DNA of 64,000 nt from Chthoniobacteraceae bacterium (GCA_037190965.1 JBBCKI010000010.1:1-64000), one strand, 5' to 3'. Shown: positions 1 through 64,000, counted from the stretch's first letter. The notes: generated from the sequence alone by a model not told the origin. Numbers and translations are program-made.

Positions 1-206
1 TATACCTCTTCTGTCCCTCTAAGTGCCGTAGCGGACTATGTAAGCAAATACCCCTATTTGAGGGATTACTACGGGAGTCATCCATTTCCCGGTCAGCAAT
101 GGGCCATTCCCATGGGGCAACCACCTCGAAAGACCGTCTTCTCCTATTTAGACGGTCACAGTGAGTATCGCGATCCTCAATCTGGAGATAAATAGATAAT
201 CCTTCA

Positions 207-1616
207 ATGAACAAGTTTTTCAAGCGTCCATCAACGATTGGGTCAACAAAGCGGAAATTGGCAGGTTCGTCCGCAATTGCCCTCCAGCTTCTTTTAGCCG
301 CATATCCATTCAACTCTGGCGCGCAGGAAGCCCGTGATCCCGAACGTCAAGAGATCGACAGGAATAGCTTTCTGCCTCTAGGTGTCTATTGGCCAGGCGA
401 ATACTCGTTCAACCGGGAGCCAGAAGAGGTACGATGGCAGAAGATCGACAAGGTCCTTGATGGCTTGAGTGAGCAAAACGTCAATACGATATGGATCACT
501 CACCTTTCGACCGAGGTTGCCGCGAAGCTGGCCAAACACGCGGCTAAGCGAAACATCGCGCTGGTTGCCTCCAATCTTGAACTGGCGTTCGAGAATCCAA
601 AGAATCGTGAGGGGGATTACCTGAATTTACCCAAAGAAACGCTTGAAAAGTGGGGGGACGCACCAGCTCCATTGGCTTGGGGCCTGGGTGACGAACCCGC
701 ACCCGCCTACACCGACAAGATGGCAGAGTATGTCTCAGCCTGGAAGGTTCAGAAGCATCCAGTCACTACAGTCATCATGCCGGTCTATGTAGAGACAGAA
801 GTACCAAAACTGGTTGGTCTTAACTATCTTTCAGTAGATATTTATCCATTTTTCAGCGACAAGAACCCCAATGGGCCAGGGACCCATCCGGCCAGTGTTG
901 CTTACTTCATCCGTGAAAGCAAGAAGGCGCAACGGGTAGCAGCGCAAATGAATGCGGAGTTCTGGGCGATGCCGCAAATTTTCCAAGAGCCGTGGGGGCC
1001 CAGGGAACAAGATGAAGAAGGCAATATCGTTCACCTTCCCGGTGGTGGCCCACACTGGCGGATGCCAAGCCCGGGCGAAGTACGCTGGCAGGGATGGGCT
1101 GCTATTGCTTGTGGCTCTCGAGCCGTGATCTACTTTAGTCTTTTTTTCAATATCGGGCTGAAGCCGGTAGATCAACCGTTGCCGCCAGAGTTGACCTATG
1201 CAGTCAAGGAGCGCACCAACTCCGGTTCGCCGGGGGGGATTCTCTACATGGATGGAAGGGCCACCCCTCAGTATCTTGCGATGGGGGGATTGTTCAAAGA
1301 GATCCAGCCACTTGCTCCGATCGTTACGAAGATGAAGCCAACAGAGCCATTGGCGACCTTTGAGAATAGACGGAACCCTGGCGACATTGTTGAAACCTTC
1401 GAAACAGCGGACAGGAAGAAGTATCTCATTGTGGTTAATGGGAACGTGAAAGAAGAGGCTGAGCTGGTTCTTAATGTAAGCAAGGACCTAGCTGAGGTAA
1501 GGGATCTCAAGGCGGATGCCAAAGTGCGGCTGCACTACAAGGGAGCTGAGAAGCAGGTCCGGGTGAAACTGGAAGCCGGCGGCGGCACAATGCTTCAACT
1601 GAGTCTCCGGGAGTAG
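207..1616 (+). CDS. Secreted hypothetical protein, probable glycoside-hydrolase-like TIM barrel
   Basis: 469 aa ORF with an N-terminal hydrophobic signal (LLLAAYPFNSGAQE). Motifs FLPLGVY, AWGLGDEP and SVDIYPF resemble clan GH-A-like barrels. Confidence 0.55.
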   Translation: MNKFFKRPSTIGSTKRKLAGSSAIALQLLLAAYPFNSGAQEARDPERQEIDRNSFLPLGVYWPGEYSFNREPEEVRWQKIDKVLDGLSEQNVNTIWITHLSTEVAAKLAKHAAKRNIALVASNLELAFENPKNREGDYLNLPKETLEKWGDAPAPLAWGLGDEPAPAYTDKMAEYVSAWKVQKHPVTTVIMPVYVETEVPKLVGLNYLSVDIYPFFSDKNPNGPGTHPASVAYFIRESKKAQRVAAQMNAEFWAMPQIFQEPWGPREQDEEGNIVHLPGGGPHWRMPSPGEVRWQGWAAIACGSRAVIYFSLFFNIGLKPVDQPLPPELTYAVKERTNSGSPGGILYMDGRATPQYLAMGGLFKEIQPLAPIVTKMKPTEPLATFENRRNPGDIVETFETADRKKYLIVVNGNVKEEAELVLNVSKDLAEVRDLKADAKVRLHYKGAEKQVRVKLEAGGGTMLQLSLRE

Positions 1617-2002
1617 TGGCAGACAAAAAGTGCAACTTGTTGATGTCTTCTCTCTTTGCGACCAGTGGGAGCTAAGTTATTCAAATTTTTTCAAGTAAGC
1701 TCCTGCTTGATGGCTGCGGGGATGCCTTTAAGCCGCTTATTACAGAATAAGGTATAAGGCAGCGAAACTTCCTGAGAAAGCAAACATGAAATAATAGAAT
1801 ACCTCCAAAGAAATCCTCGTTCAAGCGCCCACCCGGGAGCATACTTTCGGAAATCTTGTTTCCTCCACGCGTAAGCAGGCGTTGCGGAAACCGCTTAAAG
1901 CATCCAAATGCTCGGATGCATCGTTCAGCAGCCCGAATGTCTATCGGGCAACGTCCAAGAACTAATCCACGTGAGAACTTAAATCTTACCAGAATCGTCA
2001 TC

Positions 2003-2860
2003 ATGAATACATACCCCCTAAGAAAACATCAATCCTTGACATTATTCCTGCTATTGACCACCGGTCTATTGGGAATTCATCAAGCAAATGCGGGAACAAT
2101 CATAAATCAATCGTTTACCGGGGTCTCAGGAGCAGCCGGTCTAAATGCCGCGGGCTATTATTTTTACAACAATAGTGCGTCGGGCACGGGTTGGAGCACG
2201 GCATCCGCGCCAATGAGCAGTGTTTCGATAAGCGGAAATGCCGCGTATCTTCCCGGTTCAGCGTCGGTTAATACGGCGCTCTTCAAATCGTTCACCCCTG
2301 TTACGCTTAGTAATCTGGGGGATTCGATAACCGTGGAACTCGATTTTCAAGCATCTATTAATAACAATGGACGCTTTCTTTTGGGGTTGTATAACATCGG
2401 CTCTGCGATCACCGCCAACCAGTTCGGGGGGGGTAGTCCAATTTCAGGAAAATCCGGATTTTATCTGATGCAGACCCTTTCCCAAACGAATCCGACTTAC
2501 GTCTACACAGACGGCGCGACCTCAAAATCTTCAGCAACGTCCTCAATCAGCCTCGCGGCTGGCAGCGATCATCATCTTGCGTTGACGCTGACACTTGGCG
2601 AAAATGGGGTAACTATGTCATCTCGTATCGATGGTACAACCCTAAGTAGCTACCTTGTAACCGGCGTTGGCGGTGGTTTCACCGTGGATACCTTGTACTT
2701 TGATCGTATAAATTCAACGCATTTTACCTATGTTGATAATATCCAACTTTATGCCATTCCGGAGACAGGATGCTTGGGTTTGAATTTACTCGGGTTGGGA
2801 TGCATCTCTGCGGCCACCCTCCTAAAAAGGCGCAAACGCGCGGAGTCTTGCATTTCATGA
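2003..2860 (+). CDS. PEP-CTERM-type surface protein (IPE variant)
   Basis: Start moved to ATG 2003 (MNTYPL..., signal peptide ending ANA). Ser/Thr/Gly-rich body; C-terminus YAIPETG + hydrophobic helix + KRRKR. Confidence 0.75.
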   Translation: MNTYPLRKHQSLTLFLLLTTGLLGIHQANAGTIINQSFTGVSGAAGLNAAGYYFYNNSASGTGWSTASAPMSSVSISGNAAYLPGSASVNTALFKSFTPVTLSNLGDSITVELDFQASINNNGRFLLGLYNIGSAITANQFGGGSPISGKSGFYLMQTLSQTNPTYVYTDGATSKSSATSSISLAAGSDHHLALTLTLGENGVTMSSRIDGTTLSSYLVTGVGGGFTVDTLYFDRINSTHFTYVDNIQLYAIPETGCLGLNLLGLGCISAATLLKRRKRAESCIS

Positions 2861-2904
2861 CTGCGAGAATTTCATGAGATTTCTGCCGGATAGATTTTTA
2901 GAAT

Positions 2905-3666
2905 ATGATGCTATTATCTCGCATCGGGCGTCGTAAAATACGGGCCCCTCAAAGTACGGCTTCTCTAATCGCCGCAGTCGCTTTGGCATTTTCCCAATCC
3001 ATGCAAGGCGGCGAATACATCCCGACGGTATTACCCACCGACACGGACGGTACCGATGGAAATCCTCAGTGGACAGTGGAAGCGGCGGAAGGGAGCGTCG
3101 CCGCCGTTGTGGAGAATATTCTGAGTGCTAGCACCATGGATGCCATCGATAAGAATGCGTTGGTGTGGACGCTTGGAATGAAAGGATCAGCGTCCATGGG
3201 CGCTCCAACCAGTGCATGGATGGTCTCTCCAAGCGTTGGTTCTACCATCGATTTTTGCATTAAGGTGAACGATGGCAAAGACAACAGCCCACACGATGTT
3301 TCCGTTCGGGGGGGATTTCAGATCGCTGTGGGAGATGGTCGGCATTTGGCAGCCTTCTCCTTTGGAGTCACCGGAATCAGCGTTTTTGCCGAATCTAATC
3401 TGTCTAAGAATGGTCCTGACAATAGTGTCTTTAAAGCCTATCGGATCGTGATAAAAGATGGATCGGCGGCGCTCTACGAAGAGGGAAATGAAACGCCGTT
3501 GCTATCCGATGTTCGGATGAAGCCTTTGCCCAATTACAACCTAATCTATTTCGGCGATATAAGTTCAGCGGTTTCCGGTTCCTACGATCTTGCCTATCTC
3601 AGATGGACGAACGAGAAGGCCGACTTCACACCTCCTCCCAAGTTTGAATCGAAAAATCGACCCTAG
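2905..3666 (+). CDS. Secreted hypothetical protein, likely beta-sandwich (ConA-like)
   Basis: Signal-like N-terminus; beta-strand pattern FKAYRIVIKDGSAALY...IYFGD...YLRW. Confidence 0.5.
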   Translation: MMLLSRIGRRKIRAPQSTASLIAAVALAFSQSMQGGEYIPTVLPTDTDGTDGNPQWTVEAAEGSVAAVVENILSASTMDAIDKNALVWTLGMKGSASMGAPTSAWMVSPSVGSTIDFCIKVNDGKDNSPHDVSVRGGFQIAVGDGRHLAAFSFGVTGISVFAESNLSKNGPDNSVFKAYRIVIKDGSAALYEEGNETPLLSDVRMKPLPNYNLIYFGDISSAVSGSYDLAYLRWTNEKADFTPPPKFESKNRP

Positions 3667-3749
3667 GATCACCTTTCAAATTCAAGAAGAGATAGACTCG
3701 AACTGTATGCGGGTCCGTGATATGCATTTTCCTCGATCAGAACACTCAA

Positions 3750-5363
3750 ATGACTGGTTTTGATATTATTGAATCCAAGGATGTTCGCGCGCTCGATCTG
3801 ACTTCGAGTCACCGCGCAGCGATCGCGAATCGAAAACGAAGGATCGTCGTTCAATATGATGCTTATCACATCATGCGGAACTACGCGAAGCTTCATCCAG
3901 AGACACCGTTTGATCAGTTTAGAGATGGGGTGTTTTCTTATATCGATGAGCCCGGCAGCCAGATTGATGCTGTCTGGTGGGATATCGGTGGGACGACCCC
4001 GGGCCCTGTCTATCCAAGTCAGCTTCTCCCTTCCGTCGAACACCCTTTGCTCAAAAGGTGGCTGTCTCAGGGAATCGATTGGGTTGACCAGTTTGTCAGG
4101 GAATCGCGGCGCCGAAGCCTTGAAGTGTTTTGGAGTCACCGCATCAGCGAAGTGGATGGACCTGTCGAGGGCGGCCTGGAGATGAAGTGCTTGCATCCGC
4201 TCAAGGCGGCGTATCCTGATTGGACGGTGCCCGCGAGTTTCTGGTGGCAGGGACTGTGGAATCTCGCTTCCGCGAAGTTACGCGAGCATAAGGTCAATCT
4301 GTTGCGCGAGTTGGTAACGAATTACGATTTTGATGGCATCCAGATTGATTTTGCACGCCATGTTCCATGCCTCCCTGTGGGGAAACAATGGGAACTTCGC
4401 GGCCATGTTACTCAGTTCATGTACCTGGTTCGGAAGATGTTGCTTTCCGTCGCAGAGCAGCGAGGCCGCCCAATTCTGCTGGCTGCCAAGGTGCCGCAGA
4501 GCCTGGAGGGGTGCAAGGTGGATGGATTTGATGTTTGGGCGTGGGCGGAAAAGGGGCTTGTTGATATTCTGACCCTGGGTTCACGCGCCATCAACGCCGA
4601 TCTCGAAGATTTTCGTAAAGTAGTCGGCGACGCGATTCAATTGCAGCCTTGTTCGGACGATCATCATGCACCTGATGGCTACCGTTATCCGCCACTGGAA
4701 GTGATGCGAGGCTTATTCGCGAATCATTTGCAAAGGGGGGCAAACAGCGTCGTTGTTTTCAACTGGTCCGTTGCACCGCCCGAAGTTTGCCGACAGGTCG
4801 GAGCCGATGTCGGACCGCTGGCGCATCAAGAGGCATTCAAAGAGATAGGCAGTCTTTTCTCTATGGAGGGAAAGGACAAGATTTTCGCCATCGACCGGCG
4901 TGGCGGCTATCCATGGGCGGATGGATTTTTCAACCGAAACGACGAAGCGCTTTTGCCAATGGTCCTCTCATCAGGAGACGGATCAACCAAACTCCGGATT
5001 CATGTGAGTGATTCCCCAAAGGGAACGGAGAGCTGTCTCTTCCTGCGGTGCGTGATCTTCGGTGCGACGGAGAAGCAAGTTTTCGAGGTGCGATTTAATG
5101 GCATTTTGCTTTGTCCAAGTTTGCATGATCCTGAATGGAAGGATCCCCAAATCCACTCACCGGAACCACAGCCGATTTCGGGAGGACCGGGCGACTATAG
5201 GGTAGATCCCCGACAATCTCTACTTTGCGTTGAGTACCCTGTTCCTCACGATGGATGGCAACAAGGGTTCAATGAGGTTGAGATTCATCTAGCCGATGGT
5301 CTTGACGCCACGACTCAACTCCCGCAGCTCGAGAAATTGGAGGCACACCTTCGCTATTCGTGA
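3750..5363 (+). CDS. Glycosyl-hydrolase-like protein (GHL10/DUF187-like)
   Basis: Motifs RRIVVQYD, NYDFDGIQIDFAR and WAEKGLVDIL fit GHL10-like TIM barrels. Start uncertain (GTG 3717 or ATG 3750). Confidence 0.6.
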   Translation: MTGFDIIESKDVRALDLTSSHRAAIANRKRRIVVQYDAYHIMRNYAKLHPETPFDQFRDGVFSYIDEPGSQIDAVWWDIGGTTPGPVYPSQLLPSVEHPLLKRWLSQGIDWVDQFVRESRRRSLEVFWSHRISEVDGPVEGGLEMKCLHPLKAAYPDWTVPASFWWQGLWNLASAKLREHKVNLLRELVTNYDFDGIQIDFARHVPCLPVGKQWELRGHVTQFMYLVRKMLLSVAEQRGRPILLAAKVPQSLEGCKVDGFDVWAWAEKGLVDILTLGSRAINADLEDFRKVVGDAIQLQPCSDDHHAPDGYRYPPLEVMRGLFANHLQRGANSVVVFNWSVAPPEVCRQVGADVGPLAHQEAFKEIGSLFSMEGKDKIFAIDRRGGYPWADGFFNRNDEALLPMVLSSGDGSTKLRIHVSDSPKGTESCLFLRCVIFGATEKQVFEVRFNGILLCPSLHDPEWKDPQIHSPEPQPISGGPGDYRVDPRQSLLCVEYPVPHDGWQQGFNEVEIHLADGLDATTQLPQLEKLEAHLRYS

Positions 5364-5458
5364 TAGCGCGAATGCCGGATGAAATTGAAATATAGGTTCA
5401 AGGTACGTGCAGGAATGTTTCACAACATTATTTTTACAGATTTATAAGGGGCAAAGAA

Positions 5459-6241
5459 GTGCAAGCAGAACATCCATCAACCAAGTTGGAGTCATGGGGA
5501 GAACCCTTTGTTTGGAAGGGATTCGAAGGACGTGAGGGTTTGATTGAAGGAGTCCTGTGCAAGGTTATTCGACCGCACCAGAGCCTTGCCGCGCGCCCGT
5601 GGGCGTGGCGCCCCGAGTTCTTTGACGCTTTTGCGGAGGTCGATGAACAGCTTCTCCACAGAGGGCTTCATCTTGTTTATCATCATTTGCCTGACCAGTA
5701 TGGCTCTCCGGACGCGATCTCGTATGGGAATGCCTTACATTTCTTTGTTGCCCAGGTGTTCGAATTGGCCTTCAAGGTCTCATTCATTGCTTTGAGCCGC
5801 GCTGGACTTTTTGCGTTTAATTGGGCGGCGGAGAATCCAGAAAAGGTAGCCTGCATTTATGCAGACAACCCGGTTTGTGACTTCAAGAGTTGGCCGGCTG
5901 GATGGGGGAGGGGGAAGGGGTGCCCCACTGATTGGGAAAAATGCATGGGCTGCTACGGCCTGACTGAAGAGGGCGCTCGGGCCTATATCGGTAATCCTGT
6001 CGATCATGCAGAGGCGTTGGCGCGGGCTGGCATCCCCCTGTTTCTAGTGTTGGGGGATTGTGACAAAGTGGTTCCCGTGCCGGAGAATGCGGCAGAAATG
6101 AAGAGACGATTCGTTGCATCCGGGGGTACGTATCGGGAGATTATTAAAGAGGGTTGCGGTCACCACCCTCACGGCCTTCCCGATCCGACGCCGATTGTTG
6201 ACTTTATCGTGGGCTATTCATCTGCTCCGCAGAGAGCATGA
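5459..6241 (+). CDS. Alpha/beta hydrolase (esterase-like)
   Basis: WAWRPEFF, nucleophile elbow ALSRAG, CIYADNPVCDFKSWP, GDCDKVVP, GHHPHG. Confidence 0.75.
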   Translation: MQAEHPSTKLESWGEPFVWKGFEGREGLIEGVLCKVIRPHQSLAARPWAWRPEFFDAFAEVDEQLLHRGLHLVYHHLPDQYGSPDAISYGNALHFFVAQVFELAFKVSFIALSRAGLFAFNWAAENPEKVACIYADNPVCDFKSWPAGWGRGKGCPTDWEKCMGCYGLTEEGARAYIGNPVDHAEALARAGIPLFLVLGDCDKVVPVPENAAEMKRRFVASGGTYREIIKEGCGHHPHGLPDPTPIVDFIVGYSSAPQRA

Positions 6242-6296
6242 ATCTATCTTTCTAAATATTTCGTTTATTTGACAGACGATCCGCTGATCTTCGACC

Positions 6297-8282
6297 ATGC
6301 ACCCTCTCGCAACTCATCAACGCCAAGTTCACCTCGATTTCCACACTTCACCCTATATTCCAGACGTCGGGTCCGAATTTGACGCCACTGAGTTCGCAAA
6401 GACGCTCAAGGCAGCCTCTGTCAATAGCGTGACGATTTTCGCCAAATGCCACCACGGGATGTGCACCTTTCCGACAAAATCCGGAACCCAGCATCCTTCA
6501 CTAAAAGGACGTGATCTCCTTGGCGAACAGATCGAGGCGCTCCATAGGGAGGGGATCCGCTGCCCAGTCTATACCACGGTGGCATGGGAGGAGGATGTCG
6601 CACAGAAACATCCGGAATGGAGCCAAATTCGCCGCGATGGTAGCTTCGCTAAGCTCGAATCGGTCGGTGGCTGGAGGTTCAACAATTTCTTGCACCCCGA
6701 TTATCAGGGTTATATCGAGGCGCACTTGTGCGAGCTGTTAACCGGGTACGACATTGATGGATTATTTTTCGATATCCTTCTTTTCGATCCAAAGGCCTGT
6801 TGGAGTGATGCCAGCATAAAGTTTCGCGAGCGGAACCGATTGCTGAGCGAAGACCCGGGAACGCAATCAAGATTCGAAGCGCTTGCGCAGGAAGCGTTTT
6901 GCGATCGGTTCACCTCACTTATTTATAGCATCAACCCGAATGCCACGATCTTTTACAACTCCACCAATCCGATCTTTACTGACGCACGGAAAGGCGTGCG
7001 GACGCGCCATGTCCTGCACACGCACTGGGAATTGGAGTCGCTCCCGTCGGGTGCCTGGGGATATTACCATTTTCCGCGGCTTGCCCGTGCCTTTGGAACC
7101 TGGGGTAAACCGTGGCTTGGGATGACGGGGCGATTCCAAAAGTCGTGGGGTGATTTCGGAGGGCTCAAGCCGCAGGCGGCCCTTGAATATGAATGCTTTC
7201 GCTCCCAGGCACTGGGCGGCGCGAGTTCTGTCGGGGACCAGCTTCCGCCGCGCGGGCGACTCGATGTCGGGGCCTACGATCTGATCGGCGCAGTTTACTC
7301 ACAGTGGGCGGAAGCGGAGCCATTTTACTCCGGCTCCACCAGCCTGCCACAGATCGGCATCATTGCACCGGGTCACCCCGAATCCGACGGCGATGCGACC
7401 GACAAATCCCTCGAGGGCGCGGTACAGATGTGCGAGGAAGCGCATTACGATGCCATCGTTCTCGACGATGAAAGCCCGCTCGATGGCTGCGAACTAATCA
7501 TCCTTCCCGATTCTGTCGTCGTCACAGACCGGCTCGCATCGACGCTTTCCTCATGGATGGCGGCCGGAGGGCGGCTGATTCTGTCCCATCGAAGTGCCTT
7601 CCGCAAAGACGGAAACGCCGTCTTGGGCTGTCTTCCCTTATGCAATCGCGGGCCTGTGGAGATAGCTCCCTCCTACTGGCGTGCAAAATCCGGATTTCAT
7701 CCTGCACTCTCGCGTAGTGACCGGGTCATCTATCTCCCGGGCTTGAACGTCGAAGCGCCCGGCTGTGAAGTGCTCGCGCAACGCGCTCTGCCGTACTTCC
7801 AGCGTACGGCTCTGACCTTCTCTTCCCACTTCCAGGCTCCGCCCATGGCGGAAACGGAGCCGTTCTCCGCCATCGTGCAGGGAGAAAGGTTCATCTATTT
7901 CGCCGACCCCATCTTTCAGGAATACAGACAGTCGGGTAATATCGCCGTCCGCGATGCCTGGCGTGAGGCGATGCGGCGGCTCATTGGGCCTGCGCCGTTT
8001 GGTGAAGGGCTCGCCGGGACGATTTTGAGTGTGCCGAGGCGGCGGGGTGACGATCTCATTCTTTCCCTCTTGCACTATATTCCAACCCGCAAGGCGCTTG
8101 ACGTCGATATGATTGAAGAACGCTCCTCCTTCGCCGGGGAGCTGTTGCAACTGCCTGCTGCAGCGAAAACGGCGCGCATCTTCGGCTCCGCCAGCGAATT
8201 GCCAACGAACGAAGAGGGCGCATTCATCCTCCCGGCGGTGAAAGGAAGACTGCTGGTGGAAGTCCCGGGATTTTTCCGATGA
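6297..8282 (+). CDS. Glycosyl-hydrolase-like protein (GHL6-type) with a beta-galactosidase trimerisation-like domain
   Basis: RQVHLDFHT, FAKCHHG, DGLFFD, ELESLPSG.WGY, MTGRFQKSWGDFGG. Confidence 0.75.
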   Translation: MHPLATHQRQVHLDFHTSPYIPDVGSEFDATEFAKTLKAASVNSVTIFAKCHHGMCTFPTKSGTQHPSLKGRDLLGEQIEALHREGIRCPVYTTVAWEEDVAQKHPEWSQIRRDGSFAKLESVGGWRFNNFLHPDYQGYIEAHLCELLTGYDIDGLFFDILLFDPKACWSDASIKFRERNRLLSEDPGTQSRFEALAQEAFCDRFTSLIYSINPNATIFYNSTNPIFTDARKGVRTRHVLHTHWELESLPSGAWGYYHFPRLARAFGTWGKPWLGMTGRFQKSWGDFGGLKPQAALEYECFRSQALGGASSVGDQLPPRGRLDVGAYDLIGAVYSQWAEAEPFYSGSTSLPQIGIIAPGHPESDGDATDKSLEGAVQMCEEAHYDAIVLDDESPLDGCELIILPDSVVVTDRLASTLSSWMAAGGRLILSHRSAFRKDGNAVLGCLPLCNRGPVEIAPSYWRAKSGFHPALSRSDRVIYLPGLNVEAPGCEVLAQRALPYFQRTALTFSSHFQAPPMAETEPFSAIVQGERFIYFADPIFQEYRQSGNIAVRDAWREAMRRLIGPAPFGEGLAGTILSVPRRRGDDLILSLLHYIPTRKALDVDMIEERSSFAGELLQLPAAAKTARIFGSASELPTNEEGAFILPAVKGRLLVEVPGFFR

Positions 8283-8640
8283 GTGGTTGCTAGCGGCTGC
8301 AGGTCCCAATGCGCTCGTGCAGGAACGGAAGGCGGCGAAAGCGATTATCGCCAATGCGGTGACGAAGCAGAGATTTTTCGATGTCGCCAAGAAGGTCTTC
8401 TTTCGGGCCGATTTTTCGCAGCAACGCGAGTCTGGGATACCTCTTGCCACTCCAAGCTCCCCTGGGTTCTTTATTTCGGCTATCTTTTACTGGAATAAAC
8501 GGAGCCTGCTGATACCTTCTGCCGCCATGGGCGTCGCTTGGCGTTTCAGAGCGTTGCATCGCGTGAAAGCGGAACAGTTCGTAGCACACGGAGCAACGGA
8601 ATTCTGGAAACGAGTCATAAGTGCCTCATAATCAGAACAT

Positions 8641-8725
8641 GCCGACGTGGCGAAATGGCAGACGCAACGGACTTAAAATCCGTTTTCGCGAAAGCGGAGT
8701 GTGGGTTCGAGTCCCACCGTCGGCA
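8641..8725 (+). tRNA. tRNA-Leu (anticodon TAA), long variable arm, CCA not encoded
   Basis: Acceptor stem GCCGACG/CGTCGGC-A; anticodon arm ACGGA-CTTAAAA-TCCGT; T arm GTGGG-TTCGAGT-CCCAC; followed by CTC rather than CCA. Confidence 0.95.
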
Positions 8726-8810
8726 CTCTTCGGGCCATGCCTCGATGCAATTGGGACTTCTCGGGAGCTGTCAGGTTTTTAAAAATCGATAGCCGTGCGG
8801 AAATAGTTCA

Positions 8811-8837
8811 AAGGATTTGATGGGATCGGTGCGTCTT
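8811..8837 (+). promoter_or_regulatory. Candidate ECF (autoregulatory) promoter
   Basis: AAGGATTT-N12-GCGTCTT just upstream of the ECF start. CGTC is a common ECF -10 core. Confidence 0.35.
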
Positions 8838-8854
8838 ACTCATCAAAGAAAAGC

Positions 8855-9382
8855 ATGTCTCTCGAACAAGGTGGTGACACAGAACTGGTTAAGGAAGCCT
8901 TGGCGGGGGACGCCGATGCGTTTTCGGAACTTTTTGAAAGGCATTATTCCATGATCTACGCTTTTGCCTATCGCCTCTGCTTTGACAAGGGAGATGCCCA
9001 GGATGTTGCCCAGGAAACTTTTGTGAAAGCAGCCAGGTCGCTTGGCTCGTTTCATGGAAAATCCTCCTTCAAACAATGGTTGTATCGAATTGCGCTTAAT
9101 GCCAGCCACGACAGCAACCGGCGTTTGAACCGGAAAGAACGGCTTGCCGAGGTGCTCTCCGGAGCGCAAAGGAATTTCGAGAGGGGAGCGGATTACACCG
9201 GCCTTCAGTGCGCGTTGGAAAAATTGCCCGACGATCTTCGTGAAACGGTGACCCTGGTTTATTATGAGGGAATGAATCATGCCGAAGCGGCCCGCATCCT
9301 TGGGTGTGCCGAGACGACCGTTTCGTGGCGCATTCTCAGGGCCAAACGACGTTTGAAGTCTTTTTTGGAGGCGAAGCCATGA
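8855..9382 (+). CDS. ECF RNA polymerase sigma factor
   Basis: Sigma2 motifs (GDADAFSELFERH, AQDVAQETF, FKQWLYRIALN) and sigma4 motifs (LPDDLRETVTL, HAEAARILG...TVSWR). Confidence 0.93.
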   Translation: MSLEQGGDTELVKEALAGDADAFSELFERHYSMIYAFAYRLCFDKGDAQDVAQETFVKAARSLGSFHGKSSFKQWLYRIALNASHDSNRRLNRKERLAEVLSGAQRNFERGADYTGLQCALEKLPDDLRETVTLVYYEGMNHAEAARILGCAETTVSWRILRAKRRLKSFLEAKP

Positions 9383-9969
9383 AAGATCCGCGATTGGACG
9401 ATTTTTTGAAGAAACTTTCGGTTCCGGAGCCGGATCCGGCGGCTCGCTCCCGGGCGCTTTCCCGGGCGCGGGCGGCGTTTGAGAACCGGGAGGCGATCGC
9501 CTTGGTGGAAGAAGAGAGGGCTTGGGGCTGGCTTGGGCCGGTTGGCTTCGCGCTGGCGTTGCTGATCGCGGTCTTCTTCCTGCCATTTTCCTTGTCGACC
9601 GAGCCCTCGCCTTCCTTTGCCGACCGAGTCATGCTAGATGAGATGACCGCCCTCTTTCACCAACGACTGACGGCGGTAGTGGAGCGAGGCGGCGAGGTTG
9701 ATGTTCAAACTTCGCTACAAGATATGCCTTCATCCGAGCAACCGGTCAGGATCCTTTTCAGGCGTGGTCGTGAGGTCGTTCGGGTCTTGAGTTTCAGCGG
9801 TCGGGAGGTTTGCCTCGACCTCGATGGGAAGAGGGTCTGTTTTGACGTTCTTGCGACCAAGGATGACAACGTCATCCTGATGGGGGGCGATTTTCTTTGG
9901 GACCGGGATCATTCCGTATCTCTCGCGGGATATCGCATCGAAGCGGTAACACTCTTGCCGGCGTCATGA
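9379..9969 (+). CDS. Putative single-pass anti-sigma factor
   Basis: ATGA overlap with the sigma gene. Short cytoplasmic N-terminus (PEPDPAARSRAL), one TM helix, periplasmic C-domain. Confidence 0.65.
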   Translation: MKDPRLDDFLKKLSVPEPDPAARSRALSRARAAFENREAIALVEEERAWGWLGPVGFALALLIAVFFLPFSLSTEPSPSFADRVMLDEMTALFHQRLTAVVERGGEVDVQTSLQDMPSSEQPVRILFRRGREVVRVLSFSGREVCLDLDGKRVCFDVLATKDDNVILMGGDFLWDRDHSVSLAGYRIEAVTLLPAS

Positions 9970-10871
9970 AACTTCCGTTGAAAAGAGTTGATGTTTCGCT
10001 GCGGCCGGTACGGTTTCTTTTTGCCTTTGCGGGCTGCGGTGCTTTGGCGTTTGCGTCGACTGCGAATGAGCCTGTCGAAAGTCGGGTGTCTCTGGTTGCG
10101 ATGACCCCGGCGAAGCAGAACACCGACGAGGCCGGGTCGATAGAGCAAGTGCCGCAGGCGCTTCATGTTTTTGGGGGACGGACGGTGGGGATAAACTTCA
10201 GGCTGAAAGGGGAACCCGGTGTCGCTGGCGAGATGGAGGCTCAGTGCTTTGCGGTTGCCGACGGATTGAGAGCGCCCCTTGGGGCGTGGCAGGCACTGGG
10301 TTCCTTTCGCTTGAATGAGAAAGGCGAGGGGGAGTTGTTTGCTGAAGTCCCGGTTTCCAAGCCAGCTCGCCGGATAGGGATCGATGCTCAGCTTCGGGCT
10401 CGGGTTGAATCCGCGGTGGTTCCCGTCGGCTCCGGCCATTTCATGGTTTATCCCGACGATCTTGTTGCTCCCTTGAAAAGGGCGGGCATGACGCTGGGGG
10501 TTTTTGGGGGGAATGAGGCCCTTCGCTCCTTTTTCAAAGAAAAAGAGGTGCCCTTCAAAGAGATGGGTCGTGAGCTTCCGTCGCCATCTTCGGGCGAAAT
10601 GATCCTTATCGGCGATGAAACCGATGTGCGATTCAAGGAATGGCTTCGGCGGCTGCCAACCGATGCGCAAGTTCGGCTGATCGCTTTTGTTCCCGATCCA
10701 ACGGTGTTGCCCGGTGTTTATAGGCAGACGAGCGGCCGACTTGGCGTGACCAAGGTGACTCTTCCGATCTTGCAGAATCTTGCCGACGACCCGCTCCTTC
10801 AGACGTCGTTGGTTCGACTGATTATTGAATCTTACTCCAACAACTCATTGCCCATCTCATCCGACCCATGA
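9966..10871 (+). CDS. Secreted hypothetical protein
   Basis: ATGA-coupled at both ends; signal-like segment FLFAFAGCGALAFA. Confidence 0.6.
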   Translation: MKLPLKRVDVSLRPVRFLFAFAGCGALAFASTANEPVESRVSLVAMTPAKQNTDEAGSIEQVPQALHVFGGRTVGINFRLKGEPGVAGEMEAQCFAVADGLRAPLGAWQALGSFRLNEKGEGELFAEVPVSKPARRIGIDAQLRARVESAVVPVGSGHFMVYPDDLVAPLKRAGMTLGVFGGNEALRSFFKEKEVPFKEMGRELPSPSSGEMILIGDETDVRFKEWLRRLPTDAQVRLIAFVPDPTVLPGVYRQTSGRLGVTKVTLPILQNLADDPLLQTSLVRLIIESYSNNSLPISSDP

Positions 10872-11800
10872 AACCGATTGTCCTGTCCCTACTGCTTTTG
10901 CTGGCCGCCGGCTTTTCGGCTTCTGCGGAGGAGGCCGCACCCGCGGCTCCGCTCACCGTTGCGGTGCTTGATTTCCAAGCTGTCGGAGAAGGGCTAACCG
11001 GGCGCGGAGCGGAGGTGGCTGTTCTTTTGAACGCTCATCTCTCGGCCGCTCCTGAAGTGCTTTTGGTGGAACGTTCGGAAATGGAAAAAATTCTCGGTGA
11101 ACAGGAGCTAGGCCTTTCAGGATTGGTCTCCCAGGATACCTCGGCTAAGCTCGGCGCGCTTATCGGGGCGAAGGTATTGGTGACAGGCCGGTTTTTTCAA
11201 ACGGGTGAAAAATATATGCTCGTGGCGAAAGTAATGAGCACCGAGACCGGGCGCGTCTATGGGGAGACCGCTAGTCTCAGCCATCCCGGTGCGCTTGATA
11301 AGGCGACCGAGGAACTTGCCTCCAAGGTCGCCGGAGTCCTGGAGAAACGAGGGGATACTCTCATTGCCAAAGTCGAGGCGCCGGAAAAGCAGATCGATCG
11401 CTTGAGGAAATCGCTTGAGGGCAAGGTACTTCCCAGTGTCGGGGTTTCGGTCACCGAAGAGCATCTGCGCCGTCCTATCATTGACCCCGCAGTGGAAACA
11501 GAATTGATGCGGTCGCTCCAGAAGCTCGGTTTCAAGGTGATCGATCCCAAAACGTCGAATGAGCGCCCGGATATCCAGATCTCGGGAGAGGCATTCAGCG
11601 AACTTGGCGGGCGGAAAGGCAATCTTGTTTTCTGCCGCGCTCGGGTGGAGTTGAAGGTGACCGCCAATGGCGATTTGCTGTTGGCCGATCGTCAGACCGA
11701 TGTCGGGGTGGATCTGGCAGAGAATGTCGCCGGAAAGAACGCGCTGGAGAACGCCGCCAGACGTCTTCTCGACCGGGTTGTTCCAAAGCTGGTAAAATAG
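10868..11800 (+). CDS. CsgG/HfaB-like protein, secreted
   Basis: Sec signal (ASA). TVAVLDF...LVERSEMEKILGEQEL...AKLGALIGAKVLVTG is a CsgG/TolB_N-like signature. Confidence 0.75.
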   Translation: MKPIVLSLLLLLAAGFSASAEEAAPAAPLTVAVLDFQAVGEGLTGRGAEVAVLLNAHLSAAPEVLLVERSEMEKILGEQELGLSGLVSQDTSAKLGALIGAKVLVTGRFFQTGEKYMLVAKVMSTETGRVYGETASLSHPGALDKATEELASKVAGVLEKRGDTLIAKVEAPEKQIDRLRKSLEGKVLPSVGVSVTEEHLRRPIIDPAVETELMRSLQKLGFKVIDPKTSNERPDIQISGEAFSELGGRKGNLVFCRARVELKVTANGDLLLADRQTDVGVDLAENVAGKNALENAARRLLDRVVPKLVK

Positions 11801-11828
11801 CACGGCATTCACCTGCACAGTCCTCCGA

Positions 11829-14800
11829 ATGACCTGGATCACTTCGTCATCATTGTACGGAAGAAGAGTTTGGCATCTCCTTGGGCTTTGTTTGTTGCTC
11901 ATAGCAAGCCTCGCTCGTGGCGAGGGCGTCCGTCTTGCCATCATAGGCGGGCCCGAACTGGAGAAGGAGAGCCTCTTGCTTTCGGTCTCCTTGTCCGCAA
12001 ATGCAAACCTGGAGATTGTGGAGCGCTCGGAGATCGCAAAGGTGTTTGCAGAGCAAAGCCTGGAGCGGCAAGGGTTTACCGCCCGCGACGGGATTCGGCT
12101 CGGTGCCTTGCTCAAGGCCGATGGGCTGGTGTTGATGGAACGCTCGCAGGAGGAGATTCGGTTGCGGATTGTGGCCGTGAATTCCGGCGCCATCGTGGCA
12201 TTCTTGACGGCACCGATCGCCTCCGGTCGGGAGGAACAATGGAGTTCCAATCAAGCGATGGAGATTGCCCGGGTTGCGCCGAAGCTCAGTCTACCGAGAT
12301 CCGAACTCATCCCGATCTCCCTAATGCAGATCAATTCGGCTGTGGGTGGAACGCGCGGAACGGTACTGGAGGAGAATGTCTATAGCCTGCTTTCAGCGCG
12401 GTTCTCGGCAGATCCGAGAATCGTCGTCTTGGAGCGTGCGCGGCTTCAGGACGCCGTCGCAGAAAAGGAGTTCGGTGCGGAGCAGGGCGCTTTTTGGAAT
12501 AGCGCATGGGTGATTGATGGCACGGTAACGGAGCTTCCCTCGGGGCTCTCTTTGGATCTGCGGCTGCAACCTCCCGGAGGCGACCAGGCTAGCCGCATTC
12601 AGGCTGAAGGTTCGAATCTCGCAGGGCTGGTGGAAGAGGCGAGCGGGAAGGTTCTTCAAACGTTCGGCGGCCTCAGTAAAATCTGGAATCCCGCGAAGGA
12701 AGCGGAGCGTTTCGGAGATGAGGCGATCTGGGCCGCAAGCAATGGTCTGTTGATACAGGCGACACGCGCGATCGAAGCAGCGATCGCACTGGGTGAGTCT
12801 TCCCCGGAGGCTTTGCGTTGGCGCTGGCAATGTTACGAACGCCTGGCAAAGGCGCATTCCGGGCAGGGGAAAAACAGGAAGAGCAGTTCTCAGGATGCGG
12901 AGAAGCCGGGCGCCGTACAGATCGGGCAGATGACGCGATGCCTGGAGCTCTATCAGGAAGCATTGTTGGCAAATGCTTTACCGAAGGATGAGGAGCTTGA
13001 AAACGGAAGGGTTCAACGTCACGGAACCGAGGGAAAGCTCTCCATGAAGCGCTTTGGAAAATTTCCAGGGCCCAATTACGTCGATACCTCCAGGAAATTT
13101 CCGGGTTGGGAAGGATGCTCGCTGCTTCGTACGGCGACGCGGTTGATCCTCGATGTGGAAGGAACGAAGGGCGCTGTCAACGCTGCCGATGAACAGGCAT
13201 TGGTTGCTCTTCGTCGTCAGATCCAGGGGCTTTTTGACGCGATGGTTGCCACGCTGCCGGGCATGACGCTGACTCCCTGTCCGGATGATCGGGTGCCGGC
13301 CTGGAACTCGCGCATCGATCCCGAGACAAGCGGGCCACGGAATGAATCTTTTCCCGGTAATATTCACACCACCCGCCTTGTCTACGGCCGGGTGTGGGTT
13401 AGGGAGCGGGAGCCGCATTTTGCCTATGTCAGGCAGTGCCTGTTGAGCGACCTTCCCGGCGATCCCGACTTCTTTCAGAGGGCGCTCCAGCTTCTCACCC
13501 GTGATGGCTGGCTTGGCGATGAACGGTTACCCAGGAGTTTTGCACTCGAGAAGCGGAAGTGGGGGGAGTCGTTGATCGCAGCAAATAGCCTGCGGTCTCA
13601 GGTGGCGGGATCCTATATTCTTTGCTGGAGCGGAGCCCCCACTCAAGGGTTGAGAATTTTGGAACAGCATAAGGCTCAGTTTCTCAATAACAACATTTCG
13701 GTGGATTACATTATGGGAGCTTTTCGCTTTCATTCTTCGTTGGAAAGCTTGCATATCGATAATCCCGGTGAGTCCCTCAGTCGGGCCGCAGGGGTGCTCA
13801 GGGATCTGGTGGTCTATTTGTTGGATCATGACGCGGCGTTATCTTCAGATGTGATGGGAAGGCTGGGCTGGATATTATTTACCGAGCGGCAGGCCACGGA
13901 ACTGTTGACCGCTTTCAAGGCCTATCAATCGCGTCATCCCTTGTCGGACAAAGATCCTCGGGAGTGGGCTGTGAATTCGCTGCTTACATCCCTGACTCGC
14001 AAATCGGGGGCCGTCGCATTGGATGCGGGACCGGCCTCGCCTCCAGCGGTTTCGGCTTCCCGTAAAACTCCGCGACTCCCGCAGGTTGGGCAGGGGGCCA
14101 AGTCAGGTGACTTGAAACCGCTCCTGATCGAGAAGGCGTGGATGGCACGAAATTATAATGACGCCAATGAACCCGGGGCCATTTGCTACGCTCTCCCAGC
14201 GGGCGATAAAATCTGGCTTCAAGTTGAGTTTCAAAGGAGAGATAAATCGATCCGGCGGCAGTTTTTGACGCTCGATCTGCCCTCTCTCAAGAGCAAGGTT
14301 CTTCATCGTGAGGTGATTCCGGCTGCATTTGCCATGGGCGACAGGGTTGGCCCTACTTTCGCCAGTGATGGAGAAGGAGTCAATTTTTGGAACGGGCGCG
14401 GTATCAGTTACGCCCGGGCAAAGGAGGTTCGCGCCCTGGAAGTTCCCGATCTCAAGAGACCATTTCTATGGCTGGTGGATGGGTTTCTTTATACGGCGGA
14501 TGAAGACGGGGTTCTTCTCAAGATCAATCCGGAAACCAGCCATTATGAGATCCTTGCCAGCAGCCGCAGGCGGCCGCCGCAGAATGCTCTCGATTCGGAA
14601 AAGAATCTTCCGGGCGTCACACGGATTTATCGTGGAGCAAACGGAGGCCTTGCGGTAAAGATCGAGAACAGGGACGTTTACATCTACAGCGAGGCAGAGC
14701 GGAATTGGACGGCTCGTTCGCAGACGCAACTTGATGTCCCGGATCTCCTTGCGGCAATTGACTCCGGGTGGGAAGAGGCGGGGAGGAATTTCACCGGCAT

Positions 14801-15224
14801 CCACATAAACGAATTGCTCAAGAAGCGCGCACCCGAAGACCGCGAGCAAGGACTTCGCAGCCTGCGTCCTGCTCTCCGCTATTTGCCTGTCGAAAGTCGG
14901 GACCATCCAAACGACCTAAGGTTGATGATGACGGTTAAGGCCATCACGGGCGTGGTTTCGAAAACGGAGCTAAAGGCTCTTCTGGGGGATCATCGGCGTT
15001 TTTGGCTTCTTGATCTTAATCTTTCTTCGGACGCCTTTGTTTGTCGCGAGGTGAACTTCAGCCCCGCCTATCAGGCCGCGGCCGACCGATCCTCCGGGCC
15101 GTATAGGCTTATTCCTACTGCCTCAGGCGTCGTTCTCTATGCGCCCAATGCCCCCGTGCTCTGGTTCGTTCCGGTGGGGGATATCTCTCCAGCTTTCTCT
15201 GATGGTGCACCTTCGATCCAATGA
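11829..15224 (+). CDS. Large secreted protein with N-terminal CsgG-like domain(s)
   Basis: 1131 aa with a signal peptide. LEIVERSEIAKVFAEQ...LGALLKADGLV and a second IVVLERARLQDAVAEKE repeat; helical middle; beta-rich C-terminus. Confidence 0.65.
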   Translation: MTWITSSSLYGRRVWHLLGLCLLLIASLARGEGVRLAIIGGPELEKESLLLSVSLSANANLEIVERSEIAKVFAEQSLERQGFTARDGIRLGALLKADGLVLMERSQEEIRLRIVAVNSGAIVAFLTAPIASGREEQWSSNQAMEIARVAPKLSLPRSELIPISLMQINSAVGGTRGTVLEENVYSLLSARFSADPRIVVLERARLQDAVAEKEFGAEQGAFWNSAWVIDGTVTELPSGLSLDLRLQPPGGDQASRIQAEGSNLAGLVEEASGKVLQTFGGLSKIWNPAKEAERFGDEAIWAASNGLLIQATRAIEAAIALGESSPEALRWRWQCYERLAKAHSGQGKNRKSSSQDAEKPGAVQIGQMTRCLELYQEALLANALPKDEELENGRVQRHGTEGKLSMKRFGKFPGPNYVDTSRKFPGWEGCSLLRTATRLILDVEGTKGAVNAADEQALVALRRQIQGLFDAMVATLPGMTLTPCPDDRVPAWNSRIDPETSGPRNESFPGNIHTTRLVYGRVWVREREPHFAYVRQCLLSDLPGDPDFFQRALQLLTRDGWLGDERLPRSFALEKRKWGESLIAANSLRSQVAGSYILCWSGAPTQGLRILEQHKAQFLNNNISVDYIMGAFRFHSSLESLHIDNPGESLSRAAGVLRDLVVYLLDHDAALSSDVMGRLGWILFTERQATELLTAFKAYQSRHPLSDKDPREWAVNSLLTSLTRKSGAVALDAGPASPPAVSASRKTPRLPQVGQGAKSGDLKPLLIEKAWMARNYNDANEPGAICYALPAGDKIWLQVEFQRRDKSIRRQFLTLDLPSLKSKVLHREVIPAAFAMGDRVGPTFASDGEGVNFWNGRGISYARAKEVRALEVPDLKRPFLWLVDGFLYTADEDGVLLKINPETSHYEILASSRRRPPQNALDSEKNLPGVTRIYRGANGGLAVKIENRDVYIYSEAERNWTARSQTQLDVPDLLAAIDSGWEEAGRNFTGIHINELLKKRAPEDREQGLRSLRPALRYLPVESRDHPNDLRLMMTVKAITGVVSKTELKALLGDHRRFWLLDLNLSSDAFVCREVNFSPAYQAAADRSSGPYRLIPTASGVVLYAPNAPVLWFVPVGDISPAFSDGAPSIQ

Positions 15225-18148
15225 ACCTTTTTTTCAGAACCCTCCTTGTTTCCTCCCTATCGATAGGGCTATTTCTGCATCCGGTATCGGCAGATAACCT
15301 GCACGAGATGGTCGAGGCCGTGGAAATGGCCCGATCGAGAAATACCGATAAGCAAACGGTTATTTCGCTTTGCGACAAGATTCTCGAAAGAGATGTCATC
15401 GCCGATTTTTTGACGCACGGGACTTCCCCTGCCTATCAGGCGACAGGAGAGCTTAGCGTGATTGATGAGCTGGGAACCCGGGTGGAAGCATGGAAAGAGG
15501 AGTTGGAGGAGAACCCGAAGTCCGAAAGACTTAACTATCTTCTGGCCATTGCGTCCCGTCACTATCGAGCCAGGCCGAAGCAGACCGGGCGGCTCAATCT
15601 TTACCCTCCAGTGCGCATCAGTATTACCCGCGAAGGAGCGAAGGTTTCCGGTGTGGCAGTCGACAAGGGACGGGATTTTGAGGAGTCCGCCATGCTTGCG
15701 CTGCCTCAGAAGGCGCTGATCGGCCTGGCTGGTAACTACACCACCGGGAAATTCAAGGAAGTGAAGCTTACTGTCAATGGCGCTCCTATCACCAACCCGC
15801 AATGGCAGCCGGTCCAGATCGGCGGAGATTCCACGCGGGGGAAAGTGGAAACTTCGGGTGACGGTCTTCTGCTTACGGGGGTCGGAGCGTTGCCTTCCAC
15901 GGATGTGGCCGATAGTAATTTCTTTGCGTTTTACGAAATGGATGGGGATGGGACTCTGGAGGTGGTTGTCGATGAACTCGGAGACGAGAATGCATATGGC
16001 GCGGTCGGAATCATGATCCGGGGCTCTCTCGATCCTTCCGCCCCCTCCGCTTCAATGATGGTAAAACGCAAGGAGAATGCCGTCAGCTTTTCAGCCAGAA
16101 CGGAACAGAATGAATTGCCTGGATATCTCACCGCGCTTTGCGCTTCGAGACCGTATGATCCCGCTTTTGTGGTGGCATGCCTGCGCGAGATGATTTCGGA
16201 CTGGACTAATATGACCGGAACGGCTTACCAGGCCGCCGAGCGTCTGCTCGAAAAGGAACCAGCCGCTCTATTGAGAGATATCGAGCTTTTCACGGAGGTC
16301 TATTCAAGGAGCTACCATCTTGATCGTCTTTCAAGACATCTCGCTTCCATTCCTGCGCCGACGGACGCGGAGTCGGTTTCCCAATTTGCTTCGGCCTGCA
16401 ATCGATTGGCAGAATCGATGCAAGGGCGAGGCGACCATGAGGAAGCAATCCTGCTCTGGGAGAAGGCTGAGAAGCTGATGCCCGGGTTCACCTCGATTGA
16501 GGATCGTCAGAAGCGAATTATCTCCTATAGAAAGCTGGAGCGTTCCGCCGAGGTTGCCGCCCAATTGAAAAATCTCTTCCTCGGCGGATTGCCTAATGGC
16601 GCACCCATGCGGGATTGGGAGAGACGCTTTGCTGCGGAGGAGATTCTTGGGTTTGTATCTCTCAGCGATCCTGCTCTCGTGCCTGTCTTTGCGCTCTCAT
16701 TTCATTATGCGGCTCACTATGGCGTCGCCCGTGAAATTGCCGACACGCTCGATAAAGTGCAAGGGAGGCCCCAACAGAAGGCCGCTGCGAAGGCGGTGGC
16801 GCTTGCAATGAGAATCGCAGCCCGGGACCCGGTCGTGATTGCCACAGCCAAAAAAGGGGGTGCCGCTTATGCGGCGCAATTGCCCAAAGATCTCCCCGCT
16901 GAGGGACTGGCGATGATTGCCTTTGAACTCCAGCAGTCCAGCGAAGGCCGTTTAGCCGCTTTGTCCGTGATTGATCGTTTGTTGAATATGAAGAGGGATT
17001 CTTTCTCTCGATACTCAAAGGAGGATCTTCTTCTATGGCAACTGCGGCTGGCTGATCTTCACGGAGATCCGAAGATTCAGGGTAAGGCGCTTGCGGCTCT
17101 CATCGCTCATGAGTTCAGCCCGGAAGGGGGTAGCGGGCATGAGGGTGTTTTTTCCGAAGCATTGATGCGTCTTCTCCGGTCGGGCGATCTGGCGGTAGCC
17201 ACGAAGCTGGCAGCGCATCATGAGCAGAAGAACCCGCGCCCCGAGCCTTCCTCGAACGGTCAGCTCTCCCACGCCTTCGGCATGCTTGACCTTTTTCAGG
17301 GGAAGGCGATCCCGATGCCGATCATTTGGACGGCTCCCGCAGGCGACGAGGTCGAAGTTCGGTGGGAGTTTACCCGCGACATTGCCCGGCCCATGTACTA
17401 CCCGGATGCCAGGGCGCTTGGTGCTTCAATTCCGGCACTCGACCGTCGATATACCCTCGATATCCATGCCATCGGGGCAAAGCATCCCGGTGGGGAGATT
17501 CCGGATGATTCCAGGATAGCCTCTCTCCCGGGGGTTGCCAGCACCGGCCAATGGAAGGGAGCGGTTTCCCCGAGGAACCGCTGGCTCATTGCCACGTTTA
17601 CGGACGAGGACGGGAAGGTGCATCGTTCGCCTTCCATTCCGGCGGCCCTGGGGAAGAACCTCATTTCGCCGATCAAGATCGATGAACTCTTGGGTGAGAC
17701 AGGGGCGTGGAGCGCGGATTCCAAATGGTTCTGGGGAGCCCCGTTAAAGGAAGCGTTCCCTGGTAACGGTCTCTTCCTGTCGCGCCTCCAGCCCGGTGTG
17801 GGGCAATTGGCGTTCAAACACAAACGTGTGCCGATCGATCCGGCAGCGGACTATGTCCTCACCGCCTGGATGAAAACCGATAATGGGCAAGGGCCAGCCG
17901 GGGTCAGATACTACGCTGACGCTTCGGTATCAGTTGTCTTTTTCGATGCGAATGGAAAAGAAGTGACCGGATCCCGTGAAGTCGTCTCACTCGCGGGATG
18001 CTGGACTCTGCTCACCGGCCAGTTTGGAGGAAGCAAAGGATGGGGCATTCTCCCGCTCCCACCAGGAGTGACGAGTGCAGAGGTTCGTTTGAGCCTCCGG
18101 ACGCAATGTGAAATCGGGGAAATCGGTTTTTATGAAGTGCCCAAATAG
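15221..18148 (+). CDS. Large secreted helical-repeat protein with ConA-like and CBM-like domains
   Basis: 975 aa, ATGA-coupled, signal peptide. GDGTLEVVV...GIMIRGSLDP.AP motif; C-terminal YVLTAWMKT...VFFDANGKEV galactose-binding-like sandwich. Confidence 0.6.
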   Translation: MNLFFRTLLVSSLSIGLFLHPVSADNLHEMVEAVEMARSRNTDKQTVISLCDKILERDVIADFLTHGTSPAYQATGELSVIDELGTRVEAWKEELEENPKSERLNYLLAIASRHYRARPKQTGRLNLYPPVRISITREGAKVSGVAVDKGRDFEESAMLALPQKALIGLAGNYTTGKFKEVKLTVNGAPITNPQWQPVQIGGDSTRGKVETSGDGLLLTGVGALPSTDVADSNFFAFYEMDGDGTLEVVVDELGDENAYGAVGIMIRGSLDPSAPSASMMVKRKENAVSFSARTEQNELPGYLTALCASRPYDPAFVVACLREMISDWTNMTGTAYQAAERLLEKEPAALLRDIELFTEVYSRSYHLDRLSRHLASIPAPTDAESVSQFASACNRLAESMQGRGDHEEAILLWEKAEKLMPGFTSIEDRQKRIISYRKLERSAEVAAQLKNLFLGGLPNGAPMRDWERRFAAEEILGFVSLSDPALVPVFALSFHYAAHYGVAREIADTLDKVQGRPQQKAAAKAVALAMRIAARDPVVIATAKKGGAAYAAQLPKDLPAEGLAMIAFELQQSSEGRLAALSVIDRLLNMKRDSFSRYSKEDLLLWQLRLADLHGDPKIQGKALAALIAHEFSPEGGSGHEGVFSEALMRLLRSGDLAVATKLAAHHEQKNPRPEPSSNGQLSHAFGMLDLFQGKAIPMPIIWTAPAGDEVEVRWEFTRDIARPMYYPDARALGASIPALDRRYTLDIHAIGAKHPGGEIPDDSRIASLPGVASTGQWKGAVSPRNRWLIATFTDEDGKVHRSPSIPAALGKNLISPIKIDELLGETGAWSADSKWFWGAPLKEAFPGNGLFLSRLQPGVGQLAFKHKRVPIDPAADYVLTAWMKTDNGQGPAGVRYYADASVSVVFFDANGKEVTGSREVVSLAGCWTLLTGQFGGSKGWGILPLPPGVTSAEVRLSLRTQCEIGEIGFYEVPK

Positions 18149-18164
18149 CCAAGTCTAAAGCGCT

Positions 18165-18626
18165 CTAAGGCCGATAATTCGTATATCGCGCCCGTTGCTC
18201 CGGCGTGAGGTTTGCAGGGTCGAATCGCCGGTCAGGGACGTTGTTGATTCGCGAATGGATAACGTTGGCCATATCTTCAGCGGCCCTTTTGATATGGCCT
18301 GCCCGGTCTCCAGTGAATAGTTCGTCCACCGTTTCGTTGAAGAGAGCCAGCCACCGCTCAAAGCGGGGCCAGTCCATTTCGGTCTTGCGGACGAGGTCGA
18401 AGTGAGCACGCAGGGGGTTGCCCTGAAAACCGCCGTTCCCGAAAAGCACTGTCTGCCAGAAGGCGTAGAGCTTGGGAAGGTGCACATTCCAGTCGACCTT
18501 CGCGACATCGGTGAAGATCGGCCCGATAAGATCGTCCGCGCGGACTTTCTCGTAGAAGCGGTCGACCAAAATTTCGATCTCGGGCCTGCCGTTGATGTCG
18601 GGCCGTGTGTCTTCTTCGTGGTTCAT
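18165..18626 (-). CDS. Group III truncated haemoglobin
   Basis: LVDRFYEKVRADDLIGPIF, HLPKLYAFW, FERWLALFNETVDELF.G. Start set at MNHEED. Confidence 0.9.
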   Translation of the reverse strand: MNHEEDTRPDINGRPEIEILVDRFYEKVRADDLIGPIFTDVAKVDWNVHLPKLYAFWQTVLFGNGGFQGNPLRAHFDLVRKTEMDWPRFERWLALFNETVDELFTGDRAGHIKRAAEDMANVIHSRINNVPDRRFDPANLTPEQRARYTNYRP

Positions 18627-18636
18627 AGATTGATGA

Positions 18637-19848
18637 TTATGACACTTTTTCCAACTCCTGCCGGGGGCCAAAGAATTCGAAATGAACCTGCGAAGCGGGG
18701 ATACCCCACTTCAGGAGATGATGATAGATGCCGACCATGAAAGGCTTGGGTCCGCAGAAATAGTAATCCGCATCCCGCCCGGGCAGCAAGCCCTCCAGCA
18801 GTTCCGCATCGATGAATCCCTCGCTGTGGTGCTGTGCCTGGATGCGGTCCTGCTCGGTGGCTTCGCTATAGCGATAATGCACCTTCAGGTTGGGGTGCTT
18901 GCTCTCCAGGTCGCTCACGAGATTCCGAAAGGCGTGAACCTGCCCATTGAGAGCCCCATGCACGAAATAGACCGGCCTGCCGGGCTGCGTGGCCAGGGCG
19001 GTGGTGAGAATGCTTAGCATGGGGGTGATCCCCACGCCTGCCGAAATGAGCATGAGCGGCCGCTCGTGCTTTTCGGAGGGGTCGAGGAAGAACTCTCCGC
19101 ACGGAGGCCCGAGTTCGATTTCATCCCCTTCCTGGATCTCTTCGTGAAGGTAGGCGGAGGCAAACCCTTGCGGTTCGCGCTTGACGCTGATGCGGAGACG
19201 ATCTTCGCCCGGAGCATTGGAGATGCTATAGTTGCGCATCGTGGTCCCGCTTGCGGGATGCGGAAGCCGTACCGTGATGTATTGGCCTGGTTTGAAGGCG
19301 GGAACACCTCTGCCTGAAGCGGGCTCCAGGTGAAAGGAGGTAATCACTTCGCTCTCCTTGACCTTGCAGGCCACGCGGAAAGGCTTGAAACCGCTCCAGC
19401 CTTTCTTCGCGTCGGTTTGATCCGAGTAGATCTGCTTTTCCCTCCCGATCAGAATATCGGCCAGAAAACCATAGGCTTCCGCCCACGCCTCGATGACTTC
19501 CTCGGTCGCTCCCTCGCCAAGCACCTCGCGGATGGAGGCGAGCAGGTTCGCGCCGACGATGGGGTAGTGTTCGGGAAGAATGCGGAGAGAGGCATGTTTC
19601 TGGGCGATCAACTCGACGGCTCCTCCCAGGACCTCCAGATTGTCGATATTGGCGGCATAAGCGCAGATGGCGGCTGCCAGCGCCTTCTGCTGAGAGCCTC
19701 CCGCCTGATGGGCCGGATTGAACAGGGGAGCCACCTCGGGGTTGTGGCTGAACATTCGCTTGTAAAAGTGACGGGTCAGCGTTTCTCCGTGCTGCTCCAG
19801 AATGGGTGCGGTGGCCTTGACGATTTCGATGGTACGAGGGTTCAACAT
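18637..19848 (-). CDS. hmp: Flavohaemoglobin (NO dioxygenase)
   Basis: Start MLNPRTIEIVKATAP gives 403 aa. Globin (IAQKHASL, HYPIVG), FAD (PGQYI, RNYSIS) and NAD (SAGVGITP, FCGP, EFFGP) motifs. Confidence 0.93.
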   Translation of the reverse strand: MLNPRTIEIVKATAPILEQHGETLTRHFYKRMFSHNPEVAPLFNPAHQAGGSQQKALAAAICAYAANIDNLEVLGGAVELIAQKHASLRILPEHYPIVGANLLASIREVLGEGATEEVIEAWAEAYGFLADILIGREKQIYSDQTDAKKGWSGFKPFRVACKVKESEVITSFHLEPASGRGVPAFKPGQYITVRLPHPASGTTMRNYSISNAPGEDRLRISVKREPQGFASAYLHEEIQEGDEIELGPPCGEFFLDPSEKHERPLMLISAGVGITPMLSILTTALATQPGRPVYFVHGALNGQVHAFRNLVSDLESKHPNLKVHYRYSEATEQDRIQAQHHSEGFIDAELLEGLLPGRDADYYFCGPKPFMVGIYHHLLKWGIPASQVHFEFFGPRQELEKVS

Positions 19849-19902
19849 AACTATGAGCATCCTTCCGGCTGCCCCGTTCGGTGGCGAGAAGAGGAAAATC
19901 TG

Positions 19903-19922
19903 TTTGTGACATAAGTCACAAA
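19903..19922. promoter_or_regulatory. Crp/Fnr-family (HcpR-like) operator
   Basis: Palindrome TTTGTGAC-ATAA-GTCACAAA (TGTGA-N6-TCACA) between the divergent hmp and Crp/Fnr genes. Confidence 0.75.
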
Positions 19923-19941
19923 TCGGCAAAATTAGCGGGAT

Positions 19942-20730
19942 ATGCCCCGACGAATCACTGCGGAATCCGAGCGTCTTGCCACGGCGCGCCAGGCCGCGTT
20001 GCATTACTCGATTTCGCGCGCTCCGATCTTCGCGGGGCTGCCGGAGGAGGATCTGCAACGCCTTTCGGGGTATTGCGTGGTCCGCGCCCTGCCTCGCGGG
20101 ACCTATCTCTTTCGTCAGAACGATCCCGTGGCGGGGTTCTTCGTGGTGCGGTTGGGGTTGATCAATGTGCATCGGCTCAATGCCGACGGGCGCGAGCAGA
20201 TCATTCATCTTCTGCGGGAGGGGGAGTCCTTTGCGGAGCGGGCCGTGATCTCCGAATCCGGCTACCCTGCGAACGCCCGGGCGGTTCAGGACAGCGAGGT
20301 CATCCTGATTCCGATCGCCGAGTTCAAGCGCCACCAGAGGGATCGGCCTGACCTCGCCTGGCGAATGCTGGCTTCGATGAGCCATCATCTTCGGACGCTG
20401 GTGGCGACGCTGGAAGGGTTGCGGTTTACTGACATCGAGACCCGCCTGATTCATTGGCTCCTGCAGCGTTGCGCTTCCCCCGATTCTCCAGCCGCCGTCG
20501 AGATCGGCCTTGGCATGAGCAAGACCGATCTTGCCGCAGAACTGGCGACGCGCCGGGAAACGCTTTCGCGAACCTTCGGCAAACTCAAAAGCCAGAAGTA
20601 CATCACACCCAAGACAAGCTCGATCGTGGTGAACAACCCGCGCGCCCTGCAGCAGTTGTTCAACGAAAGGCTCGCTTCCTCAAAGATGACGCGCGCCGAG
20701 GGAGCCCGATGGCTTTCCAACGCCGGATAG
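19942..20730 (+). CDS. Crp/Fnr family transcriptional regulator
   Basis: Effector domain (LFRQND...GESFAE...YPANA) and HTH (SKTDLAAELATRRETLSR). No N-terminal FNR Cys cluster. Confidence 0.9.
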   Translation: MPRRITAESERLATARQAALHYSISRAPIFAGLPEEDLQRLSGYCVVRALPRGTYLFRQNDPVAGFFVVRLGLINVHRLNADGREQIIHLLREGESFAERAVISESGYPANARAVQDSEVILIPIAEFKRHQRDRPDLAWRMLASMSHHLRTLVATLEGLRFTDIETRLIHWLLQRCASPDSPAAVEIGLGMSKTDLAAELATRRETLSRTFGKLKSQKYITPKTSSIVVNNPRALQQLFNERLASSKMTRAEGARWLSNAG

Positions 20731-20773
20731 TATTACTGCATATATTAGATCAGCGAGGGGCGGAACTTTTCTT

Positions 20774-20989
20774 CAGCCCGGAGGGCTGGCAGAAATTAGC
20801 CGGGCGGTGAAGCGAAGCGGCCCCCCTGGAATACCGATCAACATCAGTTCCGCCCCGAAGGGGCGGTGGAAATGTGGTCGGAACAGACCCCGGTTCCACC
20901 ACCCCTCCGGGGTGGATATGATTTTCTTCAAGGTTCCGGTGGTTCCGCTACGCTCCACCACCGGCTAATTTCCATCAACCCTCGGGTTG
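20774..20989. repeat. Palindromic intergenic element (REP/MITE-like)
   Basis: Outer arms CAGCCCGGAGGGCTGGCAGAAATTAGCCGG / CCGGCTAATTTCCATCAACCCTCGGGTTG, plus internal hairpins CCGCCCCGAAGGGGCGG and CCACCCCTCCGGGGTGG. Confidence 0.7.
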
Positions 20990-21125
20990 GAAATCCCACC
21001 TTGTTCTGAACCGAAAAACAGAAACGACAATTTTCAAAGGCTTTTGCCGAAGGATTTAACGTAGTAATACTAAAGCATTTTCGGCCCCCGACAACGAGGA
21101 AGATCGATGGAGGGATGCATTTTTA

Positions 21126-21165
21126 AATATGCGAGTTGACGAATATTAGGATTGGCGAATATAAG
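21126..21165 (+). promoter_or_regulatory. Sigma70 promoter overlapped by probable ArsR operator
   Basis: TTGACG (21136)-N18-TATAAG (21160); imperfect palindrome AATATGCG-N6-CGAATATT and a second CGAATAT half-site. Confidence 0.55.
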
Positions 21166-21171
21166 CCCTCC

Positions 21172-21540
21172 ATGGAACTCGTTGAGATCTACCAATGCTT
21201 CTGCGACGCGACGCGGCTCCGCATCATCCACCTGCTGACGCAGGGGCCGCTCTGCGTCTGCCATTTCCAGAGCATTCTCGATCTTCCCCAAGCGAAGGTC
21301 TCCCAACATCTTGCCTATCTCCGGAAACACCAAATGGTGGAGACCGCCCGGAAGGGGACCTGGATCATTTACAGCCTTCCGGCCCGCCCATCCGCGGACC
21401 TCGAGGCCAACCTCCGGTGTCTTCAGGATTGCGTCGTGTCGGATCGGCGCTTTCGGGAGGACCTCAAACGTCTGGCGAAGATCACAAAAGGCGCGGAGTG
21501 GACTCACGAAGCGCTGATTAAGAAGATCGGCTGTTGTTGA
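21172..21540 (+). CDS. arsR: ArsR/SmtB family repressor
   Basis: D.TRLRII.LL, LCVCH, VSQHLAYLR, C-terminal GCC; upstream of acr3 and arsC. Confidence 0.88.
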   Translation: MELVEIYQCFCDATRLRIIHLLTQGPLCVCHFQSILDLPQAKVSQHLAYLRKHQMVETARKGTWIIYSLPARPSADLEANLRCLQDCVVSDRRFREDLKRLAKITKGAEWTHEALIKKIGCC

Positions 21541-21590
21541 GAACAACTCCGCCTCATCCGCATTTGCACAAGGATTTACTATTATTGCCA

Positions 21591-22663
21591 ATGAAGCCTG
21601 CCAAACGGCTCGATTTCTTCGAGCGATACCTCTCTCTTTGGTCCTGGTTTGCATGGTGGTGGGCATCGCCATCGGCAAACTTCAGCCTGACTTTACGCTC
21701 GCCGTCAGCCGGTGGGAGTTCGGGACGGACTCTCACGTCAACATCGTCATCGCCGTTTTTATCTGGCTCATGATTTACCCCATGATGCTCAAGATTGATT
21801 TCGGAGGCATCAAGGACGTTTTCAGCAGGCCCAAGGGGATTTTCATCACTCTCTTCGTCAACTGGATCGTCAAGCCATTCAGCATGGCCGCGTTGGGTTG
21901 GATTTTTGTCCAGGGTCTTTTCTCAAACGTTCTCGGCTGGATTGAACCGGCGACGGCGGCAAACTATGTCGTCGGGCTCGTCATTCTCGCCGCCGCGCCC
22001 TGCACGGCGATGGTCTTCGTCTGGAGCTACCTCGCCGACGGGGATGGCCCTTACACACTGGCTCAGGTTGCCATCAATGACTTGATCATGGTCTTTGCCT
22101 TCGCCCCGATTGTCGTGCTTCTAGCAGGGGTCAGCGGGGTGCATATCCCGGCGCAAGTTCTCATCACTTCGGTCGCCGTCTTCATCGTCATTCCGCTGGT
22201 CGCGGGGTGGTTGAGCCGGATCATCCTTGTCAAGGCCAAGGGGCTTCCATGGTTTGAAGGGGCGTTCCTCCCGAGGTTCCGGCCCGTGGCGATCTTTGCT
22301 CTTCTGGCCACGCTCACTCTGATCTTCGCCTTTCAGGCCGAGAACATCCTGACCAACTGGCTGGCGGTGCTGCTACTGGCCATTCCCATCATCATCCAGG
22401 TCTACTTCAATTCGGGAATCACCTATGGGCTCATGCGTTTCTTCGGAGTTCAGCATAACGTCGCCACGCCGGGCGCGCTCATCGGAGCCAGTAACTTCTT
22501 TGAACTCGCCGTCGCCGTCGCGATCACGCTTTTCGGGCCTACCAGTCCCGCCGCGCTTGCGACCGTAGTCGGAGTTCTTGTTGAAGTTCCCGTCATGCTT
22601 TCAGTCTGTCACCTTTGTGTGCAGAGCCGGGGCTGGTATCAACAAAAGATCGTTCTTTCATGA
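21591..22663 (+). CDS. acr3: Acr3 arsenite efflux transporter, apparent 1-nt frameshift near 21640
   Basis: [17 protein letters not shown] is in one frame and [12 protein letters not shown]...MIYPMM...APCTAMV...[11 protein letters not shown] in another. Confidence 0.85.
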
Positions 22664-23292
22664 AGCCTACCGTCCTCGTTCTTTGTACCGGGAATTCCTG
22701 CCGCAGCCATATGGCCGAAGGGGTTCTCCGTGCGAGCGCAGGTGACCTTATCGAAGTCCGGAGCGCGGGCTCCAAGCCATCGGGTTACGTTCACCCGATG
22801 GCCATCCGGGTCATGCAGGAAATCGGCATCGACATCTCGGGGCACCGCTCCAAATCGATGAACGAATTTCTCGAAGGGAAGATCGAGACGGTCATCACGG
22901 TCTGCGGCAATGCGGATCAGGCCTGTCCCATGTTTCCGGGTCAGGCTCGCCGTTATCACTGGGGATTTGACGACCCCGCCCTGGCCAGGGGAACCGAAGA
23001 GGAGGTGCTCGAAAAGTTTCGCGAAGTGCGGGATCAAATCGCTCTCGTGTTTCAGGCTTACGCCGCCGGTCTCAAGGAGGGGATTGGGCGACTTGAGAGG
23101 AGGCGGTCGGGAGACGCCCAAAAAAAAGAGCGTGCCATCGCCCGGCGAAAGCTCATGATAGGGTGTTCATGCCATTTCGTTCTCTGGGTCTTGGACCCTC
23201 CATTCTCAAAGCCCTTGAAGAAGCGGGCTACACTGAACCGACGCCCATTCAAGCTGCGGCGATTCCTCAAATTTCCGCCGGTCACGACCTGA
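22660..23292 (+). CDS. arsC: Arsenate reductase (LMW-PTP/thioredoxin type) with atypical C-terminal extension
   Basis: [14 protein letters not shown]...CP and [11 protein letters not shown]-coupled to acr3. Homology appears to end near 23085, but the ORF runs on into the next gene. Confidence 0.85.
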
Positions 23293-24494
23293 TCGGCATC
23301 GCCCAGACCGGCACCGGGAAAACAGCCGCGTTCGTTCTGCCGATTCTTGCCAAGTTGATGAGCCTGGACCGCAACACCAAGAAAGGCACCAAGGCCCTGA
23401 TCATCGCGCCGACCCGCGAGTTGGTGGTGCAGATCGAGGAAAACGTCCGCGCTTATGCAAAGCATTGTTCGCTCCGCGTGGCGATGGTGTTTGGAGGGGT
23501 GGGGGAACGCCCCCAGATGGAGGCGCTTCGCAACGGCACGGATCTGATCATTGCGACGCCCGGGCGTCTGCTCGACCTGATGAAGCAGGGGTATGGCGAT
23601 TTTTCGGGGCTCAACTTTCTCGTGCTCGATGAAGCCGACCGGATGCTCGACATGGGATTCATTCCCGACATCCGCCGCATCGTAAAGGCGCTTCCCGTCA
23701 AACGGCAGACGTTGTTTTTCTCCGCCACGCTTTCCCGGGAGATCGAGTCGTTGACCCACGAGTTCCTCCGTTCGCCAAAAACGGTGGAGATCGGCCGCCG
23801 TTCCAATCCCGCCGAAACGGTGACGCAGATCGTTTACGAGGTGCCGCAACACCTCAAGTCGCCCCTGCTGGCGCATTTGCTGGGCGACGCCTCGCTCAAC
23901 CTTGAGATGGTGCTCGTATTCACCCGCACCAAGCACGGGGCCGATCGCATCGCGCGCAATCTGGAACGTCTTGGGATCAAGACGGCCACGCTGCATTCCA
24001 ACCGTTCGCAAAACCAGCGCCTCCGCGCGTTGAAGGATTTTAAGTCCGGCGCGGTGCGCGTGTTGGTGGCGACCGACATCGCGGCGCGCGGGATCGACGT
24101 GGACGGAATTTCGCATGTGGTGAACTACGACTTCCCGCTTCACGCGGAGGATTACGTTCATCGCATTGGCCGTACGGGAAGGGCAAATGCCATCGGTGAC
24201 GCGATCAGCTTTGTCGCCGCCGACGACCATGGGCCGCTTCGGGCGCTGGAGCGTTTCATCGGGCGCGGCCTGGTCCGCCGACGGGCCGAGGGGTTCGACT
24301 ATTCGGTACAGGCTCCCGCTCGCGCCCCTCAGGAGGCGGGGCGCGGAGGGGGAAGATCGCAGAACCGTAGCGGCGGCGGAGGACGCCCGCAGGGCCGGGG
24401 ACGCGCCGAGGGGCGTGGTGATGGCCAGCGGAACGCCGGTGGGCAGGCGTCGCGTCAGGGGCGGGCCTCCGGGGGGCGAAGCAGGCCCCGTTGA
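23169..24494 (+). CDS. DEAD-box RNA helicase (RhlE-like)
   Basis: [41 protein letters not shown]-rich tail. Confidence 0.95.
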
Positions 24495-24576
24495 CGGGAA
24501 ATCTCCTTGAGATCGAGGCTTCCAGCGGGTAAGAACCGGGCAACCGGAATCCGTCTCGCGGGACGGTGAAATTTTT

Positions 24577-25248
24577 ATGAATTCAGTCGATTTTTCCAAA
24601 GTATTGATCGCTCCCTCCGTGCTGGCTGCAAATTTTGCGGACGTGGGAGCGGATTGTCGGGCTGTGGAGGCGGCGGGGGCGGATTGGCTGCACCTCGACG
24701 TGATGGACGGCCATTTTGTGGATAACATCTCGTTTGGACCCGCATTTTGCGCGGCGGTGAGCCGGGTGACCTCCATCCCCACCGACATTCATCTCATGAT
24801 CCAGCATCCGGCTCATTATCTGGATCGGTTTCTGCCGCACGCGCACAATGTCACGGTGCACGTGGAGATCCCCAACGACGTAAGCGAGACGCTGCGGCGG
24901 ATCCGGGCGGCGGGATGTTTGGCGGGGCTTTCGCTCCGGCCCGGCACGCCGTTCGAGGCGATGGAACCGCACCTCGACGAGATCGACCTTCTGCTGGTGA
25001 TGACGGTGGAGCCCGGTTTCGGTGGCCAGCCTTTCATGCCGGAGATGCTGGCGAAGGTGGAGGCCGCAGCGGCAGCGCGAGCGCGGCGTGGATTGTCGTA
25101 TCACATCCAAGTCGATGGAGGGCTTCACGCCCCGCAATCCAAACAGTGTATCGACGCGGGAGCCAACGTGATTGTCTCGGGGACCGGCGTGTTTGGAGAA
25201 TCCGATTGGGCGGCAGCCATCCAGGCTTTGCGCGGATCGGCAAGGTAG
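24577..25248 (+). CDS. rpe: Ribulose-phosphate 3-epimerase
   Basis: IAPSVL, HLDVMDGHFVDNISFG, MTVEPGFGGQ, VDGG. Confidence 0.95.
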   Translation: MNSVDFSKVLIAPSVLAANFADVGADCRAVEAAGADWLHLDVMDGHFVDNISFGPAFCAAVSRVTSIPTDIHLMIQHPAHYLDRFLPHAHNVTVHVEIPNDVSETLRRIRAAGCLAGLSLRPGTPFEAMEPHLDEIDLLLVMTVEPGFGGQPFMPEMLAKVEAAAAARARRGLSYHIQVDGGLHAPQSKQCIDAGANVIVSGTGVFGESDWAAAIQALRGSAR

Positions 25249-25395
25249 CCCGCTCTCGCCGAGAGCGCGGGATAGACGAAGAGTCGCATTATCCCCGCAG
25301 GACAGGCTATTTGTATTGGGATGCAGCTCTCGTAAAGCTACGGGAGCCGATACCCGCGCTCGACGGCGCGAGCGGGCTACCGGTGCTGCCGCACC
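25244..25395 (+). repeat. GTAG-REP doublet (REPIN-like), copy 1
   Basis: GGTAGCCCGCTCTCGCCGAGAGCGCGGG...CCCGCGCTCGACGGCGCGAGCGGGCTACC plus tail GGTGCTGCCGCACC. Confidence 0.85.
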
Positions 25396-25507
25396 ATTAA
25401 GGGCCGATTTGCAAAAGTCCCCAAAGTGTGCTATAGGGTAGTCACGAATAAGCGCAGCGTTTCGGATCGGTTCGGAAGCGTTGCCTTAGGAAAGGCGGTG
25501 ATGGGTT

Positions 25508-27535
25508 ATGAAGGCCAATCACAAGATCGATACCCGCTTCATCAAGTCGCATCCGCTGCTTGCGCTGATCCCCACTTTTACGCTTCGGCGGTTGATCGCG
25601 CAGGCTGCCCTGGACGAATATCCGAAAGGAACGGTTGTTTATCATCAGGGGCAACCGTGCGAGGCCATCTACCTCGTCCTGAGCGGACGCTGCGAATCAC
25701 GGCTTTCCGGCAACGGCGCAGAGGCGGTCTTCGGCCCCGGTGACGCCCTCGGGGCTCGCGAGTTGCTGAATAACGAGCCGTACCGGGCGACCGTCACCGT
25801 GCTTACTCATAGCATTTTGCTTCGAATTCCGGCGGCGGAACTTGAGAAGATTTTCACGTCGAAGCCGAGTGTGGCCGGCCGCTTCTCGGCGTCTCTTTCC
25901 GGCCGTGGCAGGCCGGTTCCACAGGCTGAAACACCCGCAAACCGCCGCGCACGACTTCGTGCGCGCCGGATCGTCTCGCTGATTTCCATGCCGGGGCGCG
26001 ATACGGCGGCGCGGGAAGACCGGGCGCTGGCCGCGGCGGTGCATAAGATGGCGGGGGATGGGGTGTTGCTGGTCGAGTTTGTCCCGTCGCCTGAGAAGTT
26101 CGCGCTCATGAATTGGCCCACCGTTTCGGGCAAGTGCAACGGGTTTAACGGAGAGTTTTGCCTCCGGCCTTGGGTGCGCGAGGCCGACGACGGTTTTTCG
26201 CAATTGCGCGTCGCGGTGCGTGGTGATCCTCGTGAGCCGGGGTTCGTGGCCCCGCTTCTGAGCCATCTCGGGCTTCACTACGATTTTGTCCTCCTCCATC
26301 TCGCGGCGAATCTTCCGCCGCCGACCCTCCGGGAATGTATGATTCAGTCGGACATCGCGTATGTTTTTCTCCGGCAGACTTCGCGCGATCTCCATGACTT
26401 TCAGCTTCTGATGCGCGAGCAGGAGCCTGTGCAATGCTCCCATATCCGTCCGATTTTGCACACGGAACCGATCCTGGCGCCCGAGGAGTTTGACGAGGTG
26501 CTCAAGCAGGTGGGGCGCCCGGTGCATGCCTTCGTTCGCGATCTCTCTTTCAACGACGAAGGGCGTGGAAGCCCGGCGTTCACGATGCACCTTAACCGCC
26601 TTGCCCGGGAGATCGGGCAACGGCGAATCGGGATTGCACTTTCCTCCGGCGGCGCAAAAGGGCTTGCCCACATCGGGGTCATTCAGGTGCTCGAAGAGAA
26701 CGGGCTGGAAGTGGATGTCATCGCAGGATCAAGCATGGGCGCCTATGTCGGAGCCATCTGGGCACATGGCTATACGGGGGAAGCGCTGGAACGAATTGCG
26801 CGCGAGCTGGAAGGGCGCTGGGGGCTTCTCCATCTCCTTGACCCGGTGCTGCCGCCCAGGGAGGGCTTCATGCGCGCGCAGAGAACCGCGCGGCGTTTGC
26901 AGCGCTCCATCGGGCACGCCCGGTTTTCGGATCTCGTCCGCCCCCTGCGCGTGGTCGCCACGGATATGGAAACGATGGGGCGTGTCGTTTTCTCCACGGG
27001 CGAGGTTGCCTCAGCCGTAGAGGCGAGCATCGCCATCCCGGGGATTTGCGTTCCGGTGAGACTCGACGGGGAAACGTATATCGACGGAGGGATCGCCGAT
27101 CCCCTCCCGGTGGATGTGCTGGTGGAGATGGGGATCGAGCGGATCATCGCCGTGAACACCATCCCCACGCCCGAACAGCTTCGCCGCTTCGTAGATGAGG
27201 AGGGAGGAGCGGAAGCGGCTTCCGGCGGTCGGGTGGCCAGGTTTCTGCATCGTCATTTGAACTATTTTGCTCACGGCAACATTCTCGACACCATGTTTCG
27301 CAGCACGCACGGCGTGCAGATGCGCGTGGCGGAGATGGCATGCAAGGATGCCGACGTGGTGCTCTGGGCCATTGCCGCCGACGCGAAGTGGCACGATTTT
27401 ACCAACCCGGGAAAATACATCGCCCTGGGCCGCAAGGTGGCGCAGGCGCATCTTCCCGAACTCGCAGCCCTAATCAAAGGAAACGGCTATGAACCCCAAA
27501 CAAAGCCGGCAAAATCCGTGGCCGCCGCTGCCTGA
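25508..27535 (+). CDS. cNMP-binding domain + patatin-like phospholipase (NTE-like architecture)
   Basis: N-terminal cNMP fold (KGTVVYHQG...LVLSG...GPGDALG...ATV); patatin SGGAKG, GSSMG and DGG motifs. Confidence 0.88.
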   Translation: MKANHKIDTRFIKSHPLLALIPTFTLRRLIAQAALDEYPKGTVVYHQGQPCEAIYLVLSGRCESRLSGNGAEAVFGPGDALGARELLNNEPYRATVTVLTHSILLRIPAAELEKIFTSKPSVAGRFSASLSGRGRPVPQAETPANRRARLRARRIVSLISMPGRDTAAREDRALAAAVHKMAGDGVLLVEFVPSPEKFALMNWPTVSGKCNGFNGEFCLRPWVREADDGFSQLRVAVRGDPREPGFVAPLLSHLGLHYDFVLLHLAANLPPPTLRECMIQSDIAYVFLRQTSRDLHDFQLLMREQEPVQCSHIRPILHTEPILAPEEFDEVLKQVGRPVHAFVRDLSFNDEGRGSPAFTMHLNRLAREIGQRRIGIALSSGGAKGLAHIGVIQVLEENGLEVDVIAGSSMGAYVGAIWAHGYTGEALERIARELEGRWGLLHLLDPVLPPREGFMRAQRTARRLQRSIGHARFSDLVRPLRVVATDMETMGRVVFSTGEVASAVEASIAIPGICVPVRLDGETYIDGGIADPLPVDVLVEMGIERIIAVNTIPTPEQLRRFVDEEGGAEAASGGRVARFLHRHLNYFAHGNILDTMFRSTHGVQMRVAEMACKDADVVLWAIAADAKWHDFTNPGKYIALGRKVAQAHLPELAALIKGNGYEPQTKPAKSVAAAA

Positions 27536-29018
27536 GGCGACCCTGCGGCAACGGCAGGTGACACAGCTTGCCGCGTATTTGCGCGACACCGTGCTCCCAT
27601 TCTCGGCGCATTACCGGGAGAAATTCCGCGAGGCGGGATTCCGCCCGGATCAACTCCGTTCGCCGGACGACTTGCGGAGGATTCCGTTCACCACCAAGGC
27701 CGATTTTCATTCGACCGACGCGGTGAAACAATTCGTCCTCGCGCCGGATGCGAAGGTGCTCTCCCGGCGTCCCTCGACGATTCTTCGCGCCTTGTTGCGC
27801 GGCCGGGCGGCGGTGGCGGAGGGGTTCGAGCGGGAGTTTCGCCCGCTGCTGATGACCAGCACGACGGGCCGCTCCGCGGACCCGGTCCCCTTCCTCTACA
27901 CGGCGGCGGATATCGACGTGCTCAAGACGGCCGGGGCTACGGTCATGCGCGTCTGCGGGGCGCGGCAGGAGCAGCGGATGATGAACCTCTTCCCGTTCGC
28001 GCCGCACCTCGCCTTCTGGATCACGCATTACGCGGGACCGGAGTTTGGCGTGTTCGTGATGAGCACCGGGGGCGGCAAGACCATGGGAACCGAAGGCAAT
28101 CTGCGTCTGCTCAAGAAGGTCAAGCCGGACGTGATCATCGGAATGCCGACGTTTCTTTATCATCTGCTGAAAGAAGCGGTTGCCGACGGCGTGGAACTCC
28201 CGAATCTTTGCAAAATCGTGCTCGGCGGGGAGAAGGCCCCCACGGGAATGCGCCGGAAGCTTCGCCATCTCGCGGAGGAACTGGGAGCGAGACGCCCCGA
28301 TGTTCTTTGCACTTATGGGTTTACCGAAGCCAAGATGGCATGGGCCGAGTGCCCTTACCCGGAGGGCGGCATCTCGGGCGGATACCATCTTTGCCCGGAG
28401 CTGGGGATCGTGGAGATCGTCGATCCCGACACCGGTGAGCCGAGGGGCGCGGGCGAGCCCGGGGAGATTGTCTTCACTCCGCTTGCGGCGCGTGGAAGCG
28501 TGGCACTCCGTTACCGGACGGGCGATCTCATCGACGGCGGTTTGTTTTACGAAGCGTGTCCGCATTGCGGTCGCGTGGTGCCGCGACTGGTGGGCAATAT
28601 CGGGCGCAAATCCGAGGTGCGCGAAATGCGGCTTGAGAAGCTCAAGGGCACACTGGTCGATTTCAACGCGCTTGAGCATCTGCTCGATGATTGCGAAGGG
28701 GTGGGCACCTGGCAGGTGGAACTGCGCAAACGCCATGACGACCCACTGGAAGTGGATGAACTGATTCTTCATGTGAAGACTTCCAACGGAGCGTCGGAAG
28801 AGAGCTTTCGCGGCGAACTCAACCGGCTGCTGGCGGAGCGGCTGGAGATTCGCGCCAACCGGGTCGTCTTCCACACGGAGGCGGAGATGCGCGAGCTGCA
28901 CGGCGTCGGCACCCAGCTCAAGGAGGTGAGGGTGGCGGATCATCGACCCAAGGTCCAAGCCCCCGAACCCAAGCCGGTGATGGCTGCCAATGGACGGAAG
29001 ATGGGAGGCAAATCATGA
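27489..29018 (+). CDS. Phenylacetate-CoA-ligase-like (PaaK family) adenylate-forming enzyme
   Basis: DLRRIPFTTKAD, TSTTGRS, YGFTE, RYRTGD. Confidence 0.75.
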   Translation: MNPKQSRQNPWPPLPEATLRQRQVTQLAAYLRDTVLPFSAHYREKFREAGFRPDQLRSPDDLRRIPFTTKADFHSTDAVKQFVLAPDAKVLSRRPSTILRALLRGRAAVAEGFEREFRPLLMTSTTGRSADPVPFLYTAADIDVLKTAGATVMRVCGARQEQRMMNLFPFAPHLAFWITHYAGPEFGVFVMSTGGGKTMGTEGNLRLLKKVKPDVIIGMPTFLYHLLKEAVADGVELPNLCKIVLGGEKAPTGMRRKLRHLAEELGARRPDVLCTYGFTEAKMAWAECPYPEGGISGGYHLCPELGIVEIVDPDTGEPRGAGEPGEIVFTPLAARGSVALRYRTGDLIDGGLFYEACPHCGRVVPRLVGNIGRKSEVREMRLEKLKGTLVDFNALEHLLDDCEGVGTWQVELRKRHDDPLEVDELILHVKTSNGASEESFRGELNRLLAERLEIRANRVVFHTEAEMRELHGVGTQLKEVRVADHRPKVQAPEPKPVMAANGRKMGGKS

Positions 29019-30268
29019 CTAGTCTTCAGAACGGCGAAGCGGTTGTGATCGTGGACGGGGTGCGGACTCCCTTTTGCAAGGCGGGCACGTCGCTCGCCTC
29101 GCTCGCCGCGGATGAACTGGGCCGTCAGGCGGTCAACGCGCTGCTGGCAAAGACGGCGCTCGACCCGGGGCTCATCGACGAAGTGATCTTCGGCTGTGTT
29201 TCCCAACCGGCGGAGTCCACCAATATCGCGCGCGTGATCGCCTTGCGGGCGGGAGTGCCGGAGCGGGTTCCCGCGTTGACCGTGTCGCGGAATTGCGCCT
29301 CGGGGTTTGAAGCGATTACCGAAGCGTACACGAGAATTCGCGCCGGGCGCGGTTCGGTCTTTTTGGTGGGCGGCACGGAGAGCATGTCGCAGGTGCCATT
29401 CTATTTCAGGCGGGATGCGGCGGCGAAGTTCAACGCGCTCGCGCGGAGCAAGAGCCTCGTGCAGCGTCTTTCCGCGCTGGAGGCGTTTCGGCCTTCGGAC
29501 TTCAAGCCGACGCCGGGTCTCAAGTTGGGGCTGACCGATCCGGTTAGCGGGCTCAACATGGGGGCGACGGCGGAAATTCTCGCGCGGGAGTTCGATATTA
29601 CCCGCGAGGCCCAGGATGCCTTTGCGCTGCGCTCGCATCAGCGGGCATTGGCAGGGCGGGAGCGGCTGGCGGCGGAGATCTGCCCGGTTTTCGTACCGAC
29701 GCCCGGCGGCAGCAAGACGATCGTGGAGGATAACGGACCGCGCGAAAACCAGACGACTACCGCGCTCGCGGGGCTCAAGCCCGTGTTTGATCGTAGCGGG
29801 TTTGGAACCGTGACGGCGGGCAACTCTTCGCAGATTTCCGACGGAGCGGTGGCGCTTCTCGTGATGACGCAACAGCGTGCGGATGAGCTGGGCCTGACGC
29901 CGCTCGGGAGACTGGTCGATTTTGCCTATGCAGGCTGCGATCCCAAACGAATGGGGCTGGGGCCTGTTCCTGCGATTCGCGCGCTGGAGACGCGGGGGTT
30001 CTCCCTGGCCGACACGGATCTGGTGGAGATCAACGAAGCCTTCGCGGCACAGGTTCTCGCCGTGCTGGAGCAGTTGCGCGAGGTCGATGAAGGCCGCCTA
30101 AATGTCAACGGAGGAGCCATCGCGCTCGGCCATCCTGTCGGCGCAACCGGCGCGCGGCTTGTGCTCACCGTGCTGCTCGAACTGCGGCGGCGGGGAGGGC
30201 GGCAGGCGCTGGCGGCGCTTTGTGTCGGCGGCGGGCAAGGAGGCGCGCTCCGGCTGGAAAGGATTTGA
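29015..30268 (+). CDS. Acetyl-CoA C-acyltransferase (thiolase, FadI-like)
   Basis: [28 protein letters not shown]. Confidence 0.93.
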
Positions 30269-30270
30269 CT

Positions 30271-32418
30271 ATGCAACCCGAAGCCATCAATCCCTTTGAT
30301 TCCCTCAAGGCAGGCAGCCAGGCGATTCAGGAAAAGTGGATCACCGAACCGGGCAAGATCTGCGTGCTGACTTTCGACAAACCGAATTCCAGCGCAAACA
30401 CGCTCGACCGCGCCACGCTTGAGGAACTGGCCCGGCGGTTGGATCAGATTGAAGCCAGCCCGGACATTCACGGCGTGGTATTCATCAGCGCCAAGGAGTC
30501 GATTTTCATTGCCGGGGCGGATTTCGAACTATTGACGAAAGGCCCCGAGCATCGCGAATTGCTCGCGGAATACCTGGAACTGGGACAACGGGTTTTCAAC
30601 CGCATTGCGGCGCTCAAGGTGCCGACCGTGGCGGCGATCCACGGGGCGTGCCTGGGGGGAGGCTATGAACTGGCGTTGGCCTGCGACTACCGGATCGCCA
30701 CCCCCGACAAACGGACGAAAATCGGATTGCCCGAGACAAAGCTGGGAATCATTCCGGCATGGGGCGGATCGACCCGTTTGCCCCGGTTGGTCGGGATCCC
30801 TCGGGCGCTTGATTTGATCCTCGGTGGCAAAACGCCGAATGCGGAGCGGGCGCTGAGGCTGGGGATGATCGATAAGGTCGTGCCGAGGGAGTGGCTGTTG
30901 CGCGCCGCGTTGCAGGTGATCGGGCGGAAGACGAAGGCGCATTTGCCATTCTGGCGTGGCTGGGGCAATCGCATCATGGCAACGACAATTGGCGGGAAGG
31001 CGAGGGCCGAGGCGCTCCGCCGCACCCGTGGGAACTATCCGGCGACGATTGCGGCTCTCGATGTGATCATCGCCGGGGCAGGGGAGGGATTCGGTGATCC
31101 CGCTCCCTCGCTGGCCCGGGAACGGAAGGCTGTTTCGGATCTGGCTGCCAATCCCGAATGCCGCAATCTCTTTCGGGTTTTTATGCTTCAGGAGCATGCC
31201 CGCAAAGTCGCCAAGGAGGCGGCGCGGGACGTGCCCCCCGTGCGCCGTGTGGCGGTGATCGGAGCGGGCGTGATGGGAGCCGCCATTGCGCAATGGCTTA
31301 GCGCAAAGGGAATCGAGGTATTGCTGCGGGATGTTGACGCATCGCGGGTGGGCGCGGGGATGGGGCGGATCACTAAGCTCTATGCCGATGCGGTTAATCA
31401 CCGGTCGATCACTCCCCGCGAGGCGCGCGATGGGATGGACCGGATCTCCCCGGTGGCTTATGAAGCGCCGCTCAAACGGGCGGAATGGGTGATCGAAGCG
31501 GCGGTCGAGAAACTGGCGATCAAAGAGCAGCTTTTCCATGGGCTTGACGCTCAAACCTTGCCTGCAACCCTTCTGGCGACCAATACCTCGGCGTTGCCGG
31601 TGGCCCGGATTGCCGCCAGCACCGGGCGTCCGGGACGAGTCTTGGGGCTGCACTTTTTCAACCCGGTGCATCGGATGCCGCTGGTGGAGGTGGTCATCCC
31701 CGAGGGGGGCGATCCGGACGTGAAACGGCGCGCGCTCGCGCTGGTCCAGCAAATCGGCAAAACGCCGGTCGTCGTGCGGGACACGCCGGGGTTTCTCGTT
31801 AACCGGGTACTGCTTCCCTACCTGATGCAGGCGGCAGCGGCGTTCGACGGTGGCGCAAGCGTCGAGGCGGTGGATACGGTGATGCTCGACTTTGGAATGC
31901 CGATGGGGCCGCTGCGGCTTGCGGACGAGGTGGGGCTCGACGTGGCTTTGGAAGTCGCCCAGACCTTGGCGGCTGCATATCCCGACCGGATGAGTGTCCC
32001 GCCCTTTCTAGCCAAGATGGTGGAGGCGGGATTGCTTGGCCGCAAGTCGGGCCGTGGGTTTTACGACTATCCGGGCGCGAAGGGGGAGCCGCGCACCAAC
32101 TGGAACGCGCTCAATTTTCGAACCGGCGGCACGGCCCCGGATTCGGTAAGCCTGCGGGACCGGATGGTTTATCGGATGCTGGATGAGGCGGCGCGTTGCC
32201 AGGACGAAAAGGTGGTGGCGACTGCGGAAGACGTGGACCTCGGGATGGTTCTTGGAGCCGGGTTCCCGCCATTCCGGGGCGGACCGCTTCGCTATGCCGA
32301 CTCGCTGGGCGCGGAGTCGATCGTTGCCGGGATGAAGGCCCTACTAATGGAGCCGTGCGCGCGTTTGCAAACCATGGCGGCGCAAAACCAGAAATTTTAT
32401 GAAGACGCAGCAGACTAG
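30271..32418 (+). CDS. Multifunctional enoyl-CoA hydratase / 3-hydroxyacyl-CoA dehydrogenase (FadJ/FadB-like)
   Basis: Crotonase motifs (FIAGAD, GGGYE, GLPE), [22 protein letters not shown]. Confidence 0.93.
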
Positions 32419-34306
32419 TCATTCAGGTGGTTCCGAACCGGGTGAGGTGATCGATACTTCCCGGATGTCCCCAGAGCAACGGGCTGCGCTGGAGATGACC
32501 GAGGCCGCGCGCGAACCGGGCGGGGGCGACGGGGAGCGCGGTTTTGCCGGAGGGCTCTTCATGGGGCGATGGAATGTCGACGCGCTGGTTCCCTATCCCT
32601 TGCAAAGCGCGGAGGACCGCGACCAGGGGGATGCGTTTCTGTTGCGGCTGGAGGCATTTCTGAAAGCGGAGGTCGATCCCGATGAGATCGATCGAATGGG
32701 AGAGGTCCCTGACGCGGTGATCGAGGGGTTGGCGAAGCTGGGAGCCTTCGGCATCAAGATCGCGCCGGAGTATGGCGGGCTCGGTTTGTCGCAGACGAAC
32801 TATTGCCGGGCGGCGATGCTGCTGGCCAGTTACTGCGGGAACCTGACCGCGCTGCTTTCCGCGCATCAATCCATCGGCGTGCCGCAACCCTTGATTCTAT
32901 TTGGCACCGAAGAGCAGAAGCGGCGTTTCCTGCCGCGAGTGGCGGGCGGGGAAATCTCCGCCTTCGCATTGACCGAACCGGGCGTCGGCTCCGATCCCGC
33001 GCGAATGGAAACGCGGGCCGATCCTACCCCGGACGGCGCGGCGTTCCTTCTCAATGGCGAGAAGCTCTGGTGCACCAACGGCGTCAAGGCGGGCGTGGTG
33101 ATCGTCATGGCCAAGACGCCGCCGAAGCTGGTCAACGGGCGGGAGCGCGAACAGGTGACGGCGTTCCTTCTCGATATGAACACGCCGGGGATTGAGGTGG
33201 TGCGCCGCTGCCATTTCATGGGATTGCATGCGCTTTACAACGCGGTGATCCGGTTTCGCGATGTACGCATTCCCCGCGAAAATATCGTGATGGCGGAGGG
33301 AAAGGGGCTCCGCGTGGCGCTGACGACGCTCAATACGGGGCGGCTCACGCTTCCGGCGGCGTGCGTGGGACTGGCCAAGCGGTGCCTGGCCATCACGCGC
33401 CGTTGGGCCGCCGGGCGGGTGCAATGGGGCGCGCCGATCGGCAACCACGCCGCAATTGCCGACAAAATCGCCCGAATGGCCGCGAACGCGTTTGCGATGG
33501 AGGCGATGACGCTCTACACCGCCAGCCTCGTGGATCGCGACAAGCACGCGGATGTCCGGCTGGAGGCGGCCATGTGCAAGCTCTGGGCGACGGAGCGATC
33601 CTGGGAGGCGGTGGATGAGACAATGCAGATCCGTGGCGGGCGGGGCTACGAGACGGCTCAATCGCTCACAGCTCGCGGGGAGGAGGGGGTGCCTGTGGAA
33701 CGGTTCTTCCGCGACTCTCGCATCAATACGATCTTCGAGGGTTCCAGCGAAATCATGAGACTATTCATCGCCCGCGAAGCGCTCGACCCGCATTTGAAAA
33801 TCGGCGGGCCGATGCTCAATAGTCAGGCTCCGGTTGCGGACCGCGCCAAGGCGGCGGTCAGCGCGGCATGGTTCTATTCAAGCTGGTATCCCCGGCTGCT
33901 GCTGCCGGGCAAAAGCGAAGTTGAATGGCTTCCGCAACTGGCCAAGCCAATGCGTTGGGCGGAGCGCACGACACGACGGCTCGCGCTGACGCTTTTTCAC
34001 GCGATGGCATGGCATGGGCCGAAGCTGGAGCGCGAACAGGTTCTGCTGGGGCGTTTTGTCGATATCGGCACGGAACTCTTTGCCATGGCCGCCACCTGCG
34101 CCCGCGCCCAGGCGCTTGAGAAGACGGGGGACTGTGCGGAAGACGGCGCGGTGGACCTTGCCGTCTATTTCTGCGACAACGCGCGGTTGCGGATCGAAGG
34201 GCTTTTTCATGCGATCCGGAAGAACAACGACCGCGCAGGTTACAAGACCGCCCGGCGGGTGCTGGAAGGCCGTGCCGCGTGGGTGGAGAAGGGGATTGTG
34301 CGGTGA
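32399..34306 (+). CDS. Acyl-CoA dehydrogenase (long, VLCAD-like)
   Basis: AFALTEPGVGSD, NGEKLWCTNG, QIRGGRGY, IFEGSSEI; C-terminal extension. Confidence 0.93.
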   Translation: MKTQQTSHSGGSEPGEVIDTSRMSPEQRAALEMTEAAREPGGGDGERGFAGGLFMGRWNVDALVPYPLQSAEDRDQGDAFLLRLEAFLKAEVDPDEIDRMGEVPDAVIEGLAKLGAFGIKIAPEYGGLGLSQTNYCRAAMLLASYCGNLTALLSAHQSIGVPQPLILFGTEEQKRRFLPRVAGGEISAFALTEPGVGSDPARMETRADPTPDGAAFLLNGEKLWCTNGVKAGVVIVMAKTPPKLVNGREREQVTAFLLDMNTPGIEVVRRCHFMGLHALYNAVIRFRDVRIPRENIVMAEGKGLRVALTTLNTGRLTLPAACVGLAKRCLAITRRWAAGRVQWGAPIGNHAAIADKIARMAANAFAMEAMTLYTASLVDRDKHADVRLEAAMCKLWATERSWEAVDETMQIRGGRGYETAQSLTARGEEGVPVERFFRDSRINTIFEGSSEIMRLFIAREALDPHLKIGGPMLNSQAPVADRAKAAVSAAWFYSSWYPRLLLPGKSEVEWLPQLAKPMRWAERTTRRLALTLFHAMAWHGPKLEREQVLLGRFVDIGTELFAMAATCARAQALEKTGDCAEDGAVDLAVYFCDNARLRIEGLFHAIRKNNDRAGYKTARRVLEGRAAWVEKGIVR

Positions 34307-34513
34307 GGTGGAGACTTGCCCAAGATCACATTCAACGATCGTTTAAGGTCGGAAAGCTCCAAACCACTCCACTGCTTTGAACGCCCGACCGTGGAATATA
34401 GCGGCAGAATATGGCGCTACATAAGCGCCAGGGTGGGCTGTCCTTAAAGCAAATAGCCTCAACCTACCATTGCATAGTTTTCGGCGCCGAATTGATTGGC
34501 TGATGCGATTTCA

Positions 34514-34918
34514 TCAGACTTTGGGGGCGTCTACGGCAAAGCGGAATTTTTGACCATTACAGTCTTCTATTTCGAATTCTCTAAGCCCCCAGAACTGAAT
34601 AGTCGGCTCCATGGTGATCTTGACACCTTTAGCCACGTATTCTGCATACAGGCCGTCTAGATCTCCCCGGCCATCAACATGTCCGAGATGAATGTAGATT
34701 CCGTCGGTCAAATCTTTCGCATCGGACCGGGGGGTTGCAAACTGAAGCATGACTTTGTCCTTGCTAACTCTAGCGTGAAAGCCAGGTTCTCCCACTACAA
34801 AATCAACCTTGAATCCAAGCTTGTCACGGTAGTATGCCACTGTGGCATCTACATCTTCGACGGGAATGACACTCTGAAGATCGTGGAAATTATAATCGTC
34901 CTTCTTTGGCTCGCTCAT
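34514..34918 (-). CDS. VOC/glyoxalase superfamily protein
   Basis: VEDVDATVAYYRDKLGF...WGLREFEIEDCNG; AT-rich relative to its neighbours. Confidence 0.85.
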   Translation of the reverse strand: MSEPKKDDYNFHDLQSVIPVEDVDATVAYYRDKLGFKVDFVVGEPGFHARVSKDKVMLQFATPRSDAKDLTDGIYIHLGHVDGRGDLDGLYAEYVAKGVKITMEPTIQFWGLREFEIEDCNGQKFRFAVDAPKV

Positions 34919-35172
34919 AGCGAGCTTGAATCTATTGAATCTGGATCAATATGCAAACAAAAGAAGCCTGCAACCCTCTAAGGAAACGCTGGTTTAATCG
35001 GAGAATTAAAGATTATCCGTTGAAAGGACGATTAGCTAAGATGGTCGATATTTGTCCGAAAAAAACTGCCGACAGGCCGCTGAAAAACGCATGTTTCTTT
35101 CAAGACCTATCGCTCGGACCCTTGGATGGCATTATTCAGAGTTTCCCTTTGGATCGATTTGAAGGACCGGCA

Positions 35173-35333
35173 GTTAGACCGCTCTCGCCGAGAGCGCGGG
35201 ATCGGTGAAGAATCGCACTTGACGCCCATCCCCGCAGGACGGACTTCCGGTGTTTGGATGTGGCCGCTTATGAACCCACGGGAGCCGATACCCGCGCTCG
35301 GCGGCGCGAGCGTGCTACCGGTGCTGCCGCACC
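35173..35333 (+). repeat. GTAG-REP doublet, copy 2
   Basis: Same arms, spacer and GGTGCTGCCGCACC tail; left end degenerate (GTTAGACC). Confidence 0.8.
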
Positions 35334-35378
35334 AATGGCCTTGGTTTCTCTTTCAGCCGGGTAATGAAGTATTCCTTG

Positions 35379-36758
35379 CTATCCCGTATGCGCCCTGCGT
35401 CCGCGCGCTTCGCGTTCCCTGAAGTAGAACTTCAGCGGCAGCCCCGTCCACTCGACCTCTTTGCGAATCTGCGCGTCGAGGTATTTGCGGTAGGAGTCGA
35501 TCATCAGGTCTTCCTGGTTGACGAAGAAGAGGATGCTCGGGATCGGGATCGCCTGGCTGACTTCCTTCTGTTCGGGCTGCGTGGCGTAAACGACTTTGAG
35601 CCGTTTGCCGGCGCGTGCGGGAGGCGGGTGCGCGGTGAGGGCCTCGGCAATCAGGCGGTTGAGTTGCCCGGTGCCGATGCGGTGTTGCGATCCCTTGCGG
35701 ATCTGCTCCACGAGCTTGAAGAGGCGCGTGAGCCCTTCGCTTTTGAGGGCGGAAAGGACGATGACCGGCGCGTAGTCGACAAAGAAAAGTTCGTTGCGAA
35801 TCTTCTCCAGCAACTCCGCAAGCTGTTCCTTGCGGCTGCCGAAGCCGCCCGCTTCCTTGACGAGATCCCACTTGTTAACCGCCACGAGGCACGGCTTTTG
35901 CGCCTCCTGAATCAATCCGGCGATCTTCTTGTCCTGCGCGGTGACGCCCATGGTGGCGTCCACGACGAGGATGCAGAGATCGGCGCGGCGGATGGTGCGC
36001 TCGCTGCGCATGACGCTGAAGATCTCCACGGACGACTCCTGCTTGCCGCGCGGACGGATCCCGGCGGTGTCAATGAGCGTGTAGGTGTGCCCGTTGCGTT
36101 CGTAGGGGATGTCGATGGCGTCGCGGGTGGTGCCTGAGATCGGCGAGACGAGCGTGCGGCTGTCCTGAAGGATCGCATTGACGAGCGACGATTTGCCCAC
36201 GTTGGGTCGCCCGACAATGGCGATGTCGATAGGTGGTTCGGCGGTTATGGCTGGCGCGTCGGGCGCGGGAGGGAGCATTGACTCGATGGTTTCCACCAGT
36301 TCCAGCGTGCCCCGGTTGTGTTCGGCGCTGATGCAAAGGGTCTTCTTGAACCCGAGCCGCGCGAAGTCGGAGTCGAGCGTGTCATGGTTCGGGTGGTCGA
36401 TTTTGTTGACGAGCAGGAGCATCGGTTTCTCGACCTTGCGGAGCCTGCGGGCGATCTCCTGATCCACGGGGTTCAAGCCGCTCTGGCCGTCGACCATGAA
36501 GAGGATGATGTCGCTCGTCTCGATGGCGAGGTTCACCTCAGCGTCGACCTGTTCGGTAAAGCTCGCGTCGGCGTCGCTGCCGATGCCGCCGGTGTCGATG
36601 ATGGTGAACGGCTCCCGGCCCAGGCTGCATTCCGCGGTAATGCGGTCGCGGGTAACGCCGGGTTGATCATGCACGATTGAAATACGACGGCGGGCAAGGC
36701 GATTGAAAAGGGCGGATTTGCCGACATTGGGGCGGCCGACGATGGCGACGGTTCTCAT
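35379..36758 (-). CDS. der: Ribosome biogenesis GTPase Der/EngA
   Basis: Two GTPase domains (GRPNVGKS x2, DTGG/DTAG, NKID/NKWD). Confidence 0.96.
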   Translation of the reverse strand: MRTVAIVGRPNVGKSALFNRLARRRISIVHDQPGVTRDRITAECSLGREPFTIIDTGGIGSDADASFTEQVDAEVNLAIETSDIILFMVDGQSGLNPVDQEIARRLRKVEKPMLLLVNKIDHPNHDTLDSDFARLGFKKTLCISAEHNRGTLELVETIESMLPPAPDAPAITAEPPIDIAIVGRPNVGKSSLVNAILQDSRTLVSPISGTTRDAIDIPYERNGHTYTLIDTAGIRPRGKQESSVEIFSVMRSERTIRRADLCILVVDATMGVTAQDKKIAGLIQEAQKPCLVAVNKWDLVKEAGGFGSRKEQLAELLEKIRNELFFVDYAPVIVLSALKSEGLTRLFKLVEQIRKGSQHRIGTGQLNRLIAEALTAHPPPARAGKRLKVVYATQPEQKEVSQAIPIPSILFFVNQEDLMIDSYRKYLDAQIRKEVEWTGLPLKFYFREREARGRRAHTG

Positions 36759-36812
36759 GAAAAAATGGGAAAAATTACAGGGCGTTTAACAAGGGTTCTT
36801 TCGGTGCGGCGC

Positions 36813-37418
36813 TCAGGCTTTGGCGTGTTCGGCGGCCTGAAGCTGGCGGATGCCATCCCTCACGTAACCTACCCCTGAGATAAAGGTGAACAACCCGGCC
36901 AAAATCACAAGAACATCGAGAAGAAGGAAGGAGCGCCCGAACCATTCCCAGGAAGTGGTCAGTTGCAACATGGCTCCGCCAATGGCGGTCATTTGCAGGA
37001 AAGTGGCGATTTTTCCCGGCCAACTTGGCCGGACCTGCACCGATCCGTAAAAATACTGCAGGAGAACAGCCCCGGAAACGACGACGATGTCGCGGGCGAT
37101 GATCAACACCGGGAACCAGAGCGGGAACTCGTAGTGCCAGTTGGAGAAGGTGAGGGTGATGATGGCCGTCAGGAGTAGGCCCTTGTCGGCGATCGGGTCA
37201 AGAATGACGCCCAACTGGCTCTTCTGGTTGTAATGCCGGGCAATGTACCCGTCGATCCCGTCGCTCGCCGCCGCGATGACAAAAACGAGAATCGCCGAAA
37301 TACGGAGCCACTCCTCCGGCTGCCCCCGCAACACGCTCCGCCCGTAGTAGATCGCCAGCAGGACGAACACGGGGATCATCAAGATGCGGCTGATCGTGAT
37401 TTTGTTGGCGGTGGTCAT
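36813..37418 (-). CDS. pgsA: CDP-alcohol phosphatidyltransferase (PgsA-like)
   Basis: ANKITISRI and D..DG.IAR...G..LDP.ADK motif. Confidence 0.85.
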   Translation of the reverse strand: MTTANKITISRILMIPVFVLLAIYYGRSVLRGQPEEWLRISAILVFVIAAASDGIDGYIARHYNQKSQLGVILDPIADKGLLLTAIITLTFSNWHYEFPLWFPVLIIARDIVVVSGAVLLQYFYGSVQVRPSWPGKIATFLQMTAIGGAMLQLTTSWEWFGRSFLLLDVLVILAGLFTFISGVGYVRDGIRQLQAAEHAKA

Positions 37419-37514
37419 TAAGGGTGGCGGCGAAAACGGTTTCCACTCATTAACCGTCTTAATTCCGGGAAATGCAACGCCCAAGACGGGGTTGAAGTTC
37501 CGGGGGATGCATGA

Positions 37515-37676
37515 GGTAGCCCGCTCGCGCCGTCGAGCGCGGGATGGGTTTACAGGTCGCGTTTGGCGTTCATCCTCTCAGGACGGGCTGCTGGTGTTGG
37601 GATGCAACCCTTATAAAGCCACGGGAGCCGAACCCCGCGCTCGACGGCGCGAGCGGGCCGCCGGTGCTGCCGCGCC
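37515..37676 (+). repeat. GTAG-REP doublet, copy 3
   Basis: GGTAGCCCGCTCGCGCCGTCGAGCGCGGG...CCCGCGCTCGACGGCGCGAGCGGGC plus tail. Confidence 0.85.
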
Positions 37677-37749
37677 AGTCAGTTCCCGGGTGTTTCAACG
37701 TGTTGACTTTTCTTCGAACATGAGAACCATGGCATTATCAGTTGGAGTT

Positions 37750-38232
37750 ATGCGCTGCCTTACCTTTGCTTTCGTCATCCTGATCTCCCAAGTGCTTTAT
37801 GCAGAGGAGATTCCGGGAATTGGTGAGTTTTCGGAACAGTATTGGTCGGCCATTCGGTCTAAAGACCCTCAGAAGATATTCGCGCTTTTCGATTCGCGGG
37901 TTTTTGAGCAACTGACGCCCGAAGAAAGCGAGTTTTTGAAGAAAACCTGGATGCGGGGCTATGTGAATAACGCGGAGCAGCAAGGCGATTCATACAAGAT
38001 CGCAACGAAGTCGTTTCCGCGTGAAGGCGATCCATTGCCGGAGTGGCGATGGGCGGCAAAGCCCGAGTATCAGATCGAGATCCAGACGTTCAAGAAAGTA
38101 GAAAACGGCACGGAGGGTCTCACGCTGATCCTTGATTTGGCGATCCAACGCGACGGCCGTTTTTATATCATTCGTCCTGTTCCACCGGTCGAGAAACTCG
38201 AAAGGCAAATGAAGAGGGAAAATGGCAATTAA
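37750..38232 (+). CDS. Secreted hypothetical protein
   Basis: Signal peptide MRCLTFAFVILISQVLYA. The upstream part of the listed ORF is translated repeat sequence. Confidence 0.6.
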   Translation: MRCLTFAFVILISQVLYAEEIPGIGEFSEQYWSAIRSKDPQKIFALFDSRVFEQLTPEESEFLKKTWMRGYVNNAEQQGDSYKIATKSFPREGDPLPEWRWAAKPEYQIEIQTFKKVENGTEGLTLILDLAIQRDGRFYIIRPVPPVEKLERQMKRENGN

Positions 38233-38275
38233 CCCTGTCGCGCTTCGCCCCCATTCTCGACGGGTGAGTCAAATA

Positions 38276-39286
38276 ATGAAAATTCAAACCATCCTGACGA
38301 GTGCACTCTTCTCTGCGACGATGCTTCTTTGCGCCGAGCCGGTGAGCAATGATCGCTTTGAGAATCTGCCGTCAGCGCCTCTCGATGCCAAAGGCGGCAT
38401 GGTGCGTGATGGGGTCCAAATTGGGCTTTGGACGGAGAAAGAGAGTTACACGGGTAACGAAATCAGAAATGTTTGGTTGTTCGCCAGAAAGGAGATGGGG
38501 TCCCCGTATAGAATTGGCGTTGATGGCAATATCTACAAGGAGTCCATTTTTTACATCACTGACTCGGAGGGAAAAGTGACCAAGTTCCCTATTGGAGGGG
38601 CCATTGATGGAATGGTCGATCCTGTCCAATATTTCGGAGGCATTTCCGGATTGCTCGAGAAACTTCCGCCCGGTCGTTATGAGTTGGTTTGGAAGACAGA
38701 GAAGTTCGAATCGAACAGGATCAAGATCAATATAAAGGAACCGCCGCCCGCAGCTGATCAGATCGAGCATGGCAAACAGAGCGGCCCTGAGAGCGAGTTC
38801 AACCTGAATGCTTCATCGACTTCCATCAGGCGCAAGGGTGGTTCCGGCAAAGGACCGGGCAGCGGCACCTCGAAGCTCGCTGATCTTTCAATCCTGAAGA
38901 AAGATGCCGAGTTGGATGCGCCGGTTGCCGTCAGGATCGTATCGCTCGGTCGAAAGGTTGAGGGATTGGAAAGTATCAAGGAAAGGATCGTGGATGTGAA
39001 GATCACCAATCCGAATCCCTATGCGGTCTTTTTCCGGGGTCGCCAATACAGGGACAACAAAACGATTAAACCGCGATGGAATGCCCTCAAGGACGGGGTT
39101 TGGACAGAAGCAGGATGGGACTGGTGCGAAAGAGGAGCGCGGGATTGGATCGTCGAGCCAGGGGGCGAGATTGAAGTCATGCTTTATCTCCACTCTGAAT
39201 TGAAGGAGCAGCAGATCCTGGGGAGGTTCTACAGGGTGGATAATTCATCCGTTCAGTCGGATTGCCTGCTCTACGAGAAGGAATAG
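38276..39286 (+). CDS. Secreted two-domain hypothetical protein
   Basis: Signal peptide MKIQTILTSALFSATMLLCA; two beta-rich halves joined by a G/S/P linker. Confidence 0.6.
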   Translation: MKIQTILTSALFSATMLLCAEPVSNDRFENLPSAPLDAKGGMVRDGVQIGLWTEKESYTGNEIRNVWLFARKEMGSPYRIGVDGNIYKESIFYITDSEGKVTKFPIGGAIDGMVDPVQYFGGISGLLEKLPPGRYELVWKTEKFESNRIKINIKEPPPAADQIEHGKQSGPESEFNLNASSTSIRRKGGSGKGPGSGTSKLADLSILKKDAELDAPVAVRIVSLGRKVEGLESIKERIVDVKITNPNPYAVFFRGRQYRDNKTIKPRWNALKDGVWTEAGWDWCERGARDWIVEPGGEIEVMLYLHSELKEQQILGRFYRVDNSSVQSDCLLYEKE

Positions 39287-39383
39287 GCGAGGCAACAGGG
39301 GTGGACGGGAAATCGGGGCGGGCTGAAAATTCCTTTTCCCAACATCGCTTTGCGCGTAGGGTGGCCCGCTATTTTTCCATTCC

Positions 39384-40760
39384 ATGCCCAAGGTCTTCAT
39401 CAAAACATACGGTTGCCAGATGAACGAGCGCGACTCCGAACAAGTCGCGCAGATGCTCATCGCGCGCGGCTATGAGATGACACCGAGCGAGCTTGAGGCC
39501 GACGTGGTGCTGCTCAATACGTGCAGCGTGCGCGACATGGCGGAGCAGAAGGCCATCGGCAAGATGGGCAACGTGATCCACAAGAAACGCGGGCAGCAGG
39601 CGGTGCTCGGGTTTCTCGGGTGCATGGCGCAGAGCCGGGGGCCGGAGCTGGCGAAGATGATGGATGTCGACCTCGTCGTCGGCACCCAGAAGTTTCACAA
39701 AGTCGCCGATTACGTGGAGGAACTGCTGGCCCGCAAGAAGGCTGAGAGCGAATCCACCGCCGCGCGCTTCATGGATGACGCCCGGTTTTCCATCGTGGAC
39801 GTGGAGGAGGAGGCCGGTTCCCAATCGACGATCCGCGATCACACCCTCAAGCCGCGCCAGAACACGGCGTTTGTCTCCATCATGCAAGGCTGCAACATGC
39901 ATTGCACCTTCTGCATCGTCCCGTACACGCGTGGGCCGGAGCGGAGCCGGGCGATCCCGGAGATCGTGAGCGAAGTCGAGGGGCTGGTGGCCCGCGGCGT
40001 CAAGGAGGTCACGCTGCTGGGGCAGATCGTCAACCTCTTCGGGCGGCATGAGTTTCCCAAGGTGGACGGCAAGGGGCCGTTCGTCCAGTTGCTGGAGGCG
40101 GTTCACGCCATCGAGGGGCTGGAGCGGCTGCGTTTCACCTCGCCGCACCCGATCGGCTACAAGCAGGATCTTATCGAGGCCTTCCGGTATCTCCCCAAAC
40201 TGGTGGAGCACGTTCACCTCCCGCTGCAATCGGGCTCCAACCGCATCCTCAAGGCGATGCACCGCACCTACACGGCGGAGAAGTATTACGATCTGGTCGA
40301 GAGGATCCGGGCCGTTCGCCCCGACATGGCGATCACCACCGATGTCATCGTCGGCTTCCCCGGCGAGACTGAGGAGGATTACCAGGCCACGCGGCAACTG
40401 GTGGAGAAGGTCGGCTTCGACAACGCGTTTATCTTCCGTTATTCCAAGCGCAAGGACACCCCGGCCGCCGAGCTTCCCGACCAGGTGGATGAGGAGGTCA
40501 AGGAACGGCGCAACCAGGATCTGCTCCAGGTGATCGACGAAAGCGCCAAGCGAAAGCTCGACGCGATGGTGGGGACCCGCGTGGAGATTCTGTGCGAAGG
40601 CCCCAGCCGGACCAACGCCGAGCGGCTCACCGGGCGCACGCGGGGAAACAAGATTGTCATCTTCGACGGGAGCGACCGCCACATCGGGCAGGTTTTCGAG
40701 GTGCAGGTGACGCATTCGAGCGGTTTCTGTCTCTATGGAGACCCTGCGCTGCTTTCCTGA
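39384..40760 (+). CDS. miaB: tRNA-2-methylthio-N6-dimethylallyladenosine synthase
   Basis: TYGCQMN, NTCSVR, GCMAQ, CNMHCTFC radical SAM motif, TRAM domain. Confidence 0.95.
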   Translation: MPKVFIKTYGCQMNERDSEQVAQMLIARGYEMTPSELEADVVLLNTCSVRDMAEQKAIGKMGNVIHKKRGQQAVLGFLGCMAQSRGPELAKMMDVDLVVGTQKFHKVADYVEELLARKKAESESTAARFMDDARFSIVDVEEEAGSQSTIRDHTLKPRQNTAFVSIMQGCNMHCTFCIVPYTRGPERSRAIPEIVSEVEGLVARGVKEVTLLGQIVNLFGRHEFPKVDGKGPFVQLLEAVHAIEGLERLRFTSPHPIGYKQDLIEAFRYLPKLVEHVHLPLQSGSNRILKAMHRTYTAEKYYDLVERIRAVRPDMAITTDVIVGFPGETEEDYQATRQLVEKVGFDNAFIFRYSKRKDTPAAELPDQVDEEVKERRNQDLLQVIDESAKRKLDAMVGTRVEILCEGPSRTNAERLTGRTRGNKIVIFDGSDRHIGQVFEVQVTHSSGFCLYGDPALLS

Positions 40761-40832
40761 GCTTCCCTGCTTTCAAAACGCTCATGCAAATAGCTTGAGA
40801 ACGAGTGAAGTTTCGCCTTTTCTGCATCTTCC

Positions 40833-41390
40833 ATGATTTACAACCTGAGCTTGCACACGGCCGGTTTGATTCTCGGGCTGCTGCTGGTCGTGCTTCACGG
40901 CCTGGCGCTGGTCCACTCGCAGGGGACACGCCAGTTGTTGCGTGCATTCCCGCGTTCCCGGCAAATCGGGGTGGCTTTGTTGACGATTGACGCCGTTTGG
41001 GCGTTCCTTCTCGTCACGAAAATGGATTTGGGGGAGTTTACTCCGTGGCGGCAAATGATTCTCGTGGCGATTGTCGCCGGTTATTTTCTTACGTTGATCT
41101 ACGTCGATGAGTTTCTCTCCGTGCGAGCGTTGGGCATCCTTATGCTTCTTGCGGCGGAACCGCTGCTGGAAGCCGCTTTTCTGAAGCCGGAGGCAAGCCG
41201 TTTGCTTTTGACCCTGGTGGCTTACGCCTGGGCGACGTTAGGGCTGTTCTGGGTTGGCATGCCGTACCTGCTGCGCGACCAGATCGGTTGGGTCTCCAAG
41301 ACGGACGGGCGCTGGCGTGTGGCCGCGCTCGCCGGGCTGGTTTACGGCGCGGTGGTCTTGTTCTGCGCGGTGACGCAGTTCGGGAACTAA
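40833..41390 (+). CDS. Membrane protein of unknown function
   Basis: 185 aa with about 6 hydrophobic segments and host-like codon usage. Confidence 0.7.
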   Translation: MIYNLSLHTAGLILGLLLVVLHGLALVHSQGTRQLLRAFPRSRQIGVALLTIDAVWAFLLVTKMDLGEFTPWRQMILVAIVAGYFLTLIYVDEFLSVRALGILMLLAAEPLLEAAFLKPEASRLLLTLVAYAWATLGLFWVGMPYLLRDQIGWVSKTDGRWRVAALAGLVYGAVVLFCAVTQFGN

Positions 41391-41410
41391 CAGGAAAATC
41401 TCGTAAGATT

Positions 41411-41567
41411 TTCCTCGTTCCTAAACTCTGTTTGGGAACGCCCATGTCCTCGAAACTCCAGTTTCGAAACCCCTGTCCGTTCCGGCAACCTGCACGAGAT
41501 GATGAGGTTTTCGAATCAGAGATTCGGGGACAATGGCATTACCAATCTGGAGATTGGTAACGAGGAA
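41411..41567. repeat. Palindromic intergenic element (CGTTCC-type REP-like)
   Basis: TTCCTCGTTCCTAAACTCTGTTTGGGAACG...TTACCAATCTGGAGATTGGTAACGAGGAA; internal hairpin TCGAAACTCCAGTTTCGA; lies between convergent genes. Confidence 0.65.
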
Positions 41568-41602
41568 AAGCGGCGATAAAATAGCCGCTTTGAAAGGACT
41601 GC

Positions 41603-42424
41603 TCAAGGAGCCGTTCCCGGGATCTGAACGCAGATGGCTTTGCTTCCGGCGCCCCTTTGCAGGCTGCGCGCGAGATCGAGCGCATAGAGCGTGGCGGCGA
41701 GGCGGTTGCCCGCTCCGATTTTGTTGAAAATGGAGGTCAGGTGAAATTTCACCGTCTGGATGTGAACGTTCATCAGGCGCGCCATCTCGCTGTTGGTTTT
41801 GCCTTCGGTAAGCCAGAGGAGCACCTCCGATTCCCGGGGGCTGAATCCTGCCAATTCGAACTGGGCCGGATCCAGCGGTCCCGAGCCTCGCGCCGGGGTG
41901 CGCGCATGAGCAAGCCGTCGCGCATTGGCAAGGTGCGGCTGGGCAAGCTCCAGGATCAGCCGGTCGCGCTCGTTATATTCCACGGTACCGCTACGTTCGA
42001 GACTCAGGAAGAGCACCTGCTGGTCATTCGTCGGCACGTGCACCGCACAATGGTTGTTCCACCCCATTAAAGCCATGGATTCCTTGTAAACGTTCACTTC
42101 GCGGAATTGCCGCCGGCTGTAGAAGTCGCTTCGGAAAAACGGACGTCCCTGGTTCACGGAGACATCGAAGTTGAAAAGCTGGTGCGTGGACATCGTGCGG
42201 GCGAAACCGTCCAGCATTTCCGGAAGGCGATCGTCCCATTCGCTGAAGGTTACGTTGAGGGCCTTTGTTACCGGGTGAAGGGCGGCCACGCAGATCATGT
42301 CCGCCGCGACCAGATCTCGCAGAAAGATTACTGCATGATCGGCGTAGTTGGTGGCATTCAGCTCGGGGCTGTACAACCCCAGGCTTGCCCGGCTGAATTT
42401 ATCCAAATCAGTCTTCGTAATCAT
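41603..42424 (-). CDS. LuxR-family HTH regulator with an N-terminal GAF-like domain
   Basis: FSPRESEVLLWLTEGKTNSEMA...TVKFHLTSIFNKIG; no receiver domain. Confidence 0.85.
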   Translation of the reverse strand: MITKTDLDKFSRASLGLYSPELNATNYADHAVIFLRDLVAADMICVAALHPVTKALNVTFSEWDDRLPEMLDGFARTMSTHQLFNFDVSVNQGRPFFRSDFYSRRQFREVNVYKESMALMGWNNHCAVHVPTNDQQVLFLSLERSGTVEYNERDRLILELAQPHLANARRLAHARTPARGSGPLDPAQFELAGFSPRESEVLLWLTEGKTNSEMARLMNVHIQTVKFHLTSIFNKIGAGNRLAATLYALDLARSLQRGAGSKAICVQIPGTAP

Positions 42425-42553
42425 GCTTAAGATGATTTTGGAAGAGATGCACATCTTGTGCCATATCGACATTCCAGGTTTAAACTAAAGTATAGTTATG
42501 CCGAGTGACCGCCTTTTATACGATCCGCGTCAAAGCCCAATCCCGACGCGTTC

Positions 42554-44431
42554 ATGATCGATTCTTTCCTTTTGCTCCGCCGTTTCAAAGCTCAATGGCA
42601 TCCTGTGGCTAGAGTTGCTCTCGTCACGTTTGCCTTTCTTCGTCTTTCCGCTCCTCAGCCGATCGTAGCTGCCGAGTTTGCCCCAATCAATGATGCAAAC
42701 TTCGGCACATCCGTCAGTATCTCGGGGAGTACCGGTCTGGTCGGGGCTTATGGAGCCACGATAAACTTCAACCAATATTCCCGAGGTGCCGCCTACGTGT
42801 TCCGCAATCTCGACTCCGACGCGGCGCAGGAGGTCATCAAATTTACCGCCGGCGACGGAAAGGCCTATGATCAATTTGGCAGTTCCGTGAGCGTCTCGGA
42901 GGGTTCCGCTCTGGTCGGAGCTAATGGCTACGATGCAAATGCCGTTTACTGGTTCAGGAATCTAGACAGCGGTACGGTGGAAAGCGTTGTTAAACTTACC
43001 GACCCCGACGGATTGGGAACTCAATTCGGCAGCGCCGTAAGCCTTTCGGGAAGCATTGGTCTGGTTGGAGCACAACAAGCGACGGTCGCGGGCCGTCAGT
43101 TCCAGGGTGCCGCCTATGTCTATCGCAGTCCCGACGTCAGCACGACCGCCCCCACTGCCAAACTCGTCGCTTCCAACGGGGCTGCCTGGAATTTCTTCGG
43201 GACGGCTGTTAGTATTTCAGGCGGGACCGCTTTTGTTGGAGCCAGTAATAAGGCCTATCTGTTCACCAATCTTGATACCGCCACCGGAACGGTGACGGAG
43301 TTCGCAAAACTCGCCCCTTCCGTTGCCAATCGCGGTCCGGCCTATGATAACTTCGGCGGCTCCGTGAGCGTCTCGGGAAACGTCGGTCTGGTTGGAAACA
43401 ATTACGCCAAGGTTGGAAGCAATGACCAGCAAGGTGCCGTTTATCTATATCGTAACCTCGGCGCTCAAAGCGGGACGATCTATGAGTCCGCCAAGCTCAC
43501 CGCCTCCGACGGCGCGGCAGAGAATTACTTCGGCACCTCCGTCAGCCTCTCGGGAAACACGGGGCTGGTGGGGGCCAGTAGCGCCCAAGTCGGAAGCAAC
43601 AGTGAGCAGGGGGCCGTCTACCTCTTCCTGGATCTCGATACCGCCCCCGCAGCGGTGACGGAGTCCGTCAAACTCACCGCCTCCACTGGCGGGGCGAAAG
43701 AACAATTCGGCCGTTCCGTGAGCCTGAGCGGTGACAATCTTCTGATTGGCTCCCTGGGCAATGGGATGGCCAACATTTCGGGAAAGGCTTACTCAGGGAG
43801 CGTTAGTTCCGTCAGCATGCTGAACGCAGGCAATGCCAGCAGGGTGATCGATGGCATCAGCTTTGAGTCGCGCATCGATTGGATCATCGGCCAGACGACC
43901 AGTTTCAACCAGGTAACCCTCAAGATTGGGAACACGGCCAACGTCACCGCGAGCGGCAAGGCTATTTATATCGGCTCCGAAGCGGGTTCCAACAATAACA
44001 CCCTCGTCATCGAAGGCGCTCTTGCCGCCAACGCGGTCCATATCGGCTCTCCCGACGGCAACGAGGGCAATACCCTCCGGCTGGAGAACACCGCGACCTT
44101 CGTTCCTACCTCCTTCTTCCTTGCCCCGGGGAATTCGCTGAGCATCGAGGGCGATTATACGGATATCGCCAGCCTGCTTGCCTTCCTTGGTTCCTCCAGC
44201 GACTTGCAGGTTTGGGATGGAGCCGGCAGTTGGATCAGCATCGACGAGTTTAACTACGAGAACTTCATCGCCTATTCATTCCTCGATGGCTATACCGAGA
44301 TCCAGGCATTGGCGATTCCCGAACCCAACTCCGTCGCCTTGCTTGGCATGACCGGATTGAGCCTTGGCGCGTTCCTTTTCTTTGGACGGCGGTCTTCCCG
44401 CTTTCGCGGGAACGAGGAACACGGAGCCTAA
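42554..44431 (+). CDS. FG-GAP repeat beta-propeller surface protein with PEP-CTERM
   Basis: Seven FGxxVSxS(G/E) repeats with GA(A/V)Y; C-terminal IPEPNS + TM helix + RR. Confidence 0.85.
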   Translation: MIDSFLLLRRFKAQWHPVARVALVTFAFLRLSAPQPIVAAEFAPINDANFGTSVSISGSTGLVGAYGATINFNQYSRGAAYVFRNLDSDAAQEVIKFTAGDGKAYDQFGSSVSVSEGSALVGANGYDANAVYWFRNLDSGTVESVVKLTDPDGLGTQFGSAVSLSGSIGLVGAQQATVAGRQFQGAAYVYRSPDVSTTAPTAKLVASNGAAWNFFGTAVSISGGTAFVGASNKAYLFTNLDTATGTVTEFAKLAPSVANRGPAYDNFGGSVSVSGNVGLVGNNYAKVGSNDQQGAVYLYRNLGAQSGTIYESAKLTASDGAAENYFGTSVSLSGNTGLVGASSAQVGSNSEQGAVYLFLDLDTAPAAVTESVKLTASTGGAKEQFGRSVSLSGDNLLIGSLGNGMANISGKAYSGSVSSVSMLNAGNASRVIDGISFESRIDWIIGQTTSFNQVTLKIGNTANVTASGKAIYIGSEAGSNNNTLVIEGALAANAVHIGSPDGNEGNTLRLENTATFVPTSFFLAPGNSLSIEGDYTDIASLLAFLGSSSDLQVWDGAGSWISIDEFNYENFIAYSFLDGYTEIQALAIPEPNSVALLGMTGLSLGAFLFFGRRSSRFRGNEEHGA

Positions 44432-44534
44432 AAACGGCAATGGATCGGGGTGATCTGACGCAAGATACCGCGCACGTCGAGGCTCACTGTTCTTCGCTGC
44501 TTTCAGTGGAATCCAACCGCTCGACGGGGAAGCT

Positions 44535-44694
44535 GGTGCGGCAGCACTGGTAGCCCGCTCGCGCCGTCGAGCGCGGGTATCGGCTTCCGTGGCTTCATGA
44601 GGGACCGCATCCCAGTATCAACTGCCCGTCCTGCGGGGAGGCGCCAAACGCGACTCTTCACCCATCCCGCGCTCGACGGCGCGAGCGGGCTACC
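44535..44694 (-). repeat. GTAG-REP doublet, copy 4 (reverse orientation)
   Basis: GGTGCGGCAGCACT-GGTAGCCCGCTCGCGCCGTCGAGCGCGGG...GAGCGGGCTACC. Confidence 0.85.
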
Positions 44695-44974
44695 GATCTT
44701 CCACTGAAAACAGCGTTTTTTGGCTCAGAAAGCTTGTAGCGTTTCTTAGCGCGGGGGCAACACTTCCAGAAAGACGCCTGGGTGGGTGTCGTACGCCAGG
44801 CGGGATTTCATCTCTTTGGCGTCTGATGTGGAGCCATGCTTTGGGTGCTTGCGTCGCAATCTGAAGCATGGAAACAGCAATTTCACAGATGGCGGGAGGA
44901 TACCGGAGTGATAGCGTCTCGTTCGCGGTCAATTCAAAAATCGAATTTGGCCGTCGTGCGAATCAGCTTTTCTT

Positions 44975-45955
44975 ATGTATCCTTCTGAAAGCAGCGTGCC
45001 AGATCCCGTTTCTGCTTCGATCAAGCTCCCTTTGATTTTTCGAGGCTTCCTGATTTTCGCCGCTCTAATCGTGTTTGGAGTGTTGGTCTGGCAAGCCATC
45101 GCTTCGGGAGGAGCGCCCGATCCCACCCGGGAGAACGCCAGCCAAGCTGCAGCGGCGTTTGATATCTCCGTCCTCGTTTTTCGGGAGGGGCTGGAATGCA
45201 TTCTGGTTCTCGCGGCCCTAACGGCCAATCTGACTGGAAAGAATCGCATCCACAAGGGGCCGATTGCGGTGGGTGCAGGCATCGGCTTTATCGCCACATT
45301 GATCACGTGGTTTATCGCCGTGGAAATCGTCCAAAGCTTATCGGAGAGCGTTCCCGCGCTCGATCTTCAGGCGGCAACAGGGCTGCTGGCGGTCATTGTC
45401 CTGCTCGTGGTCATGAACTGGTTTTTTCACAAGGTCTACTGGGGCGGCTGGATCGCGATGCATCACAATAGAAAGCAGCGGTTGCTGAAAGATGCTCAAA
45501 TCGAGCAATCGTCAGGAACTCGCTTGCTTCTGGGTTTGGGCTTGCTTGGTTTTTCCTCCATGTATCGCGAGGGTTTCGAGGTGGTGCTCTTCCTGCAAAG
45601 TTATTATTTGAAAATGGGAGGAAAGCCGGTTCTGACGGGGGCCGCTTTCGGCCTCTTCCTGTCGGGAATTGTCGCCGTACTCGCCTTCGTTGCTCACCGC
45701 CGCTTGCCCTATCGAAAAATGCTGATTTTGACCGGCGTCATGTTGGCGGGCGTCTTATTGGTCATGGTCGGCGAGCAAGCCCAGGAAATGCAATTGGCGC
45801 ACTGGATTTCCACGACGCCGATCAGCTGGCTCGAAGGAATCCCTGACTGGATGGGCCTTTGGTTCGCAATTTTTCCAACCGTGGAAACCTTGCTCGCTCA
45901 ATTGATAGCGGCTGTTTTGGTGATTGGCTCCTATTTCGCAGCCCGCCGCTCATAA
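44975..45955 (+). CDS. FTR1/EfeU-family iron permease
   Basis: Two REGxE motifs (FREGLE, YREGFE) and multiple TM helices. Confidence 0.85.
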   Translation: MYPSESSVPDPVSASIKLPLIFRGFLIFAALIVFGVLVWQAIASGGAPDPTRENASQAAAAFDISVLVFREGLECILVLAALTANLTGKNRIHKGPIAVGAGIGFIATLITWFIAVEIVQSLSESVPALDLQAATGLLAVIVLLVVMNWFFHKVYWGGWIAMHHNRKQRLLKDAQIEQSSGTRLLLGLGLLGFSSMYREGFEVVLFLQSYYLKMGGKPVLTGAAFGLFLSGIVAVLAFVAHRRLPYRKMLILTGVMLAGVLLVMVGEQAQEMQLAHWISTTPISWLEGIPDWMGLWFAIFPTVETLLAQLIAAVLVIGSYFAARRS

Positions 45956-46504
45956 AGTCGGCCCTTTGCGGGTGCTGTTGCACCGGTAAAGGACGTGCCT
46001 TCGTAATGGATGGCTCTCCGGCACTTTTGGGTGGTCAAAGTCTCCCGCGAGATCGCGGGTCATTCCTATCTTTTCTATCACCCTTTGTGATCGCTTATTG
46101 GCGGGTACGGTAAAGGAGACGATTTCAGGGAGTTGGAGCGTTTCAAATGCGTAGTGAAGAACCGCTCTTGCGCCTTCGCTGGCAAGGCCTTGATTCCAGT
46201 GAGACGCGGAAAGTCTCCAGCCAATCTCGACGCAGGGCGAAAAGGGGAAAGGGACCGTGCAGGGAGGAATCGCCAGTCCTATCAGCCCGGCGAAGGAGGA
46301 ATCTTGCTTCAGTTCTGCCGCAAAAAAGCCAAAACCGTGCTCTGCGAAGTGGGCATCGATTCGGTCGATAAAGGCATCGCTTTCCTCCCGGGAGAGGGGC
46401 TTGAGGAGAAATTCCATCACCCTGGGGTCGGTATTCAATTGAGCGAATGGCGCCCGGTCCTTTTCTTTCCAAGGGCGTAATAAGAGGCGTTCGGTTTCAA
46501 TCAT
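45950..46504 (-). CDS. GNAT N-acetyltransferase (RimJ/RimL-like)
   Basis: IETERLLLRPW, VEIGWRL, WNQGLASE, N.RSQRVIEKIGM. Confidence 0.88.
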   Translation of the reverse strand: MIETERLLLRPWKEKDRAPFAQLNTDPRVMEFLLKPLSREESDAFIDRIDAHFAEHGFGFFAAELKQDSSFAGLIGLAIPPCTVPFPFSPCVEIGWRLSASHWNQGLASEGARAVLHYAFETLQLPEIVSFTVPANKRSQRVIEKIGMTRDLAGDFDHPKVPESHPLRRHVLYRCNSTRKGPTL

Positions 46505-46515
46505 GGTCTTGAAGT

Positions 46516-47373
46516 CTATTTCGCCCCGGCCTCGCTGAAAACCTCGCTCAGGAAATCTTTCATGGCTATCCATGAACGCCGGTCTGCGGCGGCGTTGTAA
46601 CGCGTCCCCGGGTTCCCCATGGCGTCCACATCAGGATCGGTGAAAGCGTGGACGGCATGGCCGTAAAAGACCAACACGTAGTCGACCTTTTCCTCTCGCA
46701 TCTGCTGTTCGAAGGCGGTGAGGTCCTCCTTTTTCTGGTACGGATCGTCCGCGCCGCCGAGGCAGAGCACGGAGGCTTTGATGTGTGCGCCCGGTGTCAG
46801 CGGTTGCCGGTCGAGGCCGCCATGGAAGGAAACCACACCACGGAGATCGAGTCCGTCGCGCGCCATCTCGATCACTCCGGTGCCACCGAAGCAATAGCCG
46901 ATGGCGGCGATCCTGTCCGGATTCACCTGAGGGAGTTTGCGGATGGCGTCGTAGGCGGCTCGTCCCCGTTGCCGGAAAAGAACACGGTCCCCTTTGTATT
47001 TCCCGGCCTCCTCGCCCCACTCCCTGGCGTTCGTGGGGCGCACTCCTTTGCCGTAAATGTCGGCGGCGAAGGCGACGTAGCCGAGCTGGGCGATCATCTC
47101 CGCGCGTTTGCGGGTGGTATCGGTGATGCCGCGCCAATCATGGACGATGATGACGCCGGGCCGCTTCCCGGTTTGGCTGTCGTCGTAGACCACGACTCCC
47201 TCCAGTTCCGTTCCCGTTGCGTCGCGATAGGTGAGGTTCTCGGTCACCAGTTTGGCCAGTGCGGCCTCGGGCTTGGCGACAAGAAGGCAGAACATGCTGG
47301 CGGTGATGGTAGAGACTGCACGGATGATGCTCCTGGTGAGGTATCGAGCGGGAAAGGCGGTCTCGGCGATCAT
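46516..47373 (-). CDS. Dienelactone hydrolase family protein
   Basis: HDWRG, GYCFGG, SFHG, HAFT. Start uncertain. Confidence 0.88.
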   Translation of the reverse strand: MIAETAFPARYLTRSIIRAVSTITASMFCLLVAKPEAALAKLVTENLTYRDATGTELEGVVVYDDSQTGKRPGVIIVHDWRGITDTTRKRAEMIAQLGYVAFAADIYGKGVRPTNAREWGEEAGKYKGDRVLFRQRGRAAYDAIRKLPQVNPDRIAAIGYCFGGTGVIEMARDGLDLRGVVSFHGGLDRQPLTPGAHIKASVLCLGGADDPYQKKEDLTAFEQQMREEKVDYVLVFYGHAVHAFTDPDVDAMGNPGTRYNAAADRRSWIAMKDFLSEVFSEAGAK

Positions 47374-47489
47374 GCTGACATTCTATCCTCGAAGTGTGAC
47401 GGCGGGAACCGGGAAAATACCCACGTGGATTCCCCTGCCGGAGAGGCGGGCGGGGCGATTCCCGGCCGGAAACGGCAGGTAGAGAAAAC

Positions 47490-47520
47490 AAAAAAGCCTC
47501 CCCGCTTTCGCAGGGAGGCT
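47490..47520 (-). terminator. Rho-independent terminator of the atp operon
   Basis: Stem AGCCTCCC/GGGAGGCT with an A-run on the left, which is the U-tract on the minus strand. Confidence 0.8.
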
Positions 47521-47542
47521 CTTTTAAGTCTGTCGCTACAAT

Positions 47543-47962
47543 TTACAGCGCGTGACGGCGGCGTTTGACCTTGAGCTGCGCCAGGGATTTCTGGAGCGAG
47601 GCCTGAACGGTCGCCATCTCTTCGGCACCGAGGTGTTGCTGGTCCCGCATGGCGGCTTCGGCGCGGTCGATGGCCGCCTGGACGGCGTTTTCATCGATCG
47701 CGGATTCCTCAATCGCCATGTCGGTCAGGACGGAGACATGGGTGGCTGTGATCTCAACGAACCCTTCGCCGACGGCGAGTGCGAGTTCCTGCCCGTTTTT
47801 GAGCACGCGCAGTTCGCCGGGCTTCAGCTCGGTGAGAAGCGGTACGTGCTGCGGGAAAACGCCGAGTTCGCCTTCGACCCCGGGGAGCACGACCAGGTCG
47901 ACGTCATCCGAGTACGTCCGCGCTTCGGGCGTGACGATTTCGAGTCGAAGTGTGTTTGACAT
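47543..47962 (-). CDS. atpC: ATP synthase F1 epsilon
   Basis: LEIVTPE, GELGVFPQHVPL; operon position. Confidence 0.95.
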   Translation of the reverse strand: MSNTLRLEIVTPEARTYSDDVDLVVLPGVEGELGVFPQHVPLLTELKPGELRVLKNGQELALAVGEGFVEITATHVSVLTDMAIEESAIDENAVQAAIDRAEAAMRDQQHLGAEEMATVQASLQKSLAQLKVKRRRHAL

Positions 47963-47981
47963 AGCGTTCGGTTCCCTCGGG

Positions 47982-50302
<2,321 letters not shown>

Positions 50303-50317
50303 GTTAAATAATTTCTA

Positions 50318-50345
50318 AAACCGGAGAGCGGAAACCGGAAACCGG
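50318..50345. repeat. Short tandem heptamer repeat
   Basis: AAACCGG AGAGCGG AAACCGG AAACCGG in the atpA-atpG spacer. Confidence 0.55.
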
Positions 50346-50350
50346 TTGGC

Positions 50351-51877
50351 TTAGCGCCAGGTGGATTTGAATTCGGTGACGGCGGCGGAGAGCTGACCTT
50401 CGAGGTCTTTGTCCACGGCACCTTTCTGGCGGAGCGCGCTCAGGAGCGATTCCTTACGGGTGGTGAGGAACTCCTGGAGCTTGTCTTGGAATTCTTTCAC
50501 GCGGTCCACGGAGACGTCGTCCATATGGCCGTTCTGGATGGTCCAGAGCACGGCGACCTGTTCTTCGACGGCGATCGGGTTGTACTGCTTCTGCTTGAAG
50601 AGTTCCACGATGCGGGCGCCGCGATCGAGCTTGGCCTTGGTGCCGGCGTCGAGGTCGCTGCCGAACTGGGCGAAAGCGGCGAGTTCGCGGAACTGGGCGA
50701 GTTCGCCCTTGATCTTGCCTGCCACCTGCTTGATCGCCTTGATCTGCGCGGCGCTACCGACGCGGCTGACCGAGAGACCGACCGAAATCGCGGGGCGGAC
50801 GCCTTGGTAGAAGAGGTCGGTTTCAAGGTAGATCTGACCGTCGGTGATCGAAATCACGTTCGTCGGAATGTAGGCGGACACGTCGCCGGCCTGCGTTTCG
50901 ATGATGGGGAGCGCGGTGAGCGAGCCGTTGCCGTTGGCTTCGTTGACGCGGGCGGAACGCTCCAGCAGGCGGCTGTGGAGGTAGAACACGTCGCCGGGGT
51001 ACGCCTCGCGGCCCGAGGGGCGCTTGAGGAGCAGGGAGACCTGGCGGTAGGCCACGGCGTGCTTGGAGAGATCGTCAAAAATGATCAGCGCGTCCATGCC
51101 GTTGTCCATGAACCATTCGCCGATGGCGGCACCCGCGAACGGCGCGAGGTACTGCATGGTGGCGGAGTCCGAGGCGGTCGCGGAGATGATGATGGTGTTG
51201 TCCATCGCGCCGGCTTCCTCGAGAATGCCGATGGTGCGGGCGATGTTGGAGCGCTTCTGGCCGACCGCGACGTAGATGTTGTACATCGGGCGGAAGCCTT
51301 CCTTGCCGGCGTTGGCCTTGTTGATGCGGGCCTGGTTGATCATCGCGTCAACGGCGATGGTCGTCTTGCCGGTGGAACGGTCACCGATGATCAGCTCACG
51401 CTGGCCACGGCCAATCGGGATCATCGCGTCGACGGACATGATGCCGGTCTGCACCGGCTGGTTGACCGACTTACGCTTGATGATGCCAGGGGCGATCTTT
51501 TCGACAGGGTAGGAGACGTCGGACTTGATCGGTCCTTTGCCGTCGATCGGCGCGCCGAGCGCGTCCACCACGCGGCCGAGAAGGCCTTTGCCGACGGGAA
51601 CCGAGAGGAGGCGGCCAGTCGTTTTGGCTTCGTCGCCTTCCTTAATCGCCGTCGCGTCACCGAGAATGATGACGCCGACTTCGTTTTCTTCGAGGTTGAG
51701 AGCCAGACCGGAAATCCCGTTGGGGAATTCGATCAGTTCGTTGAGCATTGCGTCGCTGAGGCCTTCGATCTTGGCCACGCCGTCGCCCGACTCACGGACG
51801 ATGCCGGTGTTGGACTTGGTGGTCGTCGATTTGATGTTGGCGATTTGCGATTCGATGTCTTGCAGGATGGAGCTCAT
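50351..51877 (-). CDS. atpA: ATP synthase F1 alpha
   Basis: [35 protein letters not shown]. Confidence 0.98.
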
Positions 51878-51929
51878 GGCGAGTTACTCGGTTGGGGCTG
51901 GCAAAGGGGTTTGTTGAAAAGGTTTTGGG

Positions 51930-52331
51930 CTAGGCTTGGGCGAGGTTTTCCTCGAAGCGGGTGAGGCGGCCGCGCACGCTGCCGTCCCAGACGTCGCTCC
52001 CGAGCTTGATGCGGAGGCCGCCCAGAAGCTCGGGGTTGACTGCGAATTCCGTGGTGATGTCCGACCCGTAGCGGGCTTTCAGGTCGGCGACGACTTTGCC
52101 GGAGACATCGCCGTCAAGCGGAGTGGCGCTTTCGATGATGGCGTGGCGCTTGGCCAGCTCCATCCGGACGAGCCGTTGAAGATTCTTGATCGCCTCGATA
52201 TAGTGCCGGGGCTTGGTGGCGACGGTTTGCGCCACCACTTCGCGCACCTTGCCCGCGTCGAGGCGGCCATCGGTGAAGCTGCTCCGGAAGAGGGAGCGTG
52301 AGATTTTGCGGGCTTCCTTGGGAATCTTCAT
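51930..52331 (-). CDS. atpH: ATP synthase delta (short form)
   Basis: VNPELLGGLRIKLGSDVWDGSVR; 133 aa. Confidence 0.9.
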   Translation of the reverse strand: MKIPKEARKISRSLFRSSFTDGRLDAGKVREVVAQTVATKPRHYIEAIKNLQRLVRMELAKRHAIIESATPLDGDVSGKVVADLKARYGSDITTEFAVNPELLGGLRIKLGSDVWDGSVRGRLTRFEENLAQA

Positions 52332-52364
52332 GCGGTGAGAAGGAGTCGGTTCGGTTGGCCGTGG

Positions 52365-52916
52365 TTAGGCGGTGGCGACTTCGCGGGCGGCTTCCTCGGA
52401 GAGGCGGCGCTGATCGTCCGGATTGAGAACCTTGCCGGTGACTTTGCTGGTCGTGTCGACGACGAGGCGGGCCACTTCGCGGCGGAGATCGGCGAAGGAA
52501 CGTTCGCGCTCAAGGGCGGTGGCTTCATTGGCCTTGGCGATGATCGCTTCGGCGTCGGCGATGGCCTGCTGCTGACGTTTCTCGGCCAGGGAGGCGGCGC
52601 TGGAGCGGGCTTCCTCGATCATCTTCTGCGCTTCGCTGTTGGCGCGGGCGAGAATCTCGGCATGGCGGGCTTCGGCGTCGGCGAGCTGCTGCTTGATCTT
52701 CTCGGCATTGGCGAGGCTCTCGGCGATCTTGGCGCGCCGGGCTTCAAGCACTTCGACGATGGGCTTGTAGGCGAACTTGTTGAGCAGGAAGGCAACGACG
52801 ACGAAGCTTGCGACCTGGGAGAAAAAGAGGGTCGGGTTAAAACCGAATTTTTCGCCTACTTCTTTGACGGTATCCGCGATGCCGCCGGCTTGCGCGAGGA
52901 TGATGGGAGCGATCAT
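52365..52916 (-). CDS. atpF: ATP synthase F0 subunit b
   Basis: TM helix, then YKPIVEVLEARR and a long coiled coil. Confidence 0.93.
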   Translation of the reverse strand: MIAPIILAQAGGIADTVKEVGEKFGFNPTLFFSQVASFVVVAFLLNKFAYKPIVEVLEARRAKIAESLANAEKIKQQLADAEARHAEILARANSEAQKMIEEARSSAASLAEKRQQQAIADAEAIIAKANEATALERERSFADLRREVARLVVDTTSKVTGKVLNPDDQRRLSEEAAREVATA

Positions 52917-52981
52917 AGAGTCTGAAAAAAAGAAAGGAAACAGGCGCGGGACCGACTTATCGGCGGTCCCGCGCCATCGAA

Positions 52982-53203
52982 TTATTTCGCGAGGAAGATC
53001 GCGAAGAACACGATGCCTTCAGCGAAGGCGGTGCTCAGAATGGCCTGCACGAGGATCTTCGTGGCGGCGCCGGGATTGCGGCCGACTGCTTCGGAAGCCT
53101 TCATGCCGATCATACCTACGGCGATAGCCGAGGCGAAAGCGGCAACGGCTACGTGGAGGTTACCGGTGATGCCGGCGGCTTCTGCGAGGAGTGCTGGATT
53201 CAT
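52982..53203 (-). CDS. atpE: ATP synthase F0 subunit c
   Basis: Two TM helices, GRNP loop, conserved Glu in FAEG. Lacks the Na+-type Q...ES/T signature, so likely H+-coupled. Confidence 0.93.
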   Translation of the reverse strand: MNPALLAEAAGITGNLHVAVAAFASAIAVGMIGMKASEAVGRNPGAATKILVQAILSTAFAEGIVFFAIFLAK

Positions 53204-53284
53204 GTTAGTACTTTTTTGGTTGTTGCATCGGGCGCCCCCACAGTCTTTGCCAATGGTCCGGCGCCCGAAAGGGTATAAAGGGTT

Positions 53285-54283
53285 TTAGTGGTGTTCCTCG
53301 TCGTGCTGGCAGATGAGGAGGGTGAAAACGGCGGTCAGGAGGGTGAACACCAGCGCTTGAACGACGCCGACGAGAAGCTCCATGAAGTAGAAGGGGATTG
53401 GGACGAGCCAGCCGAAGAATCTGCCGCCGAGAGCAGCCATTGTTTCCAGCATGTTTTCACCGGCGAAGATGTTGCCGTAGAGACGAAAGCTGAGGGAGAC
53501 GGGGCGGAAGAGAATGGAAACCACTTCCAGAATGCCGACGCAGAGGAAGACGACGATCATGAGCACCTTGAGAGCGCCGGTCGTGCCGCCCTTGGGCCCG
53601 AAGAGGTGGACGAGGAAGCCGCCAGGGCCATTGGCCTGGAGAGCCCAGTAAGTCCAGCAGGCGAAGAAGACCATCGACATGGCGAGCGTCATGTTCAGGT
53701 CGGCGTTGCCGCCGCGAAGAATGGGACGGCTGATGTGCTCCAGAGCCCCTTGGGCGTTTGGAGTTCCCCAACCAACGGTGCCGACGCCGGGAATAAGGCC
53801 GAACCAGTTGGTGAAGAGGATGAAAATGAAGAGGGTGGCAAAGAACCAGAAGGTTCTGCGGATCAGATCATGACCGATGATGCCCTCAAGGAATTCGTAA
53901 AGCGATTCCACCAGCCATTCCCAGAAGTTCTGGGCTCCTTCCGGCACTTCCTTGATGTTCTTGGTCGCTGCCCGCGCAAAGAGAATGAGGAACAGTGCAA
54001 CGATCCAGGAGATGACCATCGAACTGTTGATCTTGAAGTACGGCGAGTCGAAAATGACCGGAGCGCCTTCGGGCAGGCCGTGGTGTTCCGCGTGACCTTC
54101 ACTGGCGTGAAGCTGGGGGGCGTCGGCGGCTTGATTAGCAGCGAACGCGTTGGGCGTCGCGGCGGCGAACACAAAAATCAAAGAAAATAGACCCAAAAGC
54201 CAGCCGCGGAGAGCGCGGCTACCGATTGATCCGAGAGTCGAGACAACAGGCTGGACAGGCAAAACTGGAAAGCGGGTGGTCAT
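53285..54283 (-). CDS. atpB: ATP synthase F0 subunit a
   Basis: RPVSLSFRLYGNIFAGE, VQALVF; extended N-terminus. Confidence 0.95.
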   Translation of the reverse strand: MTTRFPVLPVQPVVSTLGSIGSRALRGWLLGLFSLIFVFAAATPNAFAANQAADAPQLHASEGHAEHHGLPEGAPVIFDSPYFKINSSMVISWIVALFLILFARAATKNIKEVPEGAQNFWEWLVESLYEFLEGIIGHDLIRRTFWFFATLFIFILFTNWFGLIPGVGTVGWGTPNAQGALEHISRPILRGGNADLNMTLAMSMVFFACWTYWALQANGPGGFLVHLFGPKGGTTGALKVLMIVVFLCVGILEVVSILFRPVSLSFRLYGNIFAGENMLETMAALGGRFFGWLVPIPFYFMELLVGVVQALVFTLLTAVFTLLICQHDEEHH

Positions 54284-54400
54284 AAAAAACAGCAATTCGC
54301 CCCTGACTTGGGAGCTTCGCGAAGGGGCTCGCGGAGATCGCTAGGGCAGAGGCGTTGCGGGAGCGTGATAAGAACAGCGAATAGGGGAATTTGGCAAGTG

Positions 54401-54422
54401 CTTTGTGAAAAATTTCACAAAG
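54401..54422. promoter_or_regulatory. Palindromic operator upstream of the atp operon (Rex-like)
   Basis: CTTTGTGAAA-AA-TTTCACAAAG contains TTGTGAA-N4-TTCACAA. Confidence 0.65.
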
Positions 54423-54436
54423 ACTTTTTCGGGGGG

Positions 54437-54814
54437 TTAGTATTGGGAGTCTCCGACGACGAGATGGACCACCCCGGCGGGGTCGGTGATGAAAAAGCCG
54501 TCGAAGTCTTCCGGAAGCGCCTCGATCTCATCCCGGCGCGGGACGCCGTGATTTTTGAGGTAGCGCGCGGCAGCTTCGGTATCGTTGGTCTCCAATTCCA
54601 GCCAGACGTCGGTTTTGGCGAGTTGGGGCGCTTTGTCGATCCAGAGTCGCATGGGGCCGAACTGAAAGATGCACCCCTCCGGTTCCTCTTCGACGAGAGG
54701 AAGCCCGAGGGTGTCGCGGTAGAAGGCGACGGTCGCGGGATAGAGATGCAGCGGAACCTTAACGGCGATATTCAGACCGCCGGAAAAGCTCGGATTGGAA
54801 ATGTTGGCTACCAT
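54437..54814 (-). CDS. VOC/glyoxalase superfamily protein
   Basis: ATVAFYRDTLGL...FFITDPAGVVHLV. Confidence 0.8.
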   Translation of the reverse strand: MVANISNPSFSGGLNIAVKVPLHLYPATVAFYRDTLGLPLVEEEPEGCIFQFGPMRLWIDKAPQLAKTDVWLELETNDTEAAARYLKNHGVPRRDEIEALPEDFDGFFITDPAGVVHLVVGDSQY

Positions 54815-54876
54815 GACAGATGAAAAGATGGATCGGATCGGGGGTGCAGGAAAGCAGGAAAAGTGCCTTTGCCACG

Positions 54877-56196
54877 TTACGGGGCAGGGGGTGGGTGGTC
54901 CCGCTGGATCCAGGCGAGGGCTTCCTCCCGGGAAGTGAGAGTGCCCTCCAACTGGCGGGTTTGCGCCGCCTCAAGGATCTCGCCGATCGCCGGGCCCGGT
55001 TTCCAACCTTGGGCCAGGAGATCCCGTCCGGTAATAAGCGGCGGGGGGATGAGCGGTTCGTTGGCGAACTCTTCGCGCTTCGCTTTGAGGAATTCGTAAT
55101 TGTCGAGCATCCCGTGACTGCTGGCACAATCGACGCGGTGGAGTTCCAACTCGTCCGTAAAGTGAGGGCGCGCCATGAAGCGTTTGAGCTTGGCGATACG
55201 CATCGATTGCACATCCTTGAAGACCATGTGATTGGCCACGGCCTCCACGGTCGCGTCGATTTCTTCCCGGGAAAACCGGAGCCGTTCCATGATGCCGACG
55301 GTCATCTCCGCGCCCACCTTGTCATGACCGCTGAACCGGATGCGCCCTTCGGCGGGGTCGATGGAAAACGTGGGGGGCTTGCCGATGTCGTGAAAAAGGA
55401 CGCTGAAAACCAGCGGGAGCGAGACTTCCTCGGGCAGAAGTTCCAGCATCCGGCGGGTGTGAACGTAGACATCGCCCTCCGGGTGGAACTGCGGCGGTTG
55501 TTCGCATCCCTTGAGCGTTTCGATCTCGGGGAGGATCTGCGCCATCAGGCCGCTGGCGTCGAGGAGGTCGAAGCCCCGCACCCGAGCGGGGGAGAGAAAG
55601 ATGCGGACTAATTCCTCTCGAATCCTTTCGGAGCTAACGGCGTGGATTTCGGACGCGTTCTCGCGGATCGCCGCCCAGGTGGCCGGTTCGATCTCGAAGC
55701 CGAAGGTCGCAGAAAAACGGAGCGCGCGCAGGAGCCGGAGCCGGTCCTCGCGAAATCGCTCGGCGGGATTGCCGATGGCCCGGATCAGACGCGCCTGAAG
55801 ATCGTCTCGACCGTGTACGTAATCGATCACCTCGGCGCGCAACGGGTCATAGAACATCCCGTTGATGGTGAAGTCCCGCCGTTCGGCGTCTTGCCGCGGG
55901 TCGGAGTAAGTCACGCCGACCGGGTGGCGGCCATCGAGGTAGATGCCGTCAGCCCGAAAGGTGGCCACCTGAAACTCATACCCGGACTCCAGGACGATGA
56001 TGACGCCGAAGTGCGCCCCGACGGCGTAAGTGCGCGCGAAAAGACTCTGGACCTCCTCGGGCCGGGCGCTGGTCGCGATGTCGTAATCCTTCGGGGAGAT
56101 CCCCAATAGGGTGTCCCGAACGCAGCCGCCTGCAAAGAAAGCCGCGAAACCGGCTTTCTGAAGCCGTTCCACTACCGCTCGCGCGGTCTGTTCCAT
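54877..56196 (-). CDS. cca: CCA tRNA nucleotidyltransferase / poly(A) polymerase family with HD domain
   Basis: GGCVRD, DYD, RRDFTING, ED.LRLLR..RF, FHDIGK. Confidence 0.88.
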   Translation of the reverse strand: MEQTARAVVERLQKAGFAAFFAGGCVRDTLLGISPKDYDIATSARPEEVQSLFARTYAVGAHFGVIIVLESGYEFQVATFRADGIYLDGRHPVGVTYSDPRQDAERRDFTINGMFYDPLRAEVIDYVHGRDDLQARLIRAIGNPAERFREDRLRLLRALRFSATFGFEIEPATWAAIRENASEIHAVSSERIREELVRIFLSPARVRGFDLLDASGLMAQILPEIETLKGCEQPPQFHPEGDVYVHTRRMLELLPEEVSLPLVFSVLFHDIGKPPTFSIDPAEGRIRFSGHDKVGAEMTVGIMERLRFSREEIDATVEAVANHMVFKDVQSMRIAKLKRFMARPHFTDELELHRVDCASSHGMLDNYEFLKAKREEFANEPLIPPPLITGRDLLAQGWKPGPAIGEILEAAQTRQLEGTLTSREEALAWIQRDHPPPAP

Positions 56197-56212
56197 AAAC
56201 GCTGGCAACCGA

Positions 56213-56548
56213 CTACTGGGCGTTTTCTGCCTTTTTGCCCGGGGTGTACTGGATATTGTATTTGGCGACGATCTTCCTGGCCTCGCTGTTGGTCTTGGCG
56301 ACTTCCAGAAGCTCCATCGCCAATTTTTCGAGCCGCATCTTTGAGTCTTCAGCCTGAACAACCGCCGGTTCGCGCTGGGAGATGGCTGTCTGAAGGGTGT
56401 CGCGTTCCCGGGTGATCCGGGTGACCTGCCAGCTCAGAAACATGAGGAAGCTGCAGCCGAAGAGGGCGAGGGGCAAAAACGGGTTCAGAAGCGCCTGGTT
56501 GCCGCCGGCGTTCGTGATGGACTTGGGCTCGGAGGTTTCAGTGCTCAT
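56213..56548 (-). CDS. Small membrane-anchored coiled-coil protein
   Basis: One TM helix and an amphipathic helix; coupled to the upstream gene. Confidence 0.7.
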   Translation of the reverse strand: MSTETSEPKSITNAGGNQALLNPFLPLALFGCSFLMFLSWQVTRITRERDTLQTAISQREPAVVQAEDSKMRLEKLAMELLEVAKTNSEARKIVAKYNIQYTPGKKAENAQ

Positions 56549-56814
56549 TGGGCGGAAGGGTTGACGCTGACGGTGAAGCCGTTGCGGCCCAGAAGTTCCT
56601 TGATTCGCTCGTCGTTGGGCGCTGCGGGAGCGAGATCGCGGACGATATTCTGGAGAACCTGTTGATTGTTGGCGCCCTGGTTGATGGCCTTTTGCTGCTC
56701 GTCGAAAGTAGCTTTCAATTTCAGATTGGACTGATCGACCGCCACGAGCGTGACACTCAAAACGAGGCCGATGAAGCCGAGGAGCGAGGTGAGATAAAAA
56801 TGTGAAGCCTTCAT
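56545..56814 (-). CDS. Small membrane-anchored coiled-coil protein
   Basis: Start MKASHFY; one TM helix and a Gln-rich coiled coil; 4-nt overlap with the next gene. Confidence 0.7.
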   Translation of the reverse strand: MKASHFYLTSLLGFIGLVLSVTLVAVDQSNLKLKATFDEQQKAINQGANNQQVLQNIVRDLAPAAPNDERIKELLGRNGFTVSVNPSAQ

Positions 56815-56923
56815 GGGCGCTATGTAGACAATCGGCGGGAGGGTAATGCCCGCGTTTTCCAAGGTCTCAGCAAACGAAAGGTGGCGGGCGGCGTCAAGCA
56901 GGGAATCGGTGCTCCGGCCATCG

Positions 56924-57080
56924 GGTGCGGTGGCAACGGTAGCACGCTCGCGCCGTCGAGCGCGGGGTTCGGCTCCTGTGGCTTCATGAGGGATCCCAGG
57001 AGTCAGCAGCCTATCCTGTGGGGATGGACATCAAACGCGGCTCTTCATCGATCCCGCGCTCTCGGCGAGAGCGTGCTACC
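56924..57080 (-). repeat. GTAG-REP doublet, copy 5 (reverse)
   Basis: GGTAGCACGCTCGCGCCGTCGAGCGCGGG...CCCGCGCTCTCGGCGAGAGCGTGCTACC. Confidence 0.85.
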
Positions 57081-57123
57081 TTCCCTGCATCCGCGGGTGC
57101 CTCGAGGCACGAAGCCGTTTTGA

Positions 57124-57360
57124 ATGGCTGAGTTCGAAGAATTGGAATTGGGAATCGGCGGGCTCGATTCGGAAGTCGCCGAGGAACGCCTCGCGGGCAT
57201 CCTCAAGAATCTTCACGGAATCCACGGGGTCCGGTTGGTTCGAGGCGGAGGGGCGCACATCATCTTCAATCCGCTGGGGATCACCCGCGAGGAGATCTGC
57301 GCGACGGTGCGGCAGGCGGGCTTTGCCCTCGATACGACCCAGAAAACCGGGGAACTGTAA
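57124..57360 (+). CDS. HMA-like small protein lacking CxxC
   Basis: Pattern LGIGGLDS...L.GI.GV......IIFNP..IT.EEI...V.QAGF matches the HMA ferredoxin-like fold. Confidence 0.65.
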   Translation: MAEFEELELGIGGLDSEVAEERLAGILKNLHGIHGVRLVRGGGAHIIFNPLGITREEICATVRQAGFALDTTQKTGEL

Positions 57361-57369
57361 TCGCTACCG

Positions 57370-57852
57370 CTACGACTTCCGTTCGGCGGACTGGAGGGCG
57401 AAGTTGTTGAGGATCGCGTCCATCGCCCGGTAAGCCCCGGAGACTTTGCCGGTCTGGAGGTCGAGATTGCCGTCCCTTCCGATCACCATCAGCGCGAACG
57501 GTCCTGTCACGCCGTAGCTGGCGGCCACGGCGGCTCCGTCGCGGGCGACCGCAAACGGGATGTTGGAGCGCAGACCTTCGCTGCTCTCGGTAAAGGCGGC
57601 GACGAAAACGACACCGCGCGCGGCGAAGGTCTGGTATTCGTCTTGGAGGCGTTTGACCTGCTTGCGGAAGGCCCTCGACTGCGGCGTCGGAGCCACCAGC
57701 AGGACGACCGGTTGCCCGCGCAACGTCTTGAGCGACTTCCCGGTCGAGAGCGCAAAGTCCGGCGAGGGACGCACGATGTCGGCGTGGCTGGTCGAGACAA
57801 CGCCCGTCAGGGCGAGCGTGGTGGCGAGGAGCAGGGCAAGCGGCTTGTTCAT
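57370..57852 (-). CDS. Secreted thioredoxin-like (redoxin-fold) protein without Cys
   Basis: Signal peptide; PDFAL...SL..LRGQPVVL, YGV, VIGRDG. Confidence 0.65.
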   Translation of the reverse strand: MNKPLALLLATTLALTGVVSTSHADIVRPSPDFALSTGKSLKTLRGQPVVLLVAPTPQSRAFRKQVKRLQDEYQTFAARGVVFVAAFTESSEGLRSNIPFAVARDGAAVAASYGVTGPFALMVIGRDGNLDLQTGKVSGAYRAMDAILNNFALQSAERKS

Positions 57853-57857
57853 CGGGA

Positions 57858-58418
57858 TCAGACTTTGAGAATTTCGGCTTCCTTGTTCGTGACGGCTTCG
57901 TCGATGGCTTTGACGAATTTGTCCGTCAACTCCTGCACATCCTTTTCGAGAGTACGAAGGTCGTCTTCGGTGATTTTGCCCTCTTTCTGGAGTTTCTTGA
58001 GTCCGTCGATGCCGTCGCGGCGGAAACCACGGATGCGCACCCGCGTCTCTTCGGACATCGTTTTGATGGTCTTGACGAGGTCGCGGCGGCGCTCTTCGCT
58101 CAACTCCGGAATGCGGAGGCGGATGAGCTTGCCGTCCACGTTCGGCATGATACCGAGCTTCGATTCCTTAATCCCTTTTTCGACCGCCTTGACGGTGGAG
58201 ACGTCGAAAGGCTGGATGACGATGAGGCGCGCTTCGGGCGTGGTGATCAAAGCGAGCTGCTTGATGCGCATGCTGCTCCCGTAAACGTCGCAATCGATGT
58301 TTTCGACCAGGGCGGGAGATGCCTTGCCGGTGCGCACGCTGGCGAATTCATGGTGCATGTAGTCGATGGTTTTTTCCATCGACTCCTCGGTTTCCAGAAG
58401 GATTTCGTCGGAGCTCAT
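57858..58418 (-). CDS. frr: Ribosome recycling factor
   Basis: VRTGKASP, IPELSEERRRDLVK; 186 aa from MSSDEILL. Confidence 0.96.
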   Translation of the reverse strand: MSSDEILLETEESMEKTIDYMHHEFASVRTGKASPALVENIDCDVYGSSMRIKQLALITTPEARLIVIQPFDVSTVKAVEKGIKESKLGIMPNVDGKLIRLRIPELSEERRRDLVKTIKTMSEETRVRIRGFRRDGIDGLKKLQKEGKITEDDLRTLEKDVQELTDKFVKAIDEAVTNKEAEILKV

Positions 58419-58423
58419 AAAAA

Positions 58424-59164
58424 TTAATCGGCGGAGGTGACCAGCGTGCCCACTTGTTCGCCCATGACGATCCGCTTCACGTTGTCGGAGCGGAGCATGT
58501 CGAAAACGATGATGGGGATGCGGTTGTCCATGCAGAGGGAAAACGCGGTGGAATCCATCACGGCCAACCGACGGGTGAGCGCTTCTGTGTAGGTGATCTT
58601 GTCGTAACGGGTCGCGGTCGGGTCCTTGGCGGGATCGGCGGTATAAATGCCGTCCACCTTGGTTGCTTTCAGAATGACTTCCGCGCCGATCTCGCTGGCG
58701 CGCAGCGCCGCCGTGGTGTCGGTGGAAAAGAAGGGATTGCCCGTTCCGGCTACAAAAATGACGACGCGGCCGCACTCCAGATGCTCCATGGCACGGCGGC
58801 GAATGAACGGTTCCGCGACTTCCTGCATCTCGATGGCCGTCTGGACCCGCGTGGAGATGCCGATCTGTTCCAGGGCGCTCTGGAGAGCCATGCCGTTGAT
58901 GACGGTGGCAAGCATTCCCATGTAGTCGGCGGTGGTGCGCTCCATCCCGCGATGGCTTGCGGAAAGCCCGCGCCAGATGTTGCCGCCGCCGATGACGACC
59001 GCGACTTCCACGCCGAGGCCATGGACTTCCTGGATCTGCCGGGCGATCTCGCTGACAATTTGGGGTGAAATGTTATCGCGGCTTCCCGCCTCTCTCAAAG
59101 CCTCCCCGCTGACTTTGAGGACAATTCGTTTGTATTTGGGGGTTGGCATGCCGGTGTCTGACAT
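58424..59164 (-). CDS. pyrH: UMP kinase
   Basis: [37 protein letters not shown]. Confidence 0.96.
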
Positions 59165-59199
59165 CAGGGCGTCACTCAACACGAAGTGCTCCCCGGGCA

Positions 59200-59595
59200 T
59201 CAAGCTTCATCTTTGCAGCAGGGTGAAATCATGGGGCGTATCCCCCAAAGTCTTGCCTTGGCGGCTCTTTTGCGTTTGTCCCGGACTCGGATCTTGCAGA
59301 GTTCGCGGTAGATCGAGTCGATCTCGGTTTGAATCCGCTCAGGGCGGTCTTCCTGAAGGATGACCTGGGCGTTGACGTGCTGGATCCGCATATCGATTTC
59401 CACCTTCCGCCGGTCCGGGCACCGCGCGGAGGCGTAGCAACGGATCGGTTCGCCCAATGGGCAGCAGGAGTAGAAGAAATGATCCAGTCGCTCCACCTGC
59501 CGCCTCAGGTTGGTATAGGGGTCTTCCTCCACGCAGGCGGCTGTGCCGACAAGGGGGAGGAGGAGTGCAAGGGCAAGGGCGGGGAGGGGAATCAT
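59200..59595 (-). CDS. Hypothetical Cys-rich, possibly exported protein
   Basis: Hydrophobic N-terminus ending TAAC (possible lipobox). Confidence 0.45.
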
Positions 59596-59638
59596 CGGTT
59601 TTTCAGTTCTCTAAAGATCGGATCTGAGGGGTCTTGAG

Positions 59639-59795
59639 GGTGCGGCAGCACCGGTAGCCCGCTCCGCCGTCGAGCGCGGGTTCGACTCCCTGGCTTCATG
59701 AGGGCCGCATCCCAGTATCGGCAGTCTGTCCTGCGGGATGGGCGTCAAACGCGACTCTTCATCGATGCCCGCGCTCGCGGCGCGAGCGGGCTACC
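59639..59795 (-). repeat. GTAG-REP doublet, copy 6 (reverse)
   Basis: GGTGCGGCAGCACC-GGTAGCCCGCTCCGCCGTCGAGCGCGGG...GAGCGGGCTACC. Confidence 0.85.
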
Positions 59796-59888
59796 TTGCC
59801 AGAGAAATCTGTAATCTGAGTGCAGGTTCTTGTGTAACAACCATTTGCGAAATGGCGAAGTTGCGTTGAGGTTGCCAGCCGTTCTGCA

Positions 59889-61022
59889 ATGAGGCTCAAA
59901 ATTCCAATCCCAGCTTCGAAACTCTTCGCGACCGCTGCCGCCAGCGTGTTCTGGTTCGCATCTCCCCATCATGCGGATGCGGCTGGGGAGTGGAAGCTGT
60001 ACCGGTACAGCGGGCATGACTACGTCTCGCTCGACAATATTGCTTCCTTTTATGGGCTTTCCCCGGCGGCGGTGACGGTTCCCGCTCCGGGGGCTGCAAC
60101 GCCGCCGGAAGATTCTGCGGTCACCCCGGCCAACAATCAGACCGGCTTCGCCAATGACAACGCCGAGATCGGCCTGCGCACCGGCTCCCGTGAGGTTATC
60201 ATCAACGGCGTCAGGCAATGGCTCTCTTTTCCGGTTAGGGAGGAGGACGGGAAACTGCTTGTCTCGCGTGTTGACCTCGCCAAAACCATCGAGCCGATGC
60301 TGCGTCCTCAGCGAATTGGGGACCTGAAACGGGTGGAGACCGTCGTGCTTGACCCCGGCCATGGCGGCCACGATCGGGGGGCCACCAACAAGCTCGGCAA
60401 GGAAAAGGAGTACACCCTCGACGTCTGCCTTCGCATCAAGCCGCTCCTGGAAGCCCAGGGGCTTCGGGTCATCCTGACCCGCGATCGCGATGTCTTTATC
60501 CCTCTTAATAAACGCCCCCGGATTGCGAATGAAACTCCCAACTCGATCTTTGTTTCCGTTCATTTCAACTCGGGCGGCCCTCATGCCAACGGGTTTGAGG
60601 TGTTCGCCATCACCCCGCGCGGCGCACCCTCCACGGCAGACAAGGTGGTTCGGCCCCGCGATTTCCGGGAGGAACCCGGCAACGCGGTCGATGTCCCCAG
60701 CGCGGCCCTCGCCTCCAGCGTTTATCACTCCATGCTTGGGCACCTCCCCCAGGTCGACCGGGGGTTGAAGCGCGCCCGGTTCGCCGTTATCCGGACCGCC
60801 ACGGTCCCCTCCATTCTGGTGGAAGGCGGGTTCGTCTCCCATGGGGAAGAGTCCCAACTCATTCATGCCCCGGAATGGAGGGAGAACCTCGCAAAATCGA
60901 TCGCGGCGGGGATTCTTGGATACAAGGGGCTTTCCGAATTGAATCGCCCTCCCGAACTCATGGCGACTTACCGCCGCGAGTTGAAGGAAGAGACGGCGAA
61001 GAAGGAAGTTCCGGAGAAATAG
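59889..61022 (+). CDS. N-acetylmuramoyl-L-alanine amidase (Amidase_3)
   Basis: VLDPGHGGHD, EKEYTL, FVSVHFN, PSILVEGGF; signal peptide. Confidence 0.92.
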   Translation: MRLKIPIPASKLFATAAASVFWFASPHHADAAGEWKLYRYSGHDYVSLDNIASFYGLSPAAVTVPAPGAATPPEDSAVTPANNQTGFANDNAEIGLRTGSREVIINGVRQWLSFPVREEDGKLLVSRVDLAKTIEPMLRPQRIGDLKRVETVVLDPGHGGHDRGATNKLGKEKEYTLDVCLRIKPLLEAQGLRVILTRDRDVFIPLNKRPRIANETPNSIFVSVHFNSGGPHANGFEVFAITPRGAPSTADKVVRPRDFREEPGNAVDVPSAALASSVYHSMLGHLPQVDRGLKRARFAVIRTATVPSILVEGGFVSHGEESQLIHAPEWRENLAKSIAAGILGYKGLSELNRPPELMATYRRELKEETAKKEVPEK

Positions 61023-61148
61023 CCTTCGATTTTCGAACGCGGGCAAAGAAAGTATGTCTGAATGCTTGCGGGGCAATCAGGTAGCCCTGCATTCTCGGCG
61101 AACTTTTTCAGGCTAACCTTTGGCAGATTCTTACGACCCGACACGCAC

Positions 61149-62138
61149 ATGACGAAAACGACTGAAGAAATCACGGCAGAAGTCCGGCACGCCGGGCGAT
61201 GGATCGCACCGCTCCAGGCAGAGGTTGCCCGCGTGGTGGTGGGCCAGAAGTATCTTGTCGATGGCCTCCTCCTTGGCCTTTTGACTCACGGGCACGTTCT
61301 TTTGGAAGGCGTCCCCGGGCTGGCCAAAACGCTCACGGTCAAAACGCTGGCCTCCAGCATCCAGACCGGGTTCGCGCGTCTCCAGTTCACGCCGGACCTC
61401 CTCCCCGCCGATCTCATCGGCACCCAGATCTACAACCCGCGCTCCGGCGACTTCAGCGTCAAGCAGGGGCCGCTTTTCTCCAACCTCATTCTCGCGGACG
61501 AAATCAACCGCGCCCCCGCCAAAGTGCAGAGCGCGCTTCTGGAGGCGATGCAAGAGCGGCAGGTCACCATCGGCGAGCATACCTATAAACTTCCCGATCC
61601 CTTTCTTGTCCTCGCCACGCAAAACCCGTTGGAGCAGGAGGGCACCTATCAGTTGCCCGAAGCCCAGCTCGATCGCTTCATGCTCAAGCTCCGCATCGGC
61701 TATCCCACCAAGGCGGAGGAACGGCAGATCCTCGATTTGATGGCAACCTCCGCGCCGAAGTTGGAGGTGACGCCGGTTGTCGATCCTGAGCAGGTGATCC
61801 ACGCTCGCCACATCGTCAACGAAATCTACGTGGATGACCGCGTGAAGGATTACATCGTCGATGTCGTCTTCGCCACGCGCGAGCCCGCCAGTTATAAGCT
61901 CCCGCTGGAGGGGATGATCCGCTACGGCGCTTCGCCGCGCGCCACCATCGCCCTTACGCTCGCAGCTCGCGCCCGAGCCTTCCTGCAAGGGCGCGGCTAC
62001 GTCACCCCGCAGGATGTGAAGAGCATCGGGCAGGATGTGCTGCGTCACCGCATTATCGTCAGCTACGAGGCGGAAGCCGAAGAGGTGACGAGCGAGAAGA
62101 TCATCGACCGGATTTTTGCCGGCCTCCCCGTGCCCTAG
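61149..62138 (+). CDS. moxR: MoxR family AAA+ ATPase
   Basis: GHVLLEGVPGLAKT, QFTPDLLPAD, DEINRAPAKVQSALLEAM, EAQLDRF. Confidence 0.95.
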   Translation: MTKTTEEITAEVRHAGRWIAPLQAEVARVVVGQKYLVDGLLLGLLTHGHVLLEGVPGLAKTLTVKTLASSIQTGFARLQFTPDLLPADLIGTQIYNPRSGDFSVKQGPLFSNLILADEINRAPAKVQSALLEAMQERQVTIGEHTYKLPDPFLVLATQNPLEQEGTYQLPEAQLDRFMLKLRIGYPTKAEERQILDLMATSAPKLEVTPVVDPEQVIHARHIVNEIYVDDRVKDYIVDVVFATREPASYKLPLEGMIRYGASPRATIALTLAARARAFLQGRGYVTPQDVKSIGQDVLRHRIIVSYEAEAEEVTSEKIIDRIFAGLPVP

Positions 62139-62139
62139 T

Positions 62140-62303
62140 TAGTACCTTGTAACAGATAAAATGGCGCATCTAGCTTGTCTTTTTGGCCCAGGGCTGCGTT
62201 GTCAGCCCAAGGTGTTATCTTCAGATAGCACCATGGGCCTCCGCCTTGCCCTGAACCAAAAATCCGGCGCTATATGCGTCATTTTCCTTGTTACAAGGTA
62301 CTA
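62140..62303. mobile_element. 164 bp palindromic MITE-like element
   Basis: Perfect 15 bp terminal inverted repeats TAGTACCTTGTAACA/TGTTACAAGGTACTA, with imperfect pairing continuing to a central hairpin. Confidence 0.75.
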
Positions 62304-62321
62304 GCCGCAGGGAGGGACATC

Positions 62322-63203
62322 ATGCAGGACGCCAACCGCATCCTATCCAAAATCCGCCGCCTGGAGCTCAAGACCCGGGGACTGGTTGACGCCGCGTTTG
62401 CGGGCCAGTACCGGAGCGTTTTCAAAGGGCGCGGCATGAACTTCGAGGAGGTCCGCGAGTACCAGCCGGGCGACGAGGTGCGTACCATCGACTGGAACGT
62501 CACCGCGCGGCTGGGGCACCCTTTCATCAAGAAGTTCACCGAAGAGCGGGAATTGACCGTCATGCTGGTGGTCGATGTCAGCGCCTCCGGGAGCTTTGGG
62601 AGCGTCGATCTCTCCAAGCGCGAACTGGCGGCGGAGGTTGCATGCGTCATCGCCTTCAGCGCCATTCGAAACAACGACAAAGTCGGCCTCATTCTTTTTT
62701 CCGATCACGTGGAACTCTTCATCCCGCCCAAGAAGGGGCGGCTGCATACGCTGCGGCTCATGCGCGAGATTCTCTTCTTCGAGCCCACGGGGCGCGGCAC
62801 CGTTCCCGCCGAGGCGCTCCGCTATCTCAACCGCGTGCTCACCCGGCGCTCGGTGGTGTTCCTCATTTCGGACTTCATGGCCGAGGGCTTCGAACGTGAA
62901 CTCGGGATCACCGCCCGGCGGCACGATCTCATCGCCATGCCGGTGCTCGATCCGCACGAAGAGGCGCTCCCGGATGCCGGGATCGTTACCTTTGAGGACG
63001 CCGAGACGGGTGACCAGATCGAGGTCGATACCGGCGACCCCTCCGTGCGCGCCGCTTACGCGCATCTGGCGCAGCGGCGTCGGCAGGAGCTCGATCTCCG
63101 CTTTCGGCGGGACCGGATCGACTCCGTGCCGATCCAGACTCACCGCGACTATCTCCCGGCGTTGCGGACGTTTTTCCGTAATCGCGAAAGGAGGGCTCGA
63201 TGA
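62322..63203 (+). CDS. DUF58 family protein
   Basis: FKGRGMNFEEVREYQPGDEVRTIDWNVTAR, DVSAS, LISDF. Confidence 0.92.
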   Translation: MQDANRILSKIRRLELKTRGLVDAAFAGQYRSVFKGRGMNFEEVREYQPGDEVRTIDWNVTARLGHPFIKKFTEERELTVMLVVDVSASGSFGSVDLSKRELAAEVACVIAFSAIRNNDKVGLILFSDHVELFIPPKKGRLHTLRLMREILFFEPTGRGTVPAEALRYLNRVLTRRSVVFLISDFMAEGFERELGITARRHDLIAMPVLDPHEEALPDAGIVTFEDAETGDQIEVDTGDPSVRAAYAHLAQRRRQELDLRFRRDRIDSVPIQTHRDYLPALRTFFRNRERRAR

Positions 63204-63736
63204 TTCGCCTTCTCGCGCAAATCGGGCTTCCGGAGCCCGCTCCAGATGTGCCGGATATTCGTCCCCTCGCGCCTCCCGTGCCGGTGTTGCCGTACCCGAT
63301 GTGGATGATTGTGGCGGCAGCCGTCGGCGCGGCGCTTCTGCTGGCGCTGCTGGTCTGGGGGCTCGTGCGTTATCTTCGCAGCCGTCCCGCGCCGCCGCCG
63401 CCCACCCCTCGCCAGAAGGCGCTCGCGGGTCTGGAGGCATTGCGGGGTGGTGTTACCGCGACGGAGCCCTACCCCTTCAGCATCGAAGTCTCCAATGTCC
63501 TGCGGACTTTCGTCACGGGGGAATTTCGTGTCAGCGCGACCGCGCAGACTTCCCCTGAATTCCTCGCGGCTGTCGCGAACAGCCCCAGCTTCTCCGAGGC
63601 CGACAAGGAACTCCTTGCCGCGTTTCTGGAGAGGGCTGACCTGATCAAGTTTGCCCGGGTCCACGCCACGGCGGCGGATAGCGAGCATCTGCTGGAGCAG
63701 GCGTTCCGGTTCGTGAAGGGGGGCGTCCAGGCATGA
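63200..63736 (+). CDS. Membrane protein of the MoxR/Bat locus (DUF4381-like)
   Basis: DIRP, TM helix, TSPEFL, ADLIKFA; ATGA-coupled. Confidence 0.75.
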   Translation: MIRLLAQIGLPEPAPDVPDIRPLAPPVPVLPYPMWMIVAAAVGAALLLALLVWGLVRYLRSRPAPPPPTPRQKALAGLEALRGGVTATEPYPFSIEVSNVLRTFVTGEFRVSATAQTSPEFLAAVANSPSFSEADKELLAAFLERADLIKFARVHATAADSEHLLEQAFRFVKGGVQA

Positions 63737-64000
63737 ACCCTTTCGCCGATTTCGGGATCTCCTTCGCCAATCCGTGGTTGCTTCTCCTGCTGCTGGTGAT
63801 TCCCGTGCTGGCGTGGCTGCGCGGGCAGCGGGGGGCCGCGCCGACGGTGGTTTTTTCCTCCACGACGCAACTCCGCGCTCTTGGGAAACGGGTGACCAGC
63901 CGGGCGGGAAACTTTCTGACCGGTCTGACTTACCTGGCCCTTGCCTCGCTGATCATCGCCCTCGCGCGGCCGCAGAAGGGGAAGACGCTGACGCATGTCG
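63733..64000 (+). CDS. batA: BatA-like vWA protein, N-terminal part (truncated by window end)
   Basis: FANPWLLLLLLVIP...LIIALARPQ is the BatA N-terminal signature. Confidence 0.8.
   Translation, partial: MNPFADFGISFANPWLLLLLLVIPVLAWLRGQRGAAPTVVFSSTTQLRALGKRVTSRAGNFLTGLTYLALASLIIALARPQKGKTLTHV

Follow-up and report, generated by a model that had tools for sequence, protein, structure and literature searches.

An ECF-headed cluster of exported CsgG/TolB_N-type proteins, conserved without curli genes in bacteria related to Verrucomicrobia

We analyzed a window of 64,000 nucleotides from a Chthoniobacteraceae bacterium (GCA_037190965.1, JBBCKI010000010.1:1-64000), in which six co-oriented genes follow a tRNA gene and a candidate promoter (Table 1). 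The six open reading frames of the original prediction were read exactly as claimed, on the plus strand, and the ATGA overlaps at 9379, 9966, 10868, and 15221 are all present in the sequence. The fifth junction, between genes 4 and 5, is a 28-nt gap. Genes 3 to 6 each encode an N-terminal hydrophobic segment, in agreement with the signal-like N-termini assigned to the four downstream products. The tRNA-Leu(TAA) directly upstream is a possible insertion site. Five of the six operon genes have a GC3 below the 25th percentile of the genome, and the congeners match the region only in the tRNA; no duplicated tRNA 3' end was found in the contig. Rfam returned nothing beyond the tRNA over positions 6000-24000, and a scan for sigma-70 promoters and terminators gave counts at about the shuffle level. 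Of two DNA sequencing runs compared, the possible source run has contigs that span the stretch in overlapping pieces, with no differences inside the operon; this observation says nothing on transcription.

Table 1. Features of the operon region, with positions counted from the first nucleotide of the window.
Feature	Position	Strand	Details or basis
tRNA-Leu(TAA), context only	8641..8726	+	ARAGORN, Rfam
Candidate ECF-type promoter	8810..8839	+	-35 AAAGGAT 8810-8816; spacer 15 nt; -10 CGTCTTAC 8832-8839; end 15 nt 5' of the ECF start codon
Gene 1, ECF sigma factor, 175 aa	8855..9382	+	Pfam Sigma70_r2, r4_2, TIGR02937
Gene 2, putative anti-sigma, 196 aa from the ATG at 9379	9379..9969	+	Hydropathy, single family across loci
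Gene 3, exported 301-aa protein, Ig-like and flavodoxin/receiver-like (predicted)	9966..10871	+	AlphaFold2, synteny
Gene 4, exported 310-aa protein, two TolB_N/CsgG/LpoB/PelC/FlgT-type domains	10868..11800	+	Pfam CsgG, AlphaFold2, fold search
Gene 5, "giant", 1131 aa	11829..15224	+	HHalign; TPR and Kelch profile matches in PDB
Gene 6, exported 975-aa accessory protein	15221..18148	+	Homologue counts; relative TPR-rich

Gene 1 was correctly predicted as an ECF sigma, matching Pfam Sigma70_r2 (2.5e-17) and r4_2 (2.8e-14) and scoring over the cut-off of TIGR02937; it holds regions 2 and 4 only, as in ECF sigmas. For gene 2, predicted as a one-TM anti-sigma, the single hydrophobic segment was recovered at residues 48-75, whereas the anti-sigma role stays putative, being drawn from position and topology. 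Hydropathy places the N-terminus in the cytoplasm, followed by one membrane helix (about residues 48-75) and a periplasmic domain for which Pfam and PDB gave no assignment. The homologues of gene 2 form one family across loci, adjoining the ECF gene in 27 of the 27 loci that have one, and 31 members scanned gave no significant family match, save weak PycTM in two. The operon ECFs need two changes in the ECF tree, and none of 200 bootstrap trees had one; a single clade or origin is thus not supported.

The promoter motif precedes 22 of the 28 operon ECF genes (shuffle mean 1.1, maximum 5), a count made with a pattern derived from those same upstream regions. Sites scoring above 12 bits precede five of eight held-out ECF genes. 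When the present genome was left out of the training of the matrix, the operon promoter scored 18.0 bits and ranked third genome-wide, the first rank going to the site that precedes the only orphan giant of the genome (C23:84413), a relative of gene 5; four other ECF genes of the genome scored 3.2 bits or less upstream. Due to these ranks, the operon and the orphan giant likely share one regulon. The sigma factor likely autoregulates via the promoter at 8810-8839. The exact pattern had ten matches in five genomes (control 1), five before operon ECF genes, three before orphan giants, and two before other genes, and a looser pattern in five other genomes had ten, with ten in the control. Most orphan giants are not visibly in the regulon, since a strong site (at least 16 bits) was present for only five of the 31 unlinked giants tested.

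The AlphaFold2 model of gene 3 (mean pLDDT 79.7) predicts an Ig-like beta-sandwich at residues 63-164 and a flavodoxin/receiver-like alpha/beta domain at residues 172-296. The fold search retrieved only common Ig and receiver-like folds (best Z 8-9), with no family assignment. The CsgG-like nature claimed for gene 4 was supported by Pfam CsgG (PF03783), which matched residues 45-110 over the cut-off (1.9e-8; 34.3 bits, cut-off 20.8), the match covering just 65 of 210 positions. Additionally, the first domain gave a profile match to solved CsgG, residues 62-132 (E 0.003), and by this sequence comparison the two are truly homologous. The model of gene 4 (pLDDT 88.3) has domains at residues 27-168 and 177-310, both fitting the mixed alpha/beta TolB_N/CsgG/LpoB/PelC/FlgT superfamily (Z up to 13.4 and 11.5). 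The best match of domain 1 was TolB (Z 13.4, rmsd 2.9, 123 residues), an LPHT-ring chain was matched at Z 13.0, and domain 2 matched CsgG at Z 11.5. The top matches include the TolB N-domain, LpoB, and LptE, and ring-forming chains among the matches are CsgG, PelC, LPHT-ring, and TraT. Domain 2 gave no profile similarity to domain 1 or to the repeats of the giants (probability <10).

Among 8000 candidates scored, 1520 were homologues of gene 4, and an ER-x-E helix motif has its R and E invariant in 142 gene-4 sequences. Gene 4 is the best-conserved gene, with a putative hub role. As originally noted, it has no lipobox: the signal is cleavable, and no Cys occurs in the first 45 residues. A loose lipobox pattern was present in five of 120 homologues, each judged by eye to lie inside a cleavable signal. 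In the predicted monomer, the first hairpin consists of strands 103-112 and 115-124, joined by two residues at the turn, and that of domain 2 (236-266) is short and bears conserved charges. When gene 4 (27-310) and the N-terminal module of the giant (33-340) were predicted as a complex, separate runs gave 0.11, 0.45, and 0.02 against a mark of 0.32, the controls not being folded, and these values speak neither for nor against binding.

The two CsgG-like repeats predicted at the start of gene 5 are homologous to gene 4 domain 1 (HHalign probability 98.3 and 95.6). The signal peptide is followed by the repeats (about residues 33-280), TPR-like helices (about 285-335), a variable, likely helical region, and a Kelch-like beta-propeller within about residues 745-1125. 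The TPR and Kelch assignments are profile matches in the PDB, the propeller lying at profile positions 706-878 of 1045. In 119 giants, both repeats keep the R and the E of the ER-x-E motif without exception, and the giants form 1068 clusters at 50% identity, some bearing add-on ankyrin, Sel1, EF-hand, FGE-like, PA14, CBM48, or Ig domains. A genome has 0-5 giants, many unlinked to the operon, a poor fit with the proposed "stoichiometric" complex.

The lectin domain ascribed to gene 6 was not recovered, as Pfam gave only TPR_2 below the cut-off, the PDB gave nothing under E 0.06, and the Atlas leads stayed below 0.9 (DUF1581/DUF1583 clusters, scores 0.84 or less). A candidate concanavalin-like lectin motif may lie near residues 200-295. 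Gene 6 has no CsgG-like module and is a distant relative of 2300-aa TPR proteins; a relative without the operon neighbours is TPR-rich, and one close homologue lies on a 2.5-kb contig. Homologues were found in three of 200 other genomes of the order and in none of the nine with gene 4. Gene 6 is best regarded as an accessory, outside the conserved unit, so that the six-gene unit originally proposed becomes a unit of five with the 975-aa gene as a local addition.

The conserved unit consists of the ECF sigma, the one-helix anti-sigma, the Ig-like and flavodoxin-like protein, the TolB_N/CsgG-fold protein, and giants in variable number, and many relatives of Verrucomicrobia from soil, water, and gut share this conserved gene set. 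Gene 4 is present in 53 of 401 genomes of the phylum and the giant module in 49; both occur in 47, that is, in 47 of the 49 giant-bearing genomes, and neither in 346. In six of the 53, a full giant module was missing at E 1e-15, and two of five re-tested gave no further match. None of five congeners has gene 4. In 48 gene-4 loci, gene 3 was adjacent in 44, a giant in 34, the anti-sigma in 29, and the ECF in 27; the remaining 21 have no family ECF upstream within the DNA examined, some of these loci being truncated and some not. In 11 held-out loci, gene 3 and a giant accompanied gene 4 in all 11, and ECF plus anti-sigma in eight. Synteny, named beforehand as a check, was thus kept in both sets, and CsgG-like folds were recovered by fold search for gene 4 and by HHalign for the gene 5 repeats. 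The absence of curlin repeats also stood: neither curlin (PF07012) nor CsgF (PF10614) was found in the 97%-complete genome, with a positive E. coli control. The core of the original prediction, in which an ECF gene heads a set of exported proteins with CsgG/TolB_N-type domains and curli genes are absent, is therefore borne out as a conserved cluster. For the suggested outer-membrane complex, a lipid anchor and a barrel are lacking.

We tentatively favor, at somewhat under an even chance, a self-contained ECF regulon whose exported products form a periplasmic hub-and-cargo assembly, the giants docking as interchangeable recognition subunits. The sigma factor would likely transcribe its own operon and unlinked giants from one promoter type, whose motif conservation and position are observed. 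By the standard ECF/anti-sigma arrangement, the one-helix protein would likely tether the sigma factor at the membrane until a periplasmic cue frees it. Genes 3-5, with cleavable signals and neither lipid anchor nor barrel in sequence or model, would be exported to the periplasm. There, gene 4 domain 1 and both giant repeats, which share the ER-x-E helix motif, may co-oligomerize, because several members of the fold family form rings. The constant 310-aa and 301-aa proteins would be the hub, with the giants docking through the shared CsgG-like domains. The TPR/helical region, propeller, and add-on domains of the giants are binding modules and may therefore recognize a variety of ligands, from the envelope or from outside, and a signal may pass from the hub back to the anti-sigma. 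A bolder version is possible but doubtful: a new periplasmic machine, a CsgG-fold hetero-oligomeric ring whose single conserved hub protein recruits polymorphic giant solenoid-propeller receptors, operon-borne or orphan but served by one sigma promoter, and reports the capture of ligands via the dedicated anti-sigma, giving a modular, swappable PVC recognition repertoire.

The fold of gene 4 also suits another role. Its top matches (TolB N-domain, LpoB, LptE), together with giants that are TolB-like at both ends with TPR helices between, would fit TolB-, BamB/BamD-, or LpoB-like chaperones or activators, induced by envelope stress, that serve housekeeping machines encoded elsewhere and form no complex of their own. 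The CGTCT(T/A)A -10 box points the same way, resembling those listed for ECF21, ECF105, ECF111, and ECF116 in the part of the ECF classification considered (PMC7826278). We consider this unlikely, given that patchy presence (53/401 genomes, 0/5 congeners) and 1068 giant clusters are unlike partners of conserved machines, and that tol, bam, lpt, and peptidoglycan genes are not recurrent neighbours of the loci. The same patchiness, with loss in congeners, the site beside a tRNA, and low GC3 in five of six genes, would suit polymorphic defence, in which the giants would act in the periplasm as variable receptors that recognize phage proteins, injected effectors, or predators. The rapid divergence and several copies of the TPR/ankyrin/Sel1/propeller proteins agree with it, and the boost by an ECF/anti-sigma pair would resemble DdvS/DdvA, a membrane anti-sigma/ECF pair documented to control a defence island in the part of PMC11506125 considered. 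However, PADLOC (2023) returned no family for genes 2-6 or the orphan giant and only a weak match (E 0.0046) on the sigma helix-turn-helix, no catalytic effector domain recurs among 117 large or neighbouring proteins scanned, and a DUF4011 helicase follows the operon in one locus only (L071), which leaves non-self recognition quite improbable.

Polysaccharide capture, with glycan-binding giants under a glycan-responsive ECF, is less probable still: PA14/Fn3, CBM48, or FGE-like domains do occur on some giants, and glycoside-hydrolase-like genes lie upstream in the window and near several loci, but most giants, both of the present genome included, lack a carbohydrate module, neither a TonB-dependent transporter nor a FecR domain was found, and no hydrolase family is a recurrent neighbour of the core. 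Least credible, and already disfavored, is a curli/holdfast-type outer-membrane secretion pore formed by gene 4 with the giants as secreted surface cargo. Domain 1 homology to CsgG residues 62-132, the structural match of domain 2 (Z 11.5), and the label "CsgG/HfaB family protein" given to a gene 4 homologue by one source speak for it; still, a pore is unlikely because gene 4 has neither a lipobox nor long membrane hairpins, curlin and CsgF were not found, and a channel the size of CsgG is unlikely to pass folded proteins of 1000-1800 aa.

The envelopes of Verrucomicrobiota and Planctomycetota are unusual and little understood, and these phyla have many giant proteins without an assigned role. 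The present family links more than 1000 divergent proteins of 1000-1800 aa with a single small core and a single promoter, which makes it testable by overexpressing one sigma or deleting two genes. In these phyla, the annotation "CsgG/HfaB family" probably signifies neither curli nor holdfast in many cases, and the hub-and-cargo assembly, if true, would put the CsgG fold to a novel use.

The literature searched on CsgG-type genes with ECF in Verrucomicrobia held no description of this gene set, the CsgG papers found being on curli or unrelated. The exported half is thus without a described counterpart there, and the regulatory half belongs to a known type. With CsgG/HfaB (PF03783), gene 4 shares the homologous alpha/beta domain with its ER-x-E helix and the structural match, but it differs in its two tandem domains and in the lack of a lipobox and of long membrane hairpins in the model. 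Unlike the curli system, no csgA/B/F was found, and the CsgG-like domain is reused at the N-terminus of the giants. Compared with the Caulobacter holdfast (HfaABD), the lipobox is absent from gene 4, and no small conserved neighbour recurs besides genes 1-3. Gene 4 belongs to the fold family of the PelC, FlgT/LPHT ring, TraT, PqiC, and DUF330 scaffolds (Z 7.5-13.0), and its oligomerization is suggested because this family includes ring-forming periplasmic scaffolds. Among these scaffolds, several are lipoproteins that work with a named transporter or motor, whereas no such partner is encoded here. TolB, the closest fold match, is not known to oligomerize in the part of PMC3173608 considered, and a common fold therefore need not mean a ring.

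Like TolB (TolB_N plus beta-propeller), the giants start with a TolB_N-type fold and finish in a propeller, but they have two such domains with about 400 residues between, are hypervariable and multi-copy, and no tolQRA/pal lies beside the loci. The PVC membrane-coat-like proteins are likewise large PVC proteins joining a helical-repeat region and a beta-propeller; the class, as defined in the part of PMC2799638 considered, requires the propeller N-terminal to the helical domain, and the giants were rejected as members due to their C-terminal propeller, signal peptide, and CsgG-like repeats. In the considered part of PMC11506125, DdvS/DdvA of Myxococcus xanthus also sets an ECF and a membrane anti-sigma over a dedicated gene set, with periplasmic TPR involvement, whereas DdvA itself combines TPR-CHAT with a zinc site and governs CBASS/CRISPR genes; nothing of the kind was seen here. 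In the examined part of the classification of Casas-Pastor et al. (PMC7826278), no counterpart was found for the -35 box A(A/G)GA(T/A) or for the gene context, and neither "CsgG" nor "PF03783" occurs in the examined part of its supplement. The closest likeness of the regulatory half is with autoregulated ECF/single-pass anti-sigma operons, which share the ECF gene, the one-helix partner at +1, the upstream bipartite promoter, and the CGTCT-type -10 box.

The six forward-strand genes at 8855-18148 were read back in the sequence with the lengths and four ATGA overlaps of the original prediction, and genes 4 and 5 are separated by a 28-nt gap without overlap. Gene 1 encodes an ECF sigma. The gene 2 product is predicted to have a single membrane segment and a periplasmic part, for which family and PDB profile searches matched no named family. 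The predicted model of gene 3 (301 aa) combines an Ig-like sandwich with a flavodoxin/receiver-like domain, and its matches in the structure search were generic (top Z 9.0). The 310-aa gene 4 product carries a cleavable signal and, as had been claimed, no lipobox. Its model (pLDDT 88.3) has two domains of the TolB_N/CsgG/LpoB/PelC/FlgT type; the expected CsgG-like fold was recovered in this model, with matches to TolB (Z 13.4), an LPHT-ring chain (Z 13.0), and CsgG (Z 11.5), and Foldseek was concordant. A gene 4 homologue labelled Chthoniobacteraceae is 61% identical, and named Planctomycetota records are more distant (41-47%), from which the genome probably belongs to Verrucomicrobiota.

The 1131-aa gene 5 product does begin with two repeats homologous to gene 4 domain 1 (HHalign 98.3 and 95.6), followed by TPR-like helices, a poorly conserved stretch, and a region whose family profile matches Kelch propellers (E 5e-6). 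An ER-x-E motif is invariant across these three homologous domains. Counted as clusters at 50% identity, the relatives of gene 5 number 1068. Nearly all of the 150 best (median 1157 aa) align over the N-module, up to 111 over the propeller core, and at most 8 over residues 400-750. A scan of 117 proteins, either large or neighbouring, found add-on domains that included ankyrin, Sel1, EF-hand, FGE-sulfatase-like, PA14/Fn3, CBM48, Ig, and PQQ-type repeats. The 975-aa gene 6 product has neither a CsgG-like module nor a significant family match; judged by homology, it may be a stand-alone piece of large TPR proteins such as that of locus L133 (see the table).

Features around the operon and side observations at other loci (L, loci fetched from this and other genomes, in their own coordinates; C23, another contig of this genome)
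Position	Feature	Remark
window 3717-8282	glycoside-hydrolase-like genes, alpha/beta hydrolase	upstream of tRNA; GHL6 2.5e-31, weak GHL10
window 8641-8726	tRNA-Leu(TAA)	upstream of operon
window 8810-8839	predicted operon promoter site	matrix rank 3
window from 18165	globin gene	convergent, directly after gene 6; Pfam Bac_globin
window 18165-23292	globin, then flavohaemoglobin, Crp/Fnr-type regulator, arsR-acr3-arsC	latter all read by eye; Acr3- and ArsC-like neighbours also in L077 and L075
C23:84413-87751 (L117:2414-5752)	orphan 1096-aa giant	gene 5 architecture; genome's best promoter site
L133:3595-10695	2366-aa TPR protein	contains a homologue of most of gene 6 (E 1e-29)
L094/L110:1807-3621	pattern match; 604-aa exported protein	no Pfam match where scanned
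L099	pattern match; 195-aa membrane-like protein	no Pfam match where scanned
L101/L115:1393-4020	pattern match; 875-aa ORF	no Pfam match where scanned
L017:13313-13975; L053:3882-4700	single ORFs matching both ECF and anti-sigma families	genes fused through a deletion or frameshift, or an assembly error
L018:11068-12149; L003:10001-10906	gene 4 broken across two frames	possible decay or assembly error; in L018 a divergent CsgG-domain gene lies upstream
L004:9008-10648 (Lacihabitans)	546-aa protein, full-length CsgG domain, C-terminal part like gene 4 domain 2	other operon genes absent beside it
L069:7394-9775	secretin-domain gene after gene 4	non-recurring
L071:7398-13217	DUF4011 helicase gene after gene 4	non-recurring
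L134:3602-7089; L050:7092-8996; L074-L076	variant layouts	ECF and anti-sigma divergent from genes 3-4; tandem gene-4 paralogues; shorter 530-830-aa module proteins and extra unnamed exported genes

Of 401 genomes of the phylum, 53 carried gene 4; the order gave 10 of 201, five congeners none (three of them re-tested with a profile), and the phylum of a Planctomycetota record 7 of 301. We compared stretches of at most 20 kb with gene 4 from 39 of the 52 further carrier genomes, picked for long contigs, and from 8 other loci. Synteny was kept: of these 48 loci, 44 had gene 3, 34 a giant (gene 5 or a relative), 29 the anti-sigma, and 27 an upstream ECF, counted with profiles built from the same loci, several of which stop at a contig edge. 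All 11 held-out loci, used in no profile, had gene 3 and a giant (one giant ran off its contig and another was encoded on the opposite strand); 8 of them had the ECF and anti-sigma pair. No further neighbour recurred beyond close kin among the compared loci. Across those 401 genomes, 49 had the giant module: gene 4 and giant co-occurred in 47, gene 4 stood alone in 6, giant alone in 2, and 346 had neither, a strength that is overstated because the giant profile came from gene-4 loci, only five candidates were scored per genome, and related genomes are not independent. Of 200 genomes of the order, 3 had a gene 6 relative, and all three lacked gene 4. Given these neighbour counts and the rarity of gene 6, the predicted six-gene operon stands as a real, conserved five-component module made up of genes 1-5, in which the number of giants varies, and gene 6 is a local add-on.

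Upstream of the operon ECF genes lies the motif A(A/G)GA(T/A), 14-15 nt, (C)GTCT(T/A)A, matched in 22 of 28 upstream regions; 200 shuffles averaged 1.1 matches and never exceeded 5, and the reverse strand gave 3. The test is partly circular, as the pattern was taken from the same regions. Its -10 box is similar to boxes listed for several ECF groups in the accessible part of the PMC7826278 supplement; the operon ECFs did not resolve as a single clade in the tree. A matrix from 21 other genomes was scanned on both strands of this genome (4.2 Mb, 97% complete; the window is its contig C10). The top-ranked site precedes the ORF of the sole paralogous giant (C23:84461-87751) by 18 nt, the operon's own site at 8810-8839 ranks third, and four other ECF genes of this genome had no such site upstream. 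Of eight held-out ECF genes, five were preceded by a site scoring above 12 bits. The exact pattern gave 10 matches in five genomes versus 1 control (5 before operon ECF genes, 3 before orphan giants, which lie away from the gene-4 operon, and 2 before other genes). Two results weigh against the regulon: a looser pattern in five other genomes matched as often as its control, and no more than 5 of 31 unlinked giants showed a site of 16 bits or higher, though this clearly exceeds the background of none antisense, none intragenic, and a 0.4% shuffle rate. We infer that this ECF sigma reads the promoter; the motif-predicted regulon extends to unlinked giants and likely includes the C23 orphan. The genes behind the L094/L110, L099, and L101/L115 matches are possibly further members, or chance.

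In the sequences and the model, gene order is conserved, a domain and a promoter motif are shared, export signals are present, and pore features are absent. The sigma would transcribe its own operon under anti-sigma control by gene 2, and the exported products would reside in the periplasm. We tentatively favour, as quite possible, a constant hub of gene 4 and gene 3 products on which variable giants would dock through the common CsgG-like domain and may serve in recognition. Docking is suggested by co-occurrence, predicted co-regulation of unlinked giants, ER-x-E invariance, and rings among the fold relatives; the fold alone is indecisive, since the best match, TolB, is not known to oligomerise according to the accessible part of PMC3173608. 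An envelope chaperone or activator is an unlikely role for the exported set, and glycan sensing a decidedly unlikely one.

Polymorphic defence is quite unlikely, and the operon does not belong to the catalogued defence systems. A curli-type pore is highly improbable for gene 4, which fits the CsgG fold but lacks the lipobox and, in the model, long hairpins; curli partner genes (curlin subunits and CsgF) were not found in the genome, and the operon falls outside the curli system on all three counts. The giants differ in domain order from the PVC membrane-coat-like proteins, as far as the accessible part of PMC2799638 describes them. The searched literature, mostly open-access and including accessible parts of PMC11506125 and the PMC7826278 supplement, yielded no published description, and the module is apparently undescribed. 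The exported set, of putative function, has no described counterpart there. Regulation is of a known kind, and the testable features of autoregulated ECF/anti-sigma operons are present here.
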